A stretch of 64,000 bases of DNA, taken from Candidatus Omnitrophota bacterium. Lineage in GTDB: Bacteria > Omnitrophota > Gorgyraeia > Tantalellales > Tantalellaceae. Shown here one piece after another: positions 1-64,000 of the stretch (the first letter of the stretch is position 1; each line of letters starts with the position of its first letter). The notes beneath the pieces were generated by a model. The model worked only from the letters and a program-made list of their open reading frames with translations. It ran no database searches and was not told the DNA's origin. The position numbers and the translations under genes are program-made. The stretch is from assembly GCA_028715965.1 (NCBI GenBank), contig JAQUQS010000006.1, positions 50,163 to 114,162 on the forward strand, in the 5' to 3' direction.

Positions 1-507
1 GGTGAGAACGCCATAATCACATTGAACATATCCGGGAATGGCGCGCCGGAAAGTAAAACTGTTATTGTGCAGGACATCCAGACGGATCCCCTTAACGATA
101 CGTTCGTGCACGTGGACTTTCACGAGATATCGCTTACCGAAAAGATCAAGGTCAACATCCCGGTCGCCGTTAAGGGCGAATCGGTAGGGGTAAAGGACGA
201 AGATGGTGTCCTGACCCAGACGATATGGGAGATCGAGGTGGAATGTCTGCCAACGGATATTCCTGAGCACATAAACATTGACGTGACCGGACTTGCCATG
301 GGGGACGCGATACATGTATCCGATGTACCGCCTATACCCGGTGTCAAGATACTGGAGGACCCGGAAACGGTCATAGTGTCAGTGCATCACCATGAGGCGG
401 AGCCGGAAGAAGAAGCGGCCACGACCGTTGAAGGGGAAGAGCCCGAGCTTATAAAGAAGGGTAAGAAGGAAGAAGAAGGGGCTGAGGGAGAAGAACCTGC
501 CGAATAG
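1..507 (+). CDS. rplY: 50S ribosomal protein L25 / general stress protein Ctc, C-terminal part (5' end lies upstream of window)
   Basis: Frame 1 is open from nt 1. The product shows L25/Ctc beta-barrel motifs (VHVDFHEISLTEKIKVNIPV..GESVGVK) followed by the acidic E/P-rich tail typical of the Ctc form. It sits upstream of pth as in many bacteria. Confidence 0.8.
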   Translation, partial: GENAIITLNISGNGAPESKTVIVQDIQTDPLNDTFVHVDFHEISLTEKIKVNIPVAVKGESVGVKDEDGVLTQTIWEIEVECLPTDIPEHINIDVTGLAMGDAIHVSDVPPIPGVKILEDPETVIVSVHHHEAEPEEEAATTVEGEEPELIKKGKKEEEGAEGEEPAE

Positions 508-567
508 ATCGGGATACGCGCAAGCGGGCCTTGCCGGAGGACCCGGGCAGGAAAAGGTGGATACAGG

Positions 568-1113
568 ATGAAGATTGTTGTGGGGCTCGGGAATCCCGGA
601 TTACGCTACAGGAATACTCGCCATAACGCCGGGTTCATGGTGGTGGAGAAAGTAGCCGCTAAACATGGGCTTAAGATCAAAAAGAAAGGCTTTGGCGGGG
701 CGTACGGAGCGGGCAGGGTATGTGATGCTGAAGTGATGTTCTTTGAACCGCTAACATATATGAATCTTTCAGGGGAAGCTGTATCAGCTGTTTGTTCCGC
801 AAAGCTCGAAGATCCAAAAGAGCTCCTGGTAGTAAGTGATGATTTTAATATCCCGTTTGGCAGTATACGTTTACGCTCCAGTGGATCTGCCGGAGGGCAT
901 AACGGGCTCAGGTCGATAATCGAGCATATGGGGGAAGGCTTTGCCCGGTTAAGGGTTGGGATAGGAAGTAATATGCCGCCCGAAGGGGATATGTCCGGTT
1001 TTGTGCTATCCAGATTTTCGAAAGAAGAGAGAGGGCAGCTTGATACCATTCTGGACGAGTCCGTAGAAAAAGTGGAATTATGGCTAAAAAAAGGTGTTTT
1101 ACCCTCCGCTTGA
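568..1113 (+). CDS. pth: peptidyl-tRNA hydrolase
   Basis: The N-terminus GLGNPG..Y..TRHNAGF and a length of 181 aa are canonical Pth features. Confidence 0.92.
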   Translation: MKIVVGLGNPGLRYRNTRHNAGFMVVEKVAAKHGLKIKKKGFGGAYGAGRVCDAEVMFFEPLTYMNLSGEAVSAVCSAKLEDPKELLVVSDDFNIPFGSIRLRSSGSAGGHNGLRSIIEHMGEGFARLRVGIGSNMPPEGDMSGFVLSRFSKEERGQLDTILDESVEKVELWLKKGVLPSA

Positions 1114-1151
1114 CAGGGATAGGACCTCCACGGTAGTCGTGATAAAACCAC

Positions 1152-1180
1152 TTGATTATAAAGCTGATATGTGTTAATAT
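1152..1180 (+). promoter_or_regulatory. sigma70-like promoter for the rpsF-ssb-rpsR-rplI operon (TTGATT - 17 nt - TGT TAATAT, extended -10)
   Basis: TTGATT lies at 1152-1157 and TAATAT at 1175-1180 with a 17-nt spacer and a TG dinucleotide upstream of the -10. It is about 55 nt upstream of the rpsF ATG in an AT-rich intergenic region. Confidence 0.5.
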
Positions 1181-1235
1181 TCTGGTCGTATATTATATTA
1201 TAGATAACTATAACAGGGAAAGAGCTGACAACAAT

Positions 1236-1526
1236 ATGGAAAACAAAATATCGTATTCGGGACTGTTTATCGTAACACCGGAAAAAGAGGAAGCGATAGA
1301 CGAGATAAAAGGATGTATAACCTCAATTATCACCGAAAATTCCGGCAACATAGTGAAGGAAAATATGATGGGGAAGAGGACTCTTGCCTATCCTATTAAG
1401 AAAAAAGCGACCGGTATTTACTACGAGGTCACCTTTACTGCCCCTCCGGAATCGGTAGGTGATATGATGCGTCTTTTCCGTATAAACACGGATATATTGA
1501 GGACGCTTATTGAGAAGAATGTATAA
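1236..1526 (+). CDS. rpsF: 30S ribosomal protein S6
   Basis: The ATG at 1236 is preceded by GGGAAAGAG. The product MENKISYSGLFIV..EAIDEIKG..IVKEN..GKRTLAYPIKK matches S6, and the ORF-track start at 1152 is an upstream in-frame extension. Confidence 0.9.
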   Translation: MENKISYSGLFIVTPEKEEAIDEIKGCITSIITENSGNIVKENMMGKRTLAYPIKKKATGIYYEVTFTAPPESVGDMMRLFRINTDILRTLIEKNV

Positions 1527-1572
1527 GGGATAAGGGCTCGCATCCCGTGCCCGTCCGGGAAGGAAAAGGATA

Positions 1573-2040
1573 ATGGCCGCCAGTTTGAACAAGGTATTTC
1601 TTATGGGGAACCTTACCAGGGACCCCGAGATAAGGTATATACCGAGCGGTACGGCTGTAGCGAATTTCACCGTAGCGGTGAACCGTCCATACAAGGACAC
1701 GACCGGGGAGAAGAAGGACGAAGTATCCTTCATAAGGGTCGTGGTGTGGGGGAAAATGGCGGAGATATGCGGGGAATACCTGACGAAAGGTAGGCCGGTC
1801 CTGGTAGAGGGCCGGTTGAAGTCCCGGACATGGGAAGCCCAGGACGGGCAAAAAAGGAGTTCCATGGACGTTGTGGCCACGAGTGTACAGTTCCTGGGAG
1901 GCAAGGGAGACAGGACGCCTTCTGCCGGGGGGAAGAAAGATGTTGGGGCAGGGGCTTCTCGGGACGACGACCAGGGTTACGGAGAAGTGGAATCTATCGA
2001 TGTTGATCAAGGCGCGATGGATAATGAAGTGCCGTTTTAA
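1573..2040 (+). CDS. ssb: single-stranded DNA-binding protein
   Basis: OB-fold SSB motifs (NKVFLMGNLTRDPEIRY..G..VANFTVAVNR) are followed by a Gly/Asp-rich linker and an acidic C-terminal tail ending DNEVPF. Confidence 0.92.
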   Translation: MAASLNKVFLMGNLTRDPEIRYIPSGTAVANFTVAVNRPYKDTTGEKKDEVSFIRVVVWGKMAEICGEYLTKGRPVLVEGRLKSRTWEAQDGQKRSSMDVVATSVQFLGGKGDRTPSAGGKKDVGAGASRDDDQGYGEVESIDVDQGAMDNEVPF

Positions 2041-2067
2041 AAAAATCATGAACAGGAGAGATAAATA

Positions 2068-2388
2068 GTGAAGAAGACCAATACCGACAGGAACGAAAAA
2101 GGGGACAGGAACGAAAGACGGACAAAAAAAGGGCCAAGGATATTCAAGAAAAGACCCTGCCGTCTCTGTAAGGACAAGATAGACAAGGTCGACTACAAGA
2201 ACGTGGAGTTCCTTGAAAGATTCATCTCGGACAGAGGACGGATCATCTCTTCGAGAATAAGCGGGAACTGCGCGAAACACCAGAGGGTGGTGTCGAACGC
2301 CATAAAAAAATCCAGGGCAGCGGCGCTTTTACCGTTCGTAAAGGTCAAAGACGGGCTGCAGAGAAGAAGACCAAGGAGAGAAGAGTGA
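2068..2388 (+). CDS. rpsR: 30S ribosomal protein S18 with a basic N-terminal extension and a C-terminal extension
   Basis: A GTG start at 2068 follows AGGAGAG. The S18 core (KDKIDKVDYKNVEFLERFISDRGRIISSRISG..KHQRVVSNAIKKSRAAALLP) is flanked by a Lys/Arg-rich N-terminal extension of about 25 aa and an extra C-terminal stretch of about 12 aa. Confidence 0.88.
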   Translation: MKKTNTDRNEKGDRNERRTKKGPRIFKKRPCRLCKDKIDKVDYKNVEFLERFISDRGRIISSRISGNCAKHQRVVSNAIKKSRAAALLPFVKVKDGLQRRRPRREE

Positions 2389-2828
2389 AAGTAATTTTGA
2401 TCAAAGACGTAGAAAGTCTCGGCCAGATAGGCGACGAGATGGAGGTCAAGGACGGTTACGCGAGGAATTACCTGATACCCAATAAATTCGTCATAGAGGC
2501 CACTCCGGGGGCCGTGAGCATCCTCGAACAGAAGAAACGCCAGAAGGAACGTCGCGAAAGAAAGCTCATGGAAGCGGCCGGGCAGCTTGCCGAGAAGATA
2601 GCAGCGCTGTCGATAACGGTGTCTATGGAAGCTGGGGAAGAGGATAAATTGTTCGGAGCCGTGACTTCCGAAGTGATAGCGGAGTATCTGGCGGCCGAGG
2701 GCATCGAGATCGACAAGAAAAAGATAGTTCTGGACGACCCTATAAAGGCTTTAGGCGTATACAACGTGGAAATAAAACTGCATCCTGAGGTCAAGGCCCA
2801 AGCCAGGGTTTGGGTAGTTAAGAAGTAA
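2385..2828 (+). CDS. rplI: 50S ribosomal protein L9
   Basis: MKVILIKDVESLGQIGDEMEVKDGYARNYLIPNKFV is the canonical L9 N-terminal domain. The start overlaps the rpsR stop (ATGA). Confidence 0.92.
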   Translation: MKVILIKDVESLGQIGDEMEVKDGYARNYLIPNKFVIEATPGAVSILEQKKRQKERRERKLMEAAGQLAEKIAALSITVSMEAGEEDKLFGAVTSEVIAEYLAAEGIEIDKKKIVLDDPIKALGVYNVEIKLHPEVKAQARVWVVKK

Positions 2829-2852
2829 TTATCTCATTCCTGAAAAATAGAA

Positions 2853-4208
2853 ATGATCCCGAAGACTATTGTCGAAAAAGTACCTCCTCAGAACGTTGAA
2901 GCCGAGATAGCGGTCCTTGGATCAATGCTTATCGACCGGGACGCGATATCCAGGGCCGTTGAGTTCATCGGGGAGGCGTCCTTCTACTTGGAGGCCCACA
3001 AAAGGGTCTTTTCCTCCATCGTTAAGCTATATGATTCGAACAACGCGGTCGATATAGTTACTCTTACCGAGGAACTGCAGAAAAAGAACCACCTGGACGG
3101 TATCGGCGGACCCGCGTATATTTCCAGTCTAGCGAACAGTATCCCGACAGCGGCTAATGTAGAACATTACGCCAAGATAGTCAGGGACAAGCATCTTTTA
3201 AGAAAGCTCATAAATACGGCAACGCAGATCGTCACGGAAGGGTATGATCCCTCGAACGAAGTTGACGACCTTCTCGACAAGGCTGAAAAGCTCATATTCG
3301 ATATCACCTCGAACCAGCGTGGTGAGATGAGCGTGCTCCAGATGAAGGATATAGTCAAGGATACCATCGAGACCATAGATAATCTCTACCAGCGCAAAGA
3401 GAACATCACCGGCATACCCACGGGTTTTCATGATCTTGATGTGAAGCTCGCGGGACTCCAGAAATCAGATCTTATAGTGCTGGCGGGCCGTCCATCCATG
3501 GGGAAAAGCGCGCTGGCTCTTTCCATACTGGAATACGCAGGTGTAGTAGCCCAGGTGCCGTCCGCATACTTCAGCCTTGAAATGTCGAAAGAACAGCTTG
3601 CCCAGAGAATGCTGTGTTCCATTGCCGGGGTGAACGCCCATAAGGTCAGGACAGGGTTCTTTTCCCAGAACGAATGGCCTAAGCTGGTTGACGCGGCCGG
3701 CAAACTGTCGGAATCACCGATATATATAGACGATACCCCGGGCATCTCCGCGCTTGAACTCAGGGCCAAGGCGCGCAGGCTCAAATCCAGGTACAATATA
3801 CAGCTCCTGATCATCGACTATATACAGCTCATGAAAGGGGCCTCCAACATAGAGAATCGCCAGCAGGAAATATCGGACATATCAAGGTCGATGAAAGCTC
3901 TCGCGAGGGAGCTCGACATACCGATCATAGGGATAAGCCAGCTGTCGCGCGCGGTGGAGCAAAGGGCTGACCACAGGCCGATGTTGTCGGACCTCCGGGA
4001 GTCCGGAGCCATCGAGCAGGACGCTGATGTCGTTATGTTGCTTCTGAGGGAAGAATACTATGCGCCTACGGAGGAAAATAAGGGTAAAGCGGAAGTGATA
4101 ATCGCCAAACAAAGGCACGGCCCAGTGGGAAGCGTTATGCTGGCATTTCTGCCGGAATTCACGAAATTCGGTAATTTATCAAGAATAGAAGAGGAAGAAG
4201 GTTTCTGA
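2853..4208 (+). CDS. dnaB: replicative DNA helicase DnaB
   Basis: A DnaB N-terminal domain (PPQNVEAEIAVLGSML) precedes a RecA-fold helicase with Walker A (GRPSMGKSALAL) and the IIDYIQLM and GISQLSRAVEQR motifs. Confidence 0.93.
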   Translation: MIPKTIVEKVPPQNVEAEIAVLGSMLIDRDAISRAVEFIGEASFYLEAHKRVFSSIVKLYDSNNAVDIVTLTEELQKKNHLDGIGGPAYISSLANSIPTAANVEHYAKIVRDKHLLRKLINTATQIVTEGYDPSNEVDDLLDKAEKLIFDITSNQRGEMSVLQMKDIVKDTIETIDNLYQRKENITGIPTGFHDLDVKLAGLQKSDLIVLAGRPSMGKSALALSILEYAGVVAQVPSAYFSLEMSKEQLAQRMLCSIAGVNAHKVRTGFFSQNEWPKLVDAAGKLSESPIYIDDTPGISALELRAKARRLKSRYNIQLLIIDYIQLMKGASNIENRQQEISDISRSMKALARELDIPIIGISQLSRAVEQRADHRPMLSDLRESGAIEQDADVVMLLLREEYYAPTEENKGKAEVIIAKQRHGPVGSVMLAFLPEFTKFGNLSRIEEEEGF

Positions 4209-6529
4209 TGAAAAAGATGTTCGCAGCAATACTTGTGGTCTTGTCATTCCTTGTTGCCTTTTGTCTGCCATCCGCGGAACTCGCGCAAGCCCAGACCGGG
4301 AGCGCTAAAAAGATCTCGGATATCAAGATCAAAGGGAATAAAGCGGTAAGCACCGCGACCATAATGAACAAGTTGAAGATAAAACCAGGTGATGCTTTCG
4401 AAGAGCTGGCGCTTAACAACGAAATAAAAAGGTTGTACGCCACTGGATTCTTCAGCGATGTTTTCGTTGAAACGGATGACAGGGAAGAAGGCGTGCTCGT
4501 GATCTTCACCGTGATGGAAAAACCGACCATAAGCGGGATAAAGTTCAGCGGCAACGGGCGTATAGCCGCCGCGAAACTCATGAAAAAGATACAGGTAAAA
4601 GAAGGCGACCTTCTTGACTTCAATATGCTGGGCCAGGACGTCATCAACATCAGGACGAACTATACCGAGCAGGGGTATAGCAACGCGCAGGTAGATTACA
4701 GGATAGAGACGGATCCCGATACGGGCGCGGCCGTAGTGGTATTTGTCATAGATGAAGGTATGCCGTTCAAGATAAGGAAGATCGGTTTCGAAGGCAACAA
4801 AAGTGTTAAAACAAGCGAACTATTGAGTTACATGTCCACTAAAACGGCATGGTGGTTCATACGTAAGGGGGCGTTCGACGAGGACGTGTTCAAGGAAGAC
4901 CAGGAGAGGATACAGTCGGTATACCGCAGCAAGGGTTTTCTCGATGCCAAGGTGACAAGCCGGGTGGAATACTCGGAAGACGGGAAGAGCATATACCTGA
5001 CCGTTATCGTGGATGAGGGCAAACAGTATTATGTAGGCGACCTGAAGCTGGTGGGTACGCTCGCTTTTCCGGAAGAAGATGTAATGGCGACATTGAAGAT
5101 GAAGCCGGGAGACGCGTTCGATTATAAGCTCATAAAAGAGGATATGGATAACATAAGGGCCTTCTATTTCGACAGGGGATACATGAACGCGGAAGTGGAC
5201 CTGCAGAACAAGTATAATCCCGTTACCGACAAGATGGACCTTATCTACAAGATAACGGCGCACGAAGAGGTGTATGTCGGAAAGGTCAACGTATTGGGCA
5301 ATACGAAGACAAGGGATAAGGTCATACGCAGGGAGCTCAGGGTATATCCAGGAGAAATGTACAATGGTGAAAGACTAAAGACAAGTAAGGAGAGGATATA
5401 TAACCTGGGATTTTTCGAGGATGTTTACCTGGAGACCGTGCCTACGGACAAAAGTAACGTTAAGGACCTGGATATTACGGTGAAGGAGACCAAGACCGGC
5501 GAGCTTTCTTTCGGTGGCGGATTCAGCTCGGTCGACGCCTTCATTGGCTTTGCGCAGATACGGCAGAGGAATTTCGATATACTTAACTTCCCGAGCTTTA
5601 CCGGTGGTGGACAGGACCTTACCATAAGGGGGGAGATAGGCAGCACCAGGACCAATTATCTCCTTAGCTGGACGGACCCGTGGATATTCGATCTTCCTTA
5701 TCTTTTCGGGTTCGATCTCTACCGTACCGAATACGACAAATCAGGTCTTTCCGGGTATGACTATTACGAGAGGCGTACGGGGGGGTCTTTAAGGCTGGGG
5801 AAGGACATAACGGATAACCTGGCTACGGGACTCGTATATAACCTGGAAGAGGTCAAATTGACGGATATACCGGATGACGCCTCAGCGGATCTCCAGGCAG
5901 AAGCCGGGACCAACACCCTGAGCCGCGTTACCTGGAATCTTACTTATGATACCCGTGACAATAAATTCTCTCCGACAAAAGGTATCGTTACGGGTATGTC
6001 GCTCGAGAATGTCGGGGGTTTTATAGGCGGGGACAAGGATTTCGTCAAAGGAACGGTCTTCCTGACATATTATCGCACTATAATCGAAGAGGTGGTCCTC
6101 GAACTTAAGGGTCGCGGTGGTATGGCTGAGCCTTATGACGATACGGACAAGATACCGATATATGAAAGGTTCTTCGCGGGTGGCGCCACTACCATAAGAG
6201 GTTATAAACAAAGATCTGTTGGACCGCGGGACTCCAGGGACGGGGCTATCGCTATAGGAGGCGATTCTATGGTTATCGGTAACGCTGAACTCGCGTTCCC
6301 GCTGTATAAACAGCTTTTAAGGGGAGCTGTTTTCTATGATGTGGGCGCGGTACACACGAAAGCGGAAGATATCTTTGAAACATCGGGATATGTGATGGGC
6401 GCGGGCGTAGGAGTAAGGGTAAAAACGCCGATAGGTCCGGTAAAACTGGATTATGGTTATCCCTTAAGCGATAACCATGATGATAAGAAGGAAGGACAGT
6501 TCTATTTTAGTGTAAGCCATGGGTTCTGA
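4208..6529 (+). CDS. bamA: outer membrane protein assembly factor BamA
   Basis: A signal peptide is followed by five POTRA-like repeats and a C-terminal Omp85 beta-barrel that ends in an aromatic residue (..SHGF). Confidence 0.9.
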   Translation: MKKMFAAILVVLSFLVAFCLPSAELAQAQTGSAKKISDIKIKGNKAVSTATIMNKLKIKPGDAFEELALNNEIKRLYATGFFSDVFVETDDREEGVLVIFTVMEKPTISGIKFSGNGRIAAAKLMKKIQVKEGDLLDFNMLGQDVINIRTNYTEQGYSNAQVDYRIETDPDTGAAVVVFVIDEGMPFKIRKIGFEGNKSVKTSELLSYMSTKTAWWFIRKGAFDEDVFKEDQERIQSVYRSKGFLDAKVTSRVEYSEDGKSIYLTVIVDEGKQYYVGDLKLVGTLAFPEEDVMATLKMKPGDAFDYKLIKEDMDNIRAFYFDRGYMNAEVDLQNKYNPVTDKMDLIYKITAHEEVYVGKVNVLGNTKTRDKVIRRELRVYPGEMYNGERLKTSKERIYNLGFFEDVYLETVPTDKSNVKDLDITVKETKTGELSFGGGFSSVDAFIGFAQIRQRNFDILNFPSFTGGGQDLTIRGEIGSTRTNYLLSWTDPWIFDLPYLFGFDLYRTEYDKSGLSGYDYYERRTGGSLRLGKDITDNLATGLVYNLEEVKLTDIPDDASADLQAEAGTNTLSRVTWNLTYDTRDNKFSPTKGIVTGMSLENVGGFIGGDKDFVKGTVFLTYYRTIIEEVVLELKGRGGMAEPYDDTDKIPIYERFFAGGATTIRGYKQRSVGPRDSRDGAIAIGGDSMVIGNAELAFPLYKQLLRGAVFYDVGAVHTKAEDIFETSGYVMGAGVGVRVKTPIGPVKLDYGYPLSDNHDDKKEGQFYFSVSHGF

Positions 6530-6568
6530 TCCGAACGGAAGTGTTCTTAACAACGGAAGGAGAGAGAT

Positions 6569-7081
6569 ATGACGGGGCAGATGATAAAATATTGTGTGAA
6601 AGTAGTAACAGTAGTTACAGTTTTGGCTGTTTGCGCGGGGCCGTTAGCTTTCGCGGAAGGGAAAATAGGTTATGTCGATCTTAGAAAGGCTTTTTATGAA
6701 TATGAGAAAGCCAACTCACTTGACAAGCAGCTCACAGACCTTACGGAAAAACGCCAGAACGAGAGAAAGACCAAGATAGACGCGATCACCAAGCTGAGGG
6801 AAGAGGCCGAACTCCTGAGCCCGGAAGCAAAAAGCAAGAAACAGACCGAGATCGATCTCAAGTTGGTACAGCTTCAGGAATTTGATAGAGAGGCCAGGCA
6901 GGAACTTCTCACGAAAAAGAACGATATGTTCAAAGAGGTAATAACCGACATACAGAACGTAGTGGATGATTTCGGTAAAAAAGGCGACTATGATTATATC
7001 CTTGATTCAAGGAATATCATGTTCTCAAAGCCCGAATTCGATATGACGGACCAGGTCATAAAACAGCTTAACAAAAAGTGA
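6569..7081 (+). CDS. skp: periplasmic chaperone Skp (OmpH family)
   Basis: The product is about 170 aa with a signal peptide and a Lys/Glu-rich coiled-coil body. It sits immediately downstream of bamA, as in the conserved bamA-skp-lpx cluster. Confidence 0.8.
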   Translation: MTGQMIKYCVKVVTVVTVLAVCAGPLAFAEGKIGYVDLRKAFYEYEKANSLDKQLTDLTEKRQNERKTKIDAITKLREEAELLSPEAKSKKQTEIDLKLVQLQEFDREARQELLTKKNDMFKEVITDIQNVVDDFGKKGDYDYILDSRNIMFSKPEFDMTDQVIKQLNKK

Positions 7082-7172
7082 TCCATCTGAGTATATTCCC
7101 GGGGGCGGGTATCGACACCTTGCAGAAAGAAGGACGATACTGCCCCCGGACCGTTTAGGGGAGATATGTGAA

Positions 7173-8012
7173 ATGTCGAGACAGGCGACCATAGAAAGGG
7201 ATGTCAGTTTTTCCGGGATCTCCCTGCAGGAAGGGAAAAAGGTCGAGATCATCTGCAGGCCAGCCCCGGCCGGGACGGGTATAGTCTTTATCCGGACCGA
7301 CATAGGCCCTGATGCCCGGATCCCCCTGAACGAGAAGACGATATCCACCGGACCCGACAGGAGGACCACGCTAAGTGTTCCCGGCGCGGAAGTTCAGACC
7401 ATCGAACATTTCATGTCAGTATTATGGTGCCTTTCCATCGATAATATATATGTAGAGCTTAACGCGGAGGAGATGCCGGCCATGGATGGCAGCGCCGGCG
7501 GGTTTCTTGAGGTGCTGAGACCGGCTGGTAGGAAAGAACAGGACCGGCCACGACGGATCATCGAGATAAACAAGGAATTCCGGGTCGAAAAGAACGGGGC
7601 TTATGTGGCGGTGTATCCGGCGGAAGGGTTCGTAGTCTCATATTCCATAGACTATGGAATACCCTCTATCCCTTCCGAAAAGATGGAAGTCGAACTTTCT
7701 CCGTCCGTGTTCGAGAAAGAAATACTGCCGGCCAGGACCTTTTGTCTCAAGGAAGAGGCGGAAATGCTCCTCAAGGCGGGACTCGGCAAAGGGGCGACGT
7801 TCGAGAATACACTTGTAATGGCCGCGGACGGGCCTGTTGATACAAAGCTAAGGTTCAGCAATGAGCCTTTAAGGCATAAGATGCTTGATCTTGTCGGGGA
7901 CCTGTACCTTACAGGACGTCCGCTAAAGGGCAGGATCGAAGCCGTAAGGTCGGGACACAGGCTTAACGCTGAAATGGTCCGATATCTGTACCGGGAATAT
8001 AACGCGCAATGA
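7173..8012 (+). CDS. lpxC: UDP-3-O-acyl-N-acetylglucosamine deacetylase
   Basis: The N-terminus (RQATIERDVSFSGISLQEGKKV..PAPAGTGIVF.RTD) and a length of 279 aa are typical of LpxC, and the HKMLDLVGDL zinc-site region is present. Confidence 0.92.
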   Translation: MSRQATIERDVSFSGISLQEGKKVEIICRPAPAGTGIVFIRTDIGPDARIPLNEKTISTGPDRRTTLSVPGAEVQTIEHFMSVLWCLSIDNIYVELNAEEMPAMDGSAGGFLEVLRPAGRKEQDRPRRIIEINKEFRVEKNGAYVAVYPAEGFVVSYSIDYGIPSIPSEKMEVELSPSVFEKEILPARTFCLKEEAEMLLKAGLGKGATFENTLVMAADGPVDTKLRFSNEPLRHKMLDLVGDLYLTGRPLKGRIEAVRSGHRLNAEMVRYLYREYNAQ

Positions 8013-8036
8013 ACCATATTGAATAGGAGAGGGATA

Positions 8037-8492
8037 ATGGAAAAAAAGGTATTGGATGTAAAGAAGATCATGTCATTTATACCGCACAGATACCCGTTCC
8101 TTCTGGTCGACCGGGTCATCGATTACGAAAAGGACAAGTGGATCACGGCTATAAAGAACGTGACCATCAACGAGTCTTTTTTTCAGGGACATTTCCCGGG
8201 CGAGCCGATAATGCCGGGTGTGTTGCAGATCGAAGCTTTGGCACAGGTTGGCGGCATACTGGCGTTGATGTCCGACGATGAAAGTGATACTTCCGAAAAA
8301 CTGGCCTTTTTCATGACGATCAATAACGCTAAGTTCAGAAAACCTGTGGTGCCCGGAGACCAGCTCACCATGAAGGTGGAGATAGTCAAAAGGGTGAGAA
8401 AGAACATAGTGCAGACCCACGGTAAGGTGCTGGTGGATGACACGGTAACATGTGAAGCCGACCTTATGTTCAGCATTTTCGACAAAAAATAA
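8037..8492 (+). CDS. fabZ: 3-hydroxyacyl-[acyl-carrier-protein] dehydratase FabZ
   Basis: The hot-dog fold motifs HFPGEPIMPGVLQIEALAQ are present. The ATG at 8037 is preceded by AGGAGAGGG, and the ORF-track start at 8019 is a TTG extension. Confidence 0.9.
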   Translation: MEKKVLDVKKIMSFIPHRYPFLLVDRVIDYEKDKWITAIKNVTINESFFQGHFPGEPIMPGVLQIEALAQVGGILALMSDDESDTSEKLAFFMTINNAKFRKPVVPGDQLTMKVEIVKRVRKNIVQTHGKVLVDDTVTCEADLMFSIFDKK

Positions 8493-8504
8493 AGGACAGC
8501 TGGA

Positions 8505-9305
8505 ATGGATAAGATCGGTATAATAGCCGGTAAAGGCGCTCTCCCCATGGAATTCCTGGATGAAGCGCGGCAGGATGGCCGGAAAATAACGGTCTTTGCA
8601 CTGCAAGGCATCACGGATAAGACGATCACGGAGCATGCTGAAAAAGTGTATTGGCTAAAAGTGGGTGAATTCAAGAAATTCGCGTTCCTTTTGATACGGG
8701 ACAGGATCAAACAGCTTGCTCTTCTTGGTAAGGTGGATAAGTCCATACTTTACCGCGAGCACGGACAGGATGACGAATACAGGAAAAGCTATGCCCGTAT
8801 AGGGGACACCAAGGATTACTCCATACTGCAGGAGGTCACGCGAAGACTGGGCTTTATCGGGGTAAGCGTGATGGATAGCACGGTATATCTTAAACATTTG
8901 CTGCCCGAAAAAGGGTTTCTTGGAAGTGTAAGGCCTGATGATACCACGGAAAAAGATATCAGCTTTGGATACGATATCGCGAAAAAGATATCAGGTATGG
9001 ATATCGGCCAAACGGTCGTAGTGAAGGGCGGGACCATCGTAGCTGTCGAAGCCATAGAGGGGACTGACGAAACGATAAAGCGCGCAGGGGCCCTTGCCGG
9101 TTCCGGGTGTGTCATGGTAAAGGTAAGTCGTCCCCATCAGGATATGAGGTGGGATGTGCCCACGATAGGGGCCGATACGATAAGAACGCTTGTTGAGAAC
9201 AAGTTCAAGGCCCTCGCGATAGAAAGCGGCCGAATGTTCGTGATGGACAGGCAACAAGTGGCGGACATGTCGGGACAGGCGGATATTACGATCAAGGTTA
9301 TTTGA
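8505..9305 (+). CDS. lpxI: UDP-2,3-diacylglucosamine pyrophosphatase LpxI (DUF1009 family)
   Basis: The N-terminal IGIIAGKGALP motif and overall LpxI_N/LpxI_C architecture (about 266 aa, GADTIRT motif) match LpxI. The gene lies in the lpx cluster in the position LpxH would otherwise occupy. Confidence 0.75.
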   Translation: MDKIGIIAGKGALPMEFLDEARQDGRKITVFALQGITDKTITEHAEKVYWLKVGEFKKFAFLLIRDRIKQLALLGKVDKSILYREHGQDDEYRKSYARIGDTKDYSILQEVTRRLGFIGVSVMDSTVYLKHLLPEKGFLGSVRPDDTTEKDISFGYDIAKKISGMDIGQTVVVKGGTIVAVEAIEGTDETIKRAGALAGSGCVMVKVSRPHQDMRWDVPTIGADTIRTLVENKFKALAIESGRMFVMDRQQVADMSGQADITIKVI

Positions 9306-10439
9306 TCAGATACGATCCTTGCCCGCAAAACGGGCTATAGCTTTTGCGGCTCTTCCTGCCGCACCCTTTTCTCCCAGGGAACGTTTTACTTCCCTAATAG
9401 CGGCCAACATAGCCTCCCTTTTACCTCGATCGTTAATGATATCAAGTAAATGGCGCGACAGTTTTTCAGGCGTGAAGTCGTTCTGGAGGAGTTCCGGTAC
9501 CACTGTTCTGCCGGCGACCACATTGACAAGGCCTATGTCGCGGACCTTAGCGAACAGTTTGAAAAGGGCATATGTAAGGAACCCGCTCTTGTATACTATT
9601 ACCATTGGTCTTTCCATCATGGCTGTCTCGAGCGTAGCTGTGCCGGAAGCCACTACGGCTATATCACAATCCGACAGGCAGGAGAACGCGTCGTCGGTGT
9701 ATTCCTTTATCCGCAGTTCTGTGCCATACGTGGAAACGATATTATTATATAGCTCCGCATTAACATTGGAACTTTTCGCCAGCAGGATATGGGGAACATC
9801 CTTATTCCCGCGTATTTTACGGCAAGCCGCGAGCATTGTGGGCAACAGATTCTCTACTTCACGCGTTCTTGAGCCAGGGAGAAGCCCGATCGTCCTGGGG
9901 GGTGTAGCCGGATCTCTGGTCAATGTCCCGTCCGGGACCATGTCTACGAGAGGATGCCCCGCATATTCGGCGAAAATGCCGTGTTTCGCCAGAAGGTCTT
10001 TTTCGAAGCGGAAGAGGGTTATCGGAAGCGACACATGATTTTTTATATATCGTACACGGTCTTCTCCCCAGGCCCAGATCTGCGGTACCACATAATATAC
10101 CACCGGTATCCCGTTCTTTTTCAGGAACCTGGCCATGCGCAGGTTGAATCCCGGATAATCTATGAGTATGGCCATAGAGGGGCGTCTCTTTATTGCTTCA
10201 GCCTTCAGGGAGGCAAATTGGCGGCGTATCTTGAACAAGCTTGTGAGGAGTTCAGAAATGCCGACAAGCGAGAACGAGCGAATGTGGGTGAATAGTTCCA
10301 TGCCTTGGGATGACAGCATGTCCCCGCCGACCCCCCAGAAAGAAGTGCCTGGAAGAAGGGGGCGGAGTTCCTTGAGAAGTTCGCTTCCGCGCATGTCTCC
10401 GGAAGGTTCTCCCGCTATTATAAGGATATTCTTGCTCAT
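9306..10439 (-). CDS. lpxB: lipid-A-disaccharide synthase
   Basis: The N-terminus (ILIIAGEPSGDMRGSELLKEL) and a GT-B fold match LpxB. The probable ATG is at 10439 (the TTG at 10448 is an extension), and the stop codon abuts the lpxI stop. Confidence 0.9.
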   Translation of the reverse strand: MSKNILIIAGEPSGDMRGSELLKELRPLLPGTSFWGVGGDMLSSQGMELFTHIRSFSLVGISELLTSLFKIRRQFASLKAEAIKRRPSMAILIDYPGFNLRMARFLKKNGIPVVYYVVPQIWAWGEDRVRYIKNHVSLPITLFRFEKDLLAKHGIFAEYAGHPLVDMVPDGTLTRDPATPPRTIGLLPGSRTREVENLLPTMLAACRKIRGNKDVPHILLAKSSNVNAELYNNIVSTYGTELRIKEYTDDAFSCLSDCDIAVVASGTATLETAMMERPMVIVYKSGFLTYALFKLFAKVRDIGLVNVVAGRTVVPELLQNDFTPEKLSRHLLDIINDRGKREAMLAAIREVKRSLGEKGAAGRAAKAIARFAGKDRI

Positions 10440-10461
10440 AATAATCAATCCGTAATAGGGA

Positions 10462-11406
10462 TCATTTCGAAGCGGGGTTATTTTTTATCTTTTCCAATAT
10501 GGCAAGGGCTACTTCCAGCGCCTGGCGGCCTTCCTGGCCGGACACAAGAGGCTTCTGGCCGTTACGGACACAATCCACAAAAGACCGCAGCTCTATCTGC
10601 AGCGCGTTCTTCTTGTGGATATTTATTTTCTCCTTGATGAGGGATGTTTCCGTTTTACGGAAAAGTATGGCATCCTGGTGCAGAAAATCCAGCAGGATAT
10701 AAGAGTCTTCCTGGAATATCCTTATCTTGCGGGTTTCTTCCTTGGTCACGCGGCTCGCGGTTATGTCGGCGATGGCGCCGCTCTGAAAGCCAAGACGTAC
10801 GTTCGCCATGTCCTCATGCCGGGAAACGGTACTTACACCGACCGCTTCAATGCTCTTGACCTTTGACCGAAGTAAACCCAGGATGATGTCTATGTCGTGT
10901 ATCATGAGGTCCAGGACCACGCCGACATCCTTTATACGTTTTTTCTTTTGTATGGACCCGAGCCTCTGGCATTCAATGAATTTCGGTTTTTTGATGAAAG
11001 GTTCTATCGAGCGAATAGCGGAATTGAAACGTTCAATATGCCCTACCTGTATGATGAGCTTTTTTTTCTTCGCGATCGCGATAAGTTCGTCCGCTTCCTC
11101 AAGGGTCTTTGTTATCGGTTTTTCTATTAGGACATGCACGCCCGCCTTGAGAAAATCCTTGGCAACTTCATAATGCCTGGTGGTAGGTACGACGATGCTG
11201 ACAGCATCCACCTTGTCCAATAGTTCCCGGTGATCTGTATAGAAGAGGGTATTATTGCGATCAGCGACCTCTTTGGCAACGCTTTTACGTATATCGCACA
11301 CACCCACAAGGGTAAGACCGCATGTCCTGCGAAGGGAAGAATACATGTTGGCGTGGATCGAGCCTAAATGGCCAGCGCCGATGACAGCTACTCGTAGTTT
11401 ATTCAT
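10462..11406 (-). CDS. Gfo/Idh/MocA family NAD(P)-dependent oxidoreductase (lpx-cluster associated)
   Basis: A Rossmann GxGxxG motif (VIGAGHLGSIH) and the EKP motif (VLIEKPI) are present. The ATG at 11406 is preceded by AAAGG, and the TTG at 11418 is an extension. Confidence 0.85.
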   Translation of the reverse strand: MNKLRVAVIGAGHLGSIHANMYSSLRRTCGLTLVGVCDIRKSVAKEVADRNNTLFYTDHRELLDKVDAVSIVVPTTRHYEVAKDFLKAGVHVLIEKPITKTLEEADELIAIAKKKKLIIQVGHIERFNSAIRSIEPFIKKPKFIECQRLGSIQKKKRIKDVGVVLDLMIHDIDIILGLLRSKVKSIEAVGVSTVSRHEDMANVRLGFQSGAIADITASRVTKEETRKIRIFQEDSYILLDFLHQDAILFRKTETSLIKEKINIHKKNALQIELRSFVDCVRNGQKPLVSGQEGRQALEVALAILEKIKNNPASK

Positions 11407-11538
11407 AAAACCTTTCAATATTGAAGTAACAAAAGACTATCGCAGATTATATCATTATTACAATAATACGGCAAGAGCGTACTCCGGAATGTGGTCGAAT
11501 GGTGTTCGCGGGGCCGGAGAACAAGAGGACATTTTTAC

Positions 11539-11566
11539 TTGACAAAAATAGTAAGGAATTATAAAA
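11539..11566 (+). promoter_or_regulatory. sigma70-like promoter upstream of the nfu/iscRSU operon (TTGACA ... TATAAA)
   Basis: A TTGACA sits at 11539-11544, and TATAAA/ATAAAA follows 15-16 nt downstream. It is about 70 nt upstream of the nfu-like start. Confidence 0.45.
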
Positions 11567-11632
11567 TGATCGTGTTTAAAAGATACTGTATCGGTTTTCT
11601 TTGCTAAAAGATCTGGTCTCAAGGAGGAGAAG

Positions 11633-11854
11633 ATGGAAGAGGCGGTAAAAAACATCATAAATGAAAAGATCAAACCAGTTCTCCAGCAAGATGGGGGGGA
11701 TATAGAGCTTTTGTCCGTTAAGGACGGCGTTGTTAAGGTGAGCCTGAGGGGGGCATGCTGTGGATGTCCGATGAGTCAGCTTACTCTGAGAGGTTTTGTG
11801 GAACAGACATTAAAAAAGGAACTACCGGAAATCAAAAAGGTAGAATCGGAATAA
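11633..11854 (+). CDS. NifU-like (Nfu-type) Fe-S cluster carrier domain protein
   Basis: The 73-aa product carries the Nfu C-terminal domain signature GGDIELL...V.L.GAC.GCPMS. Confidence 0.8.
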   Translation: MEEAVKNIINEKIKPVLQQDGGDIELLSVKDGVVKVSLRGACCGCPMSQLTLRGFVEQTLKKELPEIKKVESE

Positions 11855-11875
11855 GGCTAGTATTTAAAGGAAGTT

Positions 11876-12346
11876 ATGCTTTTGACGACAAGATCGGCAT
11901 ATGGGGTCAGGTCGCTTGTTAATCTCGCCCTGAAGTATGAAGAAAGGATGCCTGTCTCTATTAAGGAGATCTGCGAGGCGGAAGGTCTGTCTTTGGTCTA
12001 TCTGGAGCAGATATTTAACCGGCTGAAACATTGTGGTATAGTGAAAAGCAGGCGTGGCCCGCGCGGCGGGTACATGCTTGTAAGAGCACCCGAAGATATA
12101 AGCGTATATGAGGTCGTGGTGGCACTTGAAGGGGGGATCTTCCCCGGCAAATGCGTGACCGCAAAAGGGAAAAAAGCGGTTTGCGTGAATGCCGGGACCT
12201 GTCCCTCCAAGGAAGTCTGGGACGAGGTTGCCAGGAAGATAAAGGAGGCTTTGGAGGCGTATTCCTTCAGGGACCTGGCCGATAAAGCCCGCAAGATCGA
12301 TCACGGGCTGAATGAAGGCGGTGTATTATGCGGAAAGTTTATTTAG
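11876..12346 (+). CDS. iscR: Rrf2 family transcriptional regulator (IscR-like)
   Basis: A winged-helix Rrf2 N-terminus (TRSAYGVRSLVNLA..PVSIKEICEAEGLS..YLEQIF..L...GIV.S.RG..GGY.L) and three clustered Cys residues are present. The gene sits immediately upstream of iscS. Confidence 0.85.
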   Translation: MLLTTRSAYGVRSLVNLALKYEERMPVSIKEICEAEGLSLVYLEQIFNRLKHCGIVKSRRGPRGGYMLVRAPEDISVYEVVVALEGGIFPGKCVTAKGKKAVCVNAGTCPSKEVWDEVARKIKEALEAYSFRDLADKARKIDHGLNEGGVLCGKFI

Positions 12347-13491
12347 ACTCGAACGCGACAACAAAGGTCCATCCATCAGTCCTGGAGGCGATGGCGCCTT
12401 TCTGGGACGAAGTATACGGGAACGCTTCCAGCGTTCATTTATTCGGCAGGGAAGCCCGGAAAGGGGTGGAGAAAGCGAGAGAGCAAGTCGCGGCGCTCAT
12501 AAACGCGTCACCGGAAGAGATCATATTTACCTCCGGCGGGACGGAATCAGATAACTTCGCGTTAAAAGGAACGGCAAATCTGTCCAAAAATAAAGGGCGA
12601 CATATAATAACGTCTTCCGTGGAGCATCACGCGGTGCTCAATACCTGTAAATATCTTGAGGCCCATGGATCCAGGGTCACGTATCTGGGGGTCGATGAGT
12701 CCGGAGTGGTCGATATGGACGAGCTCAGGGAGAGCATATCGGCAGATACCGCCTTAATATCGATCATGGCCGCCAACAATGAGACCGGAACGATAATGCC
12801 GGTCGAGGAGATCGGGCAAATAGCGCGCGAAAAAGACATCCCTTTCCATACGGACGCCGTACAGGCGATCGGGAAGATACCTTTTGATGTGGGGGCCCTT
12901 GGAACGTCCCTTGTGTCCATATCCGGACATAAGATATACGGGCCTAAGGGAATAGGGGCTTTGTACGTAAAAAAGGGGACCAGGCTGGATAAGTGCCAAC
13001 ATGGTGGTCACCATGAGAGGAATATGCGCGCTGGTACCGAGAACGTACCCGGGATAGTGGGGCTGGGCATGGCCTGTGAGCTGGCGAGGACGGAGGGTAT
13101 CGCCGCTTATGCGGACGTGGAAAAGTTAAGGGATAAGTTCTATCATCGGCTCGAGAACGAGATCCGGCAGATAAAGTTGAACGGGCATCCATCAAAAAGG
13201 TTGCCGAATACGTTAAATGTAAGCTTTCATTATCTGGAAGGAGAATCCATCATACTGAGCCTCGACCTTGAAGGTATCGCTGCTTCTACGGGATCGGCCT
13301 GTACGTCCGGAAGCCTGGAATCCTCACATGTACTGAAAAGTATGGGAGTGGACCCTCTTTTCGCTCAAGGGTCGGTACGGTTCTCTTTCAGTGTTTTTAA
13401 TACGGAAGAAGACATAGATCATGTCATGGAAAAAATGCCGTCCATAATAAACAGGCTGAGACAGATGAGTCCTGTGTACAAGCACGAGTGA
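12328..13491 (+). CDS. iscS: cysteine desulfurase (IscS/NifS)
   Basis: Class V aminotransferase motifs (YLDSNATT, SGHKIYGPKGIGALY with the PLP lysine) and the SSGSAC.S active-site Cys loop match IscS/NifS. Confidence 0.92.
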   Translation: MRKVYLDSNATTKVHPSVLEAMAPFWDEVYGNASSVHLFGREARKGVEKAREQVAALINASPEEIIFTSGGTESDNFALKGTANLSKNKGRHIITSSVEHHAVLNTCKYLEAHGSRVTYLGVDESGVVDMDELRESISADTALISIMAANNETGTIMPVEEIGQIAREKDIPFHTDAVQAIGKIPFDVGALGTSLVSISGHKIYGPKGIGALYVKKGTRLDKCQHGGHHERNMRAGTENVPGIVGLGMACELARTEGIAAYADVEKLRDKFYHRLENEIRQIKLNGHPSKRLPNTLNVSFHYLEGESIILSLDLEGIAASTGSACTSGSLESSHVLKSMGVDPLFAQGSVRFSFSVFNTEEDIDHVMEKMPSIINRLRQMSPVYKHE

Positions 13492-13539
13492 TAAGAGGCC
13501 TTATGCAGGGTGGGCCAATTAAAAAGATATGGAGAGAAA

Positions 13540-13917
13540 ATGGAATATAATGAAAAAGTGATGGAACACTTCAAGAACCCGCATAATGTCGGGGAAATAA
13601 CCGATGCCAGCGGAAAGGGGAAAGTAGGGAACGCCAGGTGCGGGGATATAATGGAGCTTTATATCAAAGTTAACGATAAGGGCGTTATTGAAGATGCCCG
13701 GTTCAAGACTTTCGGTTGCGGCGCCGCGATAGCTTCAAGTTCGGTCTTGACGGACCTTATAAAGGGAAAGACCGTAGAAGACGCGTTAAAGGTGTCCAAC
13801 AATGATGTTGTGGCCGCTCTTGGGGGGCTTCCGTCGGTCAAGGTCCATTGCTCGGTCCTTGCGGAAGAAGCCCTGCGGAAAGCGGTAGATGACTACTACG
13901 CAAGGTCTTCTAAATGA
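13540..13917 (+). CDS. iscU: Fe-S cluster assembly scaffold IscU/NifU (N-terminal type)
   Basis: The ATG at 13540 follows GGAGAG. The product carries the GCGD.M, FKTFGCG.AIASSS and HCS motifs, and the GTG at 13510 is an extension. Confidence 0.9.
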   Translation: MEYNEKVMEHFKNPHNVGEITDASGKGKVGNARCGDIMELYIKVNDKGVIEDARFKTFGCGAAIASSSVLTDLIKGKTVEDALKVSNNDVVAALGGLPSVKVHCSVLAEEALRKAVDDYYARSSK

Positions 13918-14040
13918 ACATCTTACGCTAATATAGCCCTTTTGTGGGGGGATAGATAGAAAATACTTTGCAAAAAATAAGAAAAATGTGGAAATTTTGC
14001 CGATTATAGGTTATCCTTAAATAGTAAAAATTAGATAACA

Positions 14041-14616
14041 ATGGTAGATAACACGAATATCATTAGAGGAAAAGAAGAAATAAGAAAGGAGATGATCAGG
14101 CGTCTTAAGGGCCAGGCTCCTTCTGCAAGGGACAAAAAAAGCCTAAAGATACAGAAGGAAGTGTTAGCGAGTGAAGAGTTCAAGGGCTCTAGGACTGTCA
14201 TGGCATATGTTTCGCTGCCTTCGGAAGTTGGAACGGATCAGTTCATCCAAGAGGCAATGGAACGGGGAAAAAGGATAGTGGTCCCGTATATCGGACCCGA
14301 CGATCAACGAATAATAGCTTCTGAATTGACATCTGTGGAAGAACTGGAAAAAGGCCCTTTTGGCATATCGCAGCCGGGGCAAGGCCGCTTCAAAGCTATA
14401 CCTTTAAAGGAGATAGATCTAATTGTGGTACCGGCAATAGCTTATGACAAAAAGAATATGAGGCTCGGAAGAGGTAAGGGATACTATGATAGGTTCCTTG
14501 CTGAGGAGGGCCTTTCTTCTGCCAATACCATTGGAGTTGCCTTTAATTTCCAGATAGTTGATGAAATTCCTTCAGACCCGCATGACAGACCTGTTCAAAG
14601 GGTAATAACGGATTGA
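14041..14616 (+). CDS. 5-formyltetrahydrofolate cyclo-ligase
   Basis: The MTHFS motifs MAYVSLPSEV and G.G.GYYDR are present in a 191-aa product. Confidence 0.85.
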   Translation: MVDNTNIIRGKEEIRKEMIRRLKGQAPSARDKKSLKIQKEVLASEEFKGSRTVMAYVSLPSEVGTDQFIQEAMERGKRIVVPYIGPDDQRIIASELTSVEELEKGPFGISQPGQGRFKAIPLKEIDLIVVPAIAYDKKNMRLGRGKGYYDRFLAEEGLSSANTIGVAFNFQIVDEIPSDPHDRPVQRVITD

Positions 14617-14743
14617 CCTGTCCAAGATCTCTTTAGTCGTGAAAAGAGCTGATAACAGCTTTTTCCCTTAAAATTAAGGGGAAAAGTCCTGAGAAGTACT
14701 TATCACCCGCCCCAAGGACACCTTTAAAAAAGGGAGGATATAT

Positions 14744-16321
14744 ATGACTATTGCAAGCGGATTAACAGTGTTCCATCTGGGTTTTGCCGTCCTGGGGTGT
14801 GCGTTCTTTTTTTATCTTGGTTATATATTGCGCAAATATACGGCCAAGATGAAAATAAAACGGGCTGAAGACAAAGCGAAGACCATAATAAACGAATCTA
14901 AGGTAGAAGCGGAAAGGCGTAAACGGGAATCGGTCCTGGAAGCAAAGGATCTTTCTCTGAAGATGAGGATGGAGTTCGAGGCCGAAACAAGGGAAAGGCG
15001 TAAAGAGCTCCTCAACATGGAAAAAAGGCTCATGCAAAAGGAGGAGAACGTAGACCGAAAGGTCGAGTTCATCGAAAAAAAGGCCGAGGAGCTAAAATCT
15101 AAAGAAGACCTTCTTGAACAGAAATATCGGGATGCCGACGCCAAGAAAGAGGAACTCAACGGTACCTTGCAGGCACAGAAAGAGAAGCTCGAGGAGATAT
15201 CCGGGATGAGCCGGGATCAGGCGAAGACCCTTCTCATGAAGAAAATGGAAGATGAAGCTCGCCAGGAAGCGGCGTACACGATCAAGAACATACAGGACGA
15301 GACCAGGGATAAAGCTGACCGGGAAGCGCGGAAGATAGTAGGCCTGGCTATACAAAAATGCGCGGTTGACCACACGGTTGATACTACCGTAAGCGTAGTG
15401 CCTCTTCCGTCCGAGGAGATGAAGGGAAGGATAATCGGTCGAGAAGGAAGGAACATCAGGGCTCTAGAAATGGCTACTGGAGTGGATGTGATAATCGACG
15501 ACACCCCGGAGGCTGTCATCATATCCGGATTCGATAAATTCAGGAGAGAGATAGCCAGGATATCTCTGGAGAGGCTTATAGAGGACGGAAGGATACATCC
15601 GGGTCGTATCGAAGAGGTCGTGGAAAAGGTAAAGAAAGAGATGGAAGCCACGATAAAGGAAGAAGGCGAAGCGACGTTGCTGGACCTGGGGATACACGGG
15701 GTGCATTCCGAACTGGTCAGGCTCTTGGGCCGGCTCAAGTTCCGGACAAGTTACGGCCAGAACGTTCTACAGCATTCCAAGGAAGCGGCGTACCTGATGG
15801 CAACTATGGCCGGGGAGCTGCGGTTGGACGTGAACCTGGCTAAACGTATCGGCGCGTTGCACGACATAGGTAAGGCTGTTTCGCATGAAATGGAAGGGTC
15901 GCACGCTACTTTGGGAGCGGACCTGGCGAAAAAATTCGGAGAGCCGGAAATAGTGGTACACGCTATAGCGGCACATCATGGCGATGTCGAACCGAAAACG
16001 CTGCTTGCTGTGCTGGCGCAGGCCGCTGATGCCATAAGCGCCGGACGTCCGGGAGCCCGCAGGGAGTCGCTTGAGCATTACATAAAAAGACTGGAAGACC
16101 TGGAGGCGATAGCGAACGAGTTCGAGGGTGTGGACAAGACATACGCCATACAGGCCGGCAGGGAGATAAGGGTAATAGTCCAGCCGGAAAAAATAGATGA
16201 TGCGCGCAACGCCGTTATGGCCCTTGAAATGAAAAAGAAGATAGAAAGCACCCTCCAATACCCCGGCCAGATAAAAGTGGTGGTAATACGCGAGGTGCGT
16301 TCTATCGAGTACGCCAAATAA
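14744..16321 (+). CDS. rny: ribonuclease Y
   Basis: The product has an N-terminal TM helix, a coiled-coil region, a KH domain (IGREGRNIRALE) and an HD domain (H..E.A.L..HDIGK). Confidence 0.92.
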   Translation: MTIASGLTVFHLGFAVLGCAFFFYLGYILRKYTAKMKIKRAEDKAKTIINESKVEAERRKRESVLEAKDLSLKMRMEFEAETRERRKELLNMEKRLMQKEENVDRKVEFIEKKAEELKSKEDLLEQKYRDADAKKEELNGTLQAQKEKLEEISGMSRDQAKTLLMKKMEDEARQEAAYTIKNIQDETRDKADREARKIVGLAIQKCAVDHTVDTTVSVVPLPSEEMKGRIIGREGRNIRALEMATGVDVIIDDTPEAVIISGFDKFRREIARISLERLIEDGRIHPGRIEEVVEKVKKEMEATIKEEGEATLLDLGIHGVHSELVRLLGRLKFRTSYGQNVLQHSKEAAYLMATMAGELRLDVNLAKRIGALHDIGKAVSHEMEGSHATLGADLAKKFGEPEIVVHAIAAHHGDVEPKTLLAVLAQAADAISAGRPGARRESLEHYIKRLEDLEAIANEFEGVDKTYAIQAGREIRVIVQPEKIDDARNAVMALEMKKKIESTLQYPGQIKVVVIREVRSIEYAK

Positions 16322-16334
16322 GGGAAAAGGCGAT

Positions 16335-17129
16335 ATGAGGATACTTTTCATCGGGGATATCGTAGGTAAGCCCGGACGTGATGTGGTAAGGGATAAGCTG
16401 GAGTACGTAAGGCAGCGGGAAGGCATAGACCTCGTTATCGCCAACGGGGAGAATGCCGCAGCTGGCAGCGGGCTTACGCCCTCTATAACGAACGAGCTTT
16501 TTTCGAATGGCGTGGATATTGTTACTTCCGGCGACCATATCTGGAAAAGAAGAGAGATATATGATGTCCTGGAAAAGGACAAAAGGATCCTCAGACCGCT
16601 CAATTATCCGGAAGGAGCTCCCGGCCGGGGAGCGGTCACGATAGACACCAGGACCATGGGCAAAATAGGTATCGTCAACATCGTGGGAAGGGTGTTCATG
16701 GACGCGGTGGAATGTCCGTTCAGGAAAGTAAAACACGCGGTGGAGAAGATTAGGAAAGAGACACACGTGATCATCGTGGATATGCATGCCGAAGCGACCA
16801 GTGAAAAGGTGGCGATGGGGTGGTATCTGGACGGGTTGGTGACCGCCGTGGTGGGTACACACACGCATATACAGACCGCGGACGAAAAAATATTACCAGG
16901 TGGCACGGCCTATATAACGGATTGTGGTATGACCGGGCCATATGATTCGGTCATAGGGCGGGTAAAGGAGAACGTTATAGAAAGGTTCGTATCACAGCTC
17001 CCGACAAGGTTCGACGTGGCGGACAAAGGAGTGGAAATGCATGGTGTGATCATAGATATGGACGCCGTGACAGGTAAGGCCACAGCCATAAAACGTATAC
17101 AGGAAAAGGGCGCGAACCTGACTATATGA
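16335..17129 (+). CDS. ymdB: YmdB-like metallophosphoesterase (TIGR00282 family)
   Basis: MRILFIGDIVGKPGR .. ANGEN.A.G.G.T matches this family. The gene is immediately downstream of rny, as in many genomes. Confidence 0.85.
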   Translation: MRILFIGDIVGKPGRDVVRDKLEYVRQREGIDLVIANGENAAAGSGLTPSITNELFSNGVDIVTSGDHIWKRREIYDVLEKDKRILRPLNYPEGAPGRGAVTIDTRTMGKIGIVNIVGRVFMDAVECPFRKVKHAVEKIRKETHVIIVDMHAEATSEKVAMGWYLDGLVTAVVGTHTHIQTADEKILPGGTAYITDCGMTGPYDSVIGRVKENVIERFVSQLPTRFDVADKGVEMHGVIIDMDAVTGKATAIKRIQEKGANLTI

Positions 17130-18388
17130 TCGGGTCAGGCAGTACGATGAATATGGGCGATACGCACATTTATACGGTAACAGAACTCACCCGGGACATA
17201 AGGGCGATCCTGGAGAATACGTTCAGGGCCGTGTGGGTCATGGGAGAGATCTCGAATTTTTCCGTATCCAGCGCGGGGCATACGTACTTCAGCGTAAAGG
17301 ACGAGAACAGCCTGATCAATTCCGTGATGTTCAAGGGCGGAGCGCAGAAACTTCGCTTCACGCCTAAAGACGGCACACAAGTGATCTGCTCCGGCCGGGT
17401 CAGTGTTTATGATAAGAGGGGCCAGTATCAGCTCTATGTGGAGACAATGGAGCCACAAGGGATCGGCGCTCTCCAGAAGGCGTTCGAGGAGCTGAAGAAA
17501 AAACTCAATGAAGAAGGCCTGTTCGAAGAGTCCCGGAAGCGGAAAATACCAGTATTGCCTTTGCATATAGGAATGATCACTTCTCTTACGGGAGCCGCAC
17601 TGAAGGACATGCTTAACGTGGCTTCGCGGCGTTTCGGAGGTATCAGGATAACAATACGTCCGGTCCTGGTGCAGGGTGATAAGGCAAAAGAAGATATCGT
17701 TTCAGCCATATCCGAACTCAACGGATACAACGACGTGTTAGAAAAAAGCGGGGAAGCCCCGATAGATGTCCTCATCCTAGCCAGGGGGGGAGGGAGCCTG
17801 GAGGATCTTTGGGCTTTCAACGAAGAATGTGTGGCAAGAGCGATATGCGCGTCCGATATCCCGGTAGTGAGCGGGGTCGGGCATGAGGTTGATTATACTA
17901 TAGCGGATTTCGTGGCCGATATGAGAGCCCCGACACCTTCGGCGGCGGCGGAACTCGTAGTGCCGATGAAACAGGAGCTTATGGATCTCCTGGAGGGGGC
18001 GGAGGAACGGATAACTTCCGCGATCAAAAGGAATGTGATGTTCTACCAGCGTTCCCTGGACGCTTTAAAGGATAGTTACATCTTGCGGTCACCGGTCAAT
18101 GTCCTGTCCCAATCAAGCCAGCTGGTGGATGACCTCCTGAAGAGGACGCATGCCGGCTTGAGATATCGCGTAGAGGTCGGGAACAAAGAACTTGGAACGC
18201 TGTCCGGCAGGCTTAATGCTCTCAGTCCCCTGGCGGTCATGGGCCGCGGGTTCTCGATCGTTTATAAGGGTGGGCAGATACAGAGGTCCGTAAAGGGAAT
18301 AAGAGTGGGAGACGATATTGAGACGCTTTTGGCTGATGGGTATGTGAACAGCAAGGTTACCGGGATAGAGCGGAGGAGCAAGACATGA
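17126..18388 (+). CDS. xseA: exodeoxyribonuclease VII large subunit
   Basis: The product has an N-terminal OB-fold (VTELTRDI..LE..F..VWV.GEISNF..S.GH.YF.LKD) and a catalytic core (ARGGGS.EDLW.FN). Its start overlaps the ymdB stop (ATGA). Confidence 0.9.
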   Translation: MIGSGSTMNMGDTHIYTVTELTRDIRAILENTFRAVWVMGEISNFSVSSAGHTYFSVKDENSLINSVMFKGGAQKLRFTPKDGTQVICSGRVSVYDKRGQYQLYVETMEPQGIGALQKAFEELKKKLNEEGLFEESRKRKIPVLPLHIGMITSLTGAALKDMLNVASRRFGGIRITIRPVLVQGDKAKEDIVSAISELNGYNDVLEKSGEAPIDVLILARGGGSLEDLWAFNEECVARAICASDIPVVSGVGHEVDYTIADFVADMRAPTPSAAAELVVPMKQELMDLLEGAEERITSAIKRNVMFYQRSLDALKDSYILRSPVNVLSQSSQLVDDLLKRTHAGLRYRVEVGNKELGTLSGRLNALSPLAVMGRGFSIVYKGGQIQRSVKGIRVGDDIETLLADGYVNSKVTGIERRSKT

Positions 18389-18615
18389 AGGACCTGTCTT
18401 TTGAGAGGGCCATAAAAAAGCTCGAAAAAGTAGTAGAAAGCCTTGAAACCGGGGAGCTGGGGCTGGAGGAGGCTCTCAAGCAATATGAAGAAGGAGTGAA
18501 GCTGGCGCGGGTCTGCCAGGAAAAACTCGATAATGCCAAGGGGAAAATAGAAGTGCTCGCGGGAGACAAGGGCATGACACCGGCAAGGAAGCCATATAAA
18601 CAACCCGAAGAGTGA
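18385..18615 (+). CDS. xseB: exodeoxyribonuclease VII small subunit
   Basis: The 76-aa helical product contains FE.A...LE.IV..LE.G.L.LEE.L..YE.G. Its start overlaps the xseA stop. Confidence 0.88.
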   Translation: MKDLSFERAIKKLEKVVESLETGELGLEEALKQYEEGVKLARVCQEKLDNAKGKIEVLAGDKGMTPARKPYKQPEE

Positions 18616-18636
18616 TCTTTATTCGGAAAGGTAATT

Positions 18637-20523
18637 TTGATGTACGACATTCTAAACAGTATAAGTTCACCACAGGACCTTAAGCGGCTGAAGAGAGAGG
18701 AGCTCAGGGAGCTGTCTTCGGAAATACGCGAGAAGATCCTGGATGTCACGTCAAGAAAAGGTGGACACCTCGCTGCCAGCCTGGGTGCTGTCGAGCTTAC
18801 GGTAGCGTTACATTATTGCCTGGAAAGCCCGAGAGACAAGATAGTGTGGGATGTCGGCCACCAGTGTTACGCGCATAAACTTTTGACCGGACGCAACGAC
18901 AGGTTCGAGACCCTCCGGGAAATGGGCGGGATAAGCGGGTTCCCCAATTCTTTCGAAAGTGAGCATGACCCTTTCATATCCGGGCATAGCGCTACAAGCA
19001 TATCTTCGGCGCTGGGCCTGGCGGTGGCCAGGGACCTGGCGGGCAAAGACCATAAAGTGGTGGCGGTAATAGGGGACGCATCGCTTTCGACCGGACTTGC
19101 CTTTGAGGGGATGAACCAGGCGGGGCATCTTGGTACCAGTATGGTCGTCGTGCTTAACGATAACGAACATTCCATATCAAAGCCAGTGGGAGCCATGAGC
19201 CGATATCTTAACTCCGTGATAACCAACCCTCTTTACAATAAAGTAAAGGAGGAGTCAGAGAAGATTGTTAAGAGTATCCCGAAGCTTGGACCCGTGGCGC
19301 ATAAGACCGTCAAGAAGTTCCAGGAAGGGCTCAAGAACCTTCTTGTCCCCGGGATACTTTTTGAAGAACTCGGTTTCAGGTATTTCGGTCCTATAGATGG
19401 GCACGATATCGATCAGCTCATATCCGTTATGAGAAAGATATTGGTGCTCAAGGAGCCCGTGTTCCTGCATGTAATAACAAAAAAAGGAAAAGGATATGGA
19501 TTCGCGGAAGCCGATCCCGAGAGATTCCATGGCGTAGGCGCGTTCGATCTGGGAACAGGTAATGACGTAAAACGGCCAAATGGCGAGGACCTTTCCTTTA
19601 CCGGGTATTTTTCACGTAAGATGTCCAAACTGGGAGAGAAGAACCCGAGTATCGTCGGGATAACCGCCGCGATGCCCGAAGGTACGGGACTAAAGGCCTT
19701 TGCGAAAGCCTTCCCCGAGAGGTTCTTCGACGTAGGGATAAATGAACCACATGCTGTTACGTTCGCGGCAGGACTGGCTAAAAGTGGGTTCACGCCCATA
19801 GTCGCGATATACTCCACGTTCCTGCAGCGGTCCTATGATCAGATGATACATGACGTGGCGCTCCAGCGCCTGCCGGTCATATTTTGCCTGGACAGGGCCG
19901 GCCTTGTAGGAGAGGACGGCCCGACCCATCATGGCATGTTCGATATCTCGTATTCAAGAATGCTACCGAATTTTGTGGTAATGGCGCCGAAAGACGGCAT
20001 GGAGCTTGAGGAAATGCTTGATAATGCGGTAAAATGGGTCAAGCCGGTACTTATAAGGTATCCGAAGGGAGACGCGACTAGAGTGGTTAGTTCGGCTTCC
20101 TGCAGGCCGATAGAAAAAGGTCTTTCAGAGACTTTGCGCAGGGGCGAGGACCTGACCATTATCGCGTTGGGGAGCATGGTGAACACGTCGCTTAAGGCGG
20201 CGGACATACTTTCCGGGAAGGGGCTGGAAGCAGAGGTCGTCAATGCCAGGTTCGTGAAACCCCTGGACCGCGAGATGCTGGACAGGGTAGCCCGCAAGAA
20301 GAAGAAAATATTCATAGTGGAAGAAGGGATAATAAGCGGCGGATTCGGGAGCGGAGTACTGGAGTTCTATGAACACCAGACCATACAAGGCCTTGGGGTC
20401 AGGTGCCTGGGGTTGCCGGATGAGTTCATTGAACATGGGAACAGGGAAGAGCTTCTCAGGAAATACCATATGACCCCGGATGGTATAGCGGAGATCATAA
20501 TGTCGGAGAAGAAAAAAACATGA
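18637..20523 (+). CDS. dxs: 1-deoxy-D-xylulose-5-phosphate synthase
   Basis: The 628-aa product has the TPP-binding motifs GHLA.SLG..EL..ALH and GDG..TGG.A.E. Confidence 0.93.
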   Translation: MMYDILNSISSPQDLKRLKREELRELSSEIREKILDVTSRKGGHLAASLGAVELTVALHYCLESPRDKIVWDVGHQCYAHKLLTGRNDRFETLREMGGISGFPNSFESEHDPFISGHSATSISSALGLAVARDLAGKDHKVVAVIGDASLSTGLAFEGMNQAGHLGTSMVVVLNDNEHSISKPVGAMSRYLNSVITNPLYNKVKEESEKIVKSIPKLGPVAHKTVKKFQEGLKNLLVPGILFEELGFRYFGPIDGHDIDQLISVMRKILVLKEPVFLHVITKKGKGYGFAEADPERFHGVGAFDLGTGNDVKRPNGEDLSFTGYFSRKMSKLGEKNPSIVGITAAMPEGTGLKAFAKAFPERFFDVGINEPHAVTFAAGLAKSGFTPIVAIYSTFLQRSYDQMIHDVALQRLPVIFCLDRAGLVGEDGPTHHGMFDISYSRMLPNFVVMAPKDGMELEEMLDNAVKWVKPVLIRYPKGDATRVVSSASCRPIEKGLSETLRRGEDLTIIALGSMVNTSLKAADILSGKGLEAEVVNARFVKPLDREMLDRVARKKKKIFIVEEGIISGGFGSGVLEFYEHQTIQGLGVRCLGLPDEFIEHGNREELLRKYHMTPDGIAEIIMSEKKKT

Positions 20524-20759
20524 AGAGACGCGGGCGTGTAAAGATCGATGCCGAGAAATGCAAGGGTTGTGTTCTGTGTGTGGATGTTTGTCCTAACGGG
20601 GTCCTGGCCCTGTCGGACAAGGTGAATAAAAAAGGGATGCAATATGTCGTGGTGGAACATCCTGAAAAATGTACTGGGTGCGGATTATGTGCCATCATGT
20701 GCCCGGATTGCGGTATAGAAATAGAAATAGAAAAAGATAGCGCGAAGAGGGGAAAATGA
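20520..20759 (+). CDS. 2x[4Fe-4S] ferredoxin, delta subunit of 2-oxoacid:ferredoxin oxidoreductase
   Basis: Two CxxCxxCxxxCP motifs (CKGCVLCVDVCP and CTGCGLCAIMCP) are present. The start overlaps the dxs stop. Confidence 0.85.
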   Translation: MKRRGRVKIDAEKCKGCVLCVDVCPNGVLALSDKVNKKGMQYVVVEHPEKCTGCGLCAIMCPDCGIEIEIEKDSAKRGK

Positions 20760-21811
20760 AGTATCTGTCGACGGGTAACGAGGCTTGCGGAGAAGGCGCG
20801 ATAAGGGCCGGGTGCAGGTTTTACGCGGGTTATCCTATAACCCCGCAGAACGAACTTACCGCCTATATGGCCCGCAGGATGGAAGAGACCGACGGTGTTT
20901 TTATACAGGCTGAGAGCGAGCTCGCGGCGATAAATATGGTTTTCGGCGCTTCGGCGGCCGGAGCCCGTGCCATGACGAGTTCTTCCAGCCCCGGAATAAG
21001 CCTTAAACAGGAAGGCATATCGTACATGGCCGGTGCGGAACTACCCGGAGTGATCGTGAACGTGATGAGGGGAGGGCCCGGATTGGGGAACATAGCGGGT
21101 TCGCAAGCGGATTATTTCCAGGCGACCAAAGGCGGAGGACATGGGGATTATAGGATGATAGTACTTGCCCCGTCGACCGGGCAAGAGATGTTCGATCTTA
21201 CATATGAAGCTTTCGCGCTGGCTGACAGATACAATAACCCTGTAATGGTGTTGGCAGATGGCATGCTGGGGCAGATGATGGAACCCATTGAGTTCGACGA
21301 TAATATAAAGCCTTCCGGTATCGTGGAAAAGCCCTGGGCAATGACGGGAGCAAAAGGACGTGCCGCAGGCAGCATCAAAAGCCTCTTGTTAAAGGACGGC
21401 GTACTTGAAGAGCACAACAAAAAGCTTCAGGAGAAATATACCAGCATGGCTAAAGAAGTACGTTGTGAGACCGTTGATACGGATGGAGCAGATGTGATAT
21501 TAGTGGCCTACGGTTCCATGGCCCGGATAGCAAGGGAATGTATGGGGATCCTGGCGGAGCATGGGATAAGAGCGGGGCTAATAAGGCCTGTCACGCTGTG
21601 GCCGTTCCCGTATGATGTCATAAGGGGTATTGCGGCGAAATGTCCGCGGTTCTTCGTTACGGAGATGAGTGCCGGACAGATGGTGGAGGATGTCAGGCTG
21701 GCCGTGCAGGATGACAGCAAGGTGTCGTTCTGCGGGCGTATGGGAGGGGGAGTTCCCTCGGTGGACGAGATCACGGAACAGATAATCGGTTCAGGGAAGA
21801 AAAAGATATAG
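20756..21811 (+). CDS. 2-oxoacid:ferredoxin oxidoreductase, alpha subunit
   Basis: GNEA...GA..AG..FYAGYPITP is the signature of the POR/KOR/VOR alpha N-terminal domain. Confidence 0.88.
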   Translation: MKYLSTGNEACGEGAIRAGCRFYAGYPITPQNELTAYMARRMEETDGVFIQAESELAAINMVFGASAAGARAMTSSSSPGISLKQEGISYMAGAELPGVIVNVMRGGPGLGNIAGSQADYFQATKGGGHGDYRMIVLAPSTGQEMFDLTYEAFALADRYNNPVMVLADGMLGQMMEPIEFDDNIKPSGIVEKPWAMTGAKGRAAGSIKSLLLKDGVLEEHNKKLQEKYTSMAKEVRCETVDTDGADVILVAYGSMARIARECMGILAEHGIRAGLIRPVTLWPFPYDVIRGIAAKCPRFFVTEMSAGQMVEDVRLAVQDDSKVSFCGRMGGGVPSVDEITEQIIGSGKKKI

Positions 21812-21826
21812 AGAACGGAGCATGTC

Positions 21827-22564
21827 ATGACCGAAAAGATAACCAGGCCGGCATCAATGAAAGACGTTGCCATGCATTACTGCCCGGGATGCGGTCACGG
21901 GCTTATACACAGACTTGTTTGTGAGGTCATAGATGAAATAGGTGTGCGGGAAAAAACCATAGCTGTAGCCCCGGTAGGGTGTGCCGTTCTGGCGTACGAT
22001 TACTGGGATTTCGACACTTTGGAGGCCGCGCACGGACGCACCCCGGCGGTAGCTACGGGTATAAAAAGGGTACATCCGGACAAACTGGTCTTCACTTATC
22101 AGGGGGATGGTGACCTTGCCGCTATAGGGACCTCCGAGATCATACACGCGGGCAACAGGGGAGAGGATATTTCAGTTATCTTTGTGAATAACGGGGTTTA
22201 CGGAATGACCGGAGGGCAGATGGCACCGACCACTTTGATAGGGCAGACCACGGCTACGTCCCTATATACCCGACGACCGGAAAAAGAAGGCTATCCGCTT
22301 AAGATAATGGAGATGATGGCGGTGCTCCCGGGGGTAGTATATCTGGAAAGGACTTCGGTGCATTCCCCGAAAGCGGTCCTGGCCACCAAAAGGGCGATAA
22401 GAAAGTCTTTCGAGATACAGCTGGATAGAAAAGGATTTTCGATGGTAGAAGTGTTATCTCCTTGTCCTACGTATTGGGGATTGTCCCCGGTAAAGTCGAT
22501 GGAACGAATAGAAAAAGAGGTCGTCAAGGAATATCCCTTGGGGACGATAAAGGACGTATGTTGA
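21827..22564 (+). CDS. 2-oxoacid:ferredoxin oxidoreductase, beta subunit (TPP-binding)
   Basis: A CPGCGHG motif is present, together with a GDGD..AIG TPP-binding motif. Confidence 0.88.
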   Translation: MTEKITRPASMKDVAMHYCPGCGHGLIHRLVCEVIDEIGVREKTIAVAPVGCAVLAYDYWDFDTLEAAHGRTPAVATGIKRVHPDKLVFTYQGDGDLAAIGTSEIIHAGNRGEDISVIFVNNGVYGMTGGQMAPTTLIGQTTATSLYTRRPEKEGYPLKIMEMMAVLPGVVYLERTSVHSPKAVLATKRAIRKSFEIQLDRKGFSMVEVLSPCPTYWGLSPVKSMERIEKEVVKEYPLGTIKDVC

Positions 22565-23103
22565 ACGAATCGATAATCTGTGCCGGGTTCGGCGGCCAGG
22601 GCATTATGATCATGGGCAAAGTCCTTGCCAGCGCCGGGATGATAAAAGGATTTAATGTTACGTGGATGCCTTCGTATGGCGCCGAGGTCAGGGGCGGGAC
22701 CGCGTATTCAATGGTGAGAATAAGCTCGCACGTGATAGGTAGCCCAATGGTACCTATGGCCTCTACCGTTATAGCCATGAACGAGCCGTCCATGGTGAAA
22801 TTCGAGGAAAAAGTGAAAAAGGACGGGCTGTTCATCCTGAACAGTTCACTCGTGGGCGCAAGTCCTTCCCGCGGGGACATTAAGGTGATAAGAGCTCCGC
22901 TTACGGAAGAAGCGATGAAAATAGGTAATGTGCGCGTCGCTAACATCATAGCGGTGGGTATTTACGCCGCTAAAAGCGGGATATTCGACAGGGCGACGCT
23001 TTCTCAGGTGATAGAGGAGTTCGCCGGCGACAAGAAAAAACTTATACCAATAAACATCAAGGCCCTGGAGAAGGGTATTGAAATAGCCGGAGAGGGGATA
23101 TGA
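22558..23103 (+). CDS. 2-oxoacid:ferredoxin oxidoreductase, gamma subunit
   Basis: The ATG at 22558 overlaps the end of the beta subunit. IICAGFGGQGIMIMGKVLA is the gamma-subunit signature, and the ORF-track start at 22462 is an extension into the beta gene. Confidence 0.82.
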   Translation: MLNESIICAGFGGQGIMIMGKVLASAGMIKGFNVTWMPSYGAEVRGGTAYSMVRISSHVIGSPMVPMASTVIAMNEPSMVKFEEKVKKDGLFILNSSLVGASPSRGDIKVIRAPLTEEAMKIGNVRVANIIAVGIYAAKSGIFDRATLSQVIEEFAGDKKKLIPINIKALEKGIEIAGEGI

Positions 23104-23104
23104 G

Positions 23105-24394
23105 ATGATAAAAGTAAGGTTCGCTCCCAGTCCCACAGGTTTTCTGCATCTGGGTAGCGCGCGCACGGCTCTTTTTAACTGGCTTTACGCCCGCCGTACC
23201 GGGGGGACATATGTCCTGAGGATAGAGGATACGGATAAGGAGAGGTCAAAGGAAGAATTCCTCAACGAGATCCTGGAAGACCTGAAATGGCTGGGGCTGG
23301 ACTGGGACGGAGACCCGGTCTTTCAGAGTGACAGGTTCGACATATACAGGCAAAAAGCGGAAGGCCTTGTGGAGCAAGGTAAGGCATATATGGAAGGCAG
23401 CGCTATCATCTTTCGGGTGGAAAAAGGGCGGGATATAGAGATAGACGATATGATACATGGCAAGATAAAATTCAATACCGACGAGCTGAAGGACCAGGTA
23501 ATGATAAAATCCGACGGATCGCCGGCATATAATTTCTGCTGCGTGGTGGACGACTCCGAAATGGGGATCACCCATATCATACGTGGGGACGACCATATCT
23601 CCAATACGCCAAAACAGATGCTCTTTTATGAAGCGTTCGGCTGTGAGCCCCCCAGGTTCGGGCATATGCCGCTCATGATGGGCACGGATGGAGCCAAGCT
23701 TTCTAAAAGGCATGGCGGCGTATCTGTGGAGGAATACAGGACGGAAGGGTTCCTGCCGCAGGCGCTTATAAACTATCTCATGCTGCTTGGTTGGTCTCCC
23801 GGGGAAGAACGCGAAGTGCTTTCGCTCGGGGAAGCGATAGATATCTTTGATATTTCCGACATGACAGGGGTCCAGGCGAAGTTCGACGTCCAGAAACTGA
23901 GATGGTTGAACGGCGAATATATCATGAAACTTCCCCTTACGGAACTTAGTGGGCTCTTATCCGAGAGGGTAAAAAAGGCCGGGCTGGAGATATCCTCCAT
24001 CGGAGATGAGGGGTTCGCTAAACTGGTTGAGCTTTATCGCATGAGGATAAAGACATTGAGTGAGTTCGTGCCGCTGACAAAGTTCTTTTTCTCGGATGAG
24101 TTTGAGGTCGACGAAAAAGGATGGAAAAAATATCTGGAGGACGAAGGTAACCGTGATAATCTCAGGGAATTCTCCTCGAGGTTGCCCGGGCCAGACCAGT
24201 TCACGCATGATAATATAGAGGCGGTATGCCGGGCAATAGCTGAAGAAAGACAGCTCAAGGCGGCTCAGATAATACATCCTACCAGGATGGCTATAAGCGG
24301 TATTACCCAGGGAGCGGGGCTCTTCGAGATGATGGAGCTTCTTGGAAGGGAAAAGACCGTAGAACGCATGGAGAAAGCCGCCTCGGGACGATAA
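23105..24394 (+). CDS. gltX: glutamyl-tRNA synthetase (compact ~429-aa form)
   Basis: Class I HIGH (HLGSART) and KMSKS (KLSKRHG) motifs are present with the RFAPSPTGFLH N-terminus. GlnRS is encoded nearby, so this enzyme is presumably discriminating. Confidence 0.9.
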   Translation: MIKVRFAPSPTGFLHLGSARTALFNWLYARRTGGTYVLRIEDTDKERSKEEFLNEILEDLKWLGLDWDGDPVFQSDRFDIYRQKAEGLVEQGKAYMEGSAIIFRVEKGRDIEIDDMIHGKIKFNTDELKDQVMIKSDGSPAYNFCCVVDDSEMGITHIIRGDDHISNTPKQMLFYEAFGCEPPRFGHMPLMMGTDGAKLSKRHGGVSVEEYRTEGFLPQALINYLMLLGWSPGEEREVLSLGEAIDIFDISDMTGVQAKFDVQKLRWLNGEYIMKLPLTELSGLLSERVKKAGLEISSIGDEGFAKLVELYRMRIKTLSEFVPLTKFFFSDEFEVDEKGWKKYLEDEGNRDNLREFSSRLPGPDQFTHDNIEAVCRAIAEERQLKAAQIIHPTRMAISGITQGAGLFEMMELLGREKTVERMEKAASGR

Positions 24395-24466
24395 ATAGAA
24401 AAAAGGCTTTAAAAATAAGGGACTTGTAGTATAATAATTTTCCGGAATTCGCACGACAAAAACACC

Positions 24467-24584
24467 GCTGGGATGTAGCCGCATACCAGAGATCCCGCGG
24501 ATCACGGTATACGGCGCGTGTAATTGGTAACAGGACCCCTGTACCGTGATCACGAAGTGATCTCTGGTACAGGGCAGCTGACTC
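24467..24584 (+). pseudogene. degenerate 5' fragment of tRNA-Gln interrupted by two ~40-nt mutually complementary insertions
   Basis: Three segments are identical to the downstream tRNA-Gln: aacaccgctgggatgtag, tgtaattggtaaca and cagctgactc. They are separated by insertions at 24479-24518 and 24533-24574. The first insertion contains accagagatc and gatcacggta, and the second contains their reverse complements taccgtgatc and gatctctggt. There is no anticodon 3' half, T-arm or acceptor 3' strand. Confidence 0.6.
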
Positions 24585-24662
24585 CGTGTATAATAAATGC
24601 ATTTTTTGATAATGTCTCAAGTTGTAAAGCAAAATAAGTAAGTTATACATAAAAAACACCGC

Positions 24663-24737
24663 TGGGATGTAGTGTAATTGGTAACACAGCTGACTCTGGA
24701 TCAGCCGTTCCTGGTTCGAGTCCAGGCATCCCAGCCA
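24663..24737 (+). tRNA. tRNA-Gln (anticodon CTG), CCA encoded
   Basis: Manual fold gives acceptor TGGGATG/CATCCCA (U1:A72), discriminator G73, D-stem GTGT/ACAC, anticodon stem GCTGA/TCAGC with loop CTCTGGA (U33, anticodon CUG, A37), T-arm CCTGG-TTCGAGT-CCAGG and an encoded CCA. Confidence 0.85.
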
Positions 24738-24744
24738 TATATAA

Positions 24745-24770
24745 AAAAACCCTCTTTTGAGGGTTTTTTT
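24745..24770 (+). terminator. rho-independent terminator after tRNA-Gln
   Basis: aaaccctc tttt gagggttt is followed by a T7 run. Confidence 0.7.
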
Positions 24771-25084
24771 ATATGCCCGCGGAAGCGGGGGACGAGGGGT
24801 ATAAGATAAGAAATACCCCGAGTGACTGAGGACGCAATGTCCGAAGAAATGCCGCGAAGTCCCCTGAGCGGCCTGACCAGATAGCTTTTAACCCCTAACT
24901 GTTTACAGAATAAGTAGATGGGAGTACAATAACTGGAGTTGGGATAATAAGAAGTTATGATGTGTTAATGCCGTCCTACAAATGTATTGACAGCTTTACT
25001 GTTATGCTAACAGGAGAATGATATTATAGATTTTTCTGATTGGGGATAAAATGGTTATGAAGAGAAGAATGGTAGGAGGACGAA

Positions 25085-26065
25085 ATGGCTAAGCCTAGGG
25101 TTTTTATAAGTTCAACTTATTATGACATGAGGAATGTTAGGGCGGATTTGGAGAGATTTATTTTAGAACAAGGATATGAGCCCGTTTTGTTCGAGAGAGG
25201 GCATATTGCTTATGGTACGGAAGAGCGGGTGGAAGAAGATTGTTATAGGGAAATTAATACTTGCGACATATTAATAAATATCATTGGTGGTAAAATTGGG
25301 ACGCAGTCAAGAAGCACACAATATTCTATTTCACAAAATGAGCTAAAAGAAGCAATTAAGTTGGGAAAGCAGATATATATATTTGTAGAACGGCCAGTTC
25401 TAGCCGAATATAGTACCTTTATTGCAAATAAGGAAGTAGCGGGTTTCAAGGCAACTGCCGTGAATGATTTAAAGGTATATTCTTTTCTTGAAGAAATATT
25501 CGCACTTTCTGGAAAAAATCCAGTGCAGGGTTTTGAGGTTTCAGAAAACATTACCACTTTTCTCAGGGAACAGTGGGCAGGACTTTTTCAGGTATTACTG
25601 CAGGAACGTGCTAGGCAAAAGGAAGTAAATTTACTAGGCAGAATTGAAACGACTGCAGATACATTAGATAGGTTAGTAAAGTTTTTAACTGAAGAACGAA
25701 GTCAGGGCGACCAGGCCATTAAGGATATTCTTCTAAGCAATCACCCATTGTTCAAGTCTTTAAAGAAGCAACTTAACATTCCATATCGTATCTTTTTTGA
25801 AACACGCGATGAAATGGAAGCTTTGCTTGTAGCCAGAAAAACTAATCTAATTGAAGAGAAAGAGTGGGATGATGCAGAATATATAGAGTATTTGTGTGAA
25901 TGGTGGAAGAATACCACAAAAATTCTAAAGATAAAAGAAGATCTTTTTGACGAAGAAGGAAGGCTAAAAATATTTAAACCAGATGAGTGGGATGAAAGCG
26001 CCGTTATTTTGGAAGAAATAGAAAAAAATAATACTAGTGGAGAAGATTTAGAAGTTCCTTTTTAG
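25085..26065 (+). CDS. hypothetical protein with an N-terminal TIR-like (DUF4062-like) domain, an alpha-helical C-terminal domain, and a C-terminal SSB-tail-like EDLEVPF
   Basis: AGGAGG lies 7 nt upstream of the ATG. The N-terminus RVFISSTYYDMRNVRADLERFI resembles the VFISST..DM..R..L signature of DUF4062/TIR-like domains, and a conserved Glu sits in IYIFVERP. The C-terminal 170 aa are Glu/Lys-rich and helical, and the last residues are EVPF as in the host SSB. Confidence 0.6.
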   Translation: MAKPRVFISSTYYDMRNVRADLERFILEQGYEPVLFERGHIAYGTEERVEEDCYREINTCDILINIIGGKIGTQSRSTQYSISQNELKEAIKLGKQIYIFVERPVLAEYSTFIANKEVAGFKATAVNDLKVYSFLEEIFALSGKNPVQGFEVSENITTFLREQWAGLFQVLLQERARQKEVNLLGRIETTADTLDRLVKFLTEERSQGDQAIKDILLSNHPLFKSLKKQLNIPYRIFFETRDEMEALLVARKTNLIEEKEWDDAEYIEYLCEWWKNTTKILKIKEDLFDEEGRLKIFKPDEWDESAVILEEIEKNNTSGEDLEVPF

Positions 26066-26117
26066 CTATTACTTATGTTTATATGGTGAGCGCTTGGGTA
26101 AATTCCAGTTGGACAAG

Positions 26118-26128
26118 TCCCAGCCATA
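26118..26128 (+). repeat. direct repeat of tRNA-Gln 3' end (att-like right boundary of islet)
   Basis: This is an exact 11-nt match, TCCCAGCCATA, to tRNA-Gln positions 24727-24737. Confidence 0.55.
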
Positions 26129-26132
26129 AAAA

Positions 26133-26158
26133 ATACCCGCCTTTGGCGGGTTTTTTTA
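26133..26158 (+). terminator. rho-independent terminator downstream of islet CDS
   Basis: cccgcc tttg gcggg is followed by a T7 run. Confidence 0.7.
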
Positions 26159-26452
26159 TGGTCAAAGGCCTGTGGCCTTTGTCTGTTCCCGGCTCGGGTT
26201 TCCGGCTGGGAACAAGTTCCCGCCGCTAAACCTCACCGGTTCCAGCTGTGATGCCTGGGATCCTGCGCATCTCGTCAGCTCGGTGCTGGTACGATCAGGG
26301 GACAACTTAAGCTATGGTTGGGGACAGTTTAAGCGGGAGTTTGTACCCGGTACAAGCTTTTGGCGTAGCCAGTACTTATTTACTGAAAAACTCCGCTTCG
26401 TATGATAAAATATCACATCAACAATTGTTATAACAAGTTAGAGGAGAGGGAC

Positions 26453-28141
26453 ATGGCGGGCGAGGAAAGACCTGTGACGAATTTCATAAGAGAGATAATA
26501 GATGAAGACCTCAAGAGGGGAAAGAACGACGGACGCGTGCATACGCGGTTCCCGCCGGAACCCAACGGGTACCTCCATATAGGACACGCCAAATCCATAT
26601 GCCTTAATTTCGGCCTGGCAAAAGATTACAACGGCCTGTGCAATCTGCGTTTTGATGATACAAATCCTGAAAAAGAAGAGGTAGAATACGTGGATTCTAT
26701 AATGGAAGACGTCAGGTGGCTGGGATTCGACTGGGCCGACAGGATGTATTACGCGTCGGATTATTTCGACAAGTTATATGAATTCGCGGTCACGCTCATA
26801 AAGACAGGGAAAGCTTACGTATGTGACCTTAACGCCGAACAAATGAGGGAATACAGGGGGACATTGACCGCGCCCGGGAAGGAAAGCCCGTACAGGAAAA
26901 GGAGCGTTGAGGAGAACCTGGAACTGTTTGCCGGGATGAGGAACGGCGAGTTCGATGAGGGGGAAAAGGTCTTGAGAGCGAAAATAGACATGGCCTCTCC
27001 CAATGTCACCATGCGCGACCCGATAATATACCGCATAAAAAAAGCTAACCACCACCGGACGGCTGATAAATGGTGTATCTATCCCATGTATGATTTCACG
27101 CATTGTCTTTCAGATTCACTTGAGGGGATAACCCATTCCATATGTACGATGGAGTTCGAGAATAACCGTCCGCTGTATGACTGGTTCCTCGACCAGCTGG
27201 GTGTGCATCACCCCCAGCAGATCGAGTTCGCGAGGCTCAACCTGGGGCATACTGTGCTTAGCAAGAGAAAACTTCTTGAGCTTGTAACCGAAAAATATGT
27301 GGACGGCTGGGATGATCCGCGTATGCCCACCATTTCCGGGTTGCGCAGGCGGGGATATACCCCGGAAGCGATCAGGGGTTTCTGTGAAAAGATAGGGGTC
27401 GCTAAATTCAACAGTATCGTTGATATGGTGGTCCTGGAGAACAGCATAAGAGAAGATCTGAACAAAACGGCCCCGCGCGTCATGGCCGTACTCGATCCGC
27501 TCAGGGTGGTCATAACGAATTATCCAGAGGGTAAGTCCGAAGAGCTCGACGCGGTCAATAACCCTGAAGACCCTTCGATGGGAAGGAGAAAGGTCCCGTT
27601 CTCGAAGGTCCTTTATATAGAGAAAGACGATTTTCGCGAAGACCCGCCGAAAAAATTCTTCAGACTCGCGCCCGGCAGAGAGGTCAGGTTAAGGTACGCG
27701 TATTTCGTAAAATGTGAAGATGTCATCAGGGATGATAGTACGGGAGAGATCATAGAGATACATTGTACTTACGACCCGGAGACACGTGGCGGTGACGCGC
27801 CGGACGGACGTAAGGTAAAAGGAACTATACACTGGGTGTCCGCGGAACATGCTTTTAAGGCAAAAGTAAGGTTGTATGACCATCTTTTCTCTAAAAGGAA
27901 CCCCAATGAAGAGGAAGAAGGAAAGGGATACAAAGATAGCCTTAATCCCGATTCGCTTATTGTCCGGGACGGATGTTTCCTGGAACCGGCGCTTTCGATC
28001 GCTGTCCCCGGATCGCGATATCAATTCGAACGAACGGGATATTTCTGTGTGGATACAAAGGATTCGTCTCCCGGCGCCCCAGTTTTCAACAGAACGGTAA
28101 CATTAAGGGACTCGTGGGCGAAGATAGAAAAGACCCAGTAG
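26453..28141 (+). CDS. glnS: glutaminyl-tRNA synthetase
   Basis: The ATG at 26453 follows GGAGAGG. Class I motifs HIGH (HIGHAKS) and a KMSKS-like motif are present with the [15 protein letters not shown]-terminus. Length and the anticodon-binding beta-barrels fit GlnRS rather than GluRS. Confidence 0.9.
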
Positions 28142-28373
28142 GGCTATTTATCCCGTAAAGATACTTCATATACCCGCAATACAGGTTTGCTCACCGGACC
28201 ATGCGTGTGTCCAAAAGGTTGTGGGCAAACAACTTACAAGCGCAATTTATCCTAGTTTACAACTTTTGTGAGGTAAGTTATAATTACTATTATTTAAATA
28301 AGCTGTATTATGTCTGAAAAGACACACAATGCAGCTGTTCGGATCTTAGTTGGAATAAAAATAACCTGGCAAA

Positions 28374-31300
28374 ATGCATATGAAAAGAACATATCCTTTC
28401 TATCTGGTGTTTATCCTTGCGCTACTCTTTACCAGTACCTTTTCGGAAGCCTACACAGAGGCCTACTCAGGACAGGAACTTGGACCTCGTGACGATATTA
28501 TGACAAAAAAACGCGTTAACGTGCTTTTAGAGGAAAGGGAGACCCTTCTCGAGGAACAGAAAGGTCTTTTGGAATACATGGGGATAATGGAAGAAGAGAT
28601 AGCAAGGCTCAAGAAAGAGGTTTCGGAATCCAGGAAGGGTCTTATGTCGGAAGTGGAAAAGACCAAAAAAGAACTTAGGGAACGGCTAGGGCAGCTGGAA
28701 GAAGAGAATGATACACTTAGGCGGCAACGGCAGATACTTGCCCGTAAATTAGTCGACCTTAAGGATGTAACGAAAACCTGGGACGGAGACACTGGTCCTT
28801 CAGGGGTGGATGATGCCGGGCTAAAAGGGCTAAAGAACGAGAACGATGAACTTTTGAAGGAGAATAGTGATCTTCGCGGGCAGATAGAGAAAGAAAGAAA
28901 AAAGAACGACAGGATCGAAGAAGATCTTAAGTCCGAAAAAGAAAAGGTCTCAAGGATCCAGAGATCACTCGAGAACGGGGTTAGCCAGGCTGCCGCGATC
29001 ATTGATGAAAAAGACGCGGAAATAAGGGAGCTTAGGAAAGAAAGCACGATCCTGTCGGTCAGGATAAGGGAAGCGGAGAAAGAGAACCTGGACCTCAGGA
29101 ACTCTTTAGGGGACTCCAAGACGGGGGCCGGTGTGGAAGATACTGGCAGTAGGGAGGATATCGCGCCCGGTCTTGAGGAGAAGATAAAAGAGCTTCAAAC
29201 GGTAATAAAAAGCCTGGAAAGGAAAAACCTTTCTTTACGGGAAGAGAATTCCAGGCTGGGAAAGACAGCTGTAAAGACCGGAACGCCCCAGGGAGGGCAG
29301 GACGAAGGGGTCGAAGGATACGTGTCCGATATAAGGGAAAAGAACGCCATCATATCGGAGTTACGTGGGGAAAAAGAAATGCTGGGAAAAAGGTTATCTA
29401 TCGCGATCAACGCCAAGAAAGCCTTAGAGGAAGAGCTTGCCAAGAGCCGGGTATCGACCGAAGCGGATGTTGACGCGGCGCGTCAGGAGCTCAAGAGCTC
29501 ATATGACGATATGGTTGAGGGGCTTAAGAAAGAGAACAGTGGCCTTCGGTCCGAGTTGTCGTCATCTGCCGGCAGGGAAAAGCGTCTTGTCGATGAGCTG
29601 GAAAAGACAAGGACGGGGATGAAGGAGCTTCTGGCGGACAACCAGAGAAAAGACCTGGCGCTGAAGAAGGTCATGGATCACCGCGAAGACGTCGAGAAAA
29701 AGCACAAGGACCTCGAGCGAAAGAATATCATGCTTGAGACCGAGCTGAAGAACCTCAACGCGCTCCAGGCCACAGAAAAAGAAAAGGCCCGGGAAGAGAT
29801 AAGCGCTGAGTACGAGGGCAGGATCAAAAGCCTGGCGCGAGAAAAGAACAAGCTGATGTCAGGGCTTGCCGAGCTGGAGAAAGAGCTCTTGGACATGAAG
29901 GATCGAGAGAAAGACGTGGAAAATGACAGGGTAAAAGAGCGGGATGAAAGAAAAGAGATGATCCGTGTGTTGACCAAGAAATACGCCAAGCGGGAAAGGG
30001 CTATCCTGGATGAGCGTGACGCCATGAAGGAAAAGATGGATGCCGCGAAGAAAGAGCTTGCCGATATACGGAAAGAAAAAGACGCGATACTGTTAGACAA
30101 AGAAGCGGCTGAAAAGGACAGGCAGGTCGCGGTGGAAGAAGCCCAGCTTATACGCCAGCAGGTTTCCCGGCTAAAGGATGATCTTTTAGAAAAAGAGGAG
30201 ATCGACAAGAAAAAGGCTAATGATTTCTATGTGCGAAAAGCGGCACTTCTTGAGAACGAGAACAAGGTCCTCAGGGATAACGTGAAAGAGATCAAAGAGA
30301 ACATGGCAAAAAAAGATGAAAGGACCAAAGAACTGCTTTCCGGCGCGGATGACATGAAGGCAGAGCTTGAAAAGGTTTCGCGGGAAAAAAGAGCCCTTTT
30401 GGAAGAGATAGATACGCTTAAGGCTTCAATGGAAAAGATAATGTCCGAAAAGGACGGTACCTATGCTACGGTCGAAAGCCTGCAAGGGAAGATACTGGCG
30501 CTTGAAAAAGAGCGTGACGATATGGGGAAAGAACTCGAGGGCTTGAGAGCAAGGAACAGCGTGGATATAGACGCAAAGCTCAGGGAAGCTGAGGGGGTGA
30601 TCTCCGAAAAGCAGGAAAGCATAAATACGCTTCTCGCCGACATCAAAGAGAAACAGGAAGAGGCGGAGAGGCTTTCGGGGGAAAAAGACGCGCTGGTAGA
30701 GAAAATGAAGGAAACATTGAAGGAGAAATACCTGTTGGAGAACAAGGCCAGGGACATCCTGAAGGAAAAATATGTCCTGGAAGAGGAGCTCGCGGCAGTA
30801 AGGGCCGGCGCGGAAAAGACCGCTACGAATGTGGAGGAATTTTCCGAGAAGGCCGGTGAGCTTGGGCAGCAGAACGCCGTTCTATCACGGGAAGTCAGGG
30901 AGCTTGAGGGTAAATTGGACGATATCTCCCGGGAGTTGGAGATGACTGAACAGGAGAACGAGGGGCTCAATGCCGACATTAAGGAATACCAGGCGCAGAT
31001 AAACGGGTTCAGCGCGGAGAGAGAGAGATTGAACGCCCAGATAAGGGCGATCCGGGGGCAAGCGGTCACCCCGGCAGGCGGAGCCAACGAGTTCGAGTCG
31101 TATATGTCTAAAATGGATACGGTCGTAGCGGAACGTGTAGAGGCGGAGAGGAAACTTGCTCAAGAAGCCTTTGATCGTAAGATAGAGGCGTACAAGAAAG
31201 AGGTTGGAGCATTGAGGGCGCAGCTTGACGCCAAAGGAAAAGATAGCGATACACGTGTGGATGTAAAAGGGGATTACGAGAGGCAGATGAAGGAAAAAGA

Positions 31301-31802
31301 CGGCAAGATCAAGGATTACGAAGATGCCTTGAGCAAGGAATTGGCCACCGTACGGGTCCTACAACGCAAGCTGAATGATACCAGGAAAAAACTCGCTGAT
31401 CTCGGATCGTCATTTGAGGCTACGATAACGGATAAGCAGAACATAATAGACAGGACGGGGAAAGACCTTGCCGCCGCGCGCAGCCAGGAAAAGGACATAA
31501 AAGAAAAATACCAGAAGGTCATGAGGGATCTTTCGAGCGCTTTACAGGGTAAGTCCAGTCTGGAGAAAAAACTCAAAGCCTACGGATCGGAAATAGACAG
31601 GATGAAAAAGAAAATAAGATCAAAGGGAACATCGGACAGCCGGGAGCCTTCCGGAAAACTTGAACGTGAAGTGCGGGCGTTGCGGGACGAGAACTCCGAA
31701 CTGAAACAACGGCTTGATATATTGCAGAAAGAGATAGAAGAGCTAAGGATGATGAACGCTAGGTCCCCCGTGCCGGTACATGTGGCCGGTGCCTCGAATT
31801 AA
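28374..31802 (+). CDS. giant secreted coiled-coil protein (1142 aa), function unknown
   Basis: The signal peptide is MKRTYPFYLVFILALLFTSTFSEA. More than 1000 aa follow of heptad-pattern Glu/Lys/Leu-rich sequence with no globular domain, and the C-terminus is Pro/Val-rich. Confidence 0.7.
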   Translation: MHMKRTYPFYLVFILALLFTSTFSEAYTEAYSGQELGPRDDIMTKKRVNVLLEERETLLEEQKGLLEYMGIMEEEIARLKKEVSESRKGLMSEVEKTKKELRERLGQLEEENDTLRRQRQILARKLVDLKDVTKTWDGDTGPSGVDDAGLKGLKNENDELLKENSDLRGQIEKERKKNDRIEEDLKSEKEKVSRIQRSLENGVSQAAAIIDEKDAEIRELRKESTILSVRIREAEKENLDLRNSLGDSKTGAGVEDTGSREDIAPGLEEKIKELQTVIKSLERKNLSLREENSRLGKTAVKTGTPQGGQDEGVEGYVSDIREKNAIISELRGEKEMLGKRLSIAINAKKALEEELAKSRVSTEADVDAARQELKSSYDDMVEGLKKENSGLRSELSSSAGREKRLVDELEKTRTGMKELLADNQRKDLALKKVMDHREDVEKKHKDLERKNIMLETELKNLNALQATEKEKAREEISAEYEGRIKSLAREKNKLMSGLAELEKELLDMKDREKDVENDRVKERDERKEMIRVLTKKYAKRERAILDERDAMKEKMDAAKKELADIRKEKDAILLDKEAAEKDRQVAVEEAQLIRQQVSRLKDDLLEKEEIDKKKANDFYVRKAALLENENKVLRDNVKEIKENMAKKDERTKELLSGADDMKAELEKVSREKRALLEEIDTLKASMEKIMSEKDGTYATVESLQGKILALEKERDDMGKELEGLRARNSVDIDAKLREAEGVISEKQESINTLLADIKEKQEEAERLSGEKDALVEKMKETLKEKYLLENKARDILKEKYVLEEELAAVRAGAEKTATNVEEFSEKAGELGQQNAVLSREVRELEGKLDDISRELEMTEQENEGLNADIKEYQAQINGFSAERERLNAQIRAIRGQAVTPAGGANEFESYMSKMDTVVAERVEAERKLAQEAFDRKIEAYKKEVGALRAQLDAKGKDSDTRVDVKGDYERQMKEKDGKIKDYEDALSKELATVRVLQRKLNDTRKKLADLGSSFEATITDKQNIIDRTGKDLAAARSQEKDIKEKYQKVMRDLSSALQGKSSLEKKLKAYGSEIDRMKKKIRSKGTSDSREPSGKLEREVRALRDENSELKQRLDILQKEIEELRMMNARSPVPVHVAGASN

Positions 31803-31830
31803 TTAGCTAAAAAACAGATGACGGGAAAAT

Positions 31831-34800
31831 ATGATGGTATGTAAGAGAATGGTACGTTCGAGTTTGCCGATCGCTTTCCTTGTGTTATCACAGGCGGTGC
31901 GGCCCATATATGCTGATGGAGAGGCAGCCACGCCTATCACGATCACGGCGAAAAGTAATAACGCCGTGATGTTCGGTAATAGCGGGAGGGATGAAAGCGG
32001 TATCGCCGATGGGCAGACAAGCGCTATCAGGCAGAAAGAGACGGAGATCGAGATATTAAAGGCGCAGCTTGAAGAAGCCAACGAAAGGCTGGCCACGAAA
32101 GAAAGATCTACCGGAGACAGCACGTCCAGATTGCGTAACCTGGTGGCGCGAATAGATGCCCTGGAAAAAGCTTCCAGGGAAAAGATCGCGTCATACGAGA
32201 AAGAGATAGCGGAGCTTAAAGCCGGGTCGGTCGAGAAGAACATATACCAGGGTACGGCCGGGGAGAAGGACCGGATAGAAATAAACAAACTCAAAACGGA
32301 GCTGGCCGGCGCGAAAGACGCTTTATCCCGTAAAATAGAAGAAGTCGCGGCCATGGACCGCGATCTCTCCCGCGTTAAGGAAGAAAAAAATAGCGCGCAA
32401 GCTGAAGCGGCATCTTTCAGGAACGCGCTATCGGAAAAGAGCCGTGAGTTAAGTTCCGTGCTGGAGGCGCATGCATCCCTGAAAAAAGAGCTGGATACCG
32501 CCATGGCGGGGATGAACGGGATCAAGGGGACAGAGGAAGATGGTGTTAAGGACGAAGAGGCTTTGTCCGTGCTGGAAAGCAAGGTACGGGACGGGGAAGA
32601 GACCATATCGTCCTTGAAAGAAGAGATAGTTTCCAGTAATATCAGGGCGGAAAAATATCTCGGGGATATCGAAGCGGCGAAAAAAGAGATAGAACGGTAT
32701 AAGGAGGACATCAGCAGGTTGTTGGCGGAGAACGCAAAATACCAGGAGAGGATAGACGCGTTGGACAAGGAAAGAACGGAAAAAGATATCGCGTCCGATG
32801 AGGCTATCTTGAAGGTCGAAGCGGCGGAACGGGAAGCGTCAGCGTACAAGGAAGATCTGTCCGCGGCCCAGGCGGAGGTGCGGAGCAATAAGGAGAGGAT
32901 AGACGCCCTCAAAAATGAAATAGCGGCCGGCGTGGCGAACATTAAGAAAAAAGAGGATATTATTAATGGGTTGACCGCTGAGATCGATTCCGAAAGAAAA
33001 AAGGCCCTTACTTACGCCGGACAAACGAAGGAGTATGAGGCAAAAATAAAGCGTATGGAGGAAGACCTGGCTCGCATGATCGACGCATCGGGAAAAAAGG
33101 ACGAGGAAATGACGTCACTCAGGGCTGAGATCGATGACTTGAGGAAGATCGAGGAACAAAAAGAGACCACGCGTGATAGTTTGAGCGGCGAGCTGGAGAT
33201 AAAGAAAAAGGAATTAGCTAATTTCGTAGAGGGGTTCGAGGCTTATAAAGAGAAGTATGCCGCGGAGGTCATCGATAGAGAAAAAGAGATAGAAAACCTC
33301 AGGAATGATCTTGCTGCCGGCAAGTCCAAGTTGGAAGACGCGAGGAAGGAGCTTGACAAGGAGAGAGGCGCCCTAAGGAACAAGGACGCGCGCATAAAGG
33401 AATTGGAGGGAAAGTTATCCTCCATGGAAGCCTTGGCCGAGGCAAAGTCCGCGGAAATGGAAAAGGGCCTGTCAGAACACCTGGAGACGATAAAGGTCAG
33501 GAACGAGGAAATAGGTAAGCTTAACGAAAAGATCGGGTCTTTTCAGGAGCAATTCAAGACCTTTTCCGACGCCAAGGATTCTGAAGTGGCTTTAAAAGAC
33601 AGCGAGATAGAGAGGCTAACGTCGGAAGTGAGGGGCCTGAAGGATGTCGCGATATCTAAGGATAAAGAGATCAACGCCCTCAAAAAGAACATGTCCGGGC
33701 TTGAGGGCAGGATAAAAGAAAATTCCATGAATTATGCTAAAGAACTGGACGCTTTAAAGGTGTCGATCGAAACAATAAGCAAAGAGAAAGAGGATATGGC
33801 CGCGGAGCTCAAGTCCAAGGCCGACGAGGTCAAGACTCTCACGGAAAGCCAGGAGGAAATGAACGTTTCTCTCGAGGCATACAAAAAAGACGTGACTTCC
33901 GGGGTGGCGGAAATAAGCGAGCTAAAGGCGCGTTTGGGGCGAACGGATGACGAGATGAAAACGCATCTTGCGGAATATGAGAAAGAGATCGCGGCGCTTG
34001 AGGCAGAGCTTGAGGAAAAGAACGCTAAAATGATCGAACTGGATTCGAGCCTGAGTTCGTATAAAGAGCAGTTCATAAGTTTTTCAGAAGAAAAAGACAA
34101 GGAGATAGCCGCCCAGAAAGACAAGATAACGTCACTTGAGAAGGAGAACGCGGTATTCTCAAAGGAGCGCATGGACCTCAAAGACAAAGAGTCGCGCCAG
34201 GCCGGCAGGATAAATGAGCTCGAGCGGGAAACGGGCCGGATAAAAGATAAGGCCGCGAAAATAATCTCAAAGTATAAGGAGGAAGTAGAAACGCTTGAGG
34301 CCAGATCGTTGTCGGTCCAGTCCCAACTTACGCAGGCACAACAGGAAGCGGAAGCGCTAAGGGATGAAAAGGCGAGAAAAGAACTTGAAAAAGACGAAAG
34401 GACCGCGCAATTCCAGTATATGTCGGCCAGTCTCAAGCGTGCTATGCGCAAGACCATAGACGCGGGTGAAGTGGCAGTTTCGGCCTCGGATAAGGGGGTT
34501 AAAGTATCGGTCCTTAGTGATGTCCTGTTCGGGCCGGGAAGTGCCGATATCAGTTCCGGGGGGAAAAGTGTCTTATCGGATATTGGTAACGCCCTCCAGA
34601 AAAGTATGTCCGGAAATAAGATCGTTATCGAGGGGCATACGGATAACGTGCCTATACGCAGGTCCGGATGGAAGTCGAATTGGGACCTGTCCAGCCAGAG
34701 AGCGATATCCGTATTGCATTATTTTACTGATGACCTTGGTATGACCCCGGATGATATGCGGGTGACCGGATATGGACAATATCGCCCGATAGCGGATAAT

Positions 34801-34869
34801 TCGACCGAGGAAGGGCGCAACCGGAACCGAAGGGTCGAGATACTGGTGCTCCCGGTGGCGGAAAACTAA
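31831..34869 (+). CDS. giant secreted coiled-coil protein (1012 aa) with C-terminal OmpA/MotB-type peptidoglycan-binding domain
   Basis: A signal peptide ending at the IYA-DGE cleavage region is followed by about 850 aa of coiled-coil. The C-terminal domain (VLFGPGSADISSGGKSVLSDIGNAL..IVIEGHTDNVPI..SNWDLSSQRAISVLHYF..TGYGQYRPIADNSTEEGRNRNRRVEILV) matches OmpA_C. Confidence 0.8.
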   Translation: MMVCKRMVRSSLPIAFLVLSQAVRPIYADGEAATPITITAKSNNAVMFGNSGRDESGIADGQTSAIRQKETEIEILKAQLEEANERLATKERSTGDSTSRLRNLVARIDALEKASREKIASYEKEIAELKAGSVEKNIYQGTAGEKDRIEINKLKTELAGAKDALSRKIEEVAAMDRDLSRVKEEKNSAQAEAASFRNALSEKSRELSSVLEAHASLKKELDTAMAGMNGIKGTEEDGVKDEEALSVLESKVRDGEETISSLKEEIVSSNIRAEKYLGDIEAAKKEIERYKEDISRLLAENAKYQERIDALDKERTEKDIASDEAILKVEAAEREASAYKEDLSAAQAEVRSNKERIDALKNEIAAGVANIKKKEDIINGLTAEIDSERKKALTYAGQTKEYEAKIKRMEEDLARMIDASGKKDEEMTSLRAEIDDLRKIEEQKETTRDSLSGELEIKKKELANFVEGFEAYKEKYAAEVIDREKEIENLRNDLAAGKSKLEDARKELDKERGALRNKDARIKELEGKLSSMEALAEAKSAEMEKGLSEHLETIKVRNEEIGKLNEKIGSFQEQFKTFSDAKDSEVALKDSEIERLTSEVRGLKDVAISKDKEINALKKNMSGLEGRIKENSMNYAKELDALKVSIETISKEKEDMAAELKSKADEVKTLTESQEEMNVSLEAYKKDVTSGVAEISELKARLGRTDDEMKTHLAEYEKEIAALEAELEEKNAKMIELDSSLSSYKEQFISFSEEKDKEIAAQKDKITSLEKENAVFSKERMDLKDKESRQAGRINELERETGRIKDKAAKIISKYKEEVETLEARSLSVQSQLTQAQQEAEALRDEKARKELEKDERTAQFQYMSASLKRAMRKTIDAGEVAVSASDKGVKVSVLSDVLFGPGSADISSGGKSVLSDIGNALQKSMSGNKIVIEGHTDNVPIRRSGWKSNWDLSSQRAISVLHYFTDDLGMTPDDMRVTGYGQYRPIADNSTEEGRNRNRRVEILVLPVAEN

Positions 34870-34962
34870 ATAAAAGAGCAAAATTTGTTTTTTATTCAAC
34901 TTGTGCTATACTATTACATAATATTAAAAGCACATGTGGAAAAAACGCTTTTTCACGGAAAC

Positions 34963-35472
34963 ATGATAAAAACCTTAACAATACCCATCATAACATTTTT
35001 TCTTTTAGCTATTTGCGCGCAAAATGTGCGCGCTGAGGATTTTAGCCATATAAAGGACCTTTTTGCTCTCCGTGAGAACCTGTCGGAACAGGGGTCTTCC
35101 CTGCCGAATGCCATAAAAAAGACCTCAGGGAAAGACCTTATGACGCTGGAGCGTATATTCGAGCTTAATACCTCGGCCTTGACGACCATAGAGGCTTATT
35201 TCCGGTTGTTCAAAATGGCGCTTGCCGCCGGGACCAACATGAGGGCGGAAGACATAAAGATCATAAACGAATGGCTAGAGTTCATCAATAACCAATGTAA
35301 ATACGATATCGAATATCTTGACGCAGCTATGAAAGAAACCTCGGATGGAGCTGTGCATGAGCAGATAGCCAGTGCTAAGGATAATATTGAAAGGCTTTCT
35401 CTGATCGCTGAGAAGGGTGTTAAGGAGAACTCCGCTATATTGACCAAGAACATGTCGCCTGCGGTAGAATGA
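34963..35472 (+). CDS. small secreted alpha-helical protein, unknown function
   Basis: The signal peptide is MIKTLTIPIITFFLLAICAQNVRA. The gene follows the OmpA-anchored coiled-coil gene, and the ORF-track start at 34885 is an upstream extension. Confidence 0.5.
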   Translation: MIKTLTIPIITFFLLAICAQNVRAEDFSHIKDLFALRENLSEQGSSLPNAIKKTSGKDLMTLERIFELNTSALTTIEAYFRLFKMALAAGTNMRAEDIKIINEWLEFINNQCKYDIEYLDAAMKETSDGAVHEQIASAKDNIERLSLIAEKGVKENSAILTKNMSPAVE

Positions 35473-35478
35473 CAGGCT

Positions 35479-35889
35479 CTAATCCTCTTTTTTGACCATA
35501 TTCTCGTCCGTAGTCTCCATTGAATTAAAACGCGATTTAGGTTGCAGCATATCCATTATCATGGGCTGGGTTATCGTGTGCTGGAGCCCGGATGTCGAGC
35601 CATCAAGGGATTCGTTGACCAACGCGCCTAATTTTTCCTCCAGCCGCGCTGAATACTTGGCCGCGGAACTGTTCTGTGTTTTTTCCATGGGGATCAGGTT
35701 AGATACTATTTCGCAGAAGAACAAGAGATCTTTGGTGTCTTGTTCCATCATTTTAAGTGAGAGGTTCTTTTTCTCTATTCTTGAGGAGAAGGAGGACATA
35801 TCCTCTCCCGTCCCTTCTCCGAATATGTTCCCAGCCGGGAAGAGAAGGAGGAATGATACGGCTACTACCCACAACAACTGACGTTTCAT
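35479..35889 (-). CDS. small secreted protein, unknown function
   Basis: The signal peptide is MKRQLLWVVAVSFLLLFPAGNIFG. The gene is convergent with the preceding gene. Confidence 0.45.
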   Translation of the reverse strand: MKRQLLWVVAVSFLLLFPAGNIFGEGTGEDMSSFSSRIEKKNLSLKMMEQDTKDLLFFCEIVSNLIPMEKTQNSSAAKYSARLEEKLGALVNESLDGSTSGLQHTITQPMIMDMLQPKSRFNSMETTDENMVKKED

Positions 35890-36384
35890 AACCTGCCCCT
35901 TCTTAGTAAATTCATTTAATAAGTTTTTTATCTACCCGCACCAATTATATCATGTAGCTTAGCTAAATAAAAAGCAAGAAAATCTAAATATTTCATGTTT
36001 AACTGAAAGGGTGATTTTCTTAGCTTTGGAATATTAAGGAGTTAGATGTAAAAAATGTGTTCTCATTCTTGGAGAGATTCACCATCGGCCTTAACAAAAA
36101 GTTAACAAAAAAACAGCTAGGTATAGCTTCTTGCTTTTTATAAATATACAGATAAACTTAGTATAGTAATGAACGTTCTTTAAAAGTAACTAAATCTGTT
36201 CGATAAGGGCAAACTATCCGAAAGGTTAGGACGCAAAACCGTGAGCCTAAAGCCTATATATAGGTAAAGGTCGTCCGGTTGCCGAAAACAATCCCGCATA
36301 GTATATCCATAAGCTGCGGAAACGCTGTTCGTCCTTTCGGGAATGCCACTTATCCTGGTGTGGAGAAAGAAAGGATGGACTAGT

Positions 36385-37725
36385 ATGGTCAATAAAGGCG
36401 TAAGACCGTGGCGATCCCATTGTAAAAGAACGGCTTGTTCATTTTTGGCAATTGTGTTCCTGGTGAGCACGATGATGCCGACTACATCTATAGGTATGTC
36501 CAGGGGCCTGAAGGTCCCGTATTTCCAGAAGGGTATTTGTTATGTGACCTGGGAAAAGGACAAATTCGCCAGTAAATATTCCGACCAGTCGATCGAAATG
36601 CTTAAGAACCTAGGTGTGGAATATCTGCAGATAAACGTAACATGGTACCAGCAGAGCTATAATTCCACCAGGATAGCGGAAACCGAACTTACGCCATCGG
36701 ACAAGAGCGTAAGGCACGCTATACAGAAAGCCCATAAATGCGGCCTGAAAGTCATGCTAAAGCCACATATTGATATTATAAACAGCGGTGATGGGTACTG
36801 GCGGGCGGATATCGGGTTCTATAAAGAGGAAGACTGGGACAAGTGGTTCAAGGAATACGACAACTTCATATCACATTACGCTAATATGGCACAAAAAGAG
36901 AATGTGGAAATATTCTGTGTGGGTACGGAACTTTCCTTCGCGGCACAAAAAGAAGAGAGATGGCGGACACTGATCGGCCATATCAGGGCTATATATCCCG
37001 GGAAGCTTATATACGCGGCCAACTGGGATAACTACAAGAACATAAGATTCTGGGACGCGCTGGATTATGCCGGCATAGACGCGTATTTCCCTTTAAGTTA
37101 TAAAAAGAATCCCGACCTAGAAGACCTGAAAAAAGGGTGGGAAAAGTGGATATACGAGATAAGTGTGTGGCACGCGGAGGTTAACAAGCCGGTCATATTC
37201 ACTGAAATAGGCTATTCCAGTTCCAGCATAGCGCCGAGCGAGCCGTGGAAAAACGGGGTGGGGGAAGCCGATGTGGCGTTGCAGGCTAGGTGTTATGAAG
37301 CGTTCTTTGAGTCAGTATGGAGATGTGACTGGCTCGAGGGGGTATATTGGTGGAGATGGGCGCCGACCGTCAAGGGCGGCGGTATGTATAACAGAAGGTA
37401 CACCCCACTTAATAAGCCGGCCGCCGAGATACTCGCGAAAAGGTATAAGGAGGTGAGCTCACCCGCGACCGGGTATACTACGGCGGAACGCATATCACGG
37501 GAAGCGGATCGCGCCCAGGAAGGGTCCGTGATGAAAAACGCGCCGATCGACGAGAAATTCGCCGCTTCCGCGGTATTCAAGGCCCAGAGGCAGGTGACGC
37601 CTGAAACGAATATACAAGCTATGGCCGGAACGGCTACCCTCATGCCGGAACTCAAGACAAAATACAAGAAAGAGTTCAGGAATGAATGGGAAATGAAACG
37701 CACGGAATTCATGGCAACGGAATAA
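36385..37725 (+). CDS. secreted glycoside hydrolase, clan GH-A (TIM-barrel) family
   Basis: The product has a signal peptide and a (beta/alpha)8-like motif spacing. A putative acid/base sits in CVGTELS and a nucleophile in the IFTEIGYSS (xTExG) motif typical of GH5-like enzymes. The ATG at 36385 follows AAAGGATGG. Confidence 0.55.
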   Translation: MVNKGVRPWRSHCKRTACSFLAIVFLVSTMMPTTSIGMSRGLKVPYFQKGICYVTWEKDKFASKYSDQSIEMLKNLGVEYLQINVTWYQQSYNSTRIAETELTPSDKSVRHAIQKAHKCGLKVMLKPHIDIINSGDGYWRADIGFYKEEDWDKWFKEYDNFISHYANMAQKENVEIFCVGTELSFAAQKEERWRTLIGHIRAIYPGKLIYAANWDNYKNIRFWDALDYAGIDAYFPLSYKKNPDLEDLKKGWEKWIYEISVWHAEVNKPVIFTEIGYSSSSIAPSEPWKNGVGEADVALQARCYEAFFESVWRCDWLEGVYWWRWAPTVKGGGMYNRRYTPLNKPAAEILAKRYKEVSSPATGYTTAERISREADRAQEGSVMKNAPIDEKFAASAVFKAQRQVTPETNIQAMAGTATLMPELKTKYKKEFRNEWEMKRTEFMATE

Positions 37726-37878
37726 GAATATGCGGAGATATATGTCCTCCGTGTCGCGGTCCTGTAGAGCGCGAACGGGGGACATTTCATATTATGAAGG
37801 CAATAACTTGTTTTTTTAGCGAATGACATATAAAATAGCATTATAAAACATTGGCCCACACGGGTCGATTTCAAGGTT

Positions 37879-38976
37879 TTGTTTATGAATAATACTCCTG
37901 AAAAAAGATTTATCAAAGTTCTTATTGTCGAGGATGAGCCTACCAGCAGGAAACTGGTGGATAATATGCTCAAGGCGGCCAGTGAGAACACTTACGCGAC
38001 AAAAGATGTCGGCACGTTAAAAGAGGCCCGGGAAATGATGTCCTCGGATAAGGTGCCATATGATGTGGTCCTTCTTGACCTTAACCTTCCGGATAGCACC
38101 GGGTTGGACACTCTTACCGCCATGGACAAGGAATTTTCATGGGCGCCGATAGTCGTGATAACGGGGGCCTATGAGGAGGAATTGGGACTGGAAGCTGTAT
38201 CTAAAGGGGCGCAGGATTATTTGATAAAAGGGAAATACGACATCGGCATGCTTACCAAGACCATTCTCTATGCCATCGACCGCAAGAAACTGCAAACGCG
38301 CCTATTGCAATCGGAAAAGATGGCGGGCATAGGTACCATGGCCGCCAGTATAGCCCATGAACTCCGGACACCGTTGGGGGTTATAGAGCTGGCGGTAGAT
38401 AACCTGACACATTACCTGAAACCGGAAGATGAAAAAGTAAAAGTCCTGATCAGCAATATACTGAAGAAAATACGCGAGACAGAAAAGACCATCAACGATA
38501 TATTGAGCTATTCCAGGCTGAGCAAGCCGGTTTTTACCAAAGCCGATATAAATGACGTGGTAAAATGCGCCTTGAACGATGTGCGGGGTCTGTTCCTGGA
38601 TTATGATATAAAAATAACGGAAGAATACGAGAATGTGCCCAACATCAAGATCGATGAGGTACAGATGGCCGGCGTATTCCAGAACATAATCAAGAACGCT
38701 TATGAATCCATGGACAGGATAGGACACCTGGAGATCAAGACATCGTTCAGTGAGGGCGACGGAAGCATATATGTACGCATATCGGATACGGGGTGTGGGG
38801 TCGCCAAGCAGAACATCGAAAAAATGGATAAACCGTTCTTTACGACCAAGGCTAAGGGGATAGGCTTAGGGCTCGCTCTCTCGTCGCGGATAATAAAGGA
38901 GAACCACAAGGGGGACTTTGAGATAGTCAGCGACGTGGACAAGGGTACAACATTCATCATAAAGCTGCCGCTTTGA
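37879..38976 (+). CDS. hybrid response-regulator receiver / histidine kinase (REC-HisKA-HATPase_c), cytoplasmic
   Basis: An N-terminal REC domain (KVLIVEDE..D.VLLDLNLPD..G) precedes an H-box (IAHELRTPLGVI), N-box (FQNIIKNAYES), G1 (DTGCGV) and G2 (GIGLGLALS). There is no TM segment. Confidence 0.85.
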   Translation: MFMNNTPEKRFIKVLIVEDEPTSRKLVDNMLKAASENTYATKDVGTLKEAREMMSSDKVPYDVVLLDLNLPDSTGLDTLTAMDKEFSWAPIVVITGAYEEELGLEAVSKGAQDYLIKGKYDIGMLTKTILYAIDRKKLQTRLLQSEKMAGIGTMAASIAHELRTPLGVIELAVDNLTHYLKPEDEKVKVLISNILKKIRETEKTINDILSYSRLSKPVFTKADINDVVKCALNDVRGLFLDYDIKITEEYENVPNIKIDEVQMAGVFQNIIKNAYESMDRIGHLEIKTSFSEGDGSIYVRISDTGCGVAKQNIEKMDKPFFTTKAKGIGLGLALSSRIIKENHKGDFEIVSDVDKGTTFIIKLPL

Positions 38977-39004
38977 ACGGTGGAAGCCTATTTAAGGGGA
39001 ATTT

Positions 39005-39391
39005 ATGGCGGAAAACAGGAAAAAAATATTAATAGTAGATGATGATGAAACTTTCTCGCAAATGGTCAAGATGAACCTGGAGGAGATAGGCGGGTTTGAG
39101 GTGAGGGTGGAGAACAACTCATTACAGGCTCTTTCCTCGGCCAGGGCGATGCAGCCCGACCTGATACTTCTGGACATGATGATGCCTGATATGGATGGTG
39201 GAGAGGTCGCCCGCATGCTACTGATGGACCCGCGTCTTCGCCGGATACCTGTGATCTTCCTTACCGGTATAGTGCAGGAAGAAGAGCTGGCTTCTTCGGG
39301 CGGCATGATGGGCGGAAGGCATTTTATAGCGAAACCCGTGAGTACCCAAAAATTAATAGACGATATCAACCGTGTACTGGACAGGGTGTAA
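39005..39391 (+). CDS. single-domain response regulator (CheY-like receiver)
   Basis: KILIVDDDETFSQMVKMNLEE..PDLILLDMMMPDMDGGEV, together with the conserved Lys in the FIAKP region, matches a CheY-like receiver. Confidence 0.85.
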   Translation: MAENRKKILIVDDDETFSQMVKMNLEEIGGFEVRVENNSLQALSSARAMQPDLILLDMMMPDMDGGEVARMLLMDPRLRRIPVIFLTGIVQEEELASSGGMMGGRHFIAKPVSTQKLIDDINRVLDRV

Positions 39392-39397
39392 AGTAGT

Positions 39398-40324
39398 TCA
39401 GTCTAGGTTTTCCAGGGCTTTCTTATACATGCTGTACGCTTTTTTGTATTCCCCGCGATCGTAATATTTATCTCCCTGTTCTATCAGCCTGGCGGATTCA
39501 CGTACTTTCGTGTCGCCAGTAAGGCTTTTAGGGGCAGGGTTGATCGTGGCGGGCGGGGTCGCGGAAGCCGCAGCTGTCGTGGTCCCAGGTGTTTCACTTT
39601 TCTGCCCGGATTCGAGTTTCTTGACCCGGGCCTCCAGTTGTTCCAGCAAGTTGATCTCGTTCTGCTGGCTGGCCGAAACAGGTCTTATCACAGGTTCCAC
39701 GCTCTTGTCGGTAATGTCTGGTGCCCCAGTGTTCCCATCCCGGGGGGCGAGATCGGCGGAACAAAGCGCCAGATATTTCCGCGCGTCCATGTTTTCCGGG
39801 TCATTTTCCAGCGCTTCCGAAAATTTAGCGCTGGCATTATCAGTATCACCATTATCAAGGAATATCTTGCCTTTTTTGACCAGTATTTTCGCCGCGAATA
39901 TCTTTTGCGCCAATTCTTTTACCGCGTCATCACTTGCCTGGACATTTTCCGGGGCGGACGCAGGGAAGGTTACGTCGGTCCCGGAGGACGATATCCCCGA
40001 TGGGCTTTCCACGTCAGGCGTAACGGAAGTGTCCGCCGGGCCTATCATGTCCAGAAAGCGTCGGGCTTCGCTGTTCTCGGGATCTTTTGCCAGGGCTTCC
40101 TCGAATTTCATTCTGGCCGTGGCTACGTCGCCGTTATCATAACACCGGCTTCCTTCTTTCACGAGAAGAGAGGAGTGGTATATGTTCTCGGCGAGGAGAG
40201 TTACCTCATCCTGGCGGCCGGCTGTCGCGGTATTGTCCGAAGAATGGGCGACCTTAGGGCCCGTTGCCAGGAACGCGCATATGATCAGAAAAATACAGGT
40301 GTATCTACCGGTAAAGTTACTCAT
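39398..40324 (-). CDS. secreted TPR-repeat protein
   Basis: The probable start is the ATG at 40324 (signal peptide MSNFTGRYTCIFLIICAFLATG), since the upstream in-frame extension would overlap the preceding gene by about 150 nt. The body has repeated TPR-like units (YDNGDVATARMKFEEALAKDPEN, LDNGDTDNASAKFSEALENDPEN, YDRGEYKKAYSMYKKALE). Confidence 0.7.
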   Translation of the reverse strand: MSNFTGRYTCIFLIICAFLATGPKVAHSSDNTATAGRQDEVTLLAENIYHSSLLVKEGSRCYDNGDVATARMKFEEALAKDPENSEARRFLDMIGPADTSVTPDVESPSGISSSGTDVTFPASAPENVQASDDAVKELAQKIFAAKILVKKGKIFLDNGDTDNASAKFSEALENDPENMDARKYLALCSADLAPRDGNTGAPDITDKSVEPVIRPVSASQQNEINLLEQLEARVKKLESGQKSETPGTTTAAASATPPATINPAPKSLTGDTKVRESARLIEQGDKYYDRGEYKKAYSMYKKALENLD

Positions 40325-40982
40325 AATAGCCTTTGTACCCTTCGTAATTTTTATGTTGAGCACCATAACCTTTATACCCTTTGTAAGAATTGGACTCATC
40401 TTGCCCCGATACCGTCGAACCTCTGCCATAGCCCAGCTCAAGTAACCTTTGTTTGAGCTTATGAACATATGTGATCTGTTCTTTGTATGGATTGGACGAA
40501 GGGGCTGATGTGTCGGAATAGGACGACACTTTTTCGTCTGACGCGGCCAGCCGGTCTTCGGCCAGGTCTTTTTGCGCGTCGGCCATCAATCTAAGCTCTT
40601 TGTTCTTTTCGGCGATGAAATCCAGGAGGGAAGGGTCCTCTTCGGCCATATTTATGATCTCTTTGTAGCATTTAGCGGCCTTGATAAGGTCTCCACGCTC
40701 CTCCATTTTAGCGGCAAGATCATAAAAATCCTTTATTTCAGCCTGTTTTTCCTCCAGCCGTCTCTTCCTTTCCTGTTCTACTATCTCAGCCTTGAGGATA
40801 TCAAGCGAATTGAGCGAAGTCGTGTACATATCAGCTATATCCGCCCCACGGTCATTATTCAGCGGGTCAGAGGTATCTGTGTCAGTGGACGCGCAGGTAA
40901 TAGCGGCCACAAGAAGGGACATAGCCGTCACTGTTATGGCGAGAATGGGTCTTGTTATGCTCAAAATGTCCTTGAATGGCAT
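40317..40982 (-). CDS. secreted protein with coiled-coil middle and C-terminal Tyr/Lys/Gly-rich repeat tail (YKGYKGY..YEGYKGYYE)
   Basis: The product has a signal peptide with a hydrophobic segment, a Glu/Lys-rich helical region and a C-terminal YKGY repeat. Its start is translationally coupled (TGATG) to the upstream TPR gene. Confidence 0.55.
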   Translation of the reverse strand: MPFKDILSITRPILAITVTAMSLLVAAITCASTDTDTSDPLNNDRGADIADMYTTSLNSLDILKAEIVEQERKRRLEEKQAEIKDFYDLAAKMEERGDLIKAAKCYKEIINMAEEDPSLLDFIAEKNKELRLMADAQKDLAEDRLAASDEKVSSYSDTSAPSSNPYKEQITYVHKLKQRLLELGYGRGSTVSGQDESNSYKGYKGYGAQHKNYEGYKGYYE

Positions 40983-41737
40983 CAGTATTTTATCTCTTCC
41001 GTGTTTATCCCCAGATCATCATAAGGGTTCTCGGGTTTTTTCGCCCCGCGTTTAAGTGATGCTATCCTCATCTTAACCTCAAAAAGGTCTTCCGCGTCCG
41101 GCTTCATCGCCAGGTATTTCTCGTAATACTTAATAGCGGATGTATTGTCGTGCTTGACCAGATCGTATATGTATGCCATGTTGTAATAAGTATCGGCGTT
41201 ATCCCCGTGAGTATCAATGTAGTTCTGGAAAGTCTTAAGGGCGTCATCGAACATCTTTGCTCTCACATAAGCGAGAGCCATATCGTATTTCAACGCTTCT
41301 ATTTCCCGTTGAAGGTCGGATATGGTCTGGGCCTGTTCCGGTGATCCACCGTCCGAATAATTCTCGTAATATTCGATGCGTTTAAGCGCCAGTTCCTTTA
41401 CTTCCTTGGCGTAGTCTTTTAATTCTTTCATCTCAGGGGGTATGTTGTCGAGCTCACCGGAGGTAGAATAACTGGCAAGCGTGGTCTTGGAACGAGGTAT
41501 GGTAGCCAGGGTCTGTTCAAGCCGGGCTTTTTCTTCCGCCAGCGTGTTTTTCTCGTCGAGCAACCGTTCCTTGCTGGTAAGTATCTCTTTTACGACCGAG
41601 GAATTGTCCATCATGCGTTTTTTCAGTGTAGCATTTTCATTGTAGAGATAAAATCCCAGGGCAAAAGACGCTATAAGAAGCACCAGCAACAATAAGTACC
41701 CGAGTACGTTCCCTGTATCAGTTCTTGCCTTATTCAT
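40982..41737 (-). CDS. membrane-anchored TPR protein (MshN/PilF-like)
   Basis: An N-terminal TM helix and coiled-coil precede TPR units (AYVRAKMFDDALKTFQNYIDTHGDNADTYYNMAYIY, KYYEKYLAMKPD). The gene is immediately downstream of the secretin. Confidence 0.6.
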   Translation of the reverse strand: MNKARTDTGNVLGYLLLLVLLIASFALGFYLYNENATLKKRMMDNSSVVKEILTSKERLLDEKNTLAEEKARLEQTLATIPRSKTTLASYSTSGELDNIPPEMKELKDYAKEVKELALKRIEYYENYSDGGSPEQAQTISDLQREIEALKYDMALAYVRAKMFDDALKTFQNYIDTHGDNADTYYNMAYIYDLVKHDNTSAIKYYEKYLAMKPDAEDLFEVKMRIASLKRGAKKPENPYDDLGINTEEIKY

Positions 41738-41758
41738 TTTTCCAACTCCGATCGTGTT

Positions 41759-43270
41759 TTATATTTTACGTGTAGGATTCTTCAGCTTGTTCACGTTGAA
41801 TTCGGGCCCGGATCGTTCGTAGTCCATGTAATCCGAGTTTTCCGGTATCTTCTCACGTTTTTTTCCGTTCCATATGTTCTTGTCCACTCCCTTGATTATG
41901 TGGGGAGTTATGAAGATTATGAACTCAGATGGAGTATCATATACAGAACTTTTGATCCCGGCTACCATTGCCGTGTTGTTGTCTTGTACCTTCAGCGTAG
42001 TCTCCGCGGAAGAACTGTGGATCCGGCGCGGTGAGGACGAGGAAGTAAAATGACCGTCTTCTTCAATATAGCTTATTTCCGGATGTACCCGCAGGGTGAC
42101 GAAACCATCCCTGTTGATAGTAGGTTTGACCGACAGTTTTATGCCAATATCCGTAAAATTGACCTTGCCGGGCTGCCCCCCGTCAGGCCCCGCCATGGAG
42201 AGAACGTCGGTCGTGAAGGCTTCTTTCGTCCCGACGTGGATCACCGCGTTCTCATTATTGGCCGATATTATGCGGGGACTGGCTATAAGCTTTATTTCCC
42301 CCATCGAGGTCATTTTATCGATAGTGGAACGTACTTGCCCGCCTTCGAATCCCAACACCTGTATCTCGGATATGTTCCCGGACGCCGAAATGTCCCCTTC
42401 TTCCATTGGCACTGGAGTGCCGGGAACGACCTGGCCCCAGTCGGATATTTCCGGAGAGCCGTTCCGGGAATAGAATTGTGCGATCTCGAACTCGAGGTAT
42501 ACCTGCCGGGTTTCCTGGTCTAGAAGGTATATGGCCTGTTTTACGCGGTTCATGTTACCGGACAGATCGGTCACTATAACGGAATTGGTCCGGGCATCGG
42601 CAATGACGCTTCCGGTGCCTTTGGTAACGAGCGAAGAGACTATCTTTTCAATATCGGCCGCGCTGGCGTATTGCAGCTCGAAGGTCTCTGTTTCTATGGG
42701 TTGGTCCAGATCTTCGGCCGCGTCTCTCATCAGTTTGAGCCTGTAAGGCGTATCCATCAGGATAAGGGTCCCGGTAGCTTCATCCCAGACGATCTTCCCC
42801 ACACGGCTTTTGAGCTTATCCATGGCCTCATATACCGCTTTCGGCTGGGCATGCCTGAGTTTTATGGTTAAAGCCTTCCTTCTCTCGTTGAACTTCTCCC
42901 CATATTTAGATTTGTACTCGTCCTCGGTCATTACGATGATGAGGTTATTGCCTTTTTTTTCATAAGCCAGGTCCTGGGTCTCCATTATGACATCCAGGAC
43001 CTCATCATAACTGACGTTATCCAGGAACAAGGTTATTTTGCTGGTTACGTTCTTGCTGGGGATTATGTTCTTTCCCAGTTTCTGGGATAGTATCTTGAAG
43101 AGCTGCGAAGGTTCTATGCCGCGCAGGTCCAGAGATAACCTTTCCCCGGAAACAAGGTCCAGGGAGGTATCCTCCGGTATCGCCGATACCATTGGGAACG
43201 ACCATGTGAGCATGATCGACGCGACCGCGACGGAAAGCACCAGTTTACCTAAGTATCGCTTCGCCATCAT
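41759..43270 (-). CDS. type II/IV secretion-system secretin (PilQ/GspD/MshL family)
   Basis: A signal peptide is followed by secretin N-domains (VIVTDLSGNMNRVKQAIYLLD) and a C-terminal secretin domain (NNTAMVAGIKSS..IIFITPHII). Confidence 0.85.
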   Translation of the reverse strand: MMAKRYLGKLVLSVAVASIMLTWSFPMVSAIPEDTSLDLVSGERLSLDLRGIEPSQLFKILSQKLGKNIIPSKNVTSKITLFLDNVSYDEVLDVIMETQDLAYEKKGNNLIIVMTEDEYKSKYGEKFNERRKALTIKLRHAQPKAVYEAMDKLKSRVGKIVWDEATGTLILMDTPYRLKLMRDAAEDLDQPIETETFELQYASAADIEKIVSSLVTKGTGSVIADARTNSVIVTDLSGNMNRVKQAIYLLDQETRQVYLEFEIAQFYSRNGSPEISDWGQVVPGTPVPMEEGDISASGNISEIQVLGFEGGQVRSTIDKMTSMGEIKLIASPRIISANNENAVIHVGTKEAFTTDVLSMAGPDGGQPGKVNFTDIGIKLSVKPTINRDGFVTLRVHPEISYIEEDGHFTSSSSPRRIHSSSAETTLKVQDNNTAMVAGIKSSVYDTPSEFIIFITPHIIKGVDKNIWNGKKREKIPENSDYMDYERSGPEFNVNKLKNPTRKI

Positions 43271-43769
43271 TTGACCTCAGGTAGACATGCCTGTCAGTTA
43301 TTTTTTCAACTTTATATTTGCCGATGTTCTCTCCTTCGTAGATCATGTAACTTTTATTGGACCCGGTATCCTCGACAACGGCCTGGGGCCTATCGCTCCA
43401 GAAAATGCCGACAAGATTAAGCCCGGGCGGGGTCCTCAGTGTATCCGGTGCCGGTCGAGCGCTATCCGTTCCCGTAATGCCAATAAGGGTCTGTATGCCG
43501 TTAAGTTTTGTGTCCAGGTACCTTTGCTGGAGCAGGAAGAACCCGGCAAGGGTCATCAGCATTAACAGGAAGACCAGCAGGAAGACCTTTAAGAGCGTAC
43601 TCTTGATAAGTGGCCGTCCAGTCTTCCTTCCTTTTTGCGTAGTATCTTCAAGGGATGGGTCGGTCTTTTGTTCCGCGGTCACGGACTCCTGGGACAAAAG
43701 ACCCCCGGGTACTTCTATGAAATGCAGTAACTTTTCCTCAGCTGTAAGTTTTTTGTTGGAAATGCCCAT
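43245..43769 (-). CDS. PilP/GspC-like secretin-associated inner-membrane protein
   Basis: The ATG at 43769 (MGISNKKL) gives an N-terminal TM helix (LLKVFLLVFLLMLMTLAGFFLL) and a C-terminal beta-domain (LVGIFWSDRPQAVVEDTGSNKSYMIYEGENIGKYKVEKI..VYL). The longer ORF-track start would overlap the upstream gene by about 100 nt. Confidence 0.45.
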   Translation of the reverse strand: MGISNKKLTAEEKLLHFIEVPGGLLSQESVTAEQKTDPSLEDTTQKGRKTGRPLIKSTLLKVFLLVFLLMLMTLAGFFLLQQRYLDTKLNGIQTLIGITGTDSARPAPDTLRTPPGLNLVGIFWSDRPQAVVEDTGSNKSYMIYEGENIGKYKVEKITDRHVYLRSNDGEAILR

Positions 43770-43789
43770 TAGCAGGCCAAGCCTCCGTT

Positions 43790-44617
43790 TTATATTATGA
43801 TCTCCTGCGCGACAAGATGTCTTATAACGTCCCCGGTCACTACCGTTTTGTCGTGCATTATCAGTTCGCGTAAGGCGTTGTGGCAAAGCATGCCTATGCG
43901 CCTTGGATATCCCTGCGTATGTTCGTATATTTCCCTGAAGGCCTCGTCCGTAAAGAGCGGAGTGTTGCCGGCGTATCCCGCGGTCTTGAGGCGAAAATTT
44001 ATGAGCTCTTTCATTTCGCTGAGCTCAACGATAGGGTTCAATATGTATTTAAAGCTGATCCTGTCAACAACGTTCCGTAACTGACGCAGCTGTTCCTGCA
44101 GTTCAAGTTGGCCGACAAGGACTAGTTGAAGTAATTTGAAATCATTGGTCTCATAATTGAGCAGTACCCGAAGTATCTCAAGGGATGGAAGTGAAAGTTT
44201 CTGGGCTTCGTCAATGAGAAGTACTATCGTCTTGTCCTCTTCCACGGTTTTCTGGAAAAGAAAATCCTGTAACATTTCCTTGCGTTCCGCGGAACTGAAG
44301 ATGCGATGATCCGTGTTAATGCCGAAGGCCTTCATGAGGGAGTCCAGAAAGATCGTTTCGTCGCTAAAATCCGGATCCAGTATCATTGAAAATTCTATGT
44401 TGTTCCGTTCTTTGAACATTTGCAGAAGCTTTCTGCACAGGGTGGTTTTGCCTGTTCCAACGTCACCCATGATAACGGAAAGTCCTCGTTTAAGCCGTAC
44501 TTCTATCATGGCCTTGATCAGGGCCGCTTTGTGTTCATGTGACGCATAAAAAAATTGAGGGTCGGGGCTGGTCGAGAAAGGTTCTTTTGTCATTCCTAAA
44601 AGCTGATAATAGCTCAT
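43790..44617 (-). CDS. ExeA/MshM-like AAA+ ATPase (secretion-pathway protein A family)
   Basis: The ATG at 44617 follows GAGGGCGC. MSYYQLLGMTKEPF and the Walker A motif GDVGTGKTTL define the ExeA family, and the ORF-track extension to 44755 lacks an RBS. Confidence 0.8.
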   Translation of the reverse strand: MSYYQLLGMTKEPFSTSPDPQFFYASHEHKAALIKAMIEVRLKRGLSVIMGDVGTGKTTLCRKLLQMFKERNNIEFSMILDPDFSDETIFLDSLMKAFGINTDHRIFSSAERKEMLQDFLFQKTVEEDKTIVLLIDEAQKLSLPSLEILRVLLNYETNDFKLLQLVLVGQLELQEQLRQLRNVVDRISFKYILNPIVELSEMKELINFRLKTAGYAGNTPLFTDEAFREIYEHTQGYPRRIGMLCHNALRELIMHDKTVVTGDVIRHLVAQEIII

Positions 44618-44862
44618 TATGCGCCCTCGGTCCGGTACTACATGTAGTGTTTTTCTGAGGAGATAATATCTATATCTATGATATAACTTTTGCCATGTAT
44701 ATAATACATTATAAAGTTTAAGATTGTCAATAGCAATAAAAGGTATAAATGACAATATCGGATCGACATCAAGGTGGAAAACTCGGGTTTTACGGCCGAG
44801 AGGCCGAACGGAGACATGGATAGGTCTTTAAATAATTAGTATTGTAGGCCTATCAGACAAAA

Positions 44863-44886
44863 AAACCTGTCCTTTGGACAGGCTGT
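44863..44886. terminator. bidirectional-looking terminator hairpin (cctgtcc tttg gacagg flanked by A-run and T-run)
   Basis: aaaaaaacctgtcctttggacaggctgtttttt is read as a hairpin followed by T6 on both strands. It ends copy 1 of the tRNA-Leu trailer repeat. Confidence 0.6.
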
Positions 44887-44890
44887 TTTT

Positions 44891-44963
44891 TGGTGCTTTT
44901 GTTATTCCTTCGAAGCCATGGGCGAAAGCACCATAGCGAAGTAGAATGGTGCGCGAGGCGAGA
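44891..44963 (-). repeat. copy 1 of 73-nt direct repeat = last 17 nt of tRNA-Leu (tctcgcctcgcgcacca) + 56-nt trailer
   Basis: This is a 72/73 match to 45148-45220. It contains the tRNA-Leu acceptor/T-stem 3' fragment but no remainder of the tRNA. Confidence 0.8.
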
Positions 44964-45120
44964 AAACCAGCTACCGCCATTACCTTGAAAAACAAAGCGC
45001 AGGATCCTCGACTCGCGAAATGTGCCGGAACGAGGTATTTAGCCGGAAAAGAGGTTTTCGGGAGAAAGACCGAGAGGAGGCGCAATAGGTCTTAGTACAA
45101 TAAGACCTATTATAGCAAAA

Positions 45121-45147
45121 AACCCGTTCACCAGAACGGGCCTATTT
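45121..45147 (-). terminator. rho-independent terminator after tRNA-Leu trailer
   Basis: The minus strand reads gcccgttctggtgaacgggttttttgc. Confidence 0.65.
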
Positions 45148-45220
45148 TGGTGCTTTTGTTATTCCTTCGAAGCCATGGGCGAAAGCACCATGGCGAAGTA
45201 GAATGGTGCGCGAGGCGAGA
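45148..45220 (-). repeat. copy 2 of 73-nt direct repeat (3' end of intact tRNA-Leu plus its 56-nt trailer)
   Basis: This copy is identical to copy 1 apart from one A/G difference. The period between copies is 257 nt. Confidence 0.8.
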
Positions 45221-45289
45221 TTTGAACTCGCACAGGATTGCTCCCGCCAGCCCCTCAAGCTGGTGCGTCTGCCATTCCGCCACTCGCGC
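45204..45289 (-). tRNA. tRNA-Leu (anticodon GAG), class II with long variable arm, CCA encoded
   Basis: The reverse complement folds as GCGCGAG-TG-GCGGAATGGCAGACGC-ACCAGC-TTGAGGG-GCTGG-CGGGAGCAATCCTGTGC-GAGTTCAAATCTCGC-CTCGCGC-A-CCA. The anticodon loop is UUGAGGG, giving anticodon GAG. Confidence 0.85.
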
Positions 45290-45356
45290 AACGCTACCGG
45301 TCATATTAGCGGGTCATAATTATTCATGGCCGGTCCCGTGGTATCTCACCGGCAAA

Positions 45357-45434
45357 TGGTAGCCCCAACGGGATTCGAACCCGTGTCGCCAGAATGAGAA
45401 TCTGGTGTCCTAGGCCAGGCTAGACGATGGGGCC
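45357..45434 (-). tRNA. tRNA-Glu (anticodon CTC), CCA encoded
   Basis: The reverse complement is GGCCCCA..GTCT(11-nt D-loop)GGAC-A-CCAGA-TTCTCAT-TCTGG-..ACGGG-TTCGAAT-CCCGT-TGGGGCT-A-CCA. Positions U33, CUC and A37 are as expected, with a G1-U72 wobble. Confidence 0.75.
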
Positions 45435-45699
45435 ACTGCGTAAAAACCCGAAAATATAAAGAACGAGGATTTCAGGTAAGAAATATTAGCATAGCGGGCA
45501 GGCTTTGTCAACTCAAATGCGCTTATCATGTTATGTATAAGGACCTTACCAAAAAACAGGGGGATGTGCCTATTTTTATCCATATGTCCGGTCGCCGCGG
45601 ACAGAGGACCTTTCGCGTAGAGTATCGGGTAATTGACTCGGATAACTTTTCAGGTATACTTTCTTGTAGATGATGTTAAGGGTGGTGTGAACGGAGTAT

Positions 45700-46131
45700 T
45701 TGAAAGGACTGATGATGGGAAAAGGCAGCAAGTCGGACAAGCGGAAATATGCCAGGCTTGATCTTATGAGCAAGGTGAATTTTATCGTGATCGAGACCGG
45801 GGGGGGAGAGGCGCCGGCCAACAGGTTCCGTGCCGTAGGTAAGAATATAGGGGTAGAAGGGATACTTTTTACCGCGGACAAAGAACTTCCTAAAGGCACG
45901 GTAATAGATCTCGAGATATTCCTGCCAGGCAGGGCCGATCCGGTATATATAGAAGGGGAAGTAATGTGGTGCGCTTCCGTTAAGCAGCGCGGCAAGAAAA
46001 AGATGGAATATGATATAGGGGTCAAGTTCCTTACGATGGACAAGAACCATGTGCTGCTATTGATAAAATATGTATGCGGAGAACTTGCTGAAGATACGAT
46101 CGGGCCAAAGGGCAGGCTCGCTCGGCCATGA
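45700..46131 (+). CDS. PilZ-domain protein (putative c-di-GMP receptor)
   Basis: An RxxxR motif (RKYAR) is followed about 25 aa later by a N.G..G motif in a beta-barrel-like region. Length fits a single PilZ domain, and the exact start is uncertain (45700, 45712 or 45715). Confidence 0.5.
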   Translation: MKGLMMGKGSKSDKRKYARLDLMSKVNFIVIETGGGEAPANRFRAVGKNIGVEGILFTADKELPKGTVIDLEIFLPGRADPVYIEGEVMWCASVKQRGKKKMEYDIGVKFLTMDKNHVLLLIKYVCGELAEDTIGPKGRLARP

Positions 46132-47187
46132 TCATACGCTGAACTTGATCGAGACTATGTCGCCGTCCTTTACGATATAATCTTTGCCTTCAAGCCTGAA
46201 TTTCCCCGAGCTCTTGACCTCACGCTCGGAACCCAGTCCACGTATATCATCGTATGAGAATACCTCGGCCCGAATAAAACCGCGCTCCAGGTCCGAATGT
46301 ATCTTACCCGCGGCTTTGACCGCGGGAGTCGCGCTATTTATCGTCCATGCACGCACTTCGTCCTCTCCGACCGTAAAGAAAGAGATTAGCCCCAGTGTGG
46401 AATAAGCTTTTCGTATAAAGGAATTGAGCGAAAGTTCCTTTATCCCGATATCGTCCAGGAAGGCCTGACGGTCGGCCTCGTCGAGCCGGCGTATTTCCGC
46501 TTCGATATTTGCGGACATGGCCATGGAGTTCGCAAGCCCGGTCAGGAGTTCAGAAGTACGCGGAGTGTCCGCGGCGTCATCGGAAATATTCAGTAACGTA
46601 AGTACGGGTTTCATGGTGAGGAACTGGAACGAACGCACGCTTTTTTCTTCTTGCTCGGTAAGTTCGGCTTCCGAAGCGTTCTTTTCCGCCATCAGGAGAT
46701 CCAACACTTTTTTCAGCGCGGAAAGCTCGGTTTTGTCCTGTTCTGTTCCCGCGCCTTTCGACACGATCTTCTGAAGTTTTTCCAGCCGCTTTTCCGCGAT
46801 GGACATGTCGGCTATTATAAGGCCTGTCTTTATCTGTTCAAGGTCGCGTAGGGGGTCAATGCTGTTAAGTGGGTGCGGGACATTATCGTTATGGAAGTCG
46901 CGTATCACGAACACAAGGGCATCTACTTCGCGCGCGACCGCGACTATTTTCGGGTCGGAAGAATCATTTATATTCCCGGGGATGTCGACGAACTCAATGG
47001 TCGCGTATACGGTCTTTTTCGGGTTATACAATCCCGAAAGCCAGTCTATGCGCTCGTCCGGAACGCGGACGATGGATATATGAGCTTCTATTTTTCCGAA
47101 AGCCCCGGCTTCCTTGTCGGCGCCGGTCAACGCATTAAAGACCGTGGTTTTTCCTGAACGGTCGAGGCCTATTATGCCTAATTTCAT
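46132..47187 (-). CDS. ychF: ribosome-binding ATPase YchF (Obg family)
   Basis: The ATG at 47187 follows AAGGAG, and the upstream ATG at 47208 overlaps the RBS. G1 (GLDRSGKTTVFNALT) and a C-terminal TGS domain (AGKIHSDLERGFIRAEVFSYDD) are present. Confidence 0.85.
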   Translation of the reverse strand: MKLGIIGLDRSGKTTVFNALTGADKEAGAFGKIEAHISIVRVPDERIDWLSGLYNPKKTVYATIEFVDIPGNINDSSDPKIVAVAREVDALVFVIRDFHNDNVPHPLNSIDPLRDLEQIKTGLIIADMSIAEKRLEKLQKIVSKGAGTEQDKTELSALKKVLDLLMAEKNASEAELTEQEEKSVRSFQFLTMKPVLTLLNISDDAADTPRTSELLTGLANSMAMSANIEAEIRRLDEADRQAFLDDIGIKELSLNSFIRKAYSTLGLISFFTVGEDEVRAWTINSATPAVKAAGKIHSDLERGFIRAEVFSYDDIRGLGSEREVKSSGKFRLEGKDYIVKDGDIVSIKFSV

Positions 47188-47391
47188 ATTTGGCTCCTTT
47201 TGTGGCATAATATATCATGGATAGAAAGATATATCAATCCGGTTTTTTTTCATGTTCGTGAAAAGTTGCTATCCGGGGGTGAGGCCGGGCACATTGTGGA
47301 ATAAAATAGCTAAATTAACGCTTTTTTATACATTTTTTCCCAAAAAAAACTGTATTTTAGCTTTTAGTGGAGTAAAATTAAGGAGTATGTT

Positions 47392-47790
47392 ATGGGCCGT
47401 ATGTTCAAGGACAAGATATCCCGAATGATCGGAATGATCGAGATCTTCATAGGTACGGTCACTTTTCTGGTATGTACCGCTGTTCAGTTCTTTAAGATAT
47501 CGAACATGACCGCGAAGCCGACAGGAGTTTTTGTATTTGTTGCGATAAGTGCCATAATCGCACTGGTGTTAGGAGGAGGGATACTATGTGAGCGGAAATG
47601 GGCGAAAAAATATCTTATGTATTTTTCCGGATACGTTATCATGTTGAAGGTCATGGCTTACATGGGGGTCATATCGATGAAGGGGCCCATATTCGTTGTC
47701 TTTCCCTTGTGGATCAAGGATATCATCTCGATCGTCTATCATTTAGCGGTCATTTATTTTCTTTCTGGGATAACATTTACAAAAAGTTAG
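47392..47790 (+). CDS. small integral membrane protein (4 predicted TM helices), unknown function
   Basis: Four hydrophobic segments are present in a 132-aa product. Confidence 0.4.
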   Translation: MGRMFKDKISRMIGMIEIFIGTVTFLVCTAVQFFKISNMTAKPTGVFVFVAISAIIALVLGGGILCERKWAKKYLMYFSGYVIMLKVMAYMGVISMKGPIFVVFPLWIKDIISIVYHLAVIYFLSGITFTKS

Positions 47791-47957
47791 CCGAAGTCCC
47801 TCCCTGGATCAACGAGGAATTTTTAATATATATCAAAGCCAGATTTGACTTTTCACATCTTGTTAGGTATATTAATAAAAAACTTAAAAAGTTAGATTAT
47901 GCCTTTGAATAAGCAAAACTAAGTTTTTATATTTTACGGGACAAAACGGAGGTAGAA

Positions 47958-49091
47958 ATGGAAAAGAGCGATAATACCATCCGGTTCTTTAATATACGCC
48001 CCGAGAATGAAAAACATATATTCAATCTCAAGGTCTTCGGCGATATAAAAAAATACGGGAAGGTCCGTACGGAAGATATGGCGGGTCCCGCTTGTGACGT
48101 AGAAGCGCAGGTTTCCCAATATCTAAAGTCCGCTTTGAGCGAAGGGATAATAAAGGTAGGCGGAGAGGATGGTCCTGCGGCTGTTACATTCATCGCTTCC
48201 GAGAAAAAGATGGTCGGAGTGGGGTTTACCGACACCAGCGCGTATCTTACGGCGATAGATACTTCCGGAGAGATCTCTGACAGCGAAGAAATAGAGATAA
48301 GCAGGATATCCAGGTTAGAGGGGAAGAATAAGGAGATAAAAAGTATAGCCGAGACTATCAGCGCGGCCAGTGTGCTGAGGAGCTCGGGCCTGGATTCTAT
48401 AGGTATAGCCATGCCTGCGCGGTTAATGGAGATCAACCCTAAGGCGGCGCGTATAATGAACCAGGTACTGACAAAAGCGTTCAAGAACAAGATATTCATC
48501 GGGAGAGAGGCTACTGCGGCCGGGTATGGAGAAATGGATTCCAAACGCGAATTCCGGGACAAGAACGTGCTGTCGATGTATACCGATGCCGGAGACGGGG
48601 CGATGATAAAAGGAGAGAATATTTTCGAAGCGGATTCCGCCTCGCAGGGTAATCTGGCGTATCTGAGCCCGTGGAACCAGTTCAGCATAGTCGCTACAGC
48701 CAAAGAACTGGTGTCAAAAGGCGTAGGTACCGAGATAGTTAACCTGGTCAAGGGGAACATAGATGACATCTCCCTGGAAGTTATACTTCAGGCCGCCGAC
48801 AATAAGGACGAATTGGCGGACGATCTCGTGAAAAGGGCCGCTTTAGCTCTTGGCGTAAGGGTAGCTTACCTCGTGAATATGTTCAACACGGATGTCGTTA
48901 TTCTGAGCGGGGGTACAGAAAGAAGAGAAGGCGGATTTCTGGGGTACGTCGAAGAAGGCGCGAAAAAATTCTATCTTAAAGAAGTATCCGGCAAGGTCAG
49001 TATGGTGCCAGGTATTTTGGGCAAGAAAGCGGTGTCAATAGGCGCGGCATTACTTTGCCGGAGACAACTATTCATGGAGGTTGGGGTATGA
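47958..49091 (+). CDS. ROK family protein (sugar kinase / regulator)
   Basis: ROK motifs include VGVGFTDTSAYLTAIDTSGE (ATP-binding beta-hairpin) and VAYLVNMFNTDVVILSGG. Confidence 0.7.
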   Translation: MEKSDNTIRFFNIRPENEKHIFNLKVFGDIKKYGKVRTEDMAGPACDVEAQVSQYLKSALSEGIIKVGGEDGPAAVTFIASEKKMVGVGFTDTSAYLTAIDTSGEISDSEEIEISRISRLEGKNKEIKSIAETISAASVLRSSGLDSIGIAMPARLMEINPKAARIMNQVLTKAFKNKIFIGREATAAGYGEMDSKREFRDKNVLSMYTDAGDGAMIKGENIFEADSASQGNLAYLSPWNQFSIVATAKELVSKGVGTEIVNLVKGNIDDISLEVILQAADNKDELADDLVKRAALALGVRVAYLVNMFNTDVVILSGGTERREGGFLGYVEEGAKKFYLKEVSGKVSMVPGILGKKAVSIGAALLCRRQLFMEVGV

Positions 49092-49447
49092 AGAAGAACT
49101 CACGCACGGAAAAAACATGTATCATATGCGGAAAGCCGTTCGTACCGAACAAGTACAGGCCGAACCAGAGCGTATGTTCAAGCCTGGAATGTCAGTATCA
49201 GCGGCAACTGCAGAACATGAAGGTCTGGAGAGAGAAGAACCCCAATTATTTCAAGTACAAAGAATCTCAGGATAAATCGTGGAAACAGGCCTGTCGGGAG
49301 CGTTCCCTGGAGTGGAGGAAGAAGCATACGGAATATCTGCAGCTTTACAGGGAAGCTAATAAGGAAAGGCATCGGGAATACATGAGGGATTACATGAGGC
49401 AATACAGGCAGAAGAAAAGACATGACAGGGAAGAACCCGAAGGATAG
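49088..49447 (+). CDS. small basic zinc-ribbon protein, unknown function
   Basis: The ATG at 49088 overlaps the ROK stop (ATGA). A CIICG ... CSSLEC motif forms a CxxC-x17-CxxxC Zn-ribbon-like cluster, followed by a Lys/Arg/Tyr-rich tail. Confidence 0.45.
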   Translation: MKKNSRTEKTCIICGKPFVPNKYRPNQSVCSSLECQYQRQLQNMKVWREKNPNYFKYKESQDKSWKQACRERSLEWRKKHTEYLQLYREANKERHREYMRDYMRQYRQKKRHDREEPEG

Positions 49448-49524
49448 AGCGTGTCGAACCGTATCCGGGAGTTTGTTGACTGAAAAGACCCAGAACGCAG
49501 GCAAAAATTCAAAGTGGAGATGAC

Positions 49525-52500
49525 TTGGTAAGACACGACTTGGCTGATAACTCGGGGATGAAAGATAGAATAAGGAGAGGGATGAGGCGTCTCCTTATAT
49601 CTGTTGTCGTAACGCAGATGACATTTTCCCCCTTTACCTTCGCGTGGTCCCAGGATAAGGCCGCTTTTTCCGATGAGGAAAAGGACAAGATGAGAGAAGA
49701 TGCCATGGCGGAAGCCATGCGCAGGCTCAAGGTCCGTGAAGCTGAGGAAAAAGAAGCCGTTGCTGAAGCCAGGAAAAGGTTGGAAGAAAAAGCCAAACAG
49801 GATGCTGTCCTGGGAGCGGCGAATGAATTTGTGCTCAAGGCTACCCAGGCGTTGAACGAAAAGGATTTCCGGAACGCTAGAAAATACGCCAAAGCCGCCC
49901 TGGAAATAGCCCCGGACCTCGCTCAGGCGGAAGAACTCCTGAAGATGGTGGATTTCGCGGAACTGGAATATGAACCGGGGCAACGGGAACTATTCAGGAA
50001 AGAACGGACTACAGGCAAGGACGCCGCACAAGAGGAAGAAGGATCATCCGAGCGGAGCGCAGAGATATCCGCGAGCCTCAAGGCCGCGGGAGCGTACCTG
50101 GCGCAAGGGGACACCAGAAGGGCCCGGGCAGCCGCAAGAGCTGTTCTTGCCGAGGATGACAAGAACAAACAGGCCCAGCTACTGCTTGCCAGGACGTATG
50201 TGGCGGAAAAAAGATCGGCACGTCCTGTTGTGCCCGCCGGCAAAACCTCTGCAGGAAGCTCGCAAAATACTACCAAACAGACCATTGACAGTTATCTTTC
50301 CAGGGCTAAAGCCAGCCTGGAACGGAACGAATTATACGCGGCCAGGATATTCGCGGAAAAGGCCTATCAGCTTGACAGCATGGATCCTGATGTGGACAAC
50401 GTTATTTCCCGGATAGCCTCGGCGGAGCAGGAGTATGCAGCCGCGGAAGAGAGGCTGCGCCGTGAGGCTGAAGAGAAAAAAAGAGCTGAGGAAGAAGAAG
50501 CCAGGAGAAGGGATGAAGAAGAAAGGCTTGCCAGGGAAAGGACTAGCAGGATAGAAGAACTTCTCGACCAGGCGGACAGACATATAGAGGAAAACAATTT
50601 TATCCGGGCAAGGAAAGCTGCAGATGATCTCAGGGGCATGGGAGAAACAGGCACGGCTGATTCTCTTTATGGCAAGATCCAGGACGCTGAGCTTATATAT
50701 AAGGAAGAAAAAGCGATCGCGGAAAAAGCCGAACGCGTAAAAAAGTTCGTACAGGAAGGTGAAAAGGCCTTGTCTTCAGGCGACCTGGAACTTGCGCGTA
50801 AATACGCGGATGAGGCGTTAGGGGAAGAAGGCGGGGATGGTACAGCTGAGGATCTTTCCGCCCGGATTGACAAGGCGAAAAAGGAAGTGGAGGCGGCGGA
50901 AGCTCTCCGCAGGGCGGAAAGAGTGGCGGCGGCCCTTGACCAGGCGCGTAAAGAGCTGGAAAATAACGGTTTCGAAAAAGCGCGTATATATGTGCGGGAA
51001 GCCCTTCAGCTTGAGAGCGGGAACGAAACCGCCCAAAAACTCCTGAAGGAGATATACCTGGGAGAAGAGGAGTATCGCGCTGAAAGAGAACGGAAAAAGA
51101 GGCAGGCGGAGGAAGAGGAAAGGAACAGGCTAGAAGCGTTGAAAAAGGCCCAGCAGGAGCGGGAACTTGAGCAGAGAAAGGAACGGGTAGCATGGTATCT
51201 TGAGCAGGCCGCGGAAAAGAACAAAGATAGAGAGTTCGACCGGGCCAGGGAGTACGTGAAGAAAGCCCTTACAATAGATCCGACCAGCGAAAAAGCCAAG
51301 AAGACCGTCAGGGTAATAGACGCGGACGAAGAAGAGTATATAAATGAGTTGCGACAAAGGAAGAAGGTCTCGGAGGAAAGGAAGAAAGAGGAGGAAGAGG
51401 CACGCGCCAGGGAAGAAGAGGCGGCCAGAAAGAGGGAACTGGAAGAGGCCAGGAAGCGTAAAGAGATCCAGGACCTGGAAAGAACGACGAGAGTAAATGA
51501 CCTTCTCGAAAAAGCGGAATTGGCGCTGGACGGCAAGGATTTCAGCGCTGCGCGTGAATATGTGAATAAAGCCCTTACCCTTGAAGGCAATAACGTTAAA
51601 GCAATAAGCGCGATGCAGGGCATAAACAGCGCTGAAAGGGAATATGAGGCTAATAAACTGAGGCGGCAGGAAGAACTTAACAAACAGCAGAAAGAGGAGA
51701 AAGCCGCCGCGGAAACAGCCCGTATAGCGATGGAAGAACAGCTAAAACGCGAAGCTCAGCCGGGCGTCAGTGAATATATCGACAAGGCGGAGGAGGAGTT
51801 GTCCCGGGGGAATTATGAGGAGGCTAGGGTATATGCCCGGAAAGCGATAGGAGCTGACCCCAACAATGTTGTGGCTCACAGGCTGATCACACGTTCTTAT
51901 ATGGAAGAGAAGAAGGGTGTGCTGGATGATCCCCGGCAGGAAGAGAAAGCGCCTGAAGTTCAGGAAAAGCCGGCATCTGAGGGTAAAGCGGGATCTTCCG
52001 CGATAGACAATGAACTTGTAGCGGCGCGCGAAAAAATGGCGGAAGGCGATTTTTCGGGAGCCAGGACACACGCGCGGAAAGTCCTCAGCGTTGATAGCAA
52101 TAACCTGGAGGCGCAGTCCATAATGACCACTTCGTATTTGAGGGAAAGAGAAAAAATACGGGGAAAGGACACGGTTCGCGCCCTGAAAAATAAAGAAGAA
52201 GCCGCTCGACCTTCATCGCGGGAAATAAAGAGCGTTATGGATGAAGCCATAGCGGCTCTTAACGAGAACGAATTCGAGAAGGCAATGGGCCTTGCTGAGA
52301 AAGCTCGTCAGATGGATCCCTCCAACGAGGAAACGAAGACCCTTATCGAGCAGATAGGGCAGTTACGGGCGTCCTATGAAAGGGACGTGAAAGCGAAAGA
52401 GCAGGCCGAAGCGGAAAGCGAGAAACAAAAGGAAGAACGGGAAGCCAGAGCGAGAGAAGAACAGGAAGCCAGAGCGAGAGAAGAACAGGATGCCAGGGCG

Positions 52501-55500
52501 AGAGAAGAACAGGAAGCCAGGGTAAGGGAAGAACAGGAAGCCAGGGCGAGGGAAGAAAAAGAAGCAAAGGGATTTGAGAAAAGGATAACCGGATATCTTG
52601 ACAAGGCCGAAAGGTCCTTGGAGGAACAGGATTTCAGCAAGGCGCGAAGCTATGCTGAGAAGGCACTGGAACTGGCCGGGAGTGACGAGCGGGCCAGGGA
52701 TATGATAGATGCCATCGACTTGGCGCAGAGAACATACGCGGAGGAAGAGCGGAAGCGTAAAGAGGCCGAAGAAGCGGCGCGTAAAGCCCGGGAAGAAGAG
52801 GCCAGAAGGTCGGAAAAAGAACGGGCCCGTGAAAAGGCACTGGAAAGCATGTCCTATTTCAAGACGGCGAGCGATTTGATGGGGCAGGGTAAATTCGATG
52901 AGGCCCGCAAGAACATATATCTCGCGTTCAACATACCCGAAGACAGCCTTCAGGCAAAAATATTACTTTCGGAGTATGATTTCCACGACAAGAACGGGAA
53001 GAAATTCACTTCCATGAAGGAGATCAGGGAGGGTTCCCTTTCCAGTATTGACGCGGAGGAACGCAGCAAGAAAGAGATCGAAGAAGCGGCGCGTAAGGCC
53101 GAAGAAGAGGAAAAGGCACGGGAAAGAGAGCTCCGTGAACGCGAGGAAAAGATAACCGGGTATCTGGACAGGGCCAGGGGATATCTTGAAAAAGGAAGCT
53201 TTGACCGGGCGAGAGGTTACGCGGAAAATGCGCTGAAAGTCGACGAGAGCGACGAGCGGGCCAGGGAAATGATAAATGCCATAGACTCGGCGGAGAGAAC
53301 ATACGCGGAGGAAGAACGGAAGCGTAAAGAGGCCGAAGAGGCCGAACGCAAGGCCAGGCAGGAAGCGGCGGCCAGGGAAAAGGAAGCGCGCGAAGCGGCC
53401 GAGCGCGAGAAAAAGATAACCGGGTACCTGGACAGGGCCAGAGGATATCTTGAAAAGGACAGCTTCGGACGGGCGAGGAGTTACGCGGAAAATGCACTGA
53501 AAGTCGACGGGAACGACGAGCGGGCCAGGGAAATGATAGATGCCATAGACTCGGCGGAGAGAACATACGCGGAGGAAGAGCGGAAGCGTAAAGAGGCCGA
53601 AGAGGCCGAACGCAAAGCCAGGCAGGAAGCGGCGGCCAGGGAAAAAGAAGAAAGAGAAGCCGCTAAAGCCGCTGAGAAAAGCATGGCGTATTTCAAAAAA
53701 GCGAGTGATATGCTTGACAGGGGAAGGTATGACCAGGCGCGTAAGTACGTGGATATAGCGTTCAACATACCCGAAGACAGCGCCCAGGCAAGGATAATAT
53801 TGTCCGAGTATGAGTTCCTGGACAAAAATGGTGTCCAGATCACTACGATACAAGGCATAAGGGAAGGATCGTTGTCCAAGATCGAAGAAGCGGAAGCGAC
53901 CACGGCCGCGGGACGTCTGGAAGAAAAGGTGCAGGCTGAGAGCGTTGATCCGGGCGTCGACGCATCCGCGGAAAGGTCTGAAGCCGACCAGGAAAAGATT
54001 AATAACTATCTCGCAAAGGCCAGGGGATATCTGGACCAGGGGAATTGTGCGAAAGCAAGAGCGATGATGGACAAGGCATCCAGGCTCGGGGCCGCGGGGA
54101 CAGATGCTGATATTTTAAGGATCGCCATCGAGAACGCCGAGCGGAAAGAACGCGAGCGTCTTGTTGATGAGAAGGCCGCGCAATACGCCGAAAAAGCCGA
54201 GAAAGCCCTGGACAGGAACAGGTTCGACGAGGCCGAGAACTATGTCCAAAAAGCCTTGGAGCTCAAGGAAGGGGACGAAGCGCTTAACGGCCTGCTGACC
54301 AGGATAAGCTCCAGGAAACAAGAGCATGAAGCCGAGATGCGGATGACCAAGGAGGAAGAAGAAGCCAGGAAACAGGCTGAAGAGGCTGTAAGGGCCAGGG
54401 AAAAAGAAGAGGCCAGGAGGGAAAAAGCCCGACAGCAAGCAGATAAGGATATAGCAAAAGCACAGGAATTCTTTGACGCGGGGGATTACGGGCAGGCCAG
54501 ACATTATCTGTACCAGGTAAAAGACTCTGTGCCGGATGATTCCCGGGCGAATGAGATGTTGACGGAGATAGACAAGGCCGAGATGTTCGGCAAACGCGAG
54601 AAATTGGATGATATAAGACGGGAAAAACTGGAATTGTCCATGAAAGAGCCGGACGGCGACCCGATGAAGGAACATAACGAGCCCAAGGGTTGGATGGACC
54701 AGATGACTGGTATGTTCGAGAAGAGAACAGATGGGCCGCGTAACGATACGTTGAACGAATCCCATGAGTACACGATTGATGAGTGCGTTAACGCGTCCCT
54801 CAACGCCAACCAGAGAGTAGTTGTCGCTGATAAACAGGTCAAACTGGCCGAGATGAGGTTGTGGGAGACCAGGCGGGAATTGCTTCCGTCAGTTACCGGT
54901 AAGATCGAAAGGTCGTACGGTAAAATAGGCCAGGGGTCCTCGGACAGGCATTACCAGGGTGAAAAATATCAGGTAGAACTTAAGCAGACATTATGGGATG
55001 GGTTCGGGACATGGTTCAAGGTAAAACAGTCGCAGACAAATCTTGAGATAACCATGCTTGAAAGGGGAAAGATAGAGAACGAGGTGGTAGAGACCACGAA
55101 GAAGGCTTACTATAACCTGGACAAATCCATCAAGGCATTCGACCTGCAGGAAAAATTCAACGGAAAGGTCTCGGAGATCCATGAATTTACCGAGAAAGCC
55201 TATGAGCGAGAACTCATCCCGAAAGTGGAATACCTGAAGGTCAAGGGACAGAAAATGCAGTCAGATTTCCAGAAAGATTCAGCGAAGGAAGACGTCAGGC
55301 TGGCCGAAATGATATTGCTCCAGGCTATGGATATGGACTCGGACAAGCATATAATGATAAAGCCGGTAAGGCGCCCCGGGGAATGGTTGACCATTGGTCT
55401 GGAGAATTGTTACAGTTTGGCGTACGCGAACAGGCCCGATTTCAAGATAAAGGAAAAGACGATAGAATATTATGAGTTCGAAAGAAAGATGATGAAAGCA

Positions 55501-56193
55501 AAAGGATGGCCTAAGTTCGAGTTCAACGGTTCGTTCGGGCAGTCCGTGGAAACATACCAGCCCACATCCAGCGGGGGAGAACAGCGCGGATTGGCCCCTG
55601 AATGGTATGCCGGCGTTAAAGCCAGCTTGCCTATGTGGGGGAACACCCTTGAGTACAACTACGTAAGGGAGAAATGGGCGCCGACCGTCTCATCGTTCAG
55701 GGGCACCGAAAGCGCCACAAGTTATTTCTCGTTCAAGCTCCTTGACGACCTGGCGTATTTCTCGAACCTGCAAGAATCCCAGGTAGGGTTTGAAAGCGCC
55801 AAATATGAATATCTTAAGGCCAAAAAGGATGTTACGGTCGAAGTTAAAGAGGCGTATTTCAGCTATAAGAAGGCGTTACTGCAAATGGAGGTCGCCGAGG
55901 CCAGGATAGAACATCAGAAAATGTATGTAAAGACGGTAGAGGAAAGGATGCGGTACGGGGAGACCCTGGAGCCGTCACGTATACTTGAAGAATATGAAAA
56001 ATTATCGACTGAGGAATACAGCCAAGTCGATAGCGATTCGAACTATTATAAGGCCCTGGTTGACCTTAATAAGGCTATAGGTGTATCGGAATATTTCAAG
56101 CCCGAGTATGAGGATATGGAATACGAAGAGTGGAAGAAGGCCACCAGGTATGCTGAACTTGATCTGGAAATGCCTGAGGAACAGAAGGAATAG
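49525..56193 (+). CDS. giant (2222-aa) secreted protein: ~1700 aa of alternating TPR-like pairs and ER/K-rich charged helices fused to a C-terminal TolC/OprM-type outer-membrane efflux (OEP) domain
   Basis: The signal peptide is MRRLLISVVVTQMTFSPFTFAW. At least 15 units of the form ..(F/Y)..AR.YA.KAL..(D)P....A..L follow, each followed by E/R/K-rich segments (EEERKRKEAEEAARKAREEEARR). The C-terminal 480 aa carry the duplicated OEP signature (TIDECVNASLNANQRVVVADKQVKLAE..LLPSVTG; LTIGLENCYSLAYANRPDFKIKEKTIEYYEFE) and end YYKALVDLNKAIG. Confidence 0.8.
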   Translation: MVRHDLADNSGMKDRIRRGMRRLLISVVVTQMTFSPFTFAWSQDKAAFSDEEKDKMREDAMAEAMRRLKVREAEEKEAVAEARKRLEEKAKQDAVLGAANEFVLKATQALNEKDFRNARKYAKAALEIAPDLAQAEELLKMVDFAELEYEPGQRELFRKERTTGKDAAQEEEGSSERSAEISASLKAAGAYLAQGDTRRARAAARAVLAEDDKNKQAQLLLARTYVAEKRSARPVVPAGKTSAGSSQNTTKQTIDSYLSRAKASLERNELYAARIFAEKAYQLDSMDPDVDNVISRIASAEQEYAAAEERLRREAEEKKRAEEEEARRRDEEERLARERTSRIEELLDQADRHIEENNFIRARKAADDLRGMGETGTADSLYGKIQDAELIYKEEKAIAEKAERVKKFVQEGEKALSSGDLELARKYADEALGEEGGDGTAEDLSARIDKAKKEVEAAEALRRAERVAAALDQARKELENNGFEKARIYVREALQLESGNETAQKLLKEIYLGEEEYRAERERKKRQAEEEERNRLEALKKAQQERELEQRKERVAWYLEQAAEKNKDREFDRAREYVKKALTIDPTSEKAKKTVRVIDADEEEYINELRQRKKVSEERKKEEEEARAREEEAARKRELEEARKRKEIQDLERTTRVNDLLEKAELALDGKDFSAAREYVNKALTLEGNNVKAISAMQGINSAEREYEANKLRRQEELNKQQKEEKAAAETARIAMEEQLKREAQPGVSEYIDKAEEELSRGNYEEARVYARKAIGADPNNVVAHRLITRSYMEEKKGVLDDPRQEEKAPEVQEKPASEGKAGSSAIDNELVAAREKMAEGDFSGARTHARKVLSVDSNNLEAQSIMTTSYLREREKIRGKDTVRALKNKEEAARPSSREIKSVMDEAIAALNENEFEKAMGLAEKARQMDPSNEETKTLIEQIGQLRASYERDVKAKEQAEAESEKQKEEREARAREEQEARAREEQDARAREEQEARVREEQEARAREEKEAKGFEKRITGYLDKAERSLEEQDFSKARSYAEKALELAGSDERARDMIDAIDLAQRTYAEEERKRKEAEEAARKAREEEARRSEKERAREKALESMSYFKTASDLMGQGKFDEARKNIYLAFNIPEDSLQAKILLSEYDFHDKNGKKFTSMKEIREGSLSSIDAEERSKKEIEEAARKAEEEEKARERELREREEKITGYLDRARGYLEKGSFDRARGYAENALKVDESDERAREMINAIDSAERTYAEEERKRKEAEEAERKARQEAAAREKEAREAAEREKKITGYLDRARGYLEKDSFGRARSYAENALKVDGNDERAREMIDAIDSAERTYAEEERKRKEAEEAERKARQEAAAREKEEREAAKAAEKSMAYFKKASDMLDRGRYDQARKYVDIAFNIPEDSAQARIILSEYEFLDKNGVQITTIQGIREGSLSKIEEAEATTAAGRLEEKVQAESVDPGVDASAERSEADQEKINNYLAKARGYLDQGNCAKARAMMDKASRLGAAGTDADILRIAIENAERKERERLVDEKAAQYAEKAEKALDRNRFDEAENYVQKALELKEGDEALNGLLTRISSRKQEHEAEMRMTKEEEEARKQAEEAVRAREKEEARREKARQQADKDIAKAQEFFDAGDYGQARHYLYQVKDSVPDDSRANEMLTEIDKAEMFGKREKLDDIRREKLELSMKEPDGDPMKEHNEPKGWMDQMTGMFEKRTDGPRNDTLNESHEYTIDECVNASLNANQRVVVADKQVKLAEMRLWETRRELLPSVTGKIERSYGKIGQGSSDRHYQGEKYQVELKQTLWDGFGTWFKVKQSQTNLEITMLERGKIENEVVETTKKAYYNLDKSIKAFDLQEKFNGKVSEIHEFTEKAYERELIPKVEYLKVKGQKMQSDFQKDSAKEDVRLAEMILLQAMDMDSDKHIMIKPVRRPGEWLTIGLENCYSLAYANRPDFKIKEKTIEYYEFERKMMKAKGWPKFEFNGSFGQSVETYQPTSSGGEQRGLAPEWYAGVKASLPMWGNTLEYNYVREKWAPTVSSFRGTESATSYFSFKLLDDLAYFSNLQESQVGFESAKYEYLKAKKDVTVEVKEAYFSYKKALLQMEVAEARIEHQKMYVKTVEERMRYGETLEPSRILEEYEKLSTEEYSQVDSDSNYYKALVDLNKAIGVSEYFKPEYEDMEYEEWKKATRYAELDLEMPEEQKE
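52432..52556 (+). repeat. in-frame 24-nt tandem repeat x5 (REEQEARA)n inside giant gene
   Basis: The unit gaagaacaggaagccagRgcgaga is repeated with point differences, encoding REEQEARAREEQEARAREEQDARAREEQEARVREEQEARAREE. Confidence 0.85.
52560..53900 (+). repeat. near-identical intragenic module repeats (264-nt/88-aa units at 53151 and 53415; ~480-nt module at 52570-53060 re-used at 53415-53890)
   Basis: Long stretches are over 90% identical at the DNA level, for example gagcgggccagggaaatgataRatgccatagactcggcggagagaacatacgcggaggaagaRcggaagcgtaaagaggccgaagaggccgaacgcaaRgccaggcaggaagcggcggccagggaaaa. Confidence 0.85.
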
Positions 56194-56227
56194 AAGCTTT
56201 AAAGTTTGTGTATGACATTCCAAGATT

Positions 56228-57523
56228 TTGCGGAGGGGTATTATGGATGAAGATAAAAAAGATATGTTCTTCGAGGAAGATCCCGAAAATGGCGCGCGGG
56301 AAGAAAAGGATCCCGTAGAAGAAGGCGAGGACGACCTTTTTGCCGATGAGCCGGAACAGGGGAACACCGAAGAAACGCTCATGGAAGAGGCGGATGCCCC
56401 GAAAAAACGCTGGAAGTTCAAGTTTTCCGGGATAAAGAAGAACTATATGTGGATAATTGTCGGGCTTCTCGTATTGAGCTTCGTGCTGATAAAGACCGTT
56501 GGCAAGATATCGCAGATATTCATGGGGGAGAAAAAAGAGGTCAAGGAAATGGTCGAATTCCTGGAGACCATGCCGGTCAAGGTATACAAGGTTAAGAAAA
56601 TGGATTTCAAGGATACGTTGCCGGCAATGGGCAGGATAGAAGGGTTCAAGGAGATAGACCTTATGTTCGATGGGAAAGGGATCCTGGAAAGTTTCAACTT
56701 CGAGGAAGGAGAGCGGATACTGGAGGGGGATATTATCGCCAGTCTTGACAACAAGGACGCGATCCTGAAACTGAAATACGCGGGCCTTGAAATGGAAAAG
56801 GCGCAGAAGCTTTATGAAATAGGCGCTGTTGAGAAAATGGTGCTGGACCAGAAGAAGCTCGAGTACGAATCCGCCAAGAACGATCTCGAGAAAACAAGCA
56901 TATACGCCCCGACCGACGGCTATCTTGCCAGCAAGGAAAAGCATACTGGCGCTTTTATCGGGCCTACGGATAAGATAGGGACGTTCGTTGATTATAGTGA
57001 GGTATATGCCGCGTTCGACATAATCGAGGAGGATTCCCCGAAGATCGACCTGGGCCAGACCGCGGAAGTGTTCCTGGACGCTTATCCCGGGGTGTCGTAC
57101 AAGGGCACAATAGACATGATATCCCCCGTAATAGAGGGCAGGACCAGGACGCAGAAAGCAAAAATTGAATTACAGAACGAAGAGAACAAGATGAAACCCG
57201 GCATGTTCGCCCGGGCCATCATAAATACGTACGAGAAGAAAGACGCGCTGATCATACCGTCGTCTTCTTTCAAGAAGAAAGAGAATAAATATTTCGTATA
57301 TATCGTTCATCCGGATGAAGACGCGGAGGGAGAAGCTAAGGAAGATGAAAGCAAGATGGGGACGGTAGAGGAGCGCGAGATAACAATAGAGTACCTGACA
57401 CATGACGCGGCTGAAATATCAAAAGGGTTGAGCGAGGGCGAGCTGGTGATCAGGGAAATACACCAGGATTATAAAGACAAGGATAAGGTCGAGATAACCG
57501 AAGTACAGGAAACAATGTTCTAA
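56228..57523 (+). CDS. membrane fusion protein (HlyD/AcrA family periplasmic adaptor) with acidic cytoplasmic N-terminal extension
   Basis: An acidic N-terminal extension of about 60 aa precedes a single TM helix (YMWIIVGLLVLSFVLI), alpha-hairpin/coiled-coil, lipoyl and beta-barrel regions (IIASLDNKDAILKLKYA..IYAPTDGYL). Confidence 0.8.
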   Translation: MRRGIMDEDKKDMFFEEDPENGAREEKDPVEEGEDDLFADEPEQGNTEETLMEEADAPKKRWKFKFSGIKKNYMWIIVGLLVLSFVLIKTVGKISQIFMGEKKEVKEMVEFLETMPVKVYKVKKMDFKDTLPAMGRIEGFKEIDLMFDGKGILESFNFEEGERILEGDIIASLDNKDAILKLKYAGLEMEKAQKLYEIGAVEKMVLDQKKLEYESAKNDLEKTSIYAPTDGYLASKEKHTGAFIGPTDKIGTFVDYSEVYAAFDIIEEDSPKIDLGQTAEVFLDAYPGVSYKGTIDMISPVIEGRTRTQKAKIELQNEENKMKPGMFARAIINTYEKKDALIIPSSSFKKKENKYFVYIVHPDEDAEGEAKEDESKMGTVEEREITIEYLTHDAAEISKGLSEGELVIREIHQDYKDKDKVEITEVQETMF

Positions 57524-57653
57524 CGCGCGGACCGGACGAGGATGTATCGGGCAGCCCTGACACGTCTTTTCCCGTTCCGTGGCGATATTGTCCATAACAG
57601 GGCACAGAACACGGGGGCCCTTAACTTACCTGTAGACAGTTGCGAGCATAAAT

Positions 57654-60600
57654 ATGGGATTACCTGAATTTTCGACAAAAAAGCCAGTCACAACCGTGAT
57701 GATATTCATAGGTGTGATGCTGTTCGGCTTCATTTCGCTTACGAAGCTCCCTCAGGAATTGTTCCCGCCGATCACATATCCGCAATTAACGGTTTTTACG
57801 GGATACGCCAATGCTGCTCCTGAAGAGGTCGAGACACTCCTGACGAAGCCTATAGAGGAGGGTGTCGGTACCGTTAGCGGGCTCAAGATGATAAGGTCCA
57901 TATCCAAGGAAGGTGTATCGCTCGTAATAGCGGAGTTCGATTGGGACCAGAACATGGATTTCGCTTCATTGAGGACGAGGGAAAAGGTCGACCTTGTTAA
58001 GGCCAGGCTTCCCCGGGATTCCACCGAACCGCTTGTTGTGCCTTTTAACCCGTTCGAGATGCCTATAATGACGATAAGCGTTACCGGGAACAGGAGCCCT
58101 GTTGAGTTAAGGCGCATCGCGAAGGATACCATAAAAGAAGAGCTCGAAAAGATTGATGGCGTTGCCTCCGCGTCGGTCGAAGGCGGGCTCGAAAGGGAGA
58201 TACTTGTTGCCGTTGACCAGGGAAAGATGAACGCTATGGGCGTGTCGATACTGGATGTGTCGGACGCCATAACCAATTCCAACTTGAATTATCCGGCGGG
58301 CACCATAAAGGAAAGTTTTTATGAATACCTTATAAGGACCCTGGGGGAATTTTCTACGATAGACGAGATCCCGGAAGTCGTGGTGAAGAACAACGACGAA
58401 GAGCCGGAACAGAGAGAGATGCCCTATGACAAGAAATTGAAAGAAAGAAAATCGAGTTCGTCGCCTAAAATGGTGGCCATAAAAGATATAGCTGAGATCA
58501 AGGATACGTTCAAGGAAAGAAGCAGCTATTCCAGGTATAATGGCAAGGAGAACGTATCGGTGTCTATCCAGAAGCAGGCGCAGGCTAATACCATGCAGGT
58601 AATAAACCGTATCCGACAATCTTTCGATCGCCTGCATAAGATATTGCCGAAAGATGTAAAGCTCCAGGTCATACATGACCAGTCCATATTCATCAAGGAC
58701 GCGATAAACGGGGTAAGGGACGCGGCGTTCCAAGGTGGTATACTGGCCTTCCTGGTGCTTCTGGTGTTCTTGAGGAATGTCAAGTCCTCCGCCATAGTTA
58801 CTTTGAGCATACCTATATCCATCATGATCGTTTTCACGTTCATGTATTTCGGCGGGCTTTCGATAAACATGATGTCGCTGGGCGGGTTGGCGTTAGGTGT
58901 GGGTATGCTGGTCGATAACGCGATAGTCGTAATGGAGAACATCTTCCGCCATCGGGAGATGGGGAAACCACCGGAACAAGCCGCTACGGAAGGGGCTGAA
59001 GAGGTTTCCAACGCGATAGTAGCATCCACCCTTACTACGATAGCGGTTTTTCTTCCTATGGTGTTCGTTGTTGGCGTGGCCGGCCAGCTTTTCAAGGAAT
59101 TGGCGTTCACCGTGACCTTTTCACTGATAGGGTCATTATGGGTCGCATTGACGCTGATCCCTCTTTTAAGCTGTAAGCTCGGCGGGGACAGCAAAGAAGC
59201 GGCAAAAGGCGCCGCGGCGTTCGCCGGCGGAGAGAAATGGAAACAGATGCTTACGCGGTACGAAAAGATGCTGCGGTTCTTCCTGGATCATAAGGGTATA
59301 GGCTTATTCTGTGTGTTTCTCATATTCCTGGCAAGTTTTGGGCTTTTCGGCGGGCTTGAAAAAGAATTGATGCCAAAAACCGACCAGGGACAGTTCGTGA
59401 TAAAGGTCGATATGCCGGTAGGGACCAAGTTGGACGATACGGATAAGGTCGTCAGGCTGATAGAGGACCAGGCCATGAAGGTCCCGGAAGAGGAATCCGT
59501 GAGTTCGGTGATCGGGTCCACTTCAGGCGATTCGGCGAAGGACCTCATAACAAGGCTGGGGTCGCATCAGGGAGAGATAATTGTGAACCTTAAGGAGAAA
59601 AGAAAAACGACCACGGGGGATGTCGTGGTGGCGCTTAAGGAAAAAGTTTCCAGGCTGAGGGAGGCGAAGGCGGCCAACATAGAGTTTTCCATGCAACAAG
59701 GCATGATCTCGGGGGCATTTGGATCTTCAGGAAAGCCCATCATGGTAGAGATCAAGGGCGAAAAAATGGAGGTAATGGAAAGCATCGCCAAAGAAGTCGA
59801 AAAAAGGCTTGAGAAGATAGACGGTATTTTCGGGATAGAGGATGATATCCCGGAACCTTCCCCGGAAATAAGGGTGAATATCAACAAAGATAAAGCCGCC
59901 TTGTATAACATTTCCGTGGTGGATCTGGCAAGGATAGCTCAAATGGTCCTCAGGGGATATATATCGTCACAGTTCAAGGAAAAAGGGCGAGAGGTCGATA
60001 TCAGGGTGCGGATGAGCGAGAAAGACAGGGATTCTTACGCCAAGCTCCACAGGATAAAGATAAGCGCGCCCGGAGGAACACAGGTCCTGCTGTCTAAACT
60101 TGCCGAATTCACGCGTGGCAAGGGCCCCAGCGAGATAAAAAGGCTGGGGCAGGAGCGTACCATGACGGTCTCGGCCAACGTTATCGGCCGAAAACTTTCG
60201 GATGTTTTCGGCGAGGTAGAAAAGAGCCTGAAAGCCATGCAAAAACCGAGTGGGTATGTCGTGAAACTTACGGGTGAATCCGAGGAAATGAAAAAGTCCT
60301 TTAACAGCCTCAGGTTCGCGCTTATACTTTCCATTGTTCTCGTATACATGATAATGGCAGCGCAATTCGAGTCGTTGTCGCAGCCGTTGATCATACTTTT
60401 CACTGTGCCGTTATCGCTCATAGGCGTCCTTGTCGCGCTTTACGTAACGAATACATCTATAAGCGTGGTCGCTCTTCTTGGGGTCATAATGCTGGGCGGT
60501 ATAGTCGTCAATAACGGTATAGTCCTGATCGATTACACGAACATCCTTATGGCCCAGGGAAAAGAGATGAAAGAAGCCGTAATTGAAGCCAGCCTTGCCA

Positions 60601-60818
60601 GGTTAAGGCCGATAATCATGACCGCGCTCACGACGGTACTTGGTCTTTTCCCGATGGCCCTGGCTGTCGGAAGAGGGTCTGAACTCAGGGCTCCCATGGC
60701 GGTAAGTGTAATGGGCGGGCTTATGGTGTCCACTTTCCTTACCCTTGTGGTGATCCCTTCCATATTTGTTCTTGAGCATGAAATAAGGAACAGGATACGG
60801 AAAGTATCAGTGAAATGA
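57654..60818 (+). CDS. RND family efflux transporter (AcrB/MdtB-like), subunit 1
   Basis: The 1054-aa product has 12 TM helices in two halves with large periplasmic loops. Its N-terminus is KKPVTTVMIFIGVMLFGFISLTKLP.ELFP and it contains the conserved motif GLA.G.GMLVDNAIVV.ENI. Confidence 0.9.
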   Translation: MGLPEFSTKKPVTTVMIFIGVMLFGFISLTKLPQELFPPITYPQLTVFTGYANAAPEEVETLLTKPIEEGVGTVSGLKMIRSISKEGVSLVIAEFDWDQNMDFASLRTREKVDLVKARLPRDSTEPLVVPFNPFEMPIMTISVTGNRSPVELRRIAKDTIKEELEKIDGVASASVEGGLEREILVAVDQGKMNAMGVSILDVSDAITNSNLNYPAGTIKESFYEYLIRTLGEFSTIDEIPEVVVKNNDEEPEQREMPYDKKLKERKSSSSPKMVAIKDIAEIKDTFKERSSYSRYNGKENVSVSIQKQAQANTMQVINRIRQSFDRLHKILPKDVKLQVIHDQSIFIKDAINGVRDAAFQGGILAFLVLLVFLRNVKSSAIVTLSIPISIMIVFTFMYFGGLSINMMSLGGLALGVGMLVDNAIVVMENIFRHREMGKPPEQAATEGAEEVSNAIVASTLTTIAVFLPMVFVVGVAGQLFKELAFTVTFSLIGSLWVALTLIPLLSCKLGGDSKEAAKGAAAFAGGEKWKQMLTRYEKMLRFFLDHKGIGLFCVFLIFLASFGLFGGLEKELMPKTDQGQFVIKVDMPVGTKLDDTDKVVRLIEDQAMKVPEEESVSSVIGSTSGDSAKDLITRLGSHQGEIIVNLKEKRKTTTGDVVVALKEKVSRLREAKAANIEFSMQQGMISGAFGSSGKPIMVEIKGEKMEVMESIAKEVEKRLEKIDGIFGIEDDIPEPSPEIRVNINKDKAALYNISVVDLARIAQMVLRGYISSQFKEKGREVDIRVRMSEKDRDSYAKLHRIKISAPGGTQVLLSKLAEFTRGKGPSEIKRLGQERTMTVSANVIGRKLSDVFGEVEKSLKAMQKPSGYVVKLTGESEEMKKSFNSLRFALILSIVLVYMIMAAQFESLSQPLIILFTVPLSLIGVLVALYVTNTSISVVALLGVIMLGGIVVNNGIVLIDYTNILMAQGKEMKEAVIEASLARLRPIIMTALTTVLGLFPMALAVGRGSELRAPMAVSVMGGLMVSTFLTLVVIPSIFVLEHEIRNRIRKVSVK

Positions 60819-60882
60819 GCGGCGGGATGATCTCTACGTGTCTCTGGCGGCCATGTCCCCGCGCTCATGGAAAGATAGAAAT

Positions 60883-63800
60883 ATGAGCCTATCCAGTTTT
60901 TCCATAAAAAAACCTATTACCACGATAATGATATTTACCGCCCTGTGCCTTATGGGGGTCATATCGCTTACACGTCTTCCGGTAGAGCTTTACCCGGATG
61001 TCTCCTTCGGCCAGATAAGTATCATCATGTACATACGCGGCGGCATACCTCCGACCGAGGTCGAGACAATGGTGACCAAACCGATAGAGGAGGCAATAAG
61101 TACGGTCTCTCACCTGGAGCGTGTCCTGTCCATATCCAAGGAAGGGGAAGCTACGGTCGTTCTGAGTTTTGACCGTGGCATAGACATGCAGCTTGCCGCG
61201 ATGGAGGTTCGGGAAAAGTTCGCCAAAGTGAAAGAAAAGATGCCCAAAGAGGCGGAAAAACCCATCATCGCGCAGTTCTCCCAGACAGACGTGCCGATAG
61301 TCATATTCGCGGTCACGAGCAGGAAGAAGACAACGGAGGAATTGCGCAAGATCGTCGACGAGAATATCAAGGAGAGGATAAAAAGGATAAACGGCGTGGC
61401 CAATGTCGAGGTCGGCGGGGGCAGGGAGCGCAAGATAATAATAGAAGCGGATGAACAGGCGCTTAAAAGATACGCGGTTTCGCTTAACAGGCTTATATCC
61501 GCGCTGGGCGCGAACAATCTTAACCTGTTAACGGGAGAACTCGAGAAAGAGGACAAAAAGGTCCTTATAAGGGCCATCGGCCAATATGTTACCGTTGAGG
61601 ATATCAAGTCAACGGTCGTATTGTCCAGGCCCGACGGTTCAACGGTCAGGGTGCGTGATCTTGCCGATGTAAAGGATTCCTATCTGGAGCCGCAGACGTA
61701 TGCCAGGATAAATATCAAGCCCATTGTGTCCGTGTATGTCCAGAAGGAATCCAAGGCCAATACCATAAAGGTATCGCAGGCCATCCTGGAGGGTGTCGAA
61801 GAGTTGAGGACGATCCTGCCGGATGATATAGAGCTCATTGTTACAAAGAACCAGGCAGAGTTCATCCGGACGTCCATATCTAACTTGAAAGACTCACTTT
61901 TAAGGGGCGCCGCGATGATCATTTTCATACTCATGCTTTTCATGGGTAAACTCGGGAGGCACGCGGCTTATATAGTTCCGGTAGGACTGGGCGTGTCCGT
62001 TTTCGCGCCTCCGCTGTTCCTCTATGTACTGCTGATCGGACTTGTGGGGTTTCTCTTATTGTTCAAAAGTTACCGGCCCATATTCATTGTAGCGGTCTCG
62101 ATCCCTATCTCGCTCATAGTAACGTTCGGTCTTATGGATATGTCGAACATGTTCGTGCCCGCGATAATGGACCTCACGATAAACTTCATAACCCTTTTCG
62201 GGCTCGCGCTGGGCGTCGGGATGCTGGTCGATAATTCCATAGTTGTTTTCGAGAATATCGTGACAAAGAGCGAACAAGGCCTGGACCAGGTTGAGGCGGC
62301 GATAAATGGAAGTACTGAGATGAATGTGGTAATATTCGCATCCACCCTGACAACGGTCATCGTGTTCCTCCCGATGCTTTTTGTGAGTAAATCCATGAGC
62401 CTTTTGTACGGGGGCGTGGCATGGACCGTTACTTTTTCCCTGTGTGTGTCGCTGTTCGTCGCGCTGATGATAGTGCCGCTCATGAGCTCCAGGGTAAAGG
62501 TGGCGGAAAAAGGAGGTATGTCCCAGGAGGTCAAGGAAGGGTTCCTCAAACCATTCTACGCGTTGCAGGAAAAAGCGCTTTTTTTCGTGTTCCGCAGGCG
62601 TTTTATGATAATAGGAATAGCCACGTTCCTGTTCTTCGTGGCCATGTTCATTTATGGAAAACTGGGCAAAGAATACCTGGGGACCACGGAACAGAACAAG
62701 TTCACGGTATTCATAGAGCTGCCCACGGGAGCAAAGCTCGATTCGAGTGATGATATCGTAAGGAATGTGGAGGAGATATTGCGAGAAGTGCCGGAAGTGA
62801 AGAGCTTTACCGCCAGGGTAGAAGGCTGGTCGAGCAAGGTGTATGTCGACCTGGTCGGGCTGAAATCCAGGAAAAGATCGGTGGCGGAGGTCATAGAAAG
62901 CCTGCGGCCCAAGGTGGAGAGGCTGCAGCCGGCGTTCATATATTTCGAGGAAGAACAGGAAGTCGGGACAAAGGAAATAATCCTTAACGTTTTTGGGCAT
63001 GATTACGAGATATTAAGGGAAATAGCCATAGCGATAACCACAAGGATGGGTCGTGTCCCTTATTTTACGGACACCAAGATACGTATGCGTGAAGGAAGAC
63101 CGGAACTAGATCTCAGGATAGATAAGCAAAAAAGCGCGCATTTCAACTTTAACACCAAAGATGTGGCTGATATGGTGCACGCTAAGGTCCGCGGTGTAAG
63201 GGCAACGATGTTCCATACCAGGTCCGCCGAGGTGGAAACGATCGTCAGGATGAAGGAAAAGGACCGGCGTACCGTCAAGGATATACATTCCCTTTCGGTT
63301 TCCAAGGCTGGGGACGACAGGGTCGCGCTTGACCAGATAGTGGATTTTGAGTATGGCCTTGGTCCGAGTGAGATCTGGAGGAAAGACAGGGCCCGGATGA
63401 TACAGGTGAGCGCGAACGTTGGGGAACTATCATTGGGGCAGGCCGCGCAAATATTGGACAAGGAACTTGTGGACCTGAAGCTCCCGGAAGATTATTTTTA
63501 TGAGATAGGAGGGGATTACCCTACTCTGATGAAGACCCAGAGTGAATTCGGGATGACGATCGTGGTCATCATAGTCCTGATCTACCTGGTTCTGGCGTCC
63601 ATATTCGAGTCTTACAGGCAGCCGTTCATAATAATGGTGACCGTGATGCTCGCTACCATAGGCGCGATAGGGGCTTTGTATATGACAAAGACCACCGTGG
63701 GTATGGGGGCCCTGATCGGGATGATGATGCTTGCGGGTATAGTTGTGAACAACGGTATTATACTGGTCGAACATGCTAATGAGCTTAAGGTCCAGAGGCG

Positions 63801-64000
63801 GAATATGTTCAGGATACTTATACAGGCCGCCAGGGACCGGTTAAGACCTGTTCTTATGACCACCGGGACCACCATATTCGGGCTTCTGCCCATGGCGTTG
63901 GACAAAAGTGAGGGGTCCAATCTATGGAATCCCCTGGCTATAACGGTTATTGGCGGGCTTTTGTTCTCTACGCCGCTCACGCTTGTCATGGTCCCGGCCA
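60883..64000 (+). CDS. RND family efflux transporter (AcrB/MdtC-like), subunit 2, 3' end beyond window
   Basis: The ATG is at 60883 (MSLSSFSIKKPITTIMIFTALCLMGVISLTRLPVELYPD). The frame stays open to the window end with RND topology and the motif GLALGVGMLVDNSIVVFENI. It is not listed in the ORF track because no stop occurs within the window. Confidence 0.85.
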   Translation, partial: MSLSSFSIKKPITTIMIFTALCLMGVISLTRLPVELYPDVSFGQISIIMYIRGGIPPTEVETMVTKPIEEAISTVSHLERVLSISKEGEATVVLSFDRGIDMQLAAMEVREKFAKVKEKMPKEAEKPIIAQFSQTDVPIVIFAVTSRKKTTEELRKIVDENIKERIKRINGVANVEVGGGRERKIIIEADEQALKRYAVSLNRLISALGANNLNLLTGELEKEDKKVLIRAIGQYVTVEDIKSTVVLSRPDGSTVRVRDLADVKDSYLEPQTYARINIKPIVSVYVQKESKANTIKVSQAILEGVEELRTILPDDIELIVTKNQAEFIRTSISNLKDSLLRGAAMIIFILMLFMGKLGRHAAYIVPVGLGVSVFAPPLFLYVLLIGLVGFLLLFKSYRPIFIVAVSIPISLIVTFGLMDMSNMFVPAIMDLTINFITLFGLALGVGMLVDNSIVVFENIVTKSEQGLDQVEAAINGSTEMNVVIFASTLTTVIVFLPMLFVSKSMSLLYGGVAWTVTFSLCVSLFVALMIVPLMSSRVKVAEKGGMSQEVKEGFLKPFYALQEKALFFVFRRRFMIIGIATFLFFVAMFIYGKLGKEYLGTTEQNKFTVFIELPTGAKLDSSDDIVRNVEEILREVPEVKSFTARVEGWSSKVYVDLVGLKSRKRSVAEVIESLRPKVERLQPAFIYFEEEQEVGTKEIILNVFGHDYEILREIAIAITTRMGRVPYFTDTKIRMREGRPELDLRIDKQKSAHFNFNTKDVADMVHAKVRGVRATMFHTRSAEVETIVRMKEKDRRTVKDIHSLSVSKAGDDRVALDQIVDFEYGLGPSEIWRKDRARMIQVSANVGELSLGQAAQILDKELVDLKLPEDYFYEIGGDYPTLMKTQSEFGMTIVVIIVLIYLVLASIFESYRQPFIIMVTVMLATIGAIGALYMTKTTVGMGALIGMMMLAGIVVNNGIILVEHANELKVQRRNMFRILIQAARDRLRPVLMTTGTTIFGLLPMALDKSEGSNLWNPLAITVIGGLLFSTPLTLVMVPA

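Follow-up and report, generated by a model that had tools for sequence, protein, structure and literature searches.

Islands of the integrase type insert into tRNA genes and restore them with a 3′-end copy of their own, and the duplications made by tRNA-integrating integrase elements involve the 3′ part of the tRNA. Group I introns in tRNA genes are recognized by two exons that enclose, within the anticodon loop, a ribozyme core of at least 200 nt. In fungal mitochondria (Allomyces), double-hairpin elements occur, as well as insertions of endonuclease genes with duplicated gene ends. REP and REPIN palindromes form inverted heterodimers with a spacing of 20-100 bp, can fold either separately or as one long hairpin, and have a dedicated nuclease gene flanked by repeats (PMC3733652, PMC8049555). 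In phage T4, a free-standing GIY-YIG homing endonuclease, SegB, is encoded in a tRNA gene cluster (PMC2330249). We analysed a 64-kb stretch of DNA from an Omnitrophota bacterium (64,000 nt, hereafter the window), in which a partial copy of tRNA-Gln, split by two hairpins, lies upstream of the intact gene. We consider, with a probability of roughly 0.7, that these elements are the remains of a small cassette found at the tRNA-Gln genes of Omnitrophota and of some bacteria of the candidate phyla radiation (CPR).

In the window, gltX (23105-24394) is followed, in this order, by a strong promoter, the partial copy, tRNA-Gln, its terminator, a DUF4062 gene (25085-26065), a repeat (26083-26160) and glnS (Table 1). 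An earlier interpretation, made from the letters and their open reading frames (the sequence-only reading), had described three blocks identical to the 5′ half of tRNA-Gln and separated by two inserts. All three matches proved to be exact, and summed they constitute a colinear 45-nt copy of the intact gene with 100% identity. The start, which had been set at 24467, had to be moved to 24458, given that nine further duplicated bases of the leader had been missed. The inserts measure 40 nt (24479-24518, with a 1-nt ambiguity at a G) and 42 nt (24533-24574). Using the Rfam alignment as a ruler, the insertion sites, between G10 and U11 and between A24 and C25, correspond to the two sides of a single step of the D-stem, that is, between the pairs 10-25 and 11-24. 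The Logan assembly of run SRR22315506 (L028) coincides with the window over 5,983 nt, partial copy included, and this independent sequence makes an error of a single assembler unlikely.

Table 1. Features of the tRNA-Gln locus, in positions of the window (L numbers designate loci of other genomes).
Feature	Position	Strand	Evidence or remark
Promoter P1 (TTTAAA, 16 nt, TATAAT)	24408-24435	+	Top sigma-70-like match of the region, 10/12
Partial tRNA-Gln, block 1: leader AAAAACACCGC (11 nt) and tRNA positions 1-10	24458-24478	+	21/21 identity with 24652-24672
Insert 1, hairpin(+)	24479-24518	+	Self-folds; aligns with family alignment A2
Insert 1, self-folding core	24478-24515	+	GCCG.C.ATACC-AGA-GATCC-CGC-GGATC-AC-GGTAT.A.CGGC
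Partial tRNA-Gln, block 2: remaining D-stem and D-loop, positions 10-24	24518-24532	+	15/15 identity with 24672-24686
Insert 2, hairpin(-) of the same family	24533-24574	-	Self-fold z = -5
Insert 2, core, bottom strand	24537-24574	-	CCCTGTACC-AGA-GATCAC-TTC-GTGATC-AC-GGTACAGGG
Partial tRNA-Gln, block 3: 5′ strand of anticodon stem and loop to C34, positions 25-34	24575-24584	+	10/10 identity with 24687-24696
AT-rich spacer, 67 nt, with a second TATAAT (24589-24594)	24585-24651	+	Positional equivalent of the GIY-YIG gene in L012, L107, L099, L110, L120
Second copy of the 11-nt leader, directly 5′ of the intact tRNA	24652-24662	+	Leader likewise repeated in L012, L107
Intact tRNA-Gln(CTG)	24663-24737	+	ARAGORN; Rfam tRNA 66.3 bits
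Hairpin terminator of tRNA-Gln	24739-24774	+	Perfect 16-bp inverted repeat, then T run
Degenerate tRNA 3′ part (TCCCAGCCATA exact) and homologous terminator, after the DUF4062 gene	26083-26160	+	Local alignment from position 35; terminator scan

It had also been stated that nothing of the 3′ half of the tRNA follows the partial copy. This holds locally, but a degenerate copy of the 3′ end is found farther downstream, at 26083-26160. The local alignment of this repeat with the tRNA 3′ part scored 60 (shuffle mean 21 ± 4), a value mostly due to the 11-nt 3′ end and the terminator, the latter being homologous to the tRNA-Gln terminator with compensatory changes. The repeat aligns from tRNA position 35, and the upstream partial copy ends at position 34. 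The DUF4062 gene encodes 326 aa and lies between the intact tRNA-Gln and the repeat; the whole stretch, 24775-26160, resembles a small island without an integrase, located at the 3′ end of the tRNA, and the separate 3′ repeat may mark this other island.

Where tRNA-Gln was found among 26 related loci, the order was mostly gltX, glnS, promoter and tRNA-Gln. The comparison of L002 and L029 with positions 23105-28141 of the window revealed that gltX and glnS abut or overlap in these relatives, with tRNA-Gln after them. A promoter and tRNA-Gln between gltX and glnS were observed in the window and in L107, which matches the unusual placement of the window. In none of the 13 relatives whose upstream region was read is there a partial copy within 120 nt 5′ of tRNA-Gln; that of L012 lies ~370 nt upstream. 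The sequence 'cttgtagtataat' around P1 is kept ~25-35 nt upstream of tRNA-Gln in the relatives, but in the window it precedes the partial copy, and this indicates that the partial copy holds the ancestral tRNA-Gln promoter. The nearest gltX outside this organism has only 73% identity, and the databases contain no close relative. Additionally, glnS in the window has its own GC-rich upstream region of 290 nt (26165-26453), without an Rfam match, and it is directly followed by a 1,142-aa ORF without a Pfam match (28374-31802) and by a 1,012-aa ORF (31831-34869). A c-di-GMP-I riboswitch aptamer (73.8 bits) is present at 36198-36286, upstream of the ORF at 36343-37725.

The mutual complementarity noted for the inserts was confirmed (TACCAGAGATC with GATCTCTGGTA, and GATCACGGTA with TACCGTGATC), and the fold prediction proposed for this region, carried out on 24455-24600, yielded -57.2 kcal/mol (z = -4.6), with 0/200 shuffles as stable. 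Each insert also folds on itself into a hairpin of ~38 nt. Both hairpins follow a common design, on opposite strands: a GC-rich foot, (A/G)TACC, an unpaired AGA, a variable short stem-loop, AC, GGTA(T/C), and the foot again; in the family, the foot reads CC[C/G]TG[A/T]ACC-AGA...GGT[T/A]CA[G/C]GG. The inserts share ~71% identity, while the tRNA blocks that flank them are 100% identical to the real gene. With flanks free of substitutions, this divergence indicates that neither insert is a recent copy of the other, and it led us to reject a template-switch origin of insert 2 from insert 1. The differences between them are compensated within each insert, as illustrated by GATCC-CGC-GGATC versus GATCAC-TTC-GTGATC and by an A-T versus a G-C pair in the foot.

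For the family search we used a covariance model, R1, trained on the two inserts of the window and one look-alike hairpin from a metagenome contig. As training sequences, the inserts received scores that are not independent: 58.9 bits for insert 1 and, for insert 2, 64 bits on the minus strand versus 30 bits on the plus strand. The independent support for the family consists of the R1 matches in other loci. With exact and mismatch patterns, blastn-short, inverted-repeat scans and R1 with its filters off, no other copy of the inserts was detected in the window, and no family hairpin was found elsewhere in the 74 kb of this genome that were read (the window plus 10 kb of upstream contig). The sequence-only reading had raised the prospect that the inserts are a common dispersed repeat; they do belong to a repeat family, but one that is not dispersed in these 74 kb and is tied, across genomes, to loci with tRNA-Gln and a GIY-YIG gene. 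In ~385 kb of other loci (77 kb and 307 kb, the latter from 38 loci), the only unprompted R1 match was in L012, the remaining matches being in loci chosen beforehand by sequence pattern.

The inserts of the window align with 16 hairpins of seven loci (L012, L034, L099, L107, L108, L110 and L114), and the stems covary. In an alignment of 20 hairpins, 93.6% of the cells were paired, 11 of the 17 pairs changed on both sides, and 0/500 shuffles equalled this result; when the partner columns were slid, pairing fell to 25-39%. The alignment was fitted to the model and these figures are somewhat inflated by it; in the raw alignment, the covariation of the foot is plain (C-G/G-C, 9:8; A-U/U-A, 8:8). 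The family hairpin is a real conserved structure. The hairpins nearest in sequence to insert 2 are those of L110. In six of six other loci, folding of each hairpin on its own is energetically favoured over the duplex between the two, and the window alone favours the cross-duplex (-44.3 vs. -37.7 kcal/mol). The long helix between the inserts is peculiar to the window and incidental, not a feature of the family. These comparisons, together with the compensation within each insert, do not support the tRNA-derived structured RNA and the long bipartite helix of the sequence-only reading as conserved features.

Several other identities were considered for the inserts. At E ≤ 10, the Rfam search of the region returned nothing relevant; the only match overlapping the hairpins, mir-1329, was at chance level (19.6 bits against a gathering score of 101), and in L034, L099, L107, L110 and L114 Rfam detected tRNA only. 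The earlier exclusion of a CRISPR repeat and of a group I intron was correct according to Rfam; for the intron, there was no match at E ≤ 10, the inserts, of 40 and 42 nt, are situated in the D-stem, and a 3′ exon is lacking. Inspection of the sequence against the consensus features led us to discard a K-turn, whose expected bases are absent, as well as a dif/lox-like core site and a hix-like site, whose half-sites are offset by 1 nt. The ACCAGA motif of the hairpin is complementary to the CUG anticodon loop; a pairing between them was rejected, with the motif unchanged at tRNA-Gln(TTG) and at tRNA-Gly/Met, and the complementarity is rather to be seen as a historical trace.

Phage and plasmid collections gave no match to the inserts in BLAST, and four pattern scans of the viral collection gave no true matches. 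An exact-arm pattern scan of metagenomes produced three matches, about the number expected by chance: two coincidences in coding sequences and L034. A loose foot pattern produced 61 matches that lack the apical stem of the family; one of them, L038, is a long inverted repeat of another kind. L034 is a GC-rich metagenome contig of 3.3 kb with intergenic hairpins at 1876-1933 and 3115-3162 that show the foot of the window inserts and the AGA/AC internal loop. A tRNA gene is absent from this contig, and a scan of three of its ORFs revealed no GIY-YIG domain. From the terminase-like look of its largest ORF, itself without a Pfam match, our guess is that this contig is phage-like.

The unprompted R1 match, at 6422-6466 of L012 (Candidatus Tantalella remota), was in a locus fetched through gltX only. 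The order there is a promoter ('ttgatagtataat'), the leader AGAATCAACGT, tRNA-Gln positions 1-12, hairpin(+), hairpin(-), tRNA positions 12-19, an ORF of 87 aa, the leader again and the intact tRNA-Gln. The ORF contains a Pfam GIY-YIG domain (E = 3.5e-16), and its closest solved relatives are the UPF0213 proteins 1zg2 and 1ywl (PDB). L011 represents the empty site: a promoter, 'ccagagaataacgt' and tRNA-Gln, with nothing between them, and with tRNA and leader nearly identical to those of the filled site in L012. In the relatives that lack the GIY-YIG gene, the hairpins and the partial copy are missing as well.

Omnitrophota and CPR bacteria have numerous homologues of the L012 ORF (83-92 aa), and the contigs that carry them are often very short; many of these small GIY-YIG homologues were seen on contigs of 0.5-2 kb, which is consistent with multi-copy or repeat-flanked elements that break metagenome assemblies at tRNA-Gln. 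We examined nine further loci with such homologues. R1 hairpins were present in all nine, and eight of them are at tRNA-Gln, including tRNA-Gln(CTG) in L099, L107, L108, L114 and L120 and tRNA-Gln(TTG) in L110 and L121; in a CPR genome, L111 is flanked by tRNA-Gly and tRNA-Met. Most of the nine have partial tRNA-Gln copies around the hairpins. On a systematic map, the recurrent order is the 5′ fragment with the leader, hairpin(+), hairpin(-), the ORF, the leader and the intact tRNA, with short tRNA pieces sometimes between or after the two hairpins. Hairpin(-) is always 5-25 nt from the start of the ORF. Units composed of a fragment and hairpins are often also present downstream, and they are in tandem in L114 and L111. 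In L114, a unit without an ORF (tRNA 26-36, two hairpins, tRNA 34-73) occurs twice at 1880-2121 with a period of 129 nt, and in L111 three hairpins stand in tandem before tRNA-Met at 1795-1918, likewise without an ORF.

The sites of the hairpins vary. The window has them at D-stem 10/11 and 24/25 and L012 at D-arm 12/13; in L107, L099 and L114 they are in the anticodon loop. In L110, whose hairpins resemble those of the window most, one hairpin is inside the D-arm of the partial copy. The anticodon-loop insertions of L099, L107 and L114 show a candidate 2-nt target duplication, 'TG', at junctions that can be drawn in several ways; tentatively, it fits the 2-nt overhangs of GIY-YIG enzymes. The architecture of the cassette, its recurrence, its specificity for tRNA-Gln, the conserved hairpin and the presence or absence between species are what we observed in these loci. 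Full-text literature searches returned no description of cassettes with GIY-YIG genes and hairpins at bacterial tRNA-Gln genes, although such an absence is no proof of novelty.

A second, different small GIY-YIG gene was observed after the 3′ end of a partial tRNA-Gln copy in L099 (2030-2403) and L110 (1970-2394). In both loci, a conserved long inverted repeat of its own (CTTCGACTCG...CGAGTGAGTCGAAG) stands before this gene, an arrangement that suggests a second type of cassette aimed at the tRNA 3′ end. The genome of the window has a second tRNA-Gln (TTG) as well (L036, 6816-6910), on the same contig and ~3 kb before the start of the window. It is located between SpoVG and a GlmU-like gene, the exact site of the GIY-YIG cassettes in L110 and L121, and the sequence after it, TTCTGGTTCGCACGGCA, is similar to the 3′ arm of the family hairpin; this site may be a second cassette relic.

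Compared with these loci, the window contains hairpins that fit the family model and, upstream of the intact tRNA, a partial 5′ copy of tRNA-Gln with its leader, followed by hairpin(+) and then hairpin(-). The layout, tRNA -11 to 10, hairpin(+), 10 to 24, hairpin(-), 25 to 34, can be set beside those of L012, L107, L108 and L110. Every non-coding part is present, in the order and orientation of the cassettes (hairpin(+), hairpin(-), position of the ORF, leader repeat, tRNA). The GIY-YIG gene of 83-92 aa between the hairpins and the intact tRNA is absent, as there is no ORF at this position, and for this reason we file the window as a gene-less derivative and not as a full member. A tblastn search with 120 homologues detected no GIY-YIG remnant in the window, and the similarity of the 67-nt spacer to GIY-YIG ORFs was no higher than that of shuffled sequence, with no detectable coding remnant. 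A 12/13 match of the spacer, TAATAATGCATT, to the start region of L012 was not above shuffled controls. The window locus most likely belongs to the tRNA-Gln cassette lineage. It is probably a decayed or gene-less derivative that arose by deletion, a relic whose deletion is deduced from position; an origin without the nuclease gene from the outset is compatible with the same layout. The tRNA-Gln of the window is now likely made from a structured leader of ~220 nt or from the secondary TATAAT box. The earlier suggestion of a recombination scar at the tRNA was the closest of the three offered, and it can be made specific: the scar is most likely that of a GIY-YIG cassette, matched part for part in other Omnitrophota.

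A full cassette consists of the tRNA promoter, the leader, a partial 5′ tRNA, hairpin(+), hairpin(-), a stand-alone UPF0213-type GIY-YIG gene of 83-92 aa, the repeated leader and the intact tRNA. With its leader and 5′ part repeated in the cassette, tRNA-Gln stays whole, and the old tRNA promoter would transcribe both the nuclease gene and tRNA-Gln. Such a cassette could be regarded as selfish DNA, whose GIY-YIG protein would make the break that enables its spread, through double-strand-break repair, in the manner of homing, or through cutting directed by the hairpins. The hairpins might be recognized as DNA structures, given that one asymmetric motif on both strands is what a DNA element, rather than an RNA motif, would be expected to show. 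From the sequences compared here, a homing or hairpin-nuclease mechanism is a tentative proposal that we hold with less than even confidence. The small GIY-YIG proteins have no visible DNA-binding domain, and structure-specific cutting of hairpins or cruciforms would be a reasonable guess, by homology to Slx1-type enzymes (PMC1564403).

Several aspects count against the cassette reading: the defining gene is missing from the window, the variable positions of the hairpins do not fit a single simple insertion model, and an intact tRNA-Gln beside the nuclease gene is awkward for classical homing, the target being undestroyed. The UPF0213 members of model bacteria are not known to be mobile. As material for a test of homing, there is one pair of empty and filled sites between species (L011 and L012). 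More broadly, UPF0213/Slx1-like GIY-YIG genes with paired hairpins in Omnitrophota and CPR bacteria might represent an undescribed class of mobile elements, whose structure-specific nuclease would recognize its own DNA hairpins, as RAYT transposases do with REPINs; the elements would target tRNA-Gln and carry a replacement leader and 5′ half, with the window as a gene-less, MITE-like member; we put this forward as a conjecture somewhat more likely to fail than to hold.

Among the alternatives, the one that survives best is that the hairpins act as RNA, as processing or stabilizing signals transcribed from the tRNA promoter, forming in the window a structured leader or a small RNA. At this level they could serve as an RNase III site, shield the nuclease mRNA as a 5′ hairpin, or insulate the partial copy from pairing with the 3′ half of the real tRNA. 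The hairpins are indeed part of the transcription unit and come after a strong conserved promoter, and the constant proximity of hairpin(-) to the start of the ORF, the very stable RNA fold of the region (-57 kcal/mol, z = -4.6) and the covarying base pairs would all suit an RNA. However, an asymmetric motif with its unpaired AGA on the 5′ side, placed on both strands, would give differing motifs as RNA. Hairpins are also found downstream of the tRNA, in tandem arrays without an ORF (L114, L111), the cross-pairing of the two hairpins is not conserved, and no Rfam family corresponds to them. We regard an RNA function as unlikely in comparison with the remains of a DNA cassette.

Considerably less probable is that the inserts are ordinary REP/REPIN palindromes that a RAYT or IS200-like transposase moved twice into a dead tRNA copy, in no relation to GIY-YIG genes. 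An inverted pair of ~38-nt imperfect palindromes, 21 nt apart and forming a heterodimer with different loops, is what REP dimers look like (PMC3733652), and a strand-specific, site-specific insertion would be expected to hit the two strands of an inverted repeat symmetrically. The GTAG immediately 5′ of insert 1 would also agree with this explanation, but it is part of the tRNA, and insert 2 has GCTG in that place. Instead of many dispersed copies, there is no further copy in the window or in the 10 kb of contig upstream of it. The family members that we found are at GIY-YIG/tRNA loci, with the two hairpins of L034 as the sole exceptions; the gene tables list no Y1 transposase gene near any locus, and in all full loci the gene beside the hairpins is the GIY-YIG gene and not a repeat-flanked RAYT gene.

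The att scar of an integrase-type island, or a one-off error of replication or repair (tandem duplication plus template switching) with no element family behind it, could appeal to the tRNA as an insertion hotspot, to the DUF4062 gene between the tRNA and its 3′-end repeat with terminator, and to the rearrangement of the locus relative to its relatives, with tRNA-Gln between gltX and glnS and not after glnS, but we consider it extremely improbable and largely refuted by recurrence, inasmuch as the integrase is absent, the duplicated part is the 5′ end with the leader, the 71% identity of the inserts between 100% identical flanks argues against recent copying from one to the other, and the existence of at least 10 further loci with these hairpins in this arrangement excludes a single accident. 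The features of a tyrosine-recombinase att site were not found at the partial copy, where it is a 5′ segment that is repeated and the neighbours are gltX, DUF4062 and glnS, and for the same reasons (no integrase, a duplicated 5′ and not 3′ part of the tRNA) the earlier suggestion of arm-type recombinase sites fails.

On the cassette reading, the window copy is an ordinary relic of the cassette family, and the odd pseudo-tRNA of this locus is explained as debris of a mobile element. For annotators, it is a reminder that a long structured precursor probably gives rise to the tRNA-Gln of the window. Should the nuclease prove to be the mobilizing enzyme, the widespread UPF0213 family could be assigned a function in Omnitrophota and CPR lineages; a third way of parasitizing tRNA genes, beside integrases and group I introns, would be recognized; and the short contigs and assembly breaks at tRNA-Gln in the MAGs of Omnitrophota and CPR bacteria would be explained.

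With respect to the systems mentioned at the beginning, the cassettes and the integrase islands are alike in that the inserted DNA brings a partial tRNA copy, the gene stays intact and a fragment is left at the boundary. The cassettes are nevertheless their mirror image: they repeat the 5′ part and the 11-nt leader, share the promoter, lack an integrase and comprise only ~0.2-0.4 kb. A putative parallel is offered by the fungal mitochondrial elements, which also have a hairpin pair beside a mobile endonuclease ORF and duplicate part of a host gene whose function is kept; they differ in belonging to eukaryotic organelles, in involving protein-coding genes and 3′ ends, and in their unrelated sequences. 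REP/REPIN-RAYT systems have in common with the cassettes the short imperfect palindromes arranged as inverted heterodimers and an associated nuclease gene; in the cassettes, however, this gene is of the GIY-YIG type and not a Y1 transposase, the copies are few and restricted to tRNA loci, and there is no evident GTAG/CGTC tag. Finally, SegB-type genes (PMC2330249) resemble the cassettes in the small nuclease gene among or beside tRNA genes, in being present or absent among relatives, and in the spread by break repair, together with flanks, that is expected of them. In contrast to the SegB type, the cassette proteins consist of a catalytic domain of ~85 aa alone (UPF0213 type), with no recognizable DNA-binding domain and a cleavage activity that is putative, and the cassettes are chromosomal in Omnitrophota and CPR bacteria, where they are accompanied by conserved hairpins and by a repeated 5′ part of the tRNA.

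What the first reader, a model, noticed from the sequence alone, without database searches (positions are those of the whole stretch)
24738..26160. Integrase-less 1.4-kb AT-rich islet at tRNA-Gln bounded by a duplicated tRNA 3' end
The last 11 nt of tRNA-Gln (TCCCAGCCATA) recur 1.39 kb downstream at 26118-26128. Each copy is followed by an A-run and a rho-independent terminator whose hairpin sequences differ (accctcttttgagggt versus cccgcctttggcggg). The interior is visibly AT-rich, about 38-40% GC against about 50% in gltX and glnS. It carries one well-formed gene with its own AGGAGG RBS. This is the classical attL/attR signature of a tRNA-targeting integrative element, but with no integrase, as if a single-gene cargo was stranded after decay of the element.
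Basis: seen in the sequence. Interest (0 to 1): 0.75.

Follow-up and report, generated by a model that had tools for sequence, protein, structure and literature searches.

The report
Integrase-less tRNA-Gln islet carrying defence gene
A 1.4-kb piece of foreign, AT-rich DNA sits just after a glutamine tRNA gene in an uncultured Omnitrophota bacterium, is bracketed by a repeated copy of the tRNA's end, has no mobility gene of its own, and carries one gene of a recently described family of NAD-destroying anti-phage proteins.

Summary
TCCCAGCCATA occurs exactly twice in the window, at 24729-24739 (the last 9 nt of tRNA-Gln plus TA) and at 26118-26128. About 0.05 matches are expected by chance. Each copy is followed by an A-run and a different perfect terminator hairpin. 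GC is 0.38 between the copies and about 0.50 outside; GC3 is 0.30 against 0.58-0.60.

The only gene is a 326-aa DUF4062 protein. Three 2026 preprints show this domain to be a TIR-like NADase that acts in single-gene abortive-infection defence (Swarozyc, Evangelion, NIR). The conserved F7, E86 and EQW162-164 motifs are present. The C-terminal domain matches no solved fold.

No close relative exists, so no true empty site was found. In 15 loci from many phyla gltX and glnS lie 48-273 nt apart with no such gene.

About 13% of homologous loci are also bounded by locus-specific 44-200-nt direct repeats without a recombinase. Two of these repeats start in a tRNA T-loop or anticodon arm.

I read the islet as an att-bounded, integrase-less (CIME-like) defence islet. 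Insertion is well supported. Decay of a larger element is not shown. It is a new member of known kinds.

The parts
23105..24394 (+). gltX (glutamyl-tRNA synthetase), the upstream housekeeping flank
   Evidence: Pfam tRNA-synt_1c and Anticodon_2 on the called gene. GC 0.508, GC3 0.605.
24458..24590 (+). Partial upstream copy of the tRNA-Gln leader and 5' half, reaching the anticodon loop. It is interrupted by two mutually complementary insertions that form a long hairpin.
   Evidence: A 21-nt exact repeat, AAAAACACCGCTGGGATGTAG, lies at 24458-24478 and 24652-24672. MFE is -57.2 kcal/mol, z -4.16. There is no Rfam match. The element is unique in the window. A promoter-like site lies at 24408-24435.
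24663..24737 (+). tRNA-Gln(CTG), the intact target gene
   Evidence: ARAGORN. Rfam tRNA, 66.3 bits.
24729..24772 (+). Left direct repeat (attL-like). An exact 11-nt core at 24729-24739 is followed by an imperfect match through the terminator.
24747..24775 (.). Bidirectional intrinsic terminator after the tRNA: AAACCCTC-tttt-GAGGGTTT plus a T-run
   Evidence: inverted repeat I3, 16 nt, 100% complementary.
24776..24890 (.). GC-rich (0.565), hairpin-rich left arm of the islet, function unknown
   Evidence: Composition. No Pfam hit for any open frame. No copy elsewhere in the window.
24902..24930 (+). Promoter-like site for the cargo gene (TTTACA-17-TACAAT)
   Evidence: Consensus scan, 10 of 12 matches. 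This is a prediction only.
25085..26065 (+). Cargo gene: a 326-aa DUF4062 (NIR, TIR-like NADase) protein with a helical stalk and an unassigned C-terminal AUX domain. The RBS AGGAGG lies at 25074-25079.
26118..26159 (+). Right direct repeat (attR-like). An exact 11-nt core at 26118-26128 holds the displaced 9-nt tRNA 3' end, followed by a terminator.
   Evidence: No tRNA similarity lies to its left.
26135..26158 (.). Bidirectional intrinsic terminator (ACCCGCC-ttt-GGCGGGT plus a T-run). It now ends the cargo gene's transcript.
26160..26452 (+). Hairpin-rich glnS leader at host-like GC, with a promoter-like site at 26379-26411
   Evidence: No Rfam family above chance.
26453..28141 (+). glnS (glutaminyl-tRNA synthetase), the downstream housekeeping flank
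   Evidence: Identical to the NCBI protein called in GCA_028710465.1.

Best explanation
The segment from about 24740 to 26128 is a horizontally acquired genomic islet, inserted at the 3' end of tRNA-Gln in the gltX-glnS spacer of an Omnitrophota genome.

**How it got there (inferred).** A tyrosine-integrase-type site-specific recombination crossed over in the last 9 nt of the tRNA, the 'asymmetric 3' end' sublocation.
- The incoming DNA supplied a replacement 3' end and a terminator, which form the attL side.
- The original 3' end and its terminator were displaced 1.39 kb downstream, which form the attR side.
- No recombinase remains between the sites. The islet is now an att-bounded, integrase-less element of the CIME or genomic-islet type. 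It is immobile unless a recombinase is supplied in trans.

**What it carries.** The single cargo gene has its own promoter and RBS and encodes a DUF4062 protein.
- By homology to Swarozyc, Evangelion and NIR proteins, it most likely sits auto-inhibited as an oligomer.
- It most likely senses a phage-derived trigger through its C-terminal AUX domain.
- It then most likely hydrolyses NAD+ through the TIR-like N-terminal domain, with E86 as the catalytic glutamate. This aborts infection of the cell.

**Shown:** the repeat, its sharp edge, the composition, the domain, the fold and motifs, and the absence of a recombinase.

**Inferred:** that an integrase made the junctions, NADase activity, the defence role and the trigger.
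For: **Repeat and composition**
- The exact 11-mer occurs only twice, with 0.05 expected.
- Its left boundary is sharp.
- GC is 0.38 against 0.50 and GC3 is 0.30 against 0.58-0.60.

**Gene family**
- The family has 910 homologues at 50-70% identity in unrelated phyla.
- It is AT-rich relative to its hosts in L085 (0.44 vs 0.61), L088 Pseudomonas (0.40 vs 0.60) and the prophage contigs.

**Synteny**
- gltX and glnS are adjacent, with 48-273 nt spacers and no DUF4062 gene, in 15 of 81 loci from many phyla.

**Analogous islets**
- In L143 the repeat is the last 24 nt of tRNA-Gly, from the T-loop, plus 84 nt (91% identity).
- In L150, tRNA-Thr is followed by two single-gene islets of about 1.5 kb. 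Each ends in a copy of about 48 nt running from the anticodon arm to CCA.
- The three repeat start points match the three tDNA sublocations described for integrases (10.1101/2020.11.02.365908).
- The regenerated gene plus a displaced fragment is the standard island signature (PMC4383910).
- Att-bounded elements without an integrase are a defined class, CIME (PMC5704250).

**Cargo**
- PF13271 match, TIR and NDT fold, motifs.
- Defence and NADase activity shown for relatives.
- Relatives occur as morons in a P2-like prophage and next to a CI-like repressor and primase.
Against: - No empty site was found in a close relative. The nearest GlnS is 77-78% identical.
- There is no integrase or integrase fragment in or beside the islet. 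Recombinase involvement therefore rests on the junction geometry alone.
- Outside the 11-nt core, the repeat similarity is partly what any two A-run/hairpin/T-run terminators share.
- The GC drop begins about 115 nt inside the left repeat.
- The protein has no PADLOC hit. It matches KpSwz only over about 100 residues. The naive alignment puts Q84, not a glutamate, opposite KpSwz E97. E86 aligns instead with the Evangelion-type E-Y glutamate.
- No activity was tested for this lineage.
Confidence: 0.58

Rival explanations
1. The islet is a minimal cassette that never carried its own recombinase. On this view, DUF4062 and other small defence islets move as repeat-bounded units. They loop out as circles holding one repeat copy. 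They then re-enter a homologous target by host recombination (Campbell-type) or through any resident integrase acting in trans. This produces locus-specific direct repeats.
For: - 8 of 60 non-redundant homologue loci have tight flanking repeats of 44-200 nt at 73-91% identity, spaced 1333-1696 nt. Ordinary genes of similar size give 3 of 149 (Fisher p about 0.002).
- The repeats and the arms are unrelated between loci.
- Several repeats extend into non-conserved flank. L143 has 84 nt beyond the tRNA. L171 has 200 nt spanning a gene end plus spacer. L085 has 57 nt of a gene's 3' end.
- Larger repeat-bounded islets also lack recombinases: L098 (R-M system plus the gene), L111 (HD and ThsB-TIR), L116, and L163 (GmrSD).
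- No integrase fragment lies in the window's arms.
Against: - The exact identity in the window is only 11 nt, which is too short for efficient RecA exchange by established knowledge.
- The tRNA-linked repeats start at classical integrase sublocations.
- The model does not explain how the first duplication arose.
- The window itself prompted the survey, which is an ascertainment bias. One positive locus, L170, is repeat-rich.
Confidence: 0.2
2. The second 11-mer is the last remnant of a former second tRNA-Gln gene (a tandem paralogue) that was destroyed. It is not an att duplication made by the insertion.
For: tRNA-Gln genes are linked to gltX or glnS in other lineages (L002, L022, L023, L034). 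Isoacceptors share acceptor stems, which is established knowledge. The locus already holds a partial 5' copy of the tRNA at 24458-24590.
Against: There is no detectable T-arm or anticodon-arm similarity upstream of the 11-mer (local-alignment p 0.94, anchored p 0.09). The copy ends in the same 2 non-tRNA bases (TA) and a similarly built terminator. That is expected for a displaced fragment of this gene, not for a paralogue.
Confidence: 0.07
3. The repeat is a coincidence and the gene is a long-resident native gene. Two ordinary terminators happen to follow a short shared word.
For: Eleven nucleotides is short. The terminators share generic architecture. The gene is intact and has its own expression signals.
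Against: - 0.05 matches are expected in the whole window, and 0 of 100 shuffles reach two.
- The repeat brackets exactly the region of deviant GC3.
- No homologue lies at this position in 81 GlnS loci.
- The same gene is repeat-bounded in seven other unrelated loci.
Confidence: 0.04

Closest known systems
tDNA-targeted genomic islands and islets, and CIMEs (cis-mobilizable elements: attL/attR retained, integration genes lost); also the degenerate tycheposon remnants flanked by partial tRNAs
   Same: The tRNA gene is regenerated and a displaced 3' fragment lies at the far end. Composition is foreign. The repeat starts at a recognised tDNA sublocation. No integrase lies inside. L150 shows a tandem arrangement like accretion.
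   Different: - It is only 1.4 kb with a single gene.
- No trace of a decayed integrase or of transfer genes remains.
- The repeat continues imperfectly into the terminator.
- CIMEs are defined by descent from ICEs or IMEs in Firmicutes, and that descent is not shown here.
- The same single cargo recurs in repeat-bounded islets at unrelated targets.
Evangelion (Eva01 and related lineages): single-gene DUF4062 core plus AUX anti-phage systems (bioRxiv 10.64898/2026.06.25.731849)
   Same: It is a single gene with an N-terminal DUF4062 core, an aromatic residue near the N-terminus (F7 here, F11 in Eva01), a glutamate in the S-x-T/S-x-x-E motif (E86 here, E87 in Eva01) and a Q/W/E motif (EQW162-164 here, W162 in Eva01), followed by a divergent AUX. 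It is 27% identical over residues 3-198 to an Enterococcus plasmid DUF4062 protein.
   Different: - It is chromosomal in an uncultured Omnitrophota, not on a plasmid.
- It has no close plasmid or phage relative in the two collections searched.
- The AUX domain is unrelated and matches no solved fold.
- The Eva01 sequence itself was not available for comparison.
- Activity is untested.
Swarozyc (KpSwz, PDB 10wc/11cq/11cv): a portal-activated DUF4062 NADase (bioRxiv 10.64898/2026.05.01.722283)
   Same: It has the same length (326 aa) and the same layout: a TIR-like domain, a helical stalk and a C-terminal auxiliary domain. The family profile matches KpSwz at E 5.9e-5.
   Different: Only residues 4-103 align. 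The catalytic glutamate is offset by two positions in the sequence alignment. No similarity was detected in the stalk or AUX, so a portal trigger cannot be assumed.
Prophage and satellite defence 'morons' and hotspots
   Same: Relatives of the gene sit as AT-rich single-gene insertions inside a P2-like prophage, between the baseplate/tail-fibre genes and the tail-completion genes. Others lie next to a CI-like repressor and primase.
   Different: The window holds no phage genes around the islet. Its flanks are aminoacyl-tRNA synthetase genes.

Membership tests
tDNA-integrated genomic island (Islander-type signature) | An intact tRNA gene at one end | tested here: met
   tRNA-Gln(CTG) at 24663-24737, Rfam 66.3 bits.
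tDNA-integrated genomic island (Islander-type signature) | A displaced fragment of the same tDNA's 3' end, in direct orientation, at the other end | tested here: met
   An exact 11-mer holding the last 9 nt of the tRNA lies at 26118-26128. 0.05 matches are expected by chance. Its inner edge is sharp. The fragment is short.
tDNA-integrated genomic island (Islander-type signature) | A tyrosine integrase gene inside the island | tested here: not met
   The only ORF with a family match is DUF4062. The left arm's open frames have no Pfam hit.
tDNA-integrated genomic island (Islander-type signature) | An empty site in related genomes | tested here: inconclusive
   No relative is closer than 77-78% GlnS identity. 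At deep level, gltX and glnS are adjacent without the gene in 15 loci. Those loci also lack the tRNA.
CIME (cis-mobilizable element) | attL and attR are retained while integration and transfer genes are absent | tested here: met
   Definition from PMC5704250.
CIME (cis-mobilizable element) | Derived by decay of an ICE or IME, and mobilisable by accretion with an incoming element | not testable with these tools
   No relatives with an intact element were found. L150 shows tandem islets at one tRNA, which is compatible with accretion but comes from another organism.
DUF4062 / NIR TIR-like NADase domain | A Pfam PF13271 match above the gathering score | tested here: met
   62.1 bits against a cut-off of 24.7, covering profile positions 1-82 of 82.
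DUF4062 / NIR TIR-like NADase domain | A TIR- or nucleoside-deoxyribosyltransferase-like alpha/beta fold | tested here: met
   AF2 model with pLDDT 77. Foldseek probability is about 1.0 for NDT (2a0k), RPS4 TIR, SARM1 TIR, ThsB and DNPH1. E-values are modest, 5e-4 to 1e-2.
DUF4062 / NIR TIR-like NADase domain | A conserved catalytic glutamate | tested here: inconclusive
   E86 is invariant in 26 family members. It aligns with the E of the 'LEY' motif in an Enterococcus DUF4062 protein, which matches the Evangelion E-Y description. In the HMMER alignments to KpSwz, the KpSwz glutamate taken to be E97 lies opposite Q84. No structural superposition on KpSwz was possible, because that entry is absent from the fold library.
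DUF4062 / NIR TIR-like NADase domain | NAD+ hydrolysis and phage defence dependent on that glutamate | not testable with these tools
   Shown only for KpSwz, PsAvs2, Vulcan, Vesta and Eva01 in the preprints.
Swarozyc | An auxiliary (stalk plus C-terminal) region homologous to that of KpSwz | tested here: not met
   The family profile aligns only residues 4-103 with KpSwz chain 10wc_A.
Evangelion | A single-gene DUF4062 core with F, E-Y and Q/W/E motifs plus a required AUX region | tested here: inconclusive
   The single-gene layout and the F7, E86 and EQW162-164 motifs are present. The pair is E-L, not E-Y. AUX is present but is unrelated to any sequence I could compare. Eva01 itself was not available. 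PADLOC 2023 predates the family.

The most novel reading that the evidence does not exclude
Single-gene and few-gene defence islets such as this one may be a distinct class of recombinase-less mobile cassette. Each would be bounded by a 45-370-nt duplication of whatever target it entered: tRNA 3' ends, 3' ends of housekeeping genes, or intergenic spacers. They would spread between lineages as circles, using resident integrases or host recombination in trans. That would explain how solitary defence genes come to sit between housekeeping genes with no mobility gene in sight.
Probability: 0.2. Interest if true: 0.7.

Novelty: new member of a known kind. Interest (0 to 1): 0.42.

Why it matters
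- It places a DUF4062 NADase defence gene, with a previously unseen sensor domain, in the little-studied and mostly uncultured Omnitrophota. This extends a family that was recognised experimentally only in 2026.
- It is a clean, minimal example of how a solitary defence gene can sit between two aminoacyl-tRNA synthetase genes with att-like junctions but no recombinase.
- The wider survey suggests that about one in eight loci of this family share that architecture. If this reflects a real trans-mobilised cassette mechanism, it bears on the open question of how single-gene defence systems move.
- Island finders that require an integrase, such as Islander-type filters, would miss these islets systematically.

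Tried and rejected
1. **Empty-site search.**
   - A genome-contig scan with GlnS returned 80 loci, none closer than 73% identity.
   - A 5.8-billion-protein search found nothing above 78% except the MAG itself.
   - The top hit, P0121 (832 aa), is an internally duplicated GlnS on a different organism's contig, not a variant of this locus.
2. **PADLOC** gave no hit. The library predates the family.
3. **Rfam** on 24000-26700 gave nothing beyond the tRNA. The sub-threshold RNAI, isrK and SpF41 hits are terminator or tRNA look-alikes.
4. **Integrase remnants in the left arm:** none. The ORFs beside the window's other tRNAs are YchF, an AAA ATPase and a ROK protein, not integrases.
5. **Shared att or arm motif across repeat-bounded islets:** none. 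The best cross-locus score is 28, against a mean of 14.
6. **Decayed second tRNA** upstream of the right 11-mer: not supported.
8. **Close plasmid or phage relatives:** none. Only hits at 24-33% identity to the core.
9. **Copies of the pseudo-tRNA hairpin or the GC-rich arm elsewhere in the window:** none.
Full report
**Source and anatomy.**
The window is part of contig JAQTUB010000005.1 of a Candidatus Omnitrophica MAG, GCA_028710465.1. Two short-read assemblies from sister samples carry the same locus. The order of features on the + strand is:
- gltX, 23105-24394
- a partial copy of the tRNA-Gln leader and 5' half, 24458-24590
- tRNA-Gln(CTG), 24663-24737
- a terminator
- an AT-rich stretch holding one ORF, 25085-26065
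- a second terminator
- a 290-nt leader, then glnS, 26453-28141

**Check of the observation.**
TCCCAGCCATA occurs exactly twice in the 64 kb on either strand, at 24729-24739 and 26118-26128. Shuffles give 0.05 matches on average and never two. The word is the last 9 nt of the tRNA, including CCA, plus TA.

To the right of the word both copies continue with an A-run, a perfect G+C hairpin and a T-run. The hairpins differ: AAACCCTC/GAGGGTTT and ACCCGCC/GGCGGGT. Overall 37 of 45 aligned positions agree. Some of this agreement is simply how bidirectional terminators look in this genome, because the unrelated terminator at 44866 has the same plan.

To the left of the second copy nothing resembles the tRNA (local p 0.94, anchored p 0.09). 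The repeat therefore has a sharp inner edge at tRNA position about 67.

GC is 0.379 between the repeats, against 0.49 for the window. The gene's GC3 is 0.303, against 0.58-0.61 in gltX, glnS and the other neighbours. The first 115 nt after the left terminator are GC-rich (0.565) and full of hairpins, so the compositional break is not exactly at the repeat. The description is confirmed, with these small corrections.

**The cargo.**
The 326-aa product matches Pfam DUF4062 over the whole model (E 5.6e-17). It has 910 homologues of about 320 aa at 50-70% identity. These occur in Pseudomonas, Spongiibacter, Phycisphaeraceae and many metagenomes, which is a patchy spread.

Three 2026 preprints establish DUF4062 as a TIR-like NADase used in abortive-infection defence.
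- Swarozyc: KpSwz is 326 aa, is activated by the phage portal, has catalytic E97 and needs its auxiliary domain.
- Evangelion: Eva01 is a single gene. F11, E87 and W162 and the AUX region are each required. NAD+ falls on infection.
- NIR: the domain acts as an effector in Avs proteins and in the Vulcan and Vesta systems.

In an alignment of 26 family members, E86 is invariant and F7 and E162-Q163-W164 are invariant or nearly so.

The AlphaFold model (pLDDT 77) has three parts: an N-terminal beta-alpha domain, a 50-residue helix, and a compact alpha+beta C-terminal domain. Foldseek matches the N-terminal domain to nucleoside 2-deoxyribosyltransferases, DNPH1, plant and SARM1 TIR domains and ThsB.

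A family profile finds KpSwz in the PDB at E 5.9e-5, but only over residues 4-103. The protein is 27% identical over residues 3-198 to a 392-aa DUF4062 protein on Enterococcus plasmid pXD5. There E86 aligns with the glutamate of an L-E-Y motif, as described for Evangelion. In the KpSwz alignment the glutamate lies two residues earlier, opposite Q84. I could not superpose structures, because KpSwz is not in the fold library.

I conclude that the cargo is a new lineage of the single-gene DUF4062-plus-AUX defence proteins. It is closest in core motifs to Evangelion, and its sensor domain is uncharacterised.

**Is it an insertion?**
No close relative exists. The best GlnS matches among 185,579 species genomes and 5.8 billion proteins are 73-78% identical. 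The classical empty-site test therefore cannot be made.

At deeper level, a gltX homologue lies directly upstream of glnS, on the same strand, in 15 of 81 GlnS loci. These come from Deltaproteobacteria, Acidobacteriota, Nitrospirota, Chlorobiaceae, Bacteroidota and others. The spacers are 48-273 nt and none of the loci contains a DUF4062 gene. In the window the spacer is 2058 nt.

The nearest Omnitrophota locus, L001, has a 734-nt spacer. It holds two small ORFs that look by eye like a toxin-antitoxin pair. The spacer therefore accepts accessory genes in this phylum.

Homologues of the cargo are AT-rich relative to very different hosts: 0.44 against 0.61 in L085, 0.40 against 0.60 in Pseudomonas L088, and 0.32-0.38 against 0.51-0.56 in several prophage contigs. 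They sit as solitary genes:
- after nrdAB
- after rplK
- beside a pyruvate-dehydrogenase-type E1 gene
- inside a P2-like prophage
- beside a CI-like repressor

Foreign origin of the islet is therefore well supported.

**How were the junctions made?**
A regenerated tDNA plus a displaced 3' fragment is the accepted mark of integrase-mediated insertion (PMC4383910). Repeats are known to start at three sublocations: the anticodon loop, the T-loop and the asymmetric 3' end (10.1101/2020.11.02.365908). The window's repeat starts 9 nt from the 3' end.

I looked for the same pattern around homologues. Of 60 non-redundant loci with at least 150 nt on both sides, 8 have a significant direct repeat tightly bracketing the gene. 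The repeats are 44-200 nt at 73-91% identity and are spaced 1333-1696 nt. Ordinary 250-400-aa genes scanned the same way give 3 of 149 (Fisher p about 0.002).
- In L143 the repeat is the last 24 nt of tRNA-Gly(CCC), from the T-loop, plus 84 nt of downstream flank that includes a terminator.
- In L150, tRNA-Thr(CGT) is followed by two islets of about 1.5 kb. The first carries a zinc-ribbon protein and the second the DUF4062 gene. Each ends in a copy of about 48 nt running from the anticodon arm to CCA. The two copies also share about 25 nt of non-tRNA sequence on their element side, as expected for tandem insertions by related elements.
- In L085 the repeat is 57 nt of the 3' coding end of the neighbouring E1 gene.
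- In L171 the repeat is 200 nt spanning a gene end and the spacer.

None of these islets contains a recombinase. Neither do four larger repeat-bounded islets that add a restriction-modification pair, GmrSD, or HD and ThsB-TIR proteins to the DUF4062 gene. The repeats and the non-coding arms are unrelated between loci. The window's arms hold no integrase remnant.

**Interpretation.**
The tRNA-linked cases, including the window, have the geometry expected of tyrosine-integrase products. I take that as the most likely origin of these junctions. The islet is best described as an att-bounded, integrase-less islet. CIME is the nearest named class (PMC5704250). Degenerate tycheposon remnants flanked by partial tRNAs are a parallel.

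But eight independent loci retain exactly one gene between tight repeats, with no recombinase fragments. That fits poorly with repeated random decay. It leaves room for cassettes that rely on recombinases or host recombination in trans. I give that reading about 0.2.

Against a purely homology-driven route in the window, the exact identity is only 11 nt. Two other rivals are disfavoured. These are that the second word is the stump of a paralogous tRNA-Gln, and that it is chance.

**Likely function.**
By homology, the protein would form auto-inhibited oligomers through the TIR-like domain and stalk. It would be released by a phage-derived trigger bound by the AUX domain. [quoted passage not shown]

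The gene has a promoter-like site (24902-24930) and a strong RBS, and it ends at the displaced tRNA terminator. None of this was tested for this lineage, and the trigger cannot be inferred.

**Verdict.**
The islet is a tDNA islet without an integrase. The cargo is a new lineage of a defence family described in 2026. The recurrent repeat-bounded, recombinase-less architecture across the family is the part worth following up.

Noticed in passing
window 24458-24590: This is a partial copy of the tRNA-Gln leader plus 5' half. It includes a 21-nt exact repeat of 24652-24672 and then the D-arm and anticodon-stem pieces, and it stops in the anticodon loop. It is split by two insertions of about 40 nt that are reverse complements of each other and fold into a long hairpin (MFE -57.2 kcal/mol, z -4.2). 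A promoter-like site precedes it at 24408-24435. It has no Rfam match and no other copy in the window. It could be a displaced 5' fragment from an upstream-integrating element, or a tRNA-derived structured RNA.
   Followed up: partly
L150 1-3350 (OBLU010056155.1): tRNA-Thr(CGT) is followed by two tandem single-gene islets of about 1.5 kb. The first carries a zinc-ribbon membrane protein and the second the DUF4062 gene. Each ends in a copy of about 48 nt of the tRNA 3' half, and the two copies share element-side sequence. There is no integrase on the contig.
   Followed up: partly
L143 118-224 and 1532-1639; L085 6790-6846 and 8145-8201; L171 443-644 and 2097-2289; L101, L146, L170: Homologues of the cargo gene in unrelated metagenome contigs are bracketed by locus-specific direct repeats of 52-200 nt at 73-91% identity, spaced 1.33-1.70 kb, with no recombinase between them. 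The repeats duplicate a tRNA-Gly 3' end plus flank, the 3' end of an E1 dehydrogenase gene, or a gene end plus spacer.
   Followed up: partly
L098 1001-5660; L111 60-4303; L116 650-4539; L163 467-3734: These are larger (3-4.3 kb) repeat-bounded islets without recombinases. They combine the DUF4062 gene with an Eco57I-like methylase plus a BsuBI/PstI endonuclease, with GmrSD, with HD and ThsB-TIR proteins, or with an NDT-like protein and an HNH-repeat protein.
   Followed up: partly
L001 4995-5728 (Omnitrophota MAG ELA295): The gltX-glnS spacer of the nearest Omnitrophota relative is 734 nt. It holds two small overlapping-signal ORFs that look by eye like a BrnT/BrnA-type toxin-antitoxin pair. 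No family search was run on them. Most other phyla have a 48-273 nt spacer at this position.
   Followed up: no
L084 3074-5572 (protein P0121): This is an 832-aa 'GlnS' with an exact internal duplication of about 270 residues, on a 6.5-kb ENA scaffold that also has two tandem gltX-like genes. It is probably an assembly artefact. It scored above the self-hit in the protein search.
   Followed up: partly
L179 and L186 (IMG/VR prophage contigs), around 5200-7000: The DUF4062 homologue and a 269-aa ORF of unknown function are inserted in a P2-like prophage, between the baseplate/tail-fibre genes and the tail-completion/head genes. Their GC is 0.35, against 0.54 for the contig.
   Followed up: partly
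window 24776-24890: This is a GC-rich (0.565) hairpin-rich 115-nt segment at the left end of the otherwise AT-rich islet. It contains CCCGC-GGAA-GCGGG and GGGGTAT...ATACCCC. It has no coding signal, no Rfam match and no repeat elsewhere. Its role is unknown.
   Followed up: partly
window 26160-26452: The glnS leader of about 290 nt contains several stable hairpins, including GGTCAAAGGCC...GGCCTTTG and GTTCCCGGC...GGCTGGGAAC. No Rfam family matches above chance. It may be an uncharacterised regulatory leader.
   Followed up: no
window 28374-34869 and 49525-56193: Two very long coiled-coil ORFs of 1142 and 1012 aa lie directly after glnS, and the second has an OmpA domain. A 2222-aa ORF lies further on. 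None was examined.
   Followed up: no

Follow-up and report, generated by a model that had tools for sequence, protein, structure and literature searches.

What is the function of a lone gene that has entered a bacterial chromosome at the end of a tRNA gene, and how could a single protein sense the event to which it responds? The question is raised by an open reading frame in the 64,000-nucleotide stretch of Candidatus Omnitrophota DNA analysed here, referred to as the window. A sequence-only reading of this DNA had proposed a TIR-like (DUF4062-type) protein acting by itself in defence through NAD. The N-terminus quoted in that reading has been confirmed for the frame, and the protein is 100% identical to the NCBI entry MDD4957002.1, 'DUF4062 domain-containing protein [Candidatus Omnitrophica bacterium]'. 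The gene is accompanied by the following expression signals.

24902..24930, + strand: promoter-like site TTTACA-17-TACAAT upstream of the DUF4062 gene (consensus scan, 10/12 matches; a pattern match alone)
25074-25079, + strand: Shine-Dalgarno sequence AGGAGG (read from the sequence 5' of the DUF4062 gene)
25085..26065, + strand: coding sequence of the 326-residue DUF4062/NIR protein, stop included (ORF list; Pfam DUF4062, 62.1 bits)
26135-26151, both strands: hairpin terminator after the DUF4062 gene (terminator scan)

The gene is the sole gene of an islet of about 1.4 kb (1.39 kb) situated at the 3' end of tRNA-Gln, and its neighbours in the window are this tRNA and glnS. The boundaries of the islet are given by three elements.

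24663..24737, + strand: tRNA-Gln(CTG), the insertion target (ARAGORN; Rfam tRNA, 66.3 bits)
24729..24772, + strand: proximal repeat, comprising the tRNA 3' end (TCCCAGCCATA) and a terminator-like hairpin (direct repeats D2 and D7; inverted repeat I3)
26118..26159, + strand: distal repeat, comprising a remnant of the tRNA 3' end and a bidirectional terminator with the stem CCCGCC (D2 and D7; terminator scan)

The repeat of the tRNA 3' end shared by both ends of the islet is 11 nt long and is accompanied by the repeated terminator. The far limit of the islet is set by the distal repeat, which is probably the original end of the tRNA; its stem is similar to that of the native terminator 3' of tRNA-Gln in a related contig (L094). 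The GC content of the islet is 0.36-0.39 (25000-26250) against about 0.50 in the flanks. The islet is missing from three related Omnitrophota contigs of the same synteny (L094-L096), in which gltX and glnS abut. An ORF scan of the insert has revealed no further frame of at least 50 residues and no integrase or other mobilisation gene, and a search of the islet with Rfam has given nothing above threshold except the tRNA. Insertion at a tRNA 3' end, a direct repeat, empty relatives and a drop in GC are thus all present: this is a tRNA-targeted integrative islet, and the DUF4062 gene is a horizontally acquired, solitary, low-GC cassette. The earlier description of the gene as the only cargo of a tRNA islet is confirmed by the single frame found in the low-GC insert.

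Such an insert could also be an inactive passenger, left to decay after an integration long ago and no longer serving any function in this genome. The loss of any integrase from the islet is in keeping with this explanation, as is the scrambled state of the surrounding region, which contains a partial tRNA copy and in which the tRNA is displaced relative to the related genomes. The frame is nevertheless intact and of full length with all the family-invariant residues, including E86 (described below), a strong Shine-Dalgarno sequence and a terminator are present, and the truncated copies known in the family (L039, L054 and L082) look different. We regard this explanation as highly improbable, and a further point against it is provided by the C-terminus of the protein.

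The N-terminal part of the protein comprises the predicted enzymatic region.

25085..25534, + strand: TIR-like alpha/beta head, residues 1-150 (AF2 model, Foldseek, PDB profile search)
25340..25342, + strand: codon GAG of Glu86, the predicted catalytic residue, in the motif S81-I-S-Q-N-E86 (conservation and alignment)

Residues 5-90 match the Pfam family PF13271 (DUF4062) with an E-value of 5.6e-17 and 62.1 bits (cutoff 24.7), covering profile positions 1-82 of 82. The match is far beyond chance, because a word-indexed search has returned 910 homologs, most of them full length and sharing 50-70% identity. No sequence-level match of the window protein to the TIR families of Pfam has been obtained. 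In the AF2 model (pLDDT 83) the head is made up of beta-alpha repeats (strand 5-11, helix 16-28, strand 32-35, helix 47-59, strand 62-67, helix 82-92, strand 96-102, helices 103-115 and 130-141, strand 147-150). Foldseek assigns a probability of 1.00 to matches of the model with the TIR domains of RPS4, SARM1 and Roq1, the CMP N-glycosidase BcmB and a 2'-deoxyribosyltransferase, and one of 0.98-1.00 to those with DNPH1; the E-values are just about 1e-3, the query being the whole window protein. Judged from the model, the head is predicted to adopt a TIR/nucleoside-deoxyribosyltransferase-like fold. It shares with canonical TIR NADases (SARM1, plant TIR receptors, ThsB and TIR-APAZ) the flavodoxin-like fold and a Glu on helix C, and activation driven by oligomerisation would be expected for the window protein too. 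DUF4062 itself has been assigned to a family of its own, lying between the STIR and N-ribosyltransferase clans (10.64898/2026.05.01.722283; 10.64898/2026.09.04.749371). The N-terminus had been recognised as TIR/DUF4062-like from its letters; the DUF4062 match is significant, the modelled fold is TIR-like and no homolog of housekeeping function has been found.

The position of the catalytic residue has had to be revised. The Glu of IYIFVERPV (E102), to which this role had been given, is E or D among the family members and is replaced by His in KpSwz, the characterised Klebsiella protein described below. S81 and E86, in contrast, are unchanged throughout 60 homologs, and S-x-[ST]-x-x-E is found in 76 of the 78 genome members of the family. 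E86 lies in the first turn of helix 82-92 of the AF2 model, past strand 62-67, and is aligned at most 2 residues from the validated E97 of KpSwz, both being at the start of the same helix. The Glu of the 'E-Y' motif of Evangelion, in the DUF4062 protein of an Enterococcus plasmid, is also aligned to E86. Conservation and alignment together suggest E86 as the catalytic-equivalent Glu of the window protein.

The remainder of the protein, previously regarded as a single helical domain, is instead predicted to consist of a 54-residue helix, a compact alpha/beta domain and a disordered acidic tail.

25541..25702, + strand: long helix, residues 153-206 (54 residues), the predicted stalk, with conserved EQWAGLFQ at its start (AF2 model)
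25712..26020, + strand: C-terminal auxiliary (AUX) domain, residues 210-312, compact alpha/beta with three helices and a small beta-sheet
26021..26062, + strand: disordered acidic tail, residues 313-326, ending EDLEVPF (low pLDDT; endings of homologs)

The Q/W motif of the stalk is also present in DUF4062 proteins of an Acinetobacter prophage and an Enterococcus plasmid, and EQW 162-164 of the window protein corresponds to the Q/W/E motif at the core-AUX junction of Evangelion. The AUX domain is presumed to be the sensor. Pfam has no match for the last 176 residues, and no solved structural relative of the AUX domain has been detected in fold libraries that end in April 2026 and are older than the KpSwz entries.

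The tail has a low confidence in the models and is not docked onto the rest of the protein. PF is the ending of 104 of 120 homologs, with exactly DDDIPF, the commonest ending, in 35 of the 120, and it is the ending of 70 of the 78 full-length genome members. The family consensus, an acidic run finishing D-D-D-[I/L]-P-F, is that of the SSB C-terminal tip, DDDIPF being the SSB-Ct hexapeptide (PMC5872125; PMC5531588). As in SSB-Ct (...DFDDDIPF), a disordered segment closes with an acidic run and then [I/L/V]-P-F as its very last residues; the window tail differs in its location on a predicted NADase and not on an ssDNA-binding protein. The window protein has no OB fold and no match to Pfam SSB (PF00436), and the terminal tip is the sole part that it has in common with SSB. 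This tip had gone unnoticed in the sequence-only reading. No mention of it has been found in the three 2026 preprints on DUF4062, and the words 'SSB' and 'acidic' have 0 occurrences in the main text of the KpSwz preprint.

The SSB of the organism is encoded in the same window, outside the islet.

1573..2040, + strand: resident SSB gene, 155 residues, ending ...AMDNEVPF (Pfam SSB PF00436, E=4e-40)

The resident SSB ends in NEVPF and the DUF4062 protein in LEVPF, and these are the only two among the ORFs of at least 60 residues in the 64-kb window that end in VPF. EVPF is the ending of only 4 of the 120 homologs. This match between the tail and the resident SSB tip speaks against an inactive passenger and argues for selection in the window lineage. 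Gammaproteobacterial members of the family end in [F/Y]DDDIPF, as do the Ec, Kp, St and Pa SSBs, and carry F at position -7 too; the members from Pseudomonas sp. JM0905a (WP_190832739.1) and Yersinia alsatica have tails of the form [D/P]FDDDIPF, resembling the tip of E. coli SSB. Both Paenibacillus members end in IS[D/E]DDLPF, resembling the Gram-positive SSB tip DISDDDLPF, and one of them (L073) has this LPF-type tail despite a core that is nearest to members of the IPF type. The comparison covers the resident SSB of the window, the Ec, Kp, St and Pa SSBs and the Gram-positive tip; in a search of plasmid SSBs Enterobacteria predominated. By these alignments the tail is a putative mimic of the SSB C-terminal tip that tracks the SSB of its host; shared ancestry within the family could partly be the cause of the I/L split between taxa. 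A Flavobacterium locus (L066), which is a cluster of TIR-like defence genes, encodes another TIR/NDT-like protein whose tail is of this type, a hint that an SSB-tail bait is a reusable sensing module.

The [I/L/V]PF tip could alternatively serve as a proteolytic degron, by which a toxic NADase is kept at a low level and accumulates once infection perturbs ClpXP. The LPF tip of SsbA from Streptococcus mutans UA159 is indeed sufficient for ClpXP-dependent degradation of GFP. The same tag is unrecognised in several S. mutans strains, in other streptococci and in E. coli, and by purified ClpXP (PMC5143411 for both observations). A degron would moreover need neither the acidic residues upstream nor the host-specific F/S at position -7 that is common to the family tails and the resident SSBs, and this role is considered very unlikely.

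With these parts the window protein belongs to a distinct full-length family made up of a DUF4062 head, a helical stalk, a C-terminal domain and an acidic tail. The closest parallel in overall plan is Swarozyc (KpSwz) of Klebsiella pneumoniae, a single-gene abortive-infection system that converts NAD+ to ADPR and Nam with the catalytic residue E97 (10.64898/2026.05.01.722283; Osinski et al. 2026; PDB 10wc, 11cq, 11cv), and in which dimerising helical stalks lie beneath the TIR-like domains (10.64898/2026.05.01.722283). Both systems are single genes in which a DUF4062 head with a catalytic Glu opening helix C (a predicted one in the window protein) is joined through a helical stalk to an auxiliary domain at the C-terminus. 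With its 326 residues the window protein equals the solved KpSwz chain in length, and the heads are homologous, the family profile matching the TIR/DUF4062 chain 10wc_A in a PDB search (E=3.1e-5). The two differ in that sequence similarity to KpSwz ends at about window residue 103 (the alignment covers residues 4-103 only, a second stretch being not significant), in that the auxiliary domain of KpSwz is described as a winged-HTH fold that binds the phage portal whereas the window AUX domain has no relative detectable in libraries that predate the KpSwz entries, and in the SSB-tip mimic with which the window protein ends.

Evangelion (Eva01-Eva04) is another group of this class, in which E87 of Eva01 has been noted and NAD+ loss is reported for Eva01 (10.64898/2026.06.25.731849; Ibarra-Chavez et al. 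2026). The window protein resembles it as a single gene with a DUF4062 core and a diversified auxiliary region, with the N-terminal aromatic (F), E and Q/W motifs and with no partner gene; Enterococcus plasmid DUF4062 proteins, of a kind counted as Evangelion, align to residues 3-198 with 27% identity. Eva01 is tied to phage recombination proteins and to ssDNA-containing substrates, its escapers being located in phage RecA/Sak/UvsX-like genes and substrates with ssDNA overhangs being bound (10.64898/2026.06.25.731849). DRT10 is triggered by the phage SSB-like protein Bas52_0087, which carries FDDDIPF. The Eva01 and DRT10 observations make a link to replication plausible for the window protein. 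It nevertheless represents another lineage with another auxiliary domain, it is chromosomal and not plasmid-borne, and the Enterococcus and Acinetobacter-prophage DUF4062 proteins have no SSB-like tail. Membership of the Eva01 lineage has been ruled out on the grounds that the plasmid matches share only 27-33% identity, confined to the N-terminal part, and that the family loci examined are chromosomal.

Vulcan, Vesta and PsAvs2 are NIR NADases in which a Glu is needed for defence (E98, E103 and E108; Le Mouellic et al. 2026), and they protect the population as a whole, growth ceasing when the multiplicity of infection is high (10.64898/2026.09.04.749371 for both). Cleavage of NAD+ to ADPR and Nam, Glu-dependent defence and an abortive phenotype are on record for KpSwz, PsAvs2, Vulcan and Vesta. 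The window protein is not Vulcan, as it has no HEAT repeats and its model shows an alpha/beta domain of 100 residues and not a repeat solenoid. Vesta is ruled out since no alkaline phosphatase (VstB) partner is present and no phosphatase occurs among the 25 commonest neighbour families listed; an Avs2-NIR or NLR-like protein is ruled out as well, with DUF4062 the only domain detected in 326 residues and no STAND NTPase or TPR. PADLOC has given no match for the window protein, its PADLOC-DB models being from 2023 and older than the DUF4062 defence systems, and NCBIfam has given no usable match. The proposal of a single-gene NADase defence is sustained at the level of the domain, for the three 2026 preprints describe DUF4062 proteins as NAD+-hydrolysing abortive-infection effectors, often encoded by single genes. 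Human NWD1, NWD2 and NPHP3 also carry DUF4062 and show no NADase activity in vitro; the domain alone is therefore no guarantee of activity.

Relatives of the window protein are encoded in 452 of the 185,579 species genomes scanned, scattered over many phyla with 40-60% identity. The gene is lower in GC than its flanks at 78 of 80 loci, with a mean difference of 12 points. At the loci examined the family is carried on the chromosome, and integrases or transposases are found near some of them. The plasmid and phage collections contain no close family members, only distant DUF4062 proteins of 24-33% identity, and a blastn search has found no family member in E. coli. When all ORFs within 7 kb were clustered, no conserved neighbour emerged in 83 loci, which agrees with the earlier view of a stand-alone gene; a conserved partner has been rejected, the largest neighbour cluster comprising 4 loci of Acinetobacter synteny (aconitase). 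Most immediate neighbours across the loci are housekeeping genes. A minority are defence genes, namely ThsB, a CBASS 4TM effector, dGTPase, mad3, mad8 and the specificity subunit of a type I R-M system.

The housekeeping neighbours, which include thymidylate synthase and cytidylate kinase, bring in an explanation in terms of DNA metabolism, according to which the protein would be an N-glycosidase or NAD-consuming enzyme recruited by its tail to the partners of SSB at sites of replication or repair, perhaps for nucleotide supply. Its fold is common to nucleoside 2-deoxyribosyltransferases, DNPH1 and CMP N-glycosidase, its tail copies the motif of a replication hub, and in four independent loci the gene immediately follows ribonucleotide reductase genes in the same orientation. 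The sparse and scattered occurrence, the AT-richness relative to almost every host and the absence from close relatives of the window genome all speak against such a role; so do the lack of a conserved operon partner, the restriction of ribonucleotide reductase adjacency to about 4 of 85 loci, and the fact that the bacterial DUF4062 proteins tested to date are all defence NADases. We consider this role unlikely. Linkage to ribonucleotide reductase was striking in the first five contexts and has been rejected as a general rule, as only about 4 of the 85 loci are independent instances. The adjacency is retained as an unexplained minor enrichment.

The same solitary, mobile character raises the possibility of a selfish toxin or addiction module, or of an inter-element weapon directed, for example, against incoming SSB-coated conjugative ssDNA, and not of a dedicated anti-phage system. 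A cassette with its own promoter-like site and terminator, the integrases and transposases near some loci and a predicted NAD-depleting effector with a link to ssDNA and SSB would fit such an element. An antitoxin-like partner is lacking, however, there being no small ORF in the islet and no conserved neighbour, and close members are missing from the plasmid and phage collections. Little probability is assigned to this explanation.

Taken jointly, the results suggest that the window gene probably, with considerable room for doubt, encodes an anti-phage abortive-infection system of the DUF4062/NIR class that is complete in one protein and may read its cue via the SSB interaction network. By analogy with KpSwz, Eva01, Vulcan, VstA and PsAvs2, the protein would be kept in check as a dimer or oligomer formed through the stalk, and capture of an infection cue by the C-terminal module would bring the heads together and rearrange them. 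The triggers of DUF4062/NIR systems known so far are portal, terminase, a small lambda protein and recombination-associated loci. In the window protein the tail suggests that the cue may be read through the SSB interaction network, for which two options are envisaged. The SSB-like tip may serve as bait, attracting proteins that bind the tails of host SSB: single-strand annealing proteins or recombinases of the phage, for example, and SSB partners of the host located at replication intermediates. Alternatively it may be an autoinhibitory plug, displaced when SSB-tip-binding sites or SSB-coated ssDNA abound in phage replication. A more specific form of the first option, put forward tentatively, has the tail acting as a decoy matched to the SSB tail of the host and the NADase guarding the SSB interaction hub. 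Tails would be captured by phage proteins that grab SSB tails (annealing proteins, recombinases, replication hijackers) or by arrays of SSB-tip-binding sites on replication intermediates, and the capture of several tails would cluster the heads and lead to depletion of NAD+.

DUF4062/NIR NADases have been known as immune effectors only since 2026, and the idea of NADase defence by DUF4062 is largely established by the preprints of that year at the level of the domain and is not new there. The present family adds a widespread single-gene DUF4062 lineage whose sensor end bears a copy of the SSB tip that follows the host. The ending D-D-D-[I/L]-P-F on a protein that is not an SSB is a simple sequence signature by which more such systems can be found. 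Should the tail prove functional, it would offer a concrete and easily testable principle of sensing, in which a decoy peptide keeps watch on the SSB interactome, and immunity by NAD+ depletion would be linked to phage replication and recombination, to which Evangelion and DRT10 already point. If the decoy reading is true, bacteria would possess in this family an immune sensor that operates by imitating a conserved peptide of the host and is tuned by coevolution to the SSB of each host.

The islet carries a single gene, encoding the 326-aa DUF4062 protein that was named in the sequence-only reading. Features of the gene and the islet are:

25085-26065, + strand: DUF4062 ORF, 326 aa
5 nt upstream of the ATG of this gene, + strand: Shine-Dalgarno AGGAGG, read from the sequence
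24902-24930: sigma-70-like site upstream of the gene
26135-26151: bidirectional hairpin terminator downstream of the gene
24663-24737: tRNA-Gln(CTG), adjoining the islet
24729-24772: proximal repeat, the last 11 nt of tRNA-Gln and a terminator-like hairpin
26118-26159: distal repeat, a second copy of the 11 nt at the tRNA-Gln 3' end and the hairpin

The GC content over the gene is 0.36-0.39, against about 0.50 in both flanks. No further ORF of at least 50 aa and no integrase is encoded in the approximately 1.39 kb between the two repeats. The repeats, the lone ORF and its absence from three related contigs confirm the earlier description of an islet with one cargo gene.

These contigs (L094, L095 and L096) belong to related Omnitrophota and their GluRS is 71-73% identical to the window copy. 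The gene order xseA-xseB-dxs-ferredoxin-oxidoreductase-gltX-glnS is common to the window and all three. In every relative gltX runs directly into glnS, with an overlap or a gap of 1 nt (around 6284-8093), tRNA-Gln(CTG) is situated 30-47 nt past glnS, and there is no DUF4062 gene. In the window about 2 kb comprising the tRNA, the islet and the repeats part gltX from glnS (24395-26401). Since the tRNA sits between the two genes, the window locus is also rearranged, tRNA-Gln having switched sides relative to glnS. The terminator of the distal repeat is similar to the native one in L094, which makes this copy look like the original tRNA end.

An incomplete copy of the tRNA-Gln 5' half has also been identified at 24452-24600, with blocks of 21, 15 and 10 nt identical to the tRNA at 24652-24696, broken by two segments of about 40 nt that are mutually inverted repeats. 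Folding of the region gives a long hairpin (-58 kcal/mol, z=-4.1) whose tip is formed by the tRNA D-arm segment, and it is not called as a tRNA by ARAGORN or Rfam. Possible origins are a scar left by recombination and the insertion of a palindromic element into a tRNA fragment. Following glnS, two very large Glu/Lys-rich coiled-coil proteins of 1142 and 1012 aa are encoded at 28374-31802 and 31831-34869 (+), the second of which, judged by sequence alone, seems to have an OmpA-like peptidoglycan-binding segment at its end. The long ORF rich in Ser that runs on the other strand (31803-32942) seems to be a mirror artefact of coiled-coil coding.

The Pfam DUF4062 domain has been assigned to residues 5-90 of the window protein with 62.1 bits (cutoff 24.7). 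PADLOC (2023 models) and NCBIfam gave nothing useful. The AlphaFold model (pLDDT 83.2) comprises a beta-alpha head (1-150), a 54-residue helix (153-206), a compact alpha/beta domain (210-312) and a disordered acidic tail. Foldseek, with the whole model as query, matched the TIR domains of RPS4, SARM1 and Roq1, and also the CMP N-glycosidase BcmB, DNPH1 and a 2'-deoxyribosyltransferase. This structural neighbourhood is that described for DUF4062 in the literature.

The catalytic Glu had been placed earlier in IYIFVERPV (E102), which closes strand 96-102 in the model. In the family of full-length homologs this residue is either E or D; it is Asp in Evangelion-like proteins and His in KpSwz. The invariant Glu of the family is E86 (S81-I-S-Q-N-E86), in the first turn of helix 82-92, and the motif S-x-[ST]-x-x-E is present in 76 of the 78 genome copies. 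In an Enterococcus plasmid DUF4062 protein the Evangelion 'E-Y' motif supplies the Glu to which E86 aligns; E86 also falls at most 2 residues from E97 of KpSwz (mapped to chain position 82, 'SFTEKAF'). Being invariant and aligned to a characterised Glu, E86 rather than E102 is the predicted catalytic-position residue and would be the one to mutate.

DUF4062 was shown to be a TIR-like NADase by Osinski et al., whose single-gene Swarozyc system (KpSwz) is activated by assembly on the phage portal and acts in abortive infection by E97-dependent NAD+ depletion (10.64898/2026.05.01.722283). Evangelion (Ibarra-Chavez et al.) comprises DUF4062 proteins encoded by single genes, in which the auxiliary region (AUX) is diversified, E87 is catalytic and a Q/W/E motif marks the junction of core and AUX; its phage escapers map to RecA/Sak/UvsX-like recombination genes (10.64898/2026.06.25.731849). 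Le Mouellic et al. renamed the domain NIR and added PsAvs2, Vulcan (NIR with HEAT) and Vesta (an NIR protein with an alkaline phosphatase) (10.64898/2026.09.04.749371). The idea of a TIR-like NADase defence gene is thus established by these three preprints for the domain. By profile, fold and catalytic-position Glu the window protein is a member of the DUF4062/NIR family, with predicted NADase activity.

The window protein has the broad single-gene design of DUF4062 core and AUX in common with Evangelion and Swarozyc. The match of a 60-homolog profile to the KpSwz TIR/DUF4062 chain (PDB 10wc, E=3.1e-5) covers the head only. The Eva01 lineage, Vulcan, Vesta and Avs were each considered as its identity and none fits. 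A profile search of 1.84 billion representative proteins found the C-terminal domain only in the family or its fragments; it is a lineage-specific module. The sole longer match, the metagenomic protein P0387 (494 aa), was rejected as a new architecture; about 270 unrelated residues are joined to a family copy that begins mid-domain at 'KQVYIFIEK', and it looks like a chimeric or frameshifted gene call. The auxiliary regions of KpSwz and Eva01 are needed for defence, and by analogy the C-terminal domain is presumably the sensor.

A word-indexed search yielded 910 homologs, most of about 320 aa and 50-70% identical at full length, and in a scan of one genome per species 452 of 185,579 carried a relative. 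The 80 retained loci represent Pseudomonadota, Bacteroidota, Planctomycetota, Acidobacteriota, Chloroflexota, Bacillota, Nitrospirota and others. The GC content of the family gene is lower than that of its flanks in 78 of these, by a mean of 12 points, which fits a horizontally circulating accessory gene. Plasmid and phage collections contain no close members, only distant DUF4062 proteins (24-33% identity, N-terminal half) that have the 'QW..LFQ.LL' stalk start in common with the family and different C-terminal regions. Truncated copies of 247 aa in Dechloromonas, 136 aa in Acinetobacter (a fragment) and 257 aa in Entotheonella (L039 7001-7732, L054 7562-7972, L082 7190-7963), and a tailless Clostridium copy ending ...GDTLIK (L050), are probably decaying genes or assembly problems. 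A member on a 2.7-kb contig of a Nitrososphaeraceae archaeon MAG (L037 556-1497), 71-78% identical to Bacteroidota members and ending DDGLPF, is the product either of contamination in binning or of transfer between domains.

Housekeeping genes make up most of the immediate neighbours; ThsB, a CBASS 4TM effector, dGTPase, mad3, mad8 and a type I R-M specificity subunit also occur. In Flavobacterium sp. PS2 (L066) the family gene is the first in a cluster of TIR-like defence genes, followed directly (8052-10280) by ThsB (PADLOC E=9e-71), a 280-aa ORF and a 259-aa TIR/nucleoside-deoxyribosyltransferase-like protein (PADLOC 'TIR effector' 7e-6; Pfam Nuc_deoxyrib_tr 0.002). Clustering of all neighbouring ORFs in 83 loci revealed no conserved partner gene, so the family protein acts alone. 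A toxin or inter-element weapon is possible but less supported, there being no antitoxin candidate.

Ribonucleotide reductase genes lie directly upstream of family members, on the same strand, in four independent loci:

L002, 3403-7891
L004, 4234-7907
L012, 3149-7571
L021, 2612-6945

In Pseudomonas, Halopseudomonas and an uncultured bacterium they are class I nrdAB; in a metagenome, a class II-like reductase occurs with a TSCPD protein. This adjacency, in about 4 of 85 loci, is above chance expectation and too infrequent for a rule. Together with the N-glycosidase-like fold it would favour a housekeeping role in DNA metabolism, against which stands the sporadic distribution of an AT-rich gene without a partner.

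The C-terminus of the family is variable, often Pro- or acid-rich and modelled with low confidence, with a nearly invariant terminal P-F: PF closes 104 of 120 homologs, 35 of the 120 with exactly DDDIPF, and 70 of 78 full-length genome copies. DDDIPF is the conserved C-terminal hexapeptide of bacterial SSB, the protein that binds single-stranded DNA, and recruits many SSB partner proteins (PMC5872125, PMC10018359, PMC5531588). Endings of this kind are rare: among all ORFs of at least 60 aa in the window, VPF endings occur in only two, the DUF4062 protein (...GEDLEVPF) and the resident SSB (...AMDNEVPF):

1573-2040: resident SSB gene (Pfam SSB, E=4e-40)

EVPF ends just 4 of the 120 homologs, and the nearest relatives of the window protein end DDDLPF or DDDIPF. 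Gammaproteobacterial members mostly end [F/Y]DDDIPF, in agreement with the MDFDDDIPF tip of E. coli, Klebsiella, Salmonella and Pseudomonas SSBs, and the two Paenibacillus members end ISDDDLPF and ISEDDLPF, as in the Gram-positive tip DISDDDLPF. One of these (L073) has a core closest to IPF-type members despite its LPF tail. By group, 25/26 Proteobacteria have IPF, and 16/18 Bacteroidota and 3/3 Acinetobacter LPF. Compared with SSB tips of the window genome, Gammaproteobacteria and Gram-positive bacteria, the tail appears to follow that of the host. A ClpXP degron at the tip would leave the host-specific residues upstream of it unexplained, and is documented only for some S. mutans strains, not in E. 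coli (PMC5143411). A dead passenger gene is likewise possible but less supported, as the gene is intact and its tail is matched to the resident SSB. The 259-aa protein of L066 also ends SSB-like (...EVSEVDDLPF), and such tails may recur on other TIR-like defence proteins.

The Swarozyc and Evangelion texts make no mention of SSB or an acidic tail, nor does the NIR preprint text of SSB, 'acidic' or 'tail'. The family differs from known DUF4062/NIR systems in having a C-terminal domain specific to its lineage and a mimic of the SSB tip.

The analysis shows the architecture, an invariant Glu at the catalytic position, a solitary and mobile gene, and an SSB-like tip matched to the host. The tail suggests that the infection cue would be read through the SSB interaction network. 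Two versions are candidates. As a bait or anchor, the mimic would be bound by proteins made for docking on host SSB tails; where the binder is multimeric, for example a ring or filament of phage annealing protein, it would draw the enzyme into clusters in much the way that the portal ring does with KpSwz. As a plug, the tail would sit in a site on its own C-terminal domain and be displaced when SSB-tip-binding capacity or SSB-coated ssDNA surges in phage replication. A replication-centred cue is plausible by analogy because DRT10 is triggered by a phage SSB-like protein with FDDDIPF, and because escape from Eva01 maps to phage recombinases and substrates with an ssDNA overhang are preferred by Eva01 (10.64898/2026.06.25.731849). 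The core idea of the sequence-only reading is already known biology; what is new is a host-matched SSB tail on a predicted NADase, which is unexpected and directly testable.
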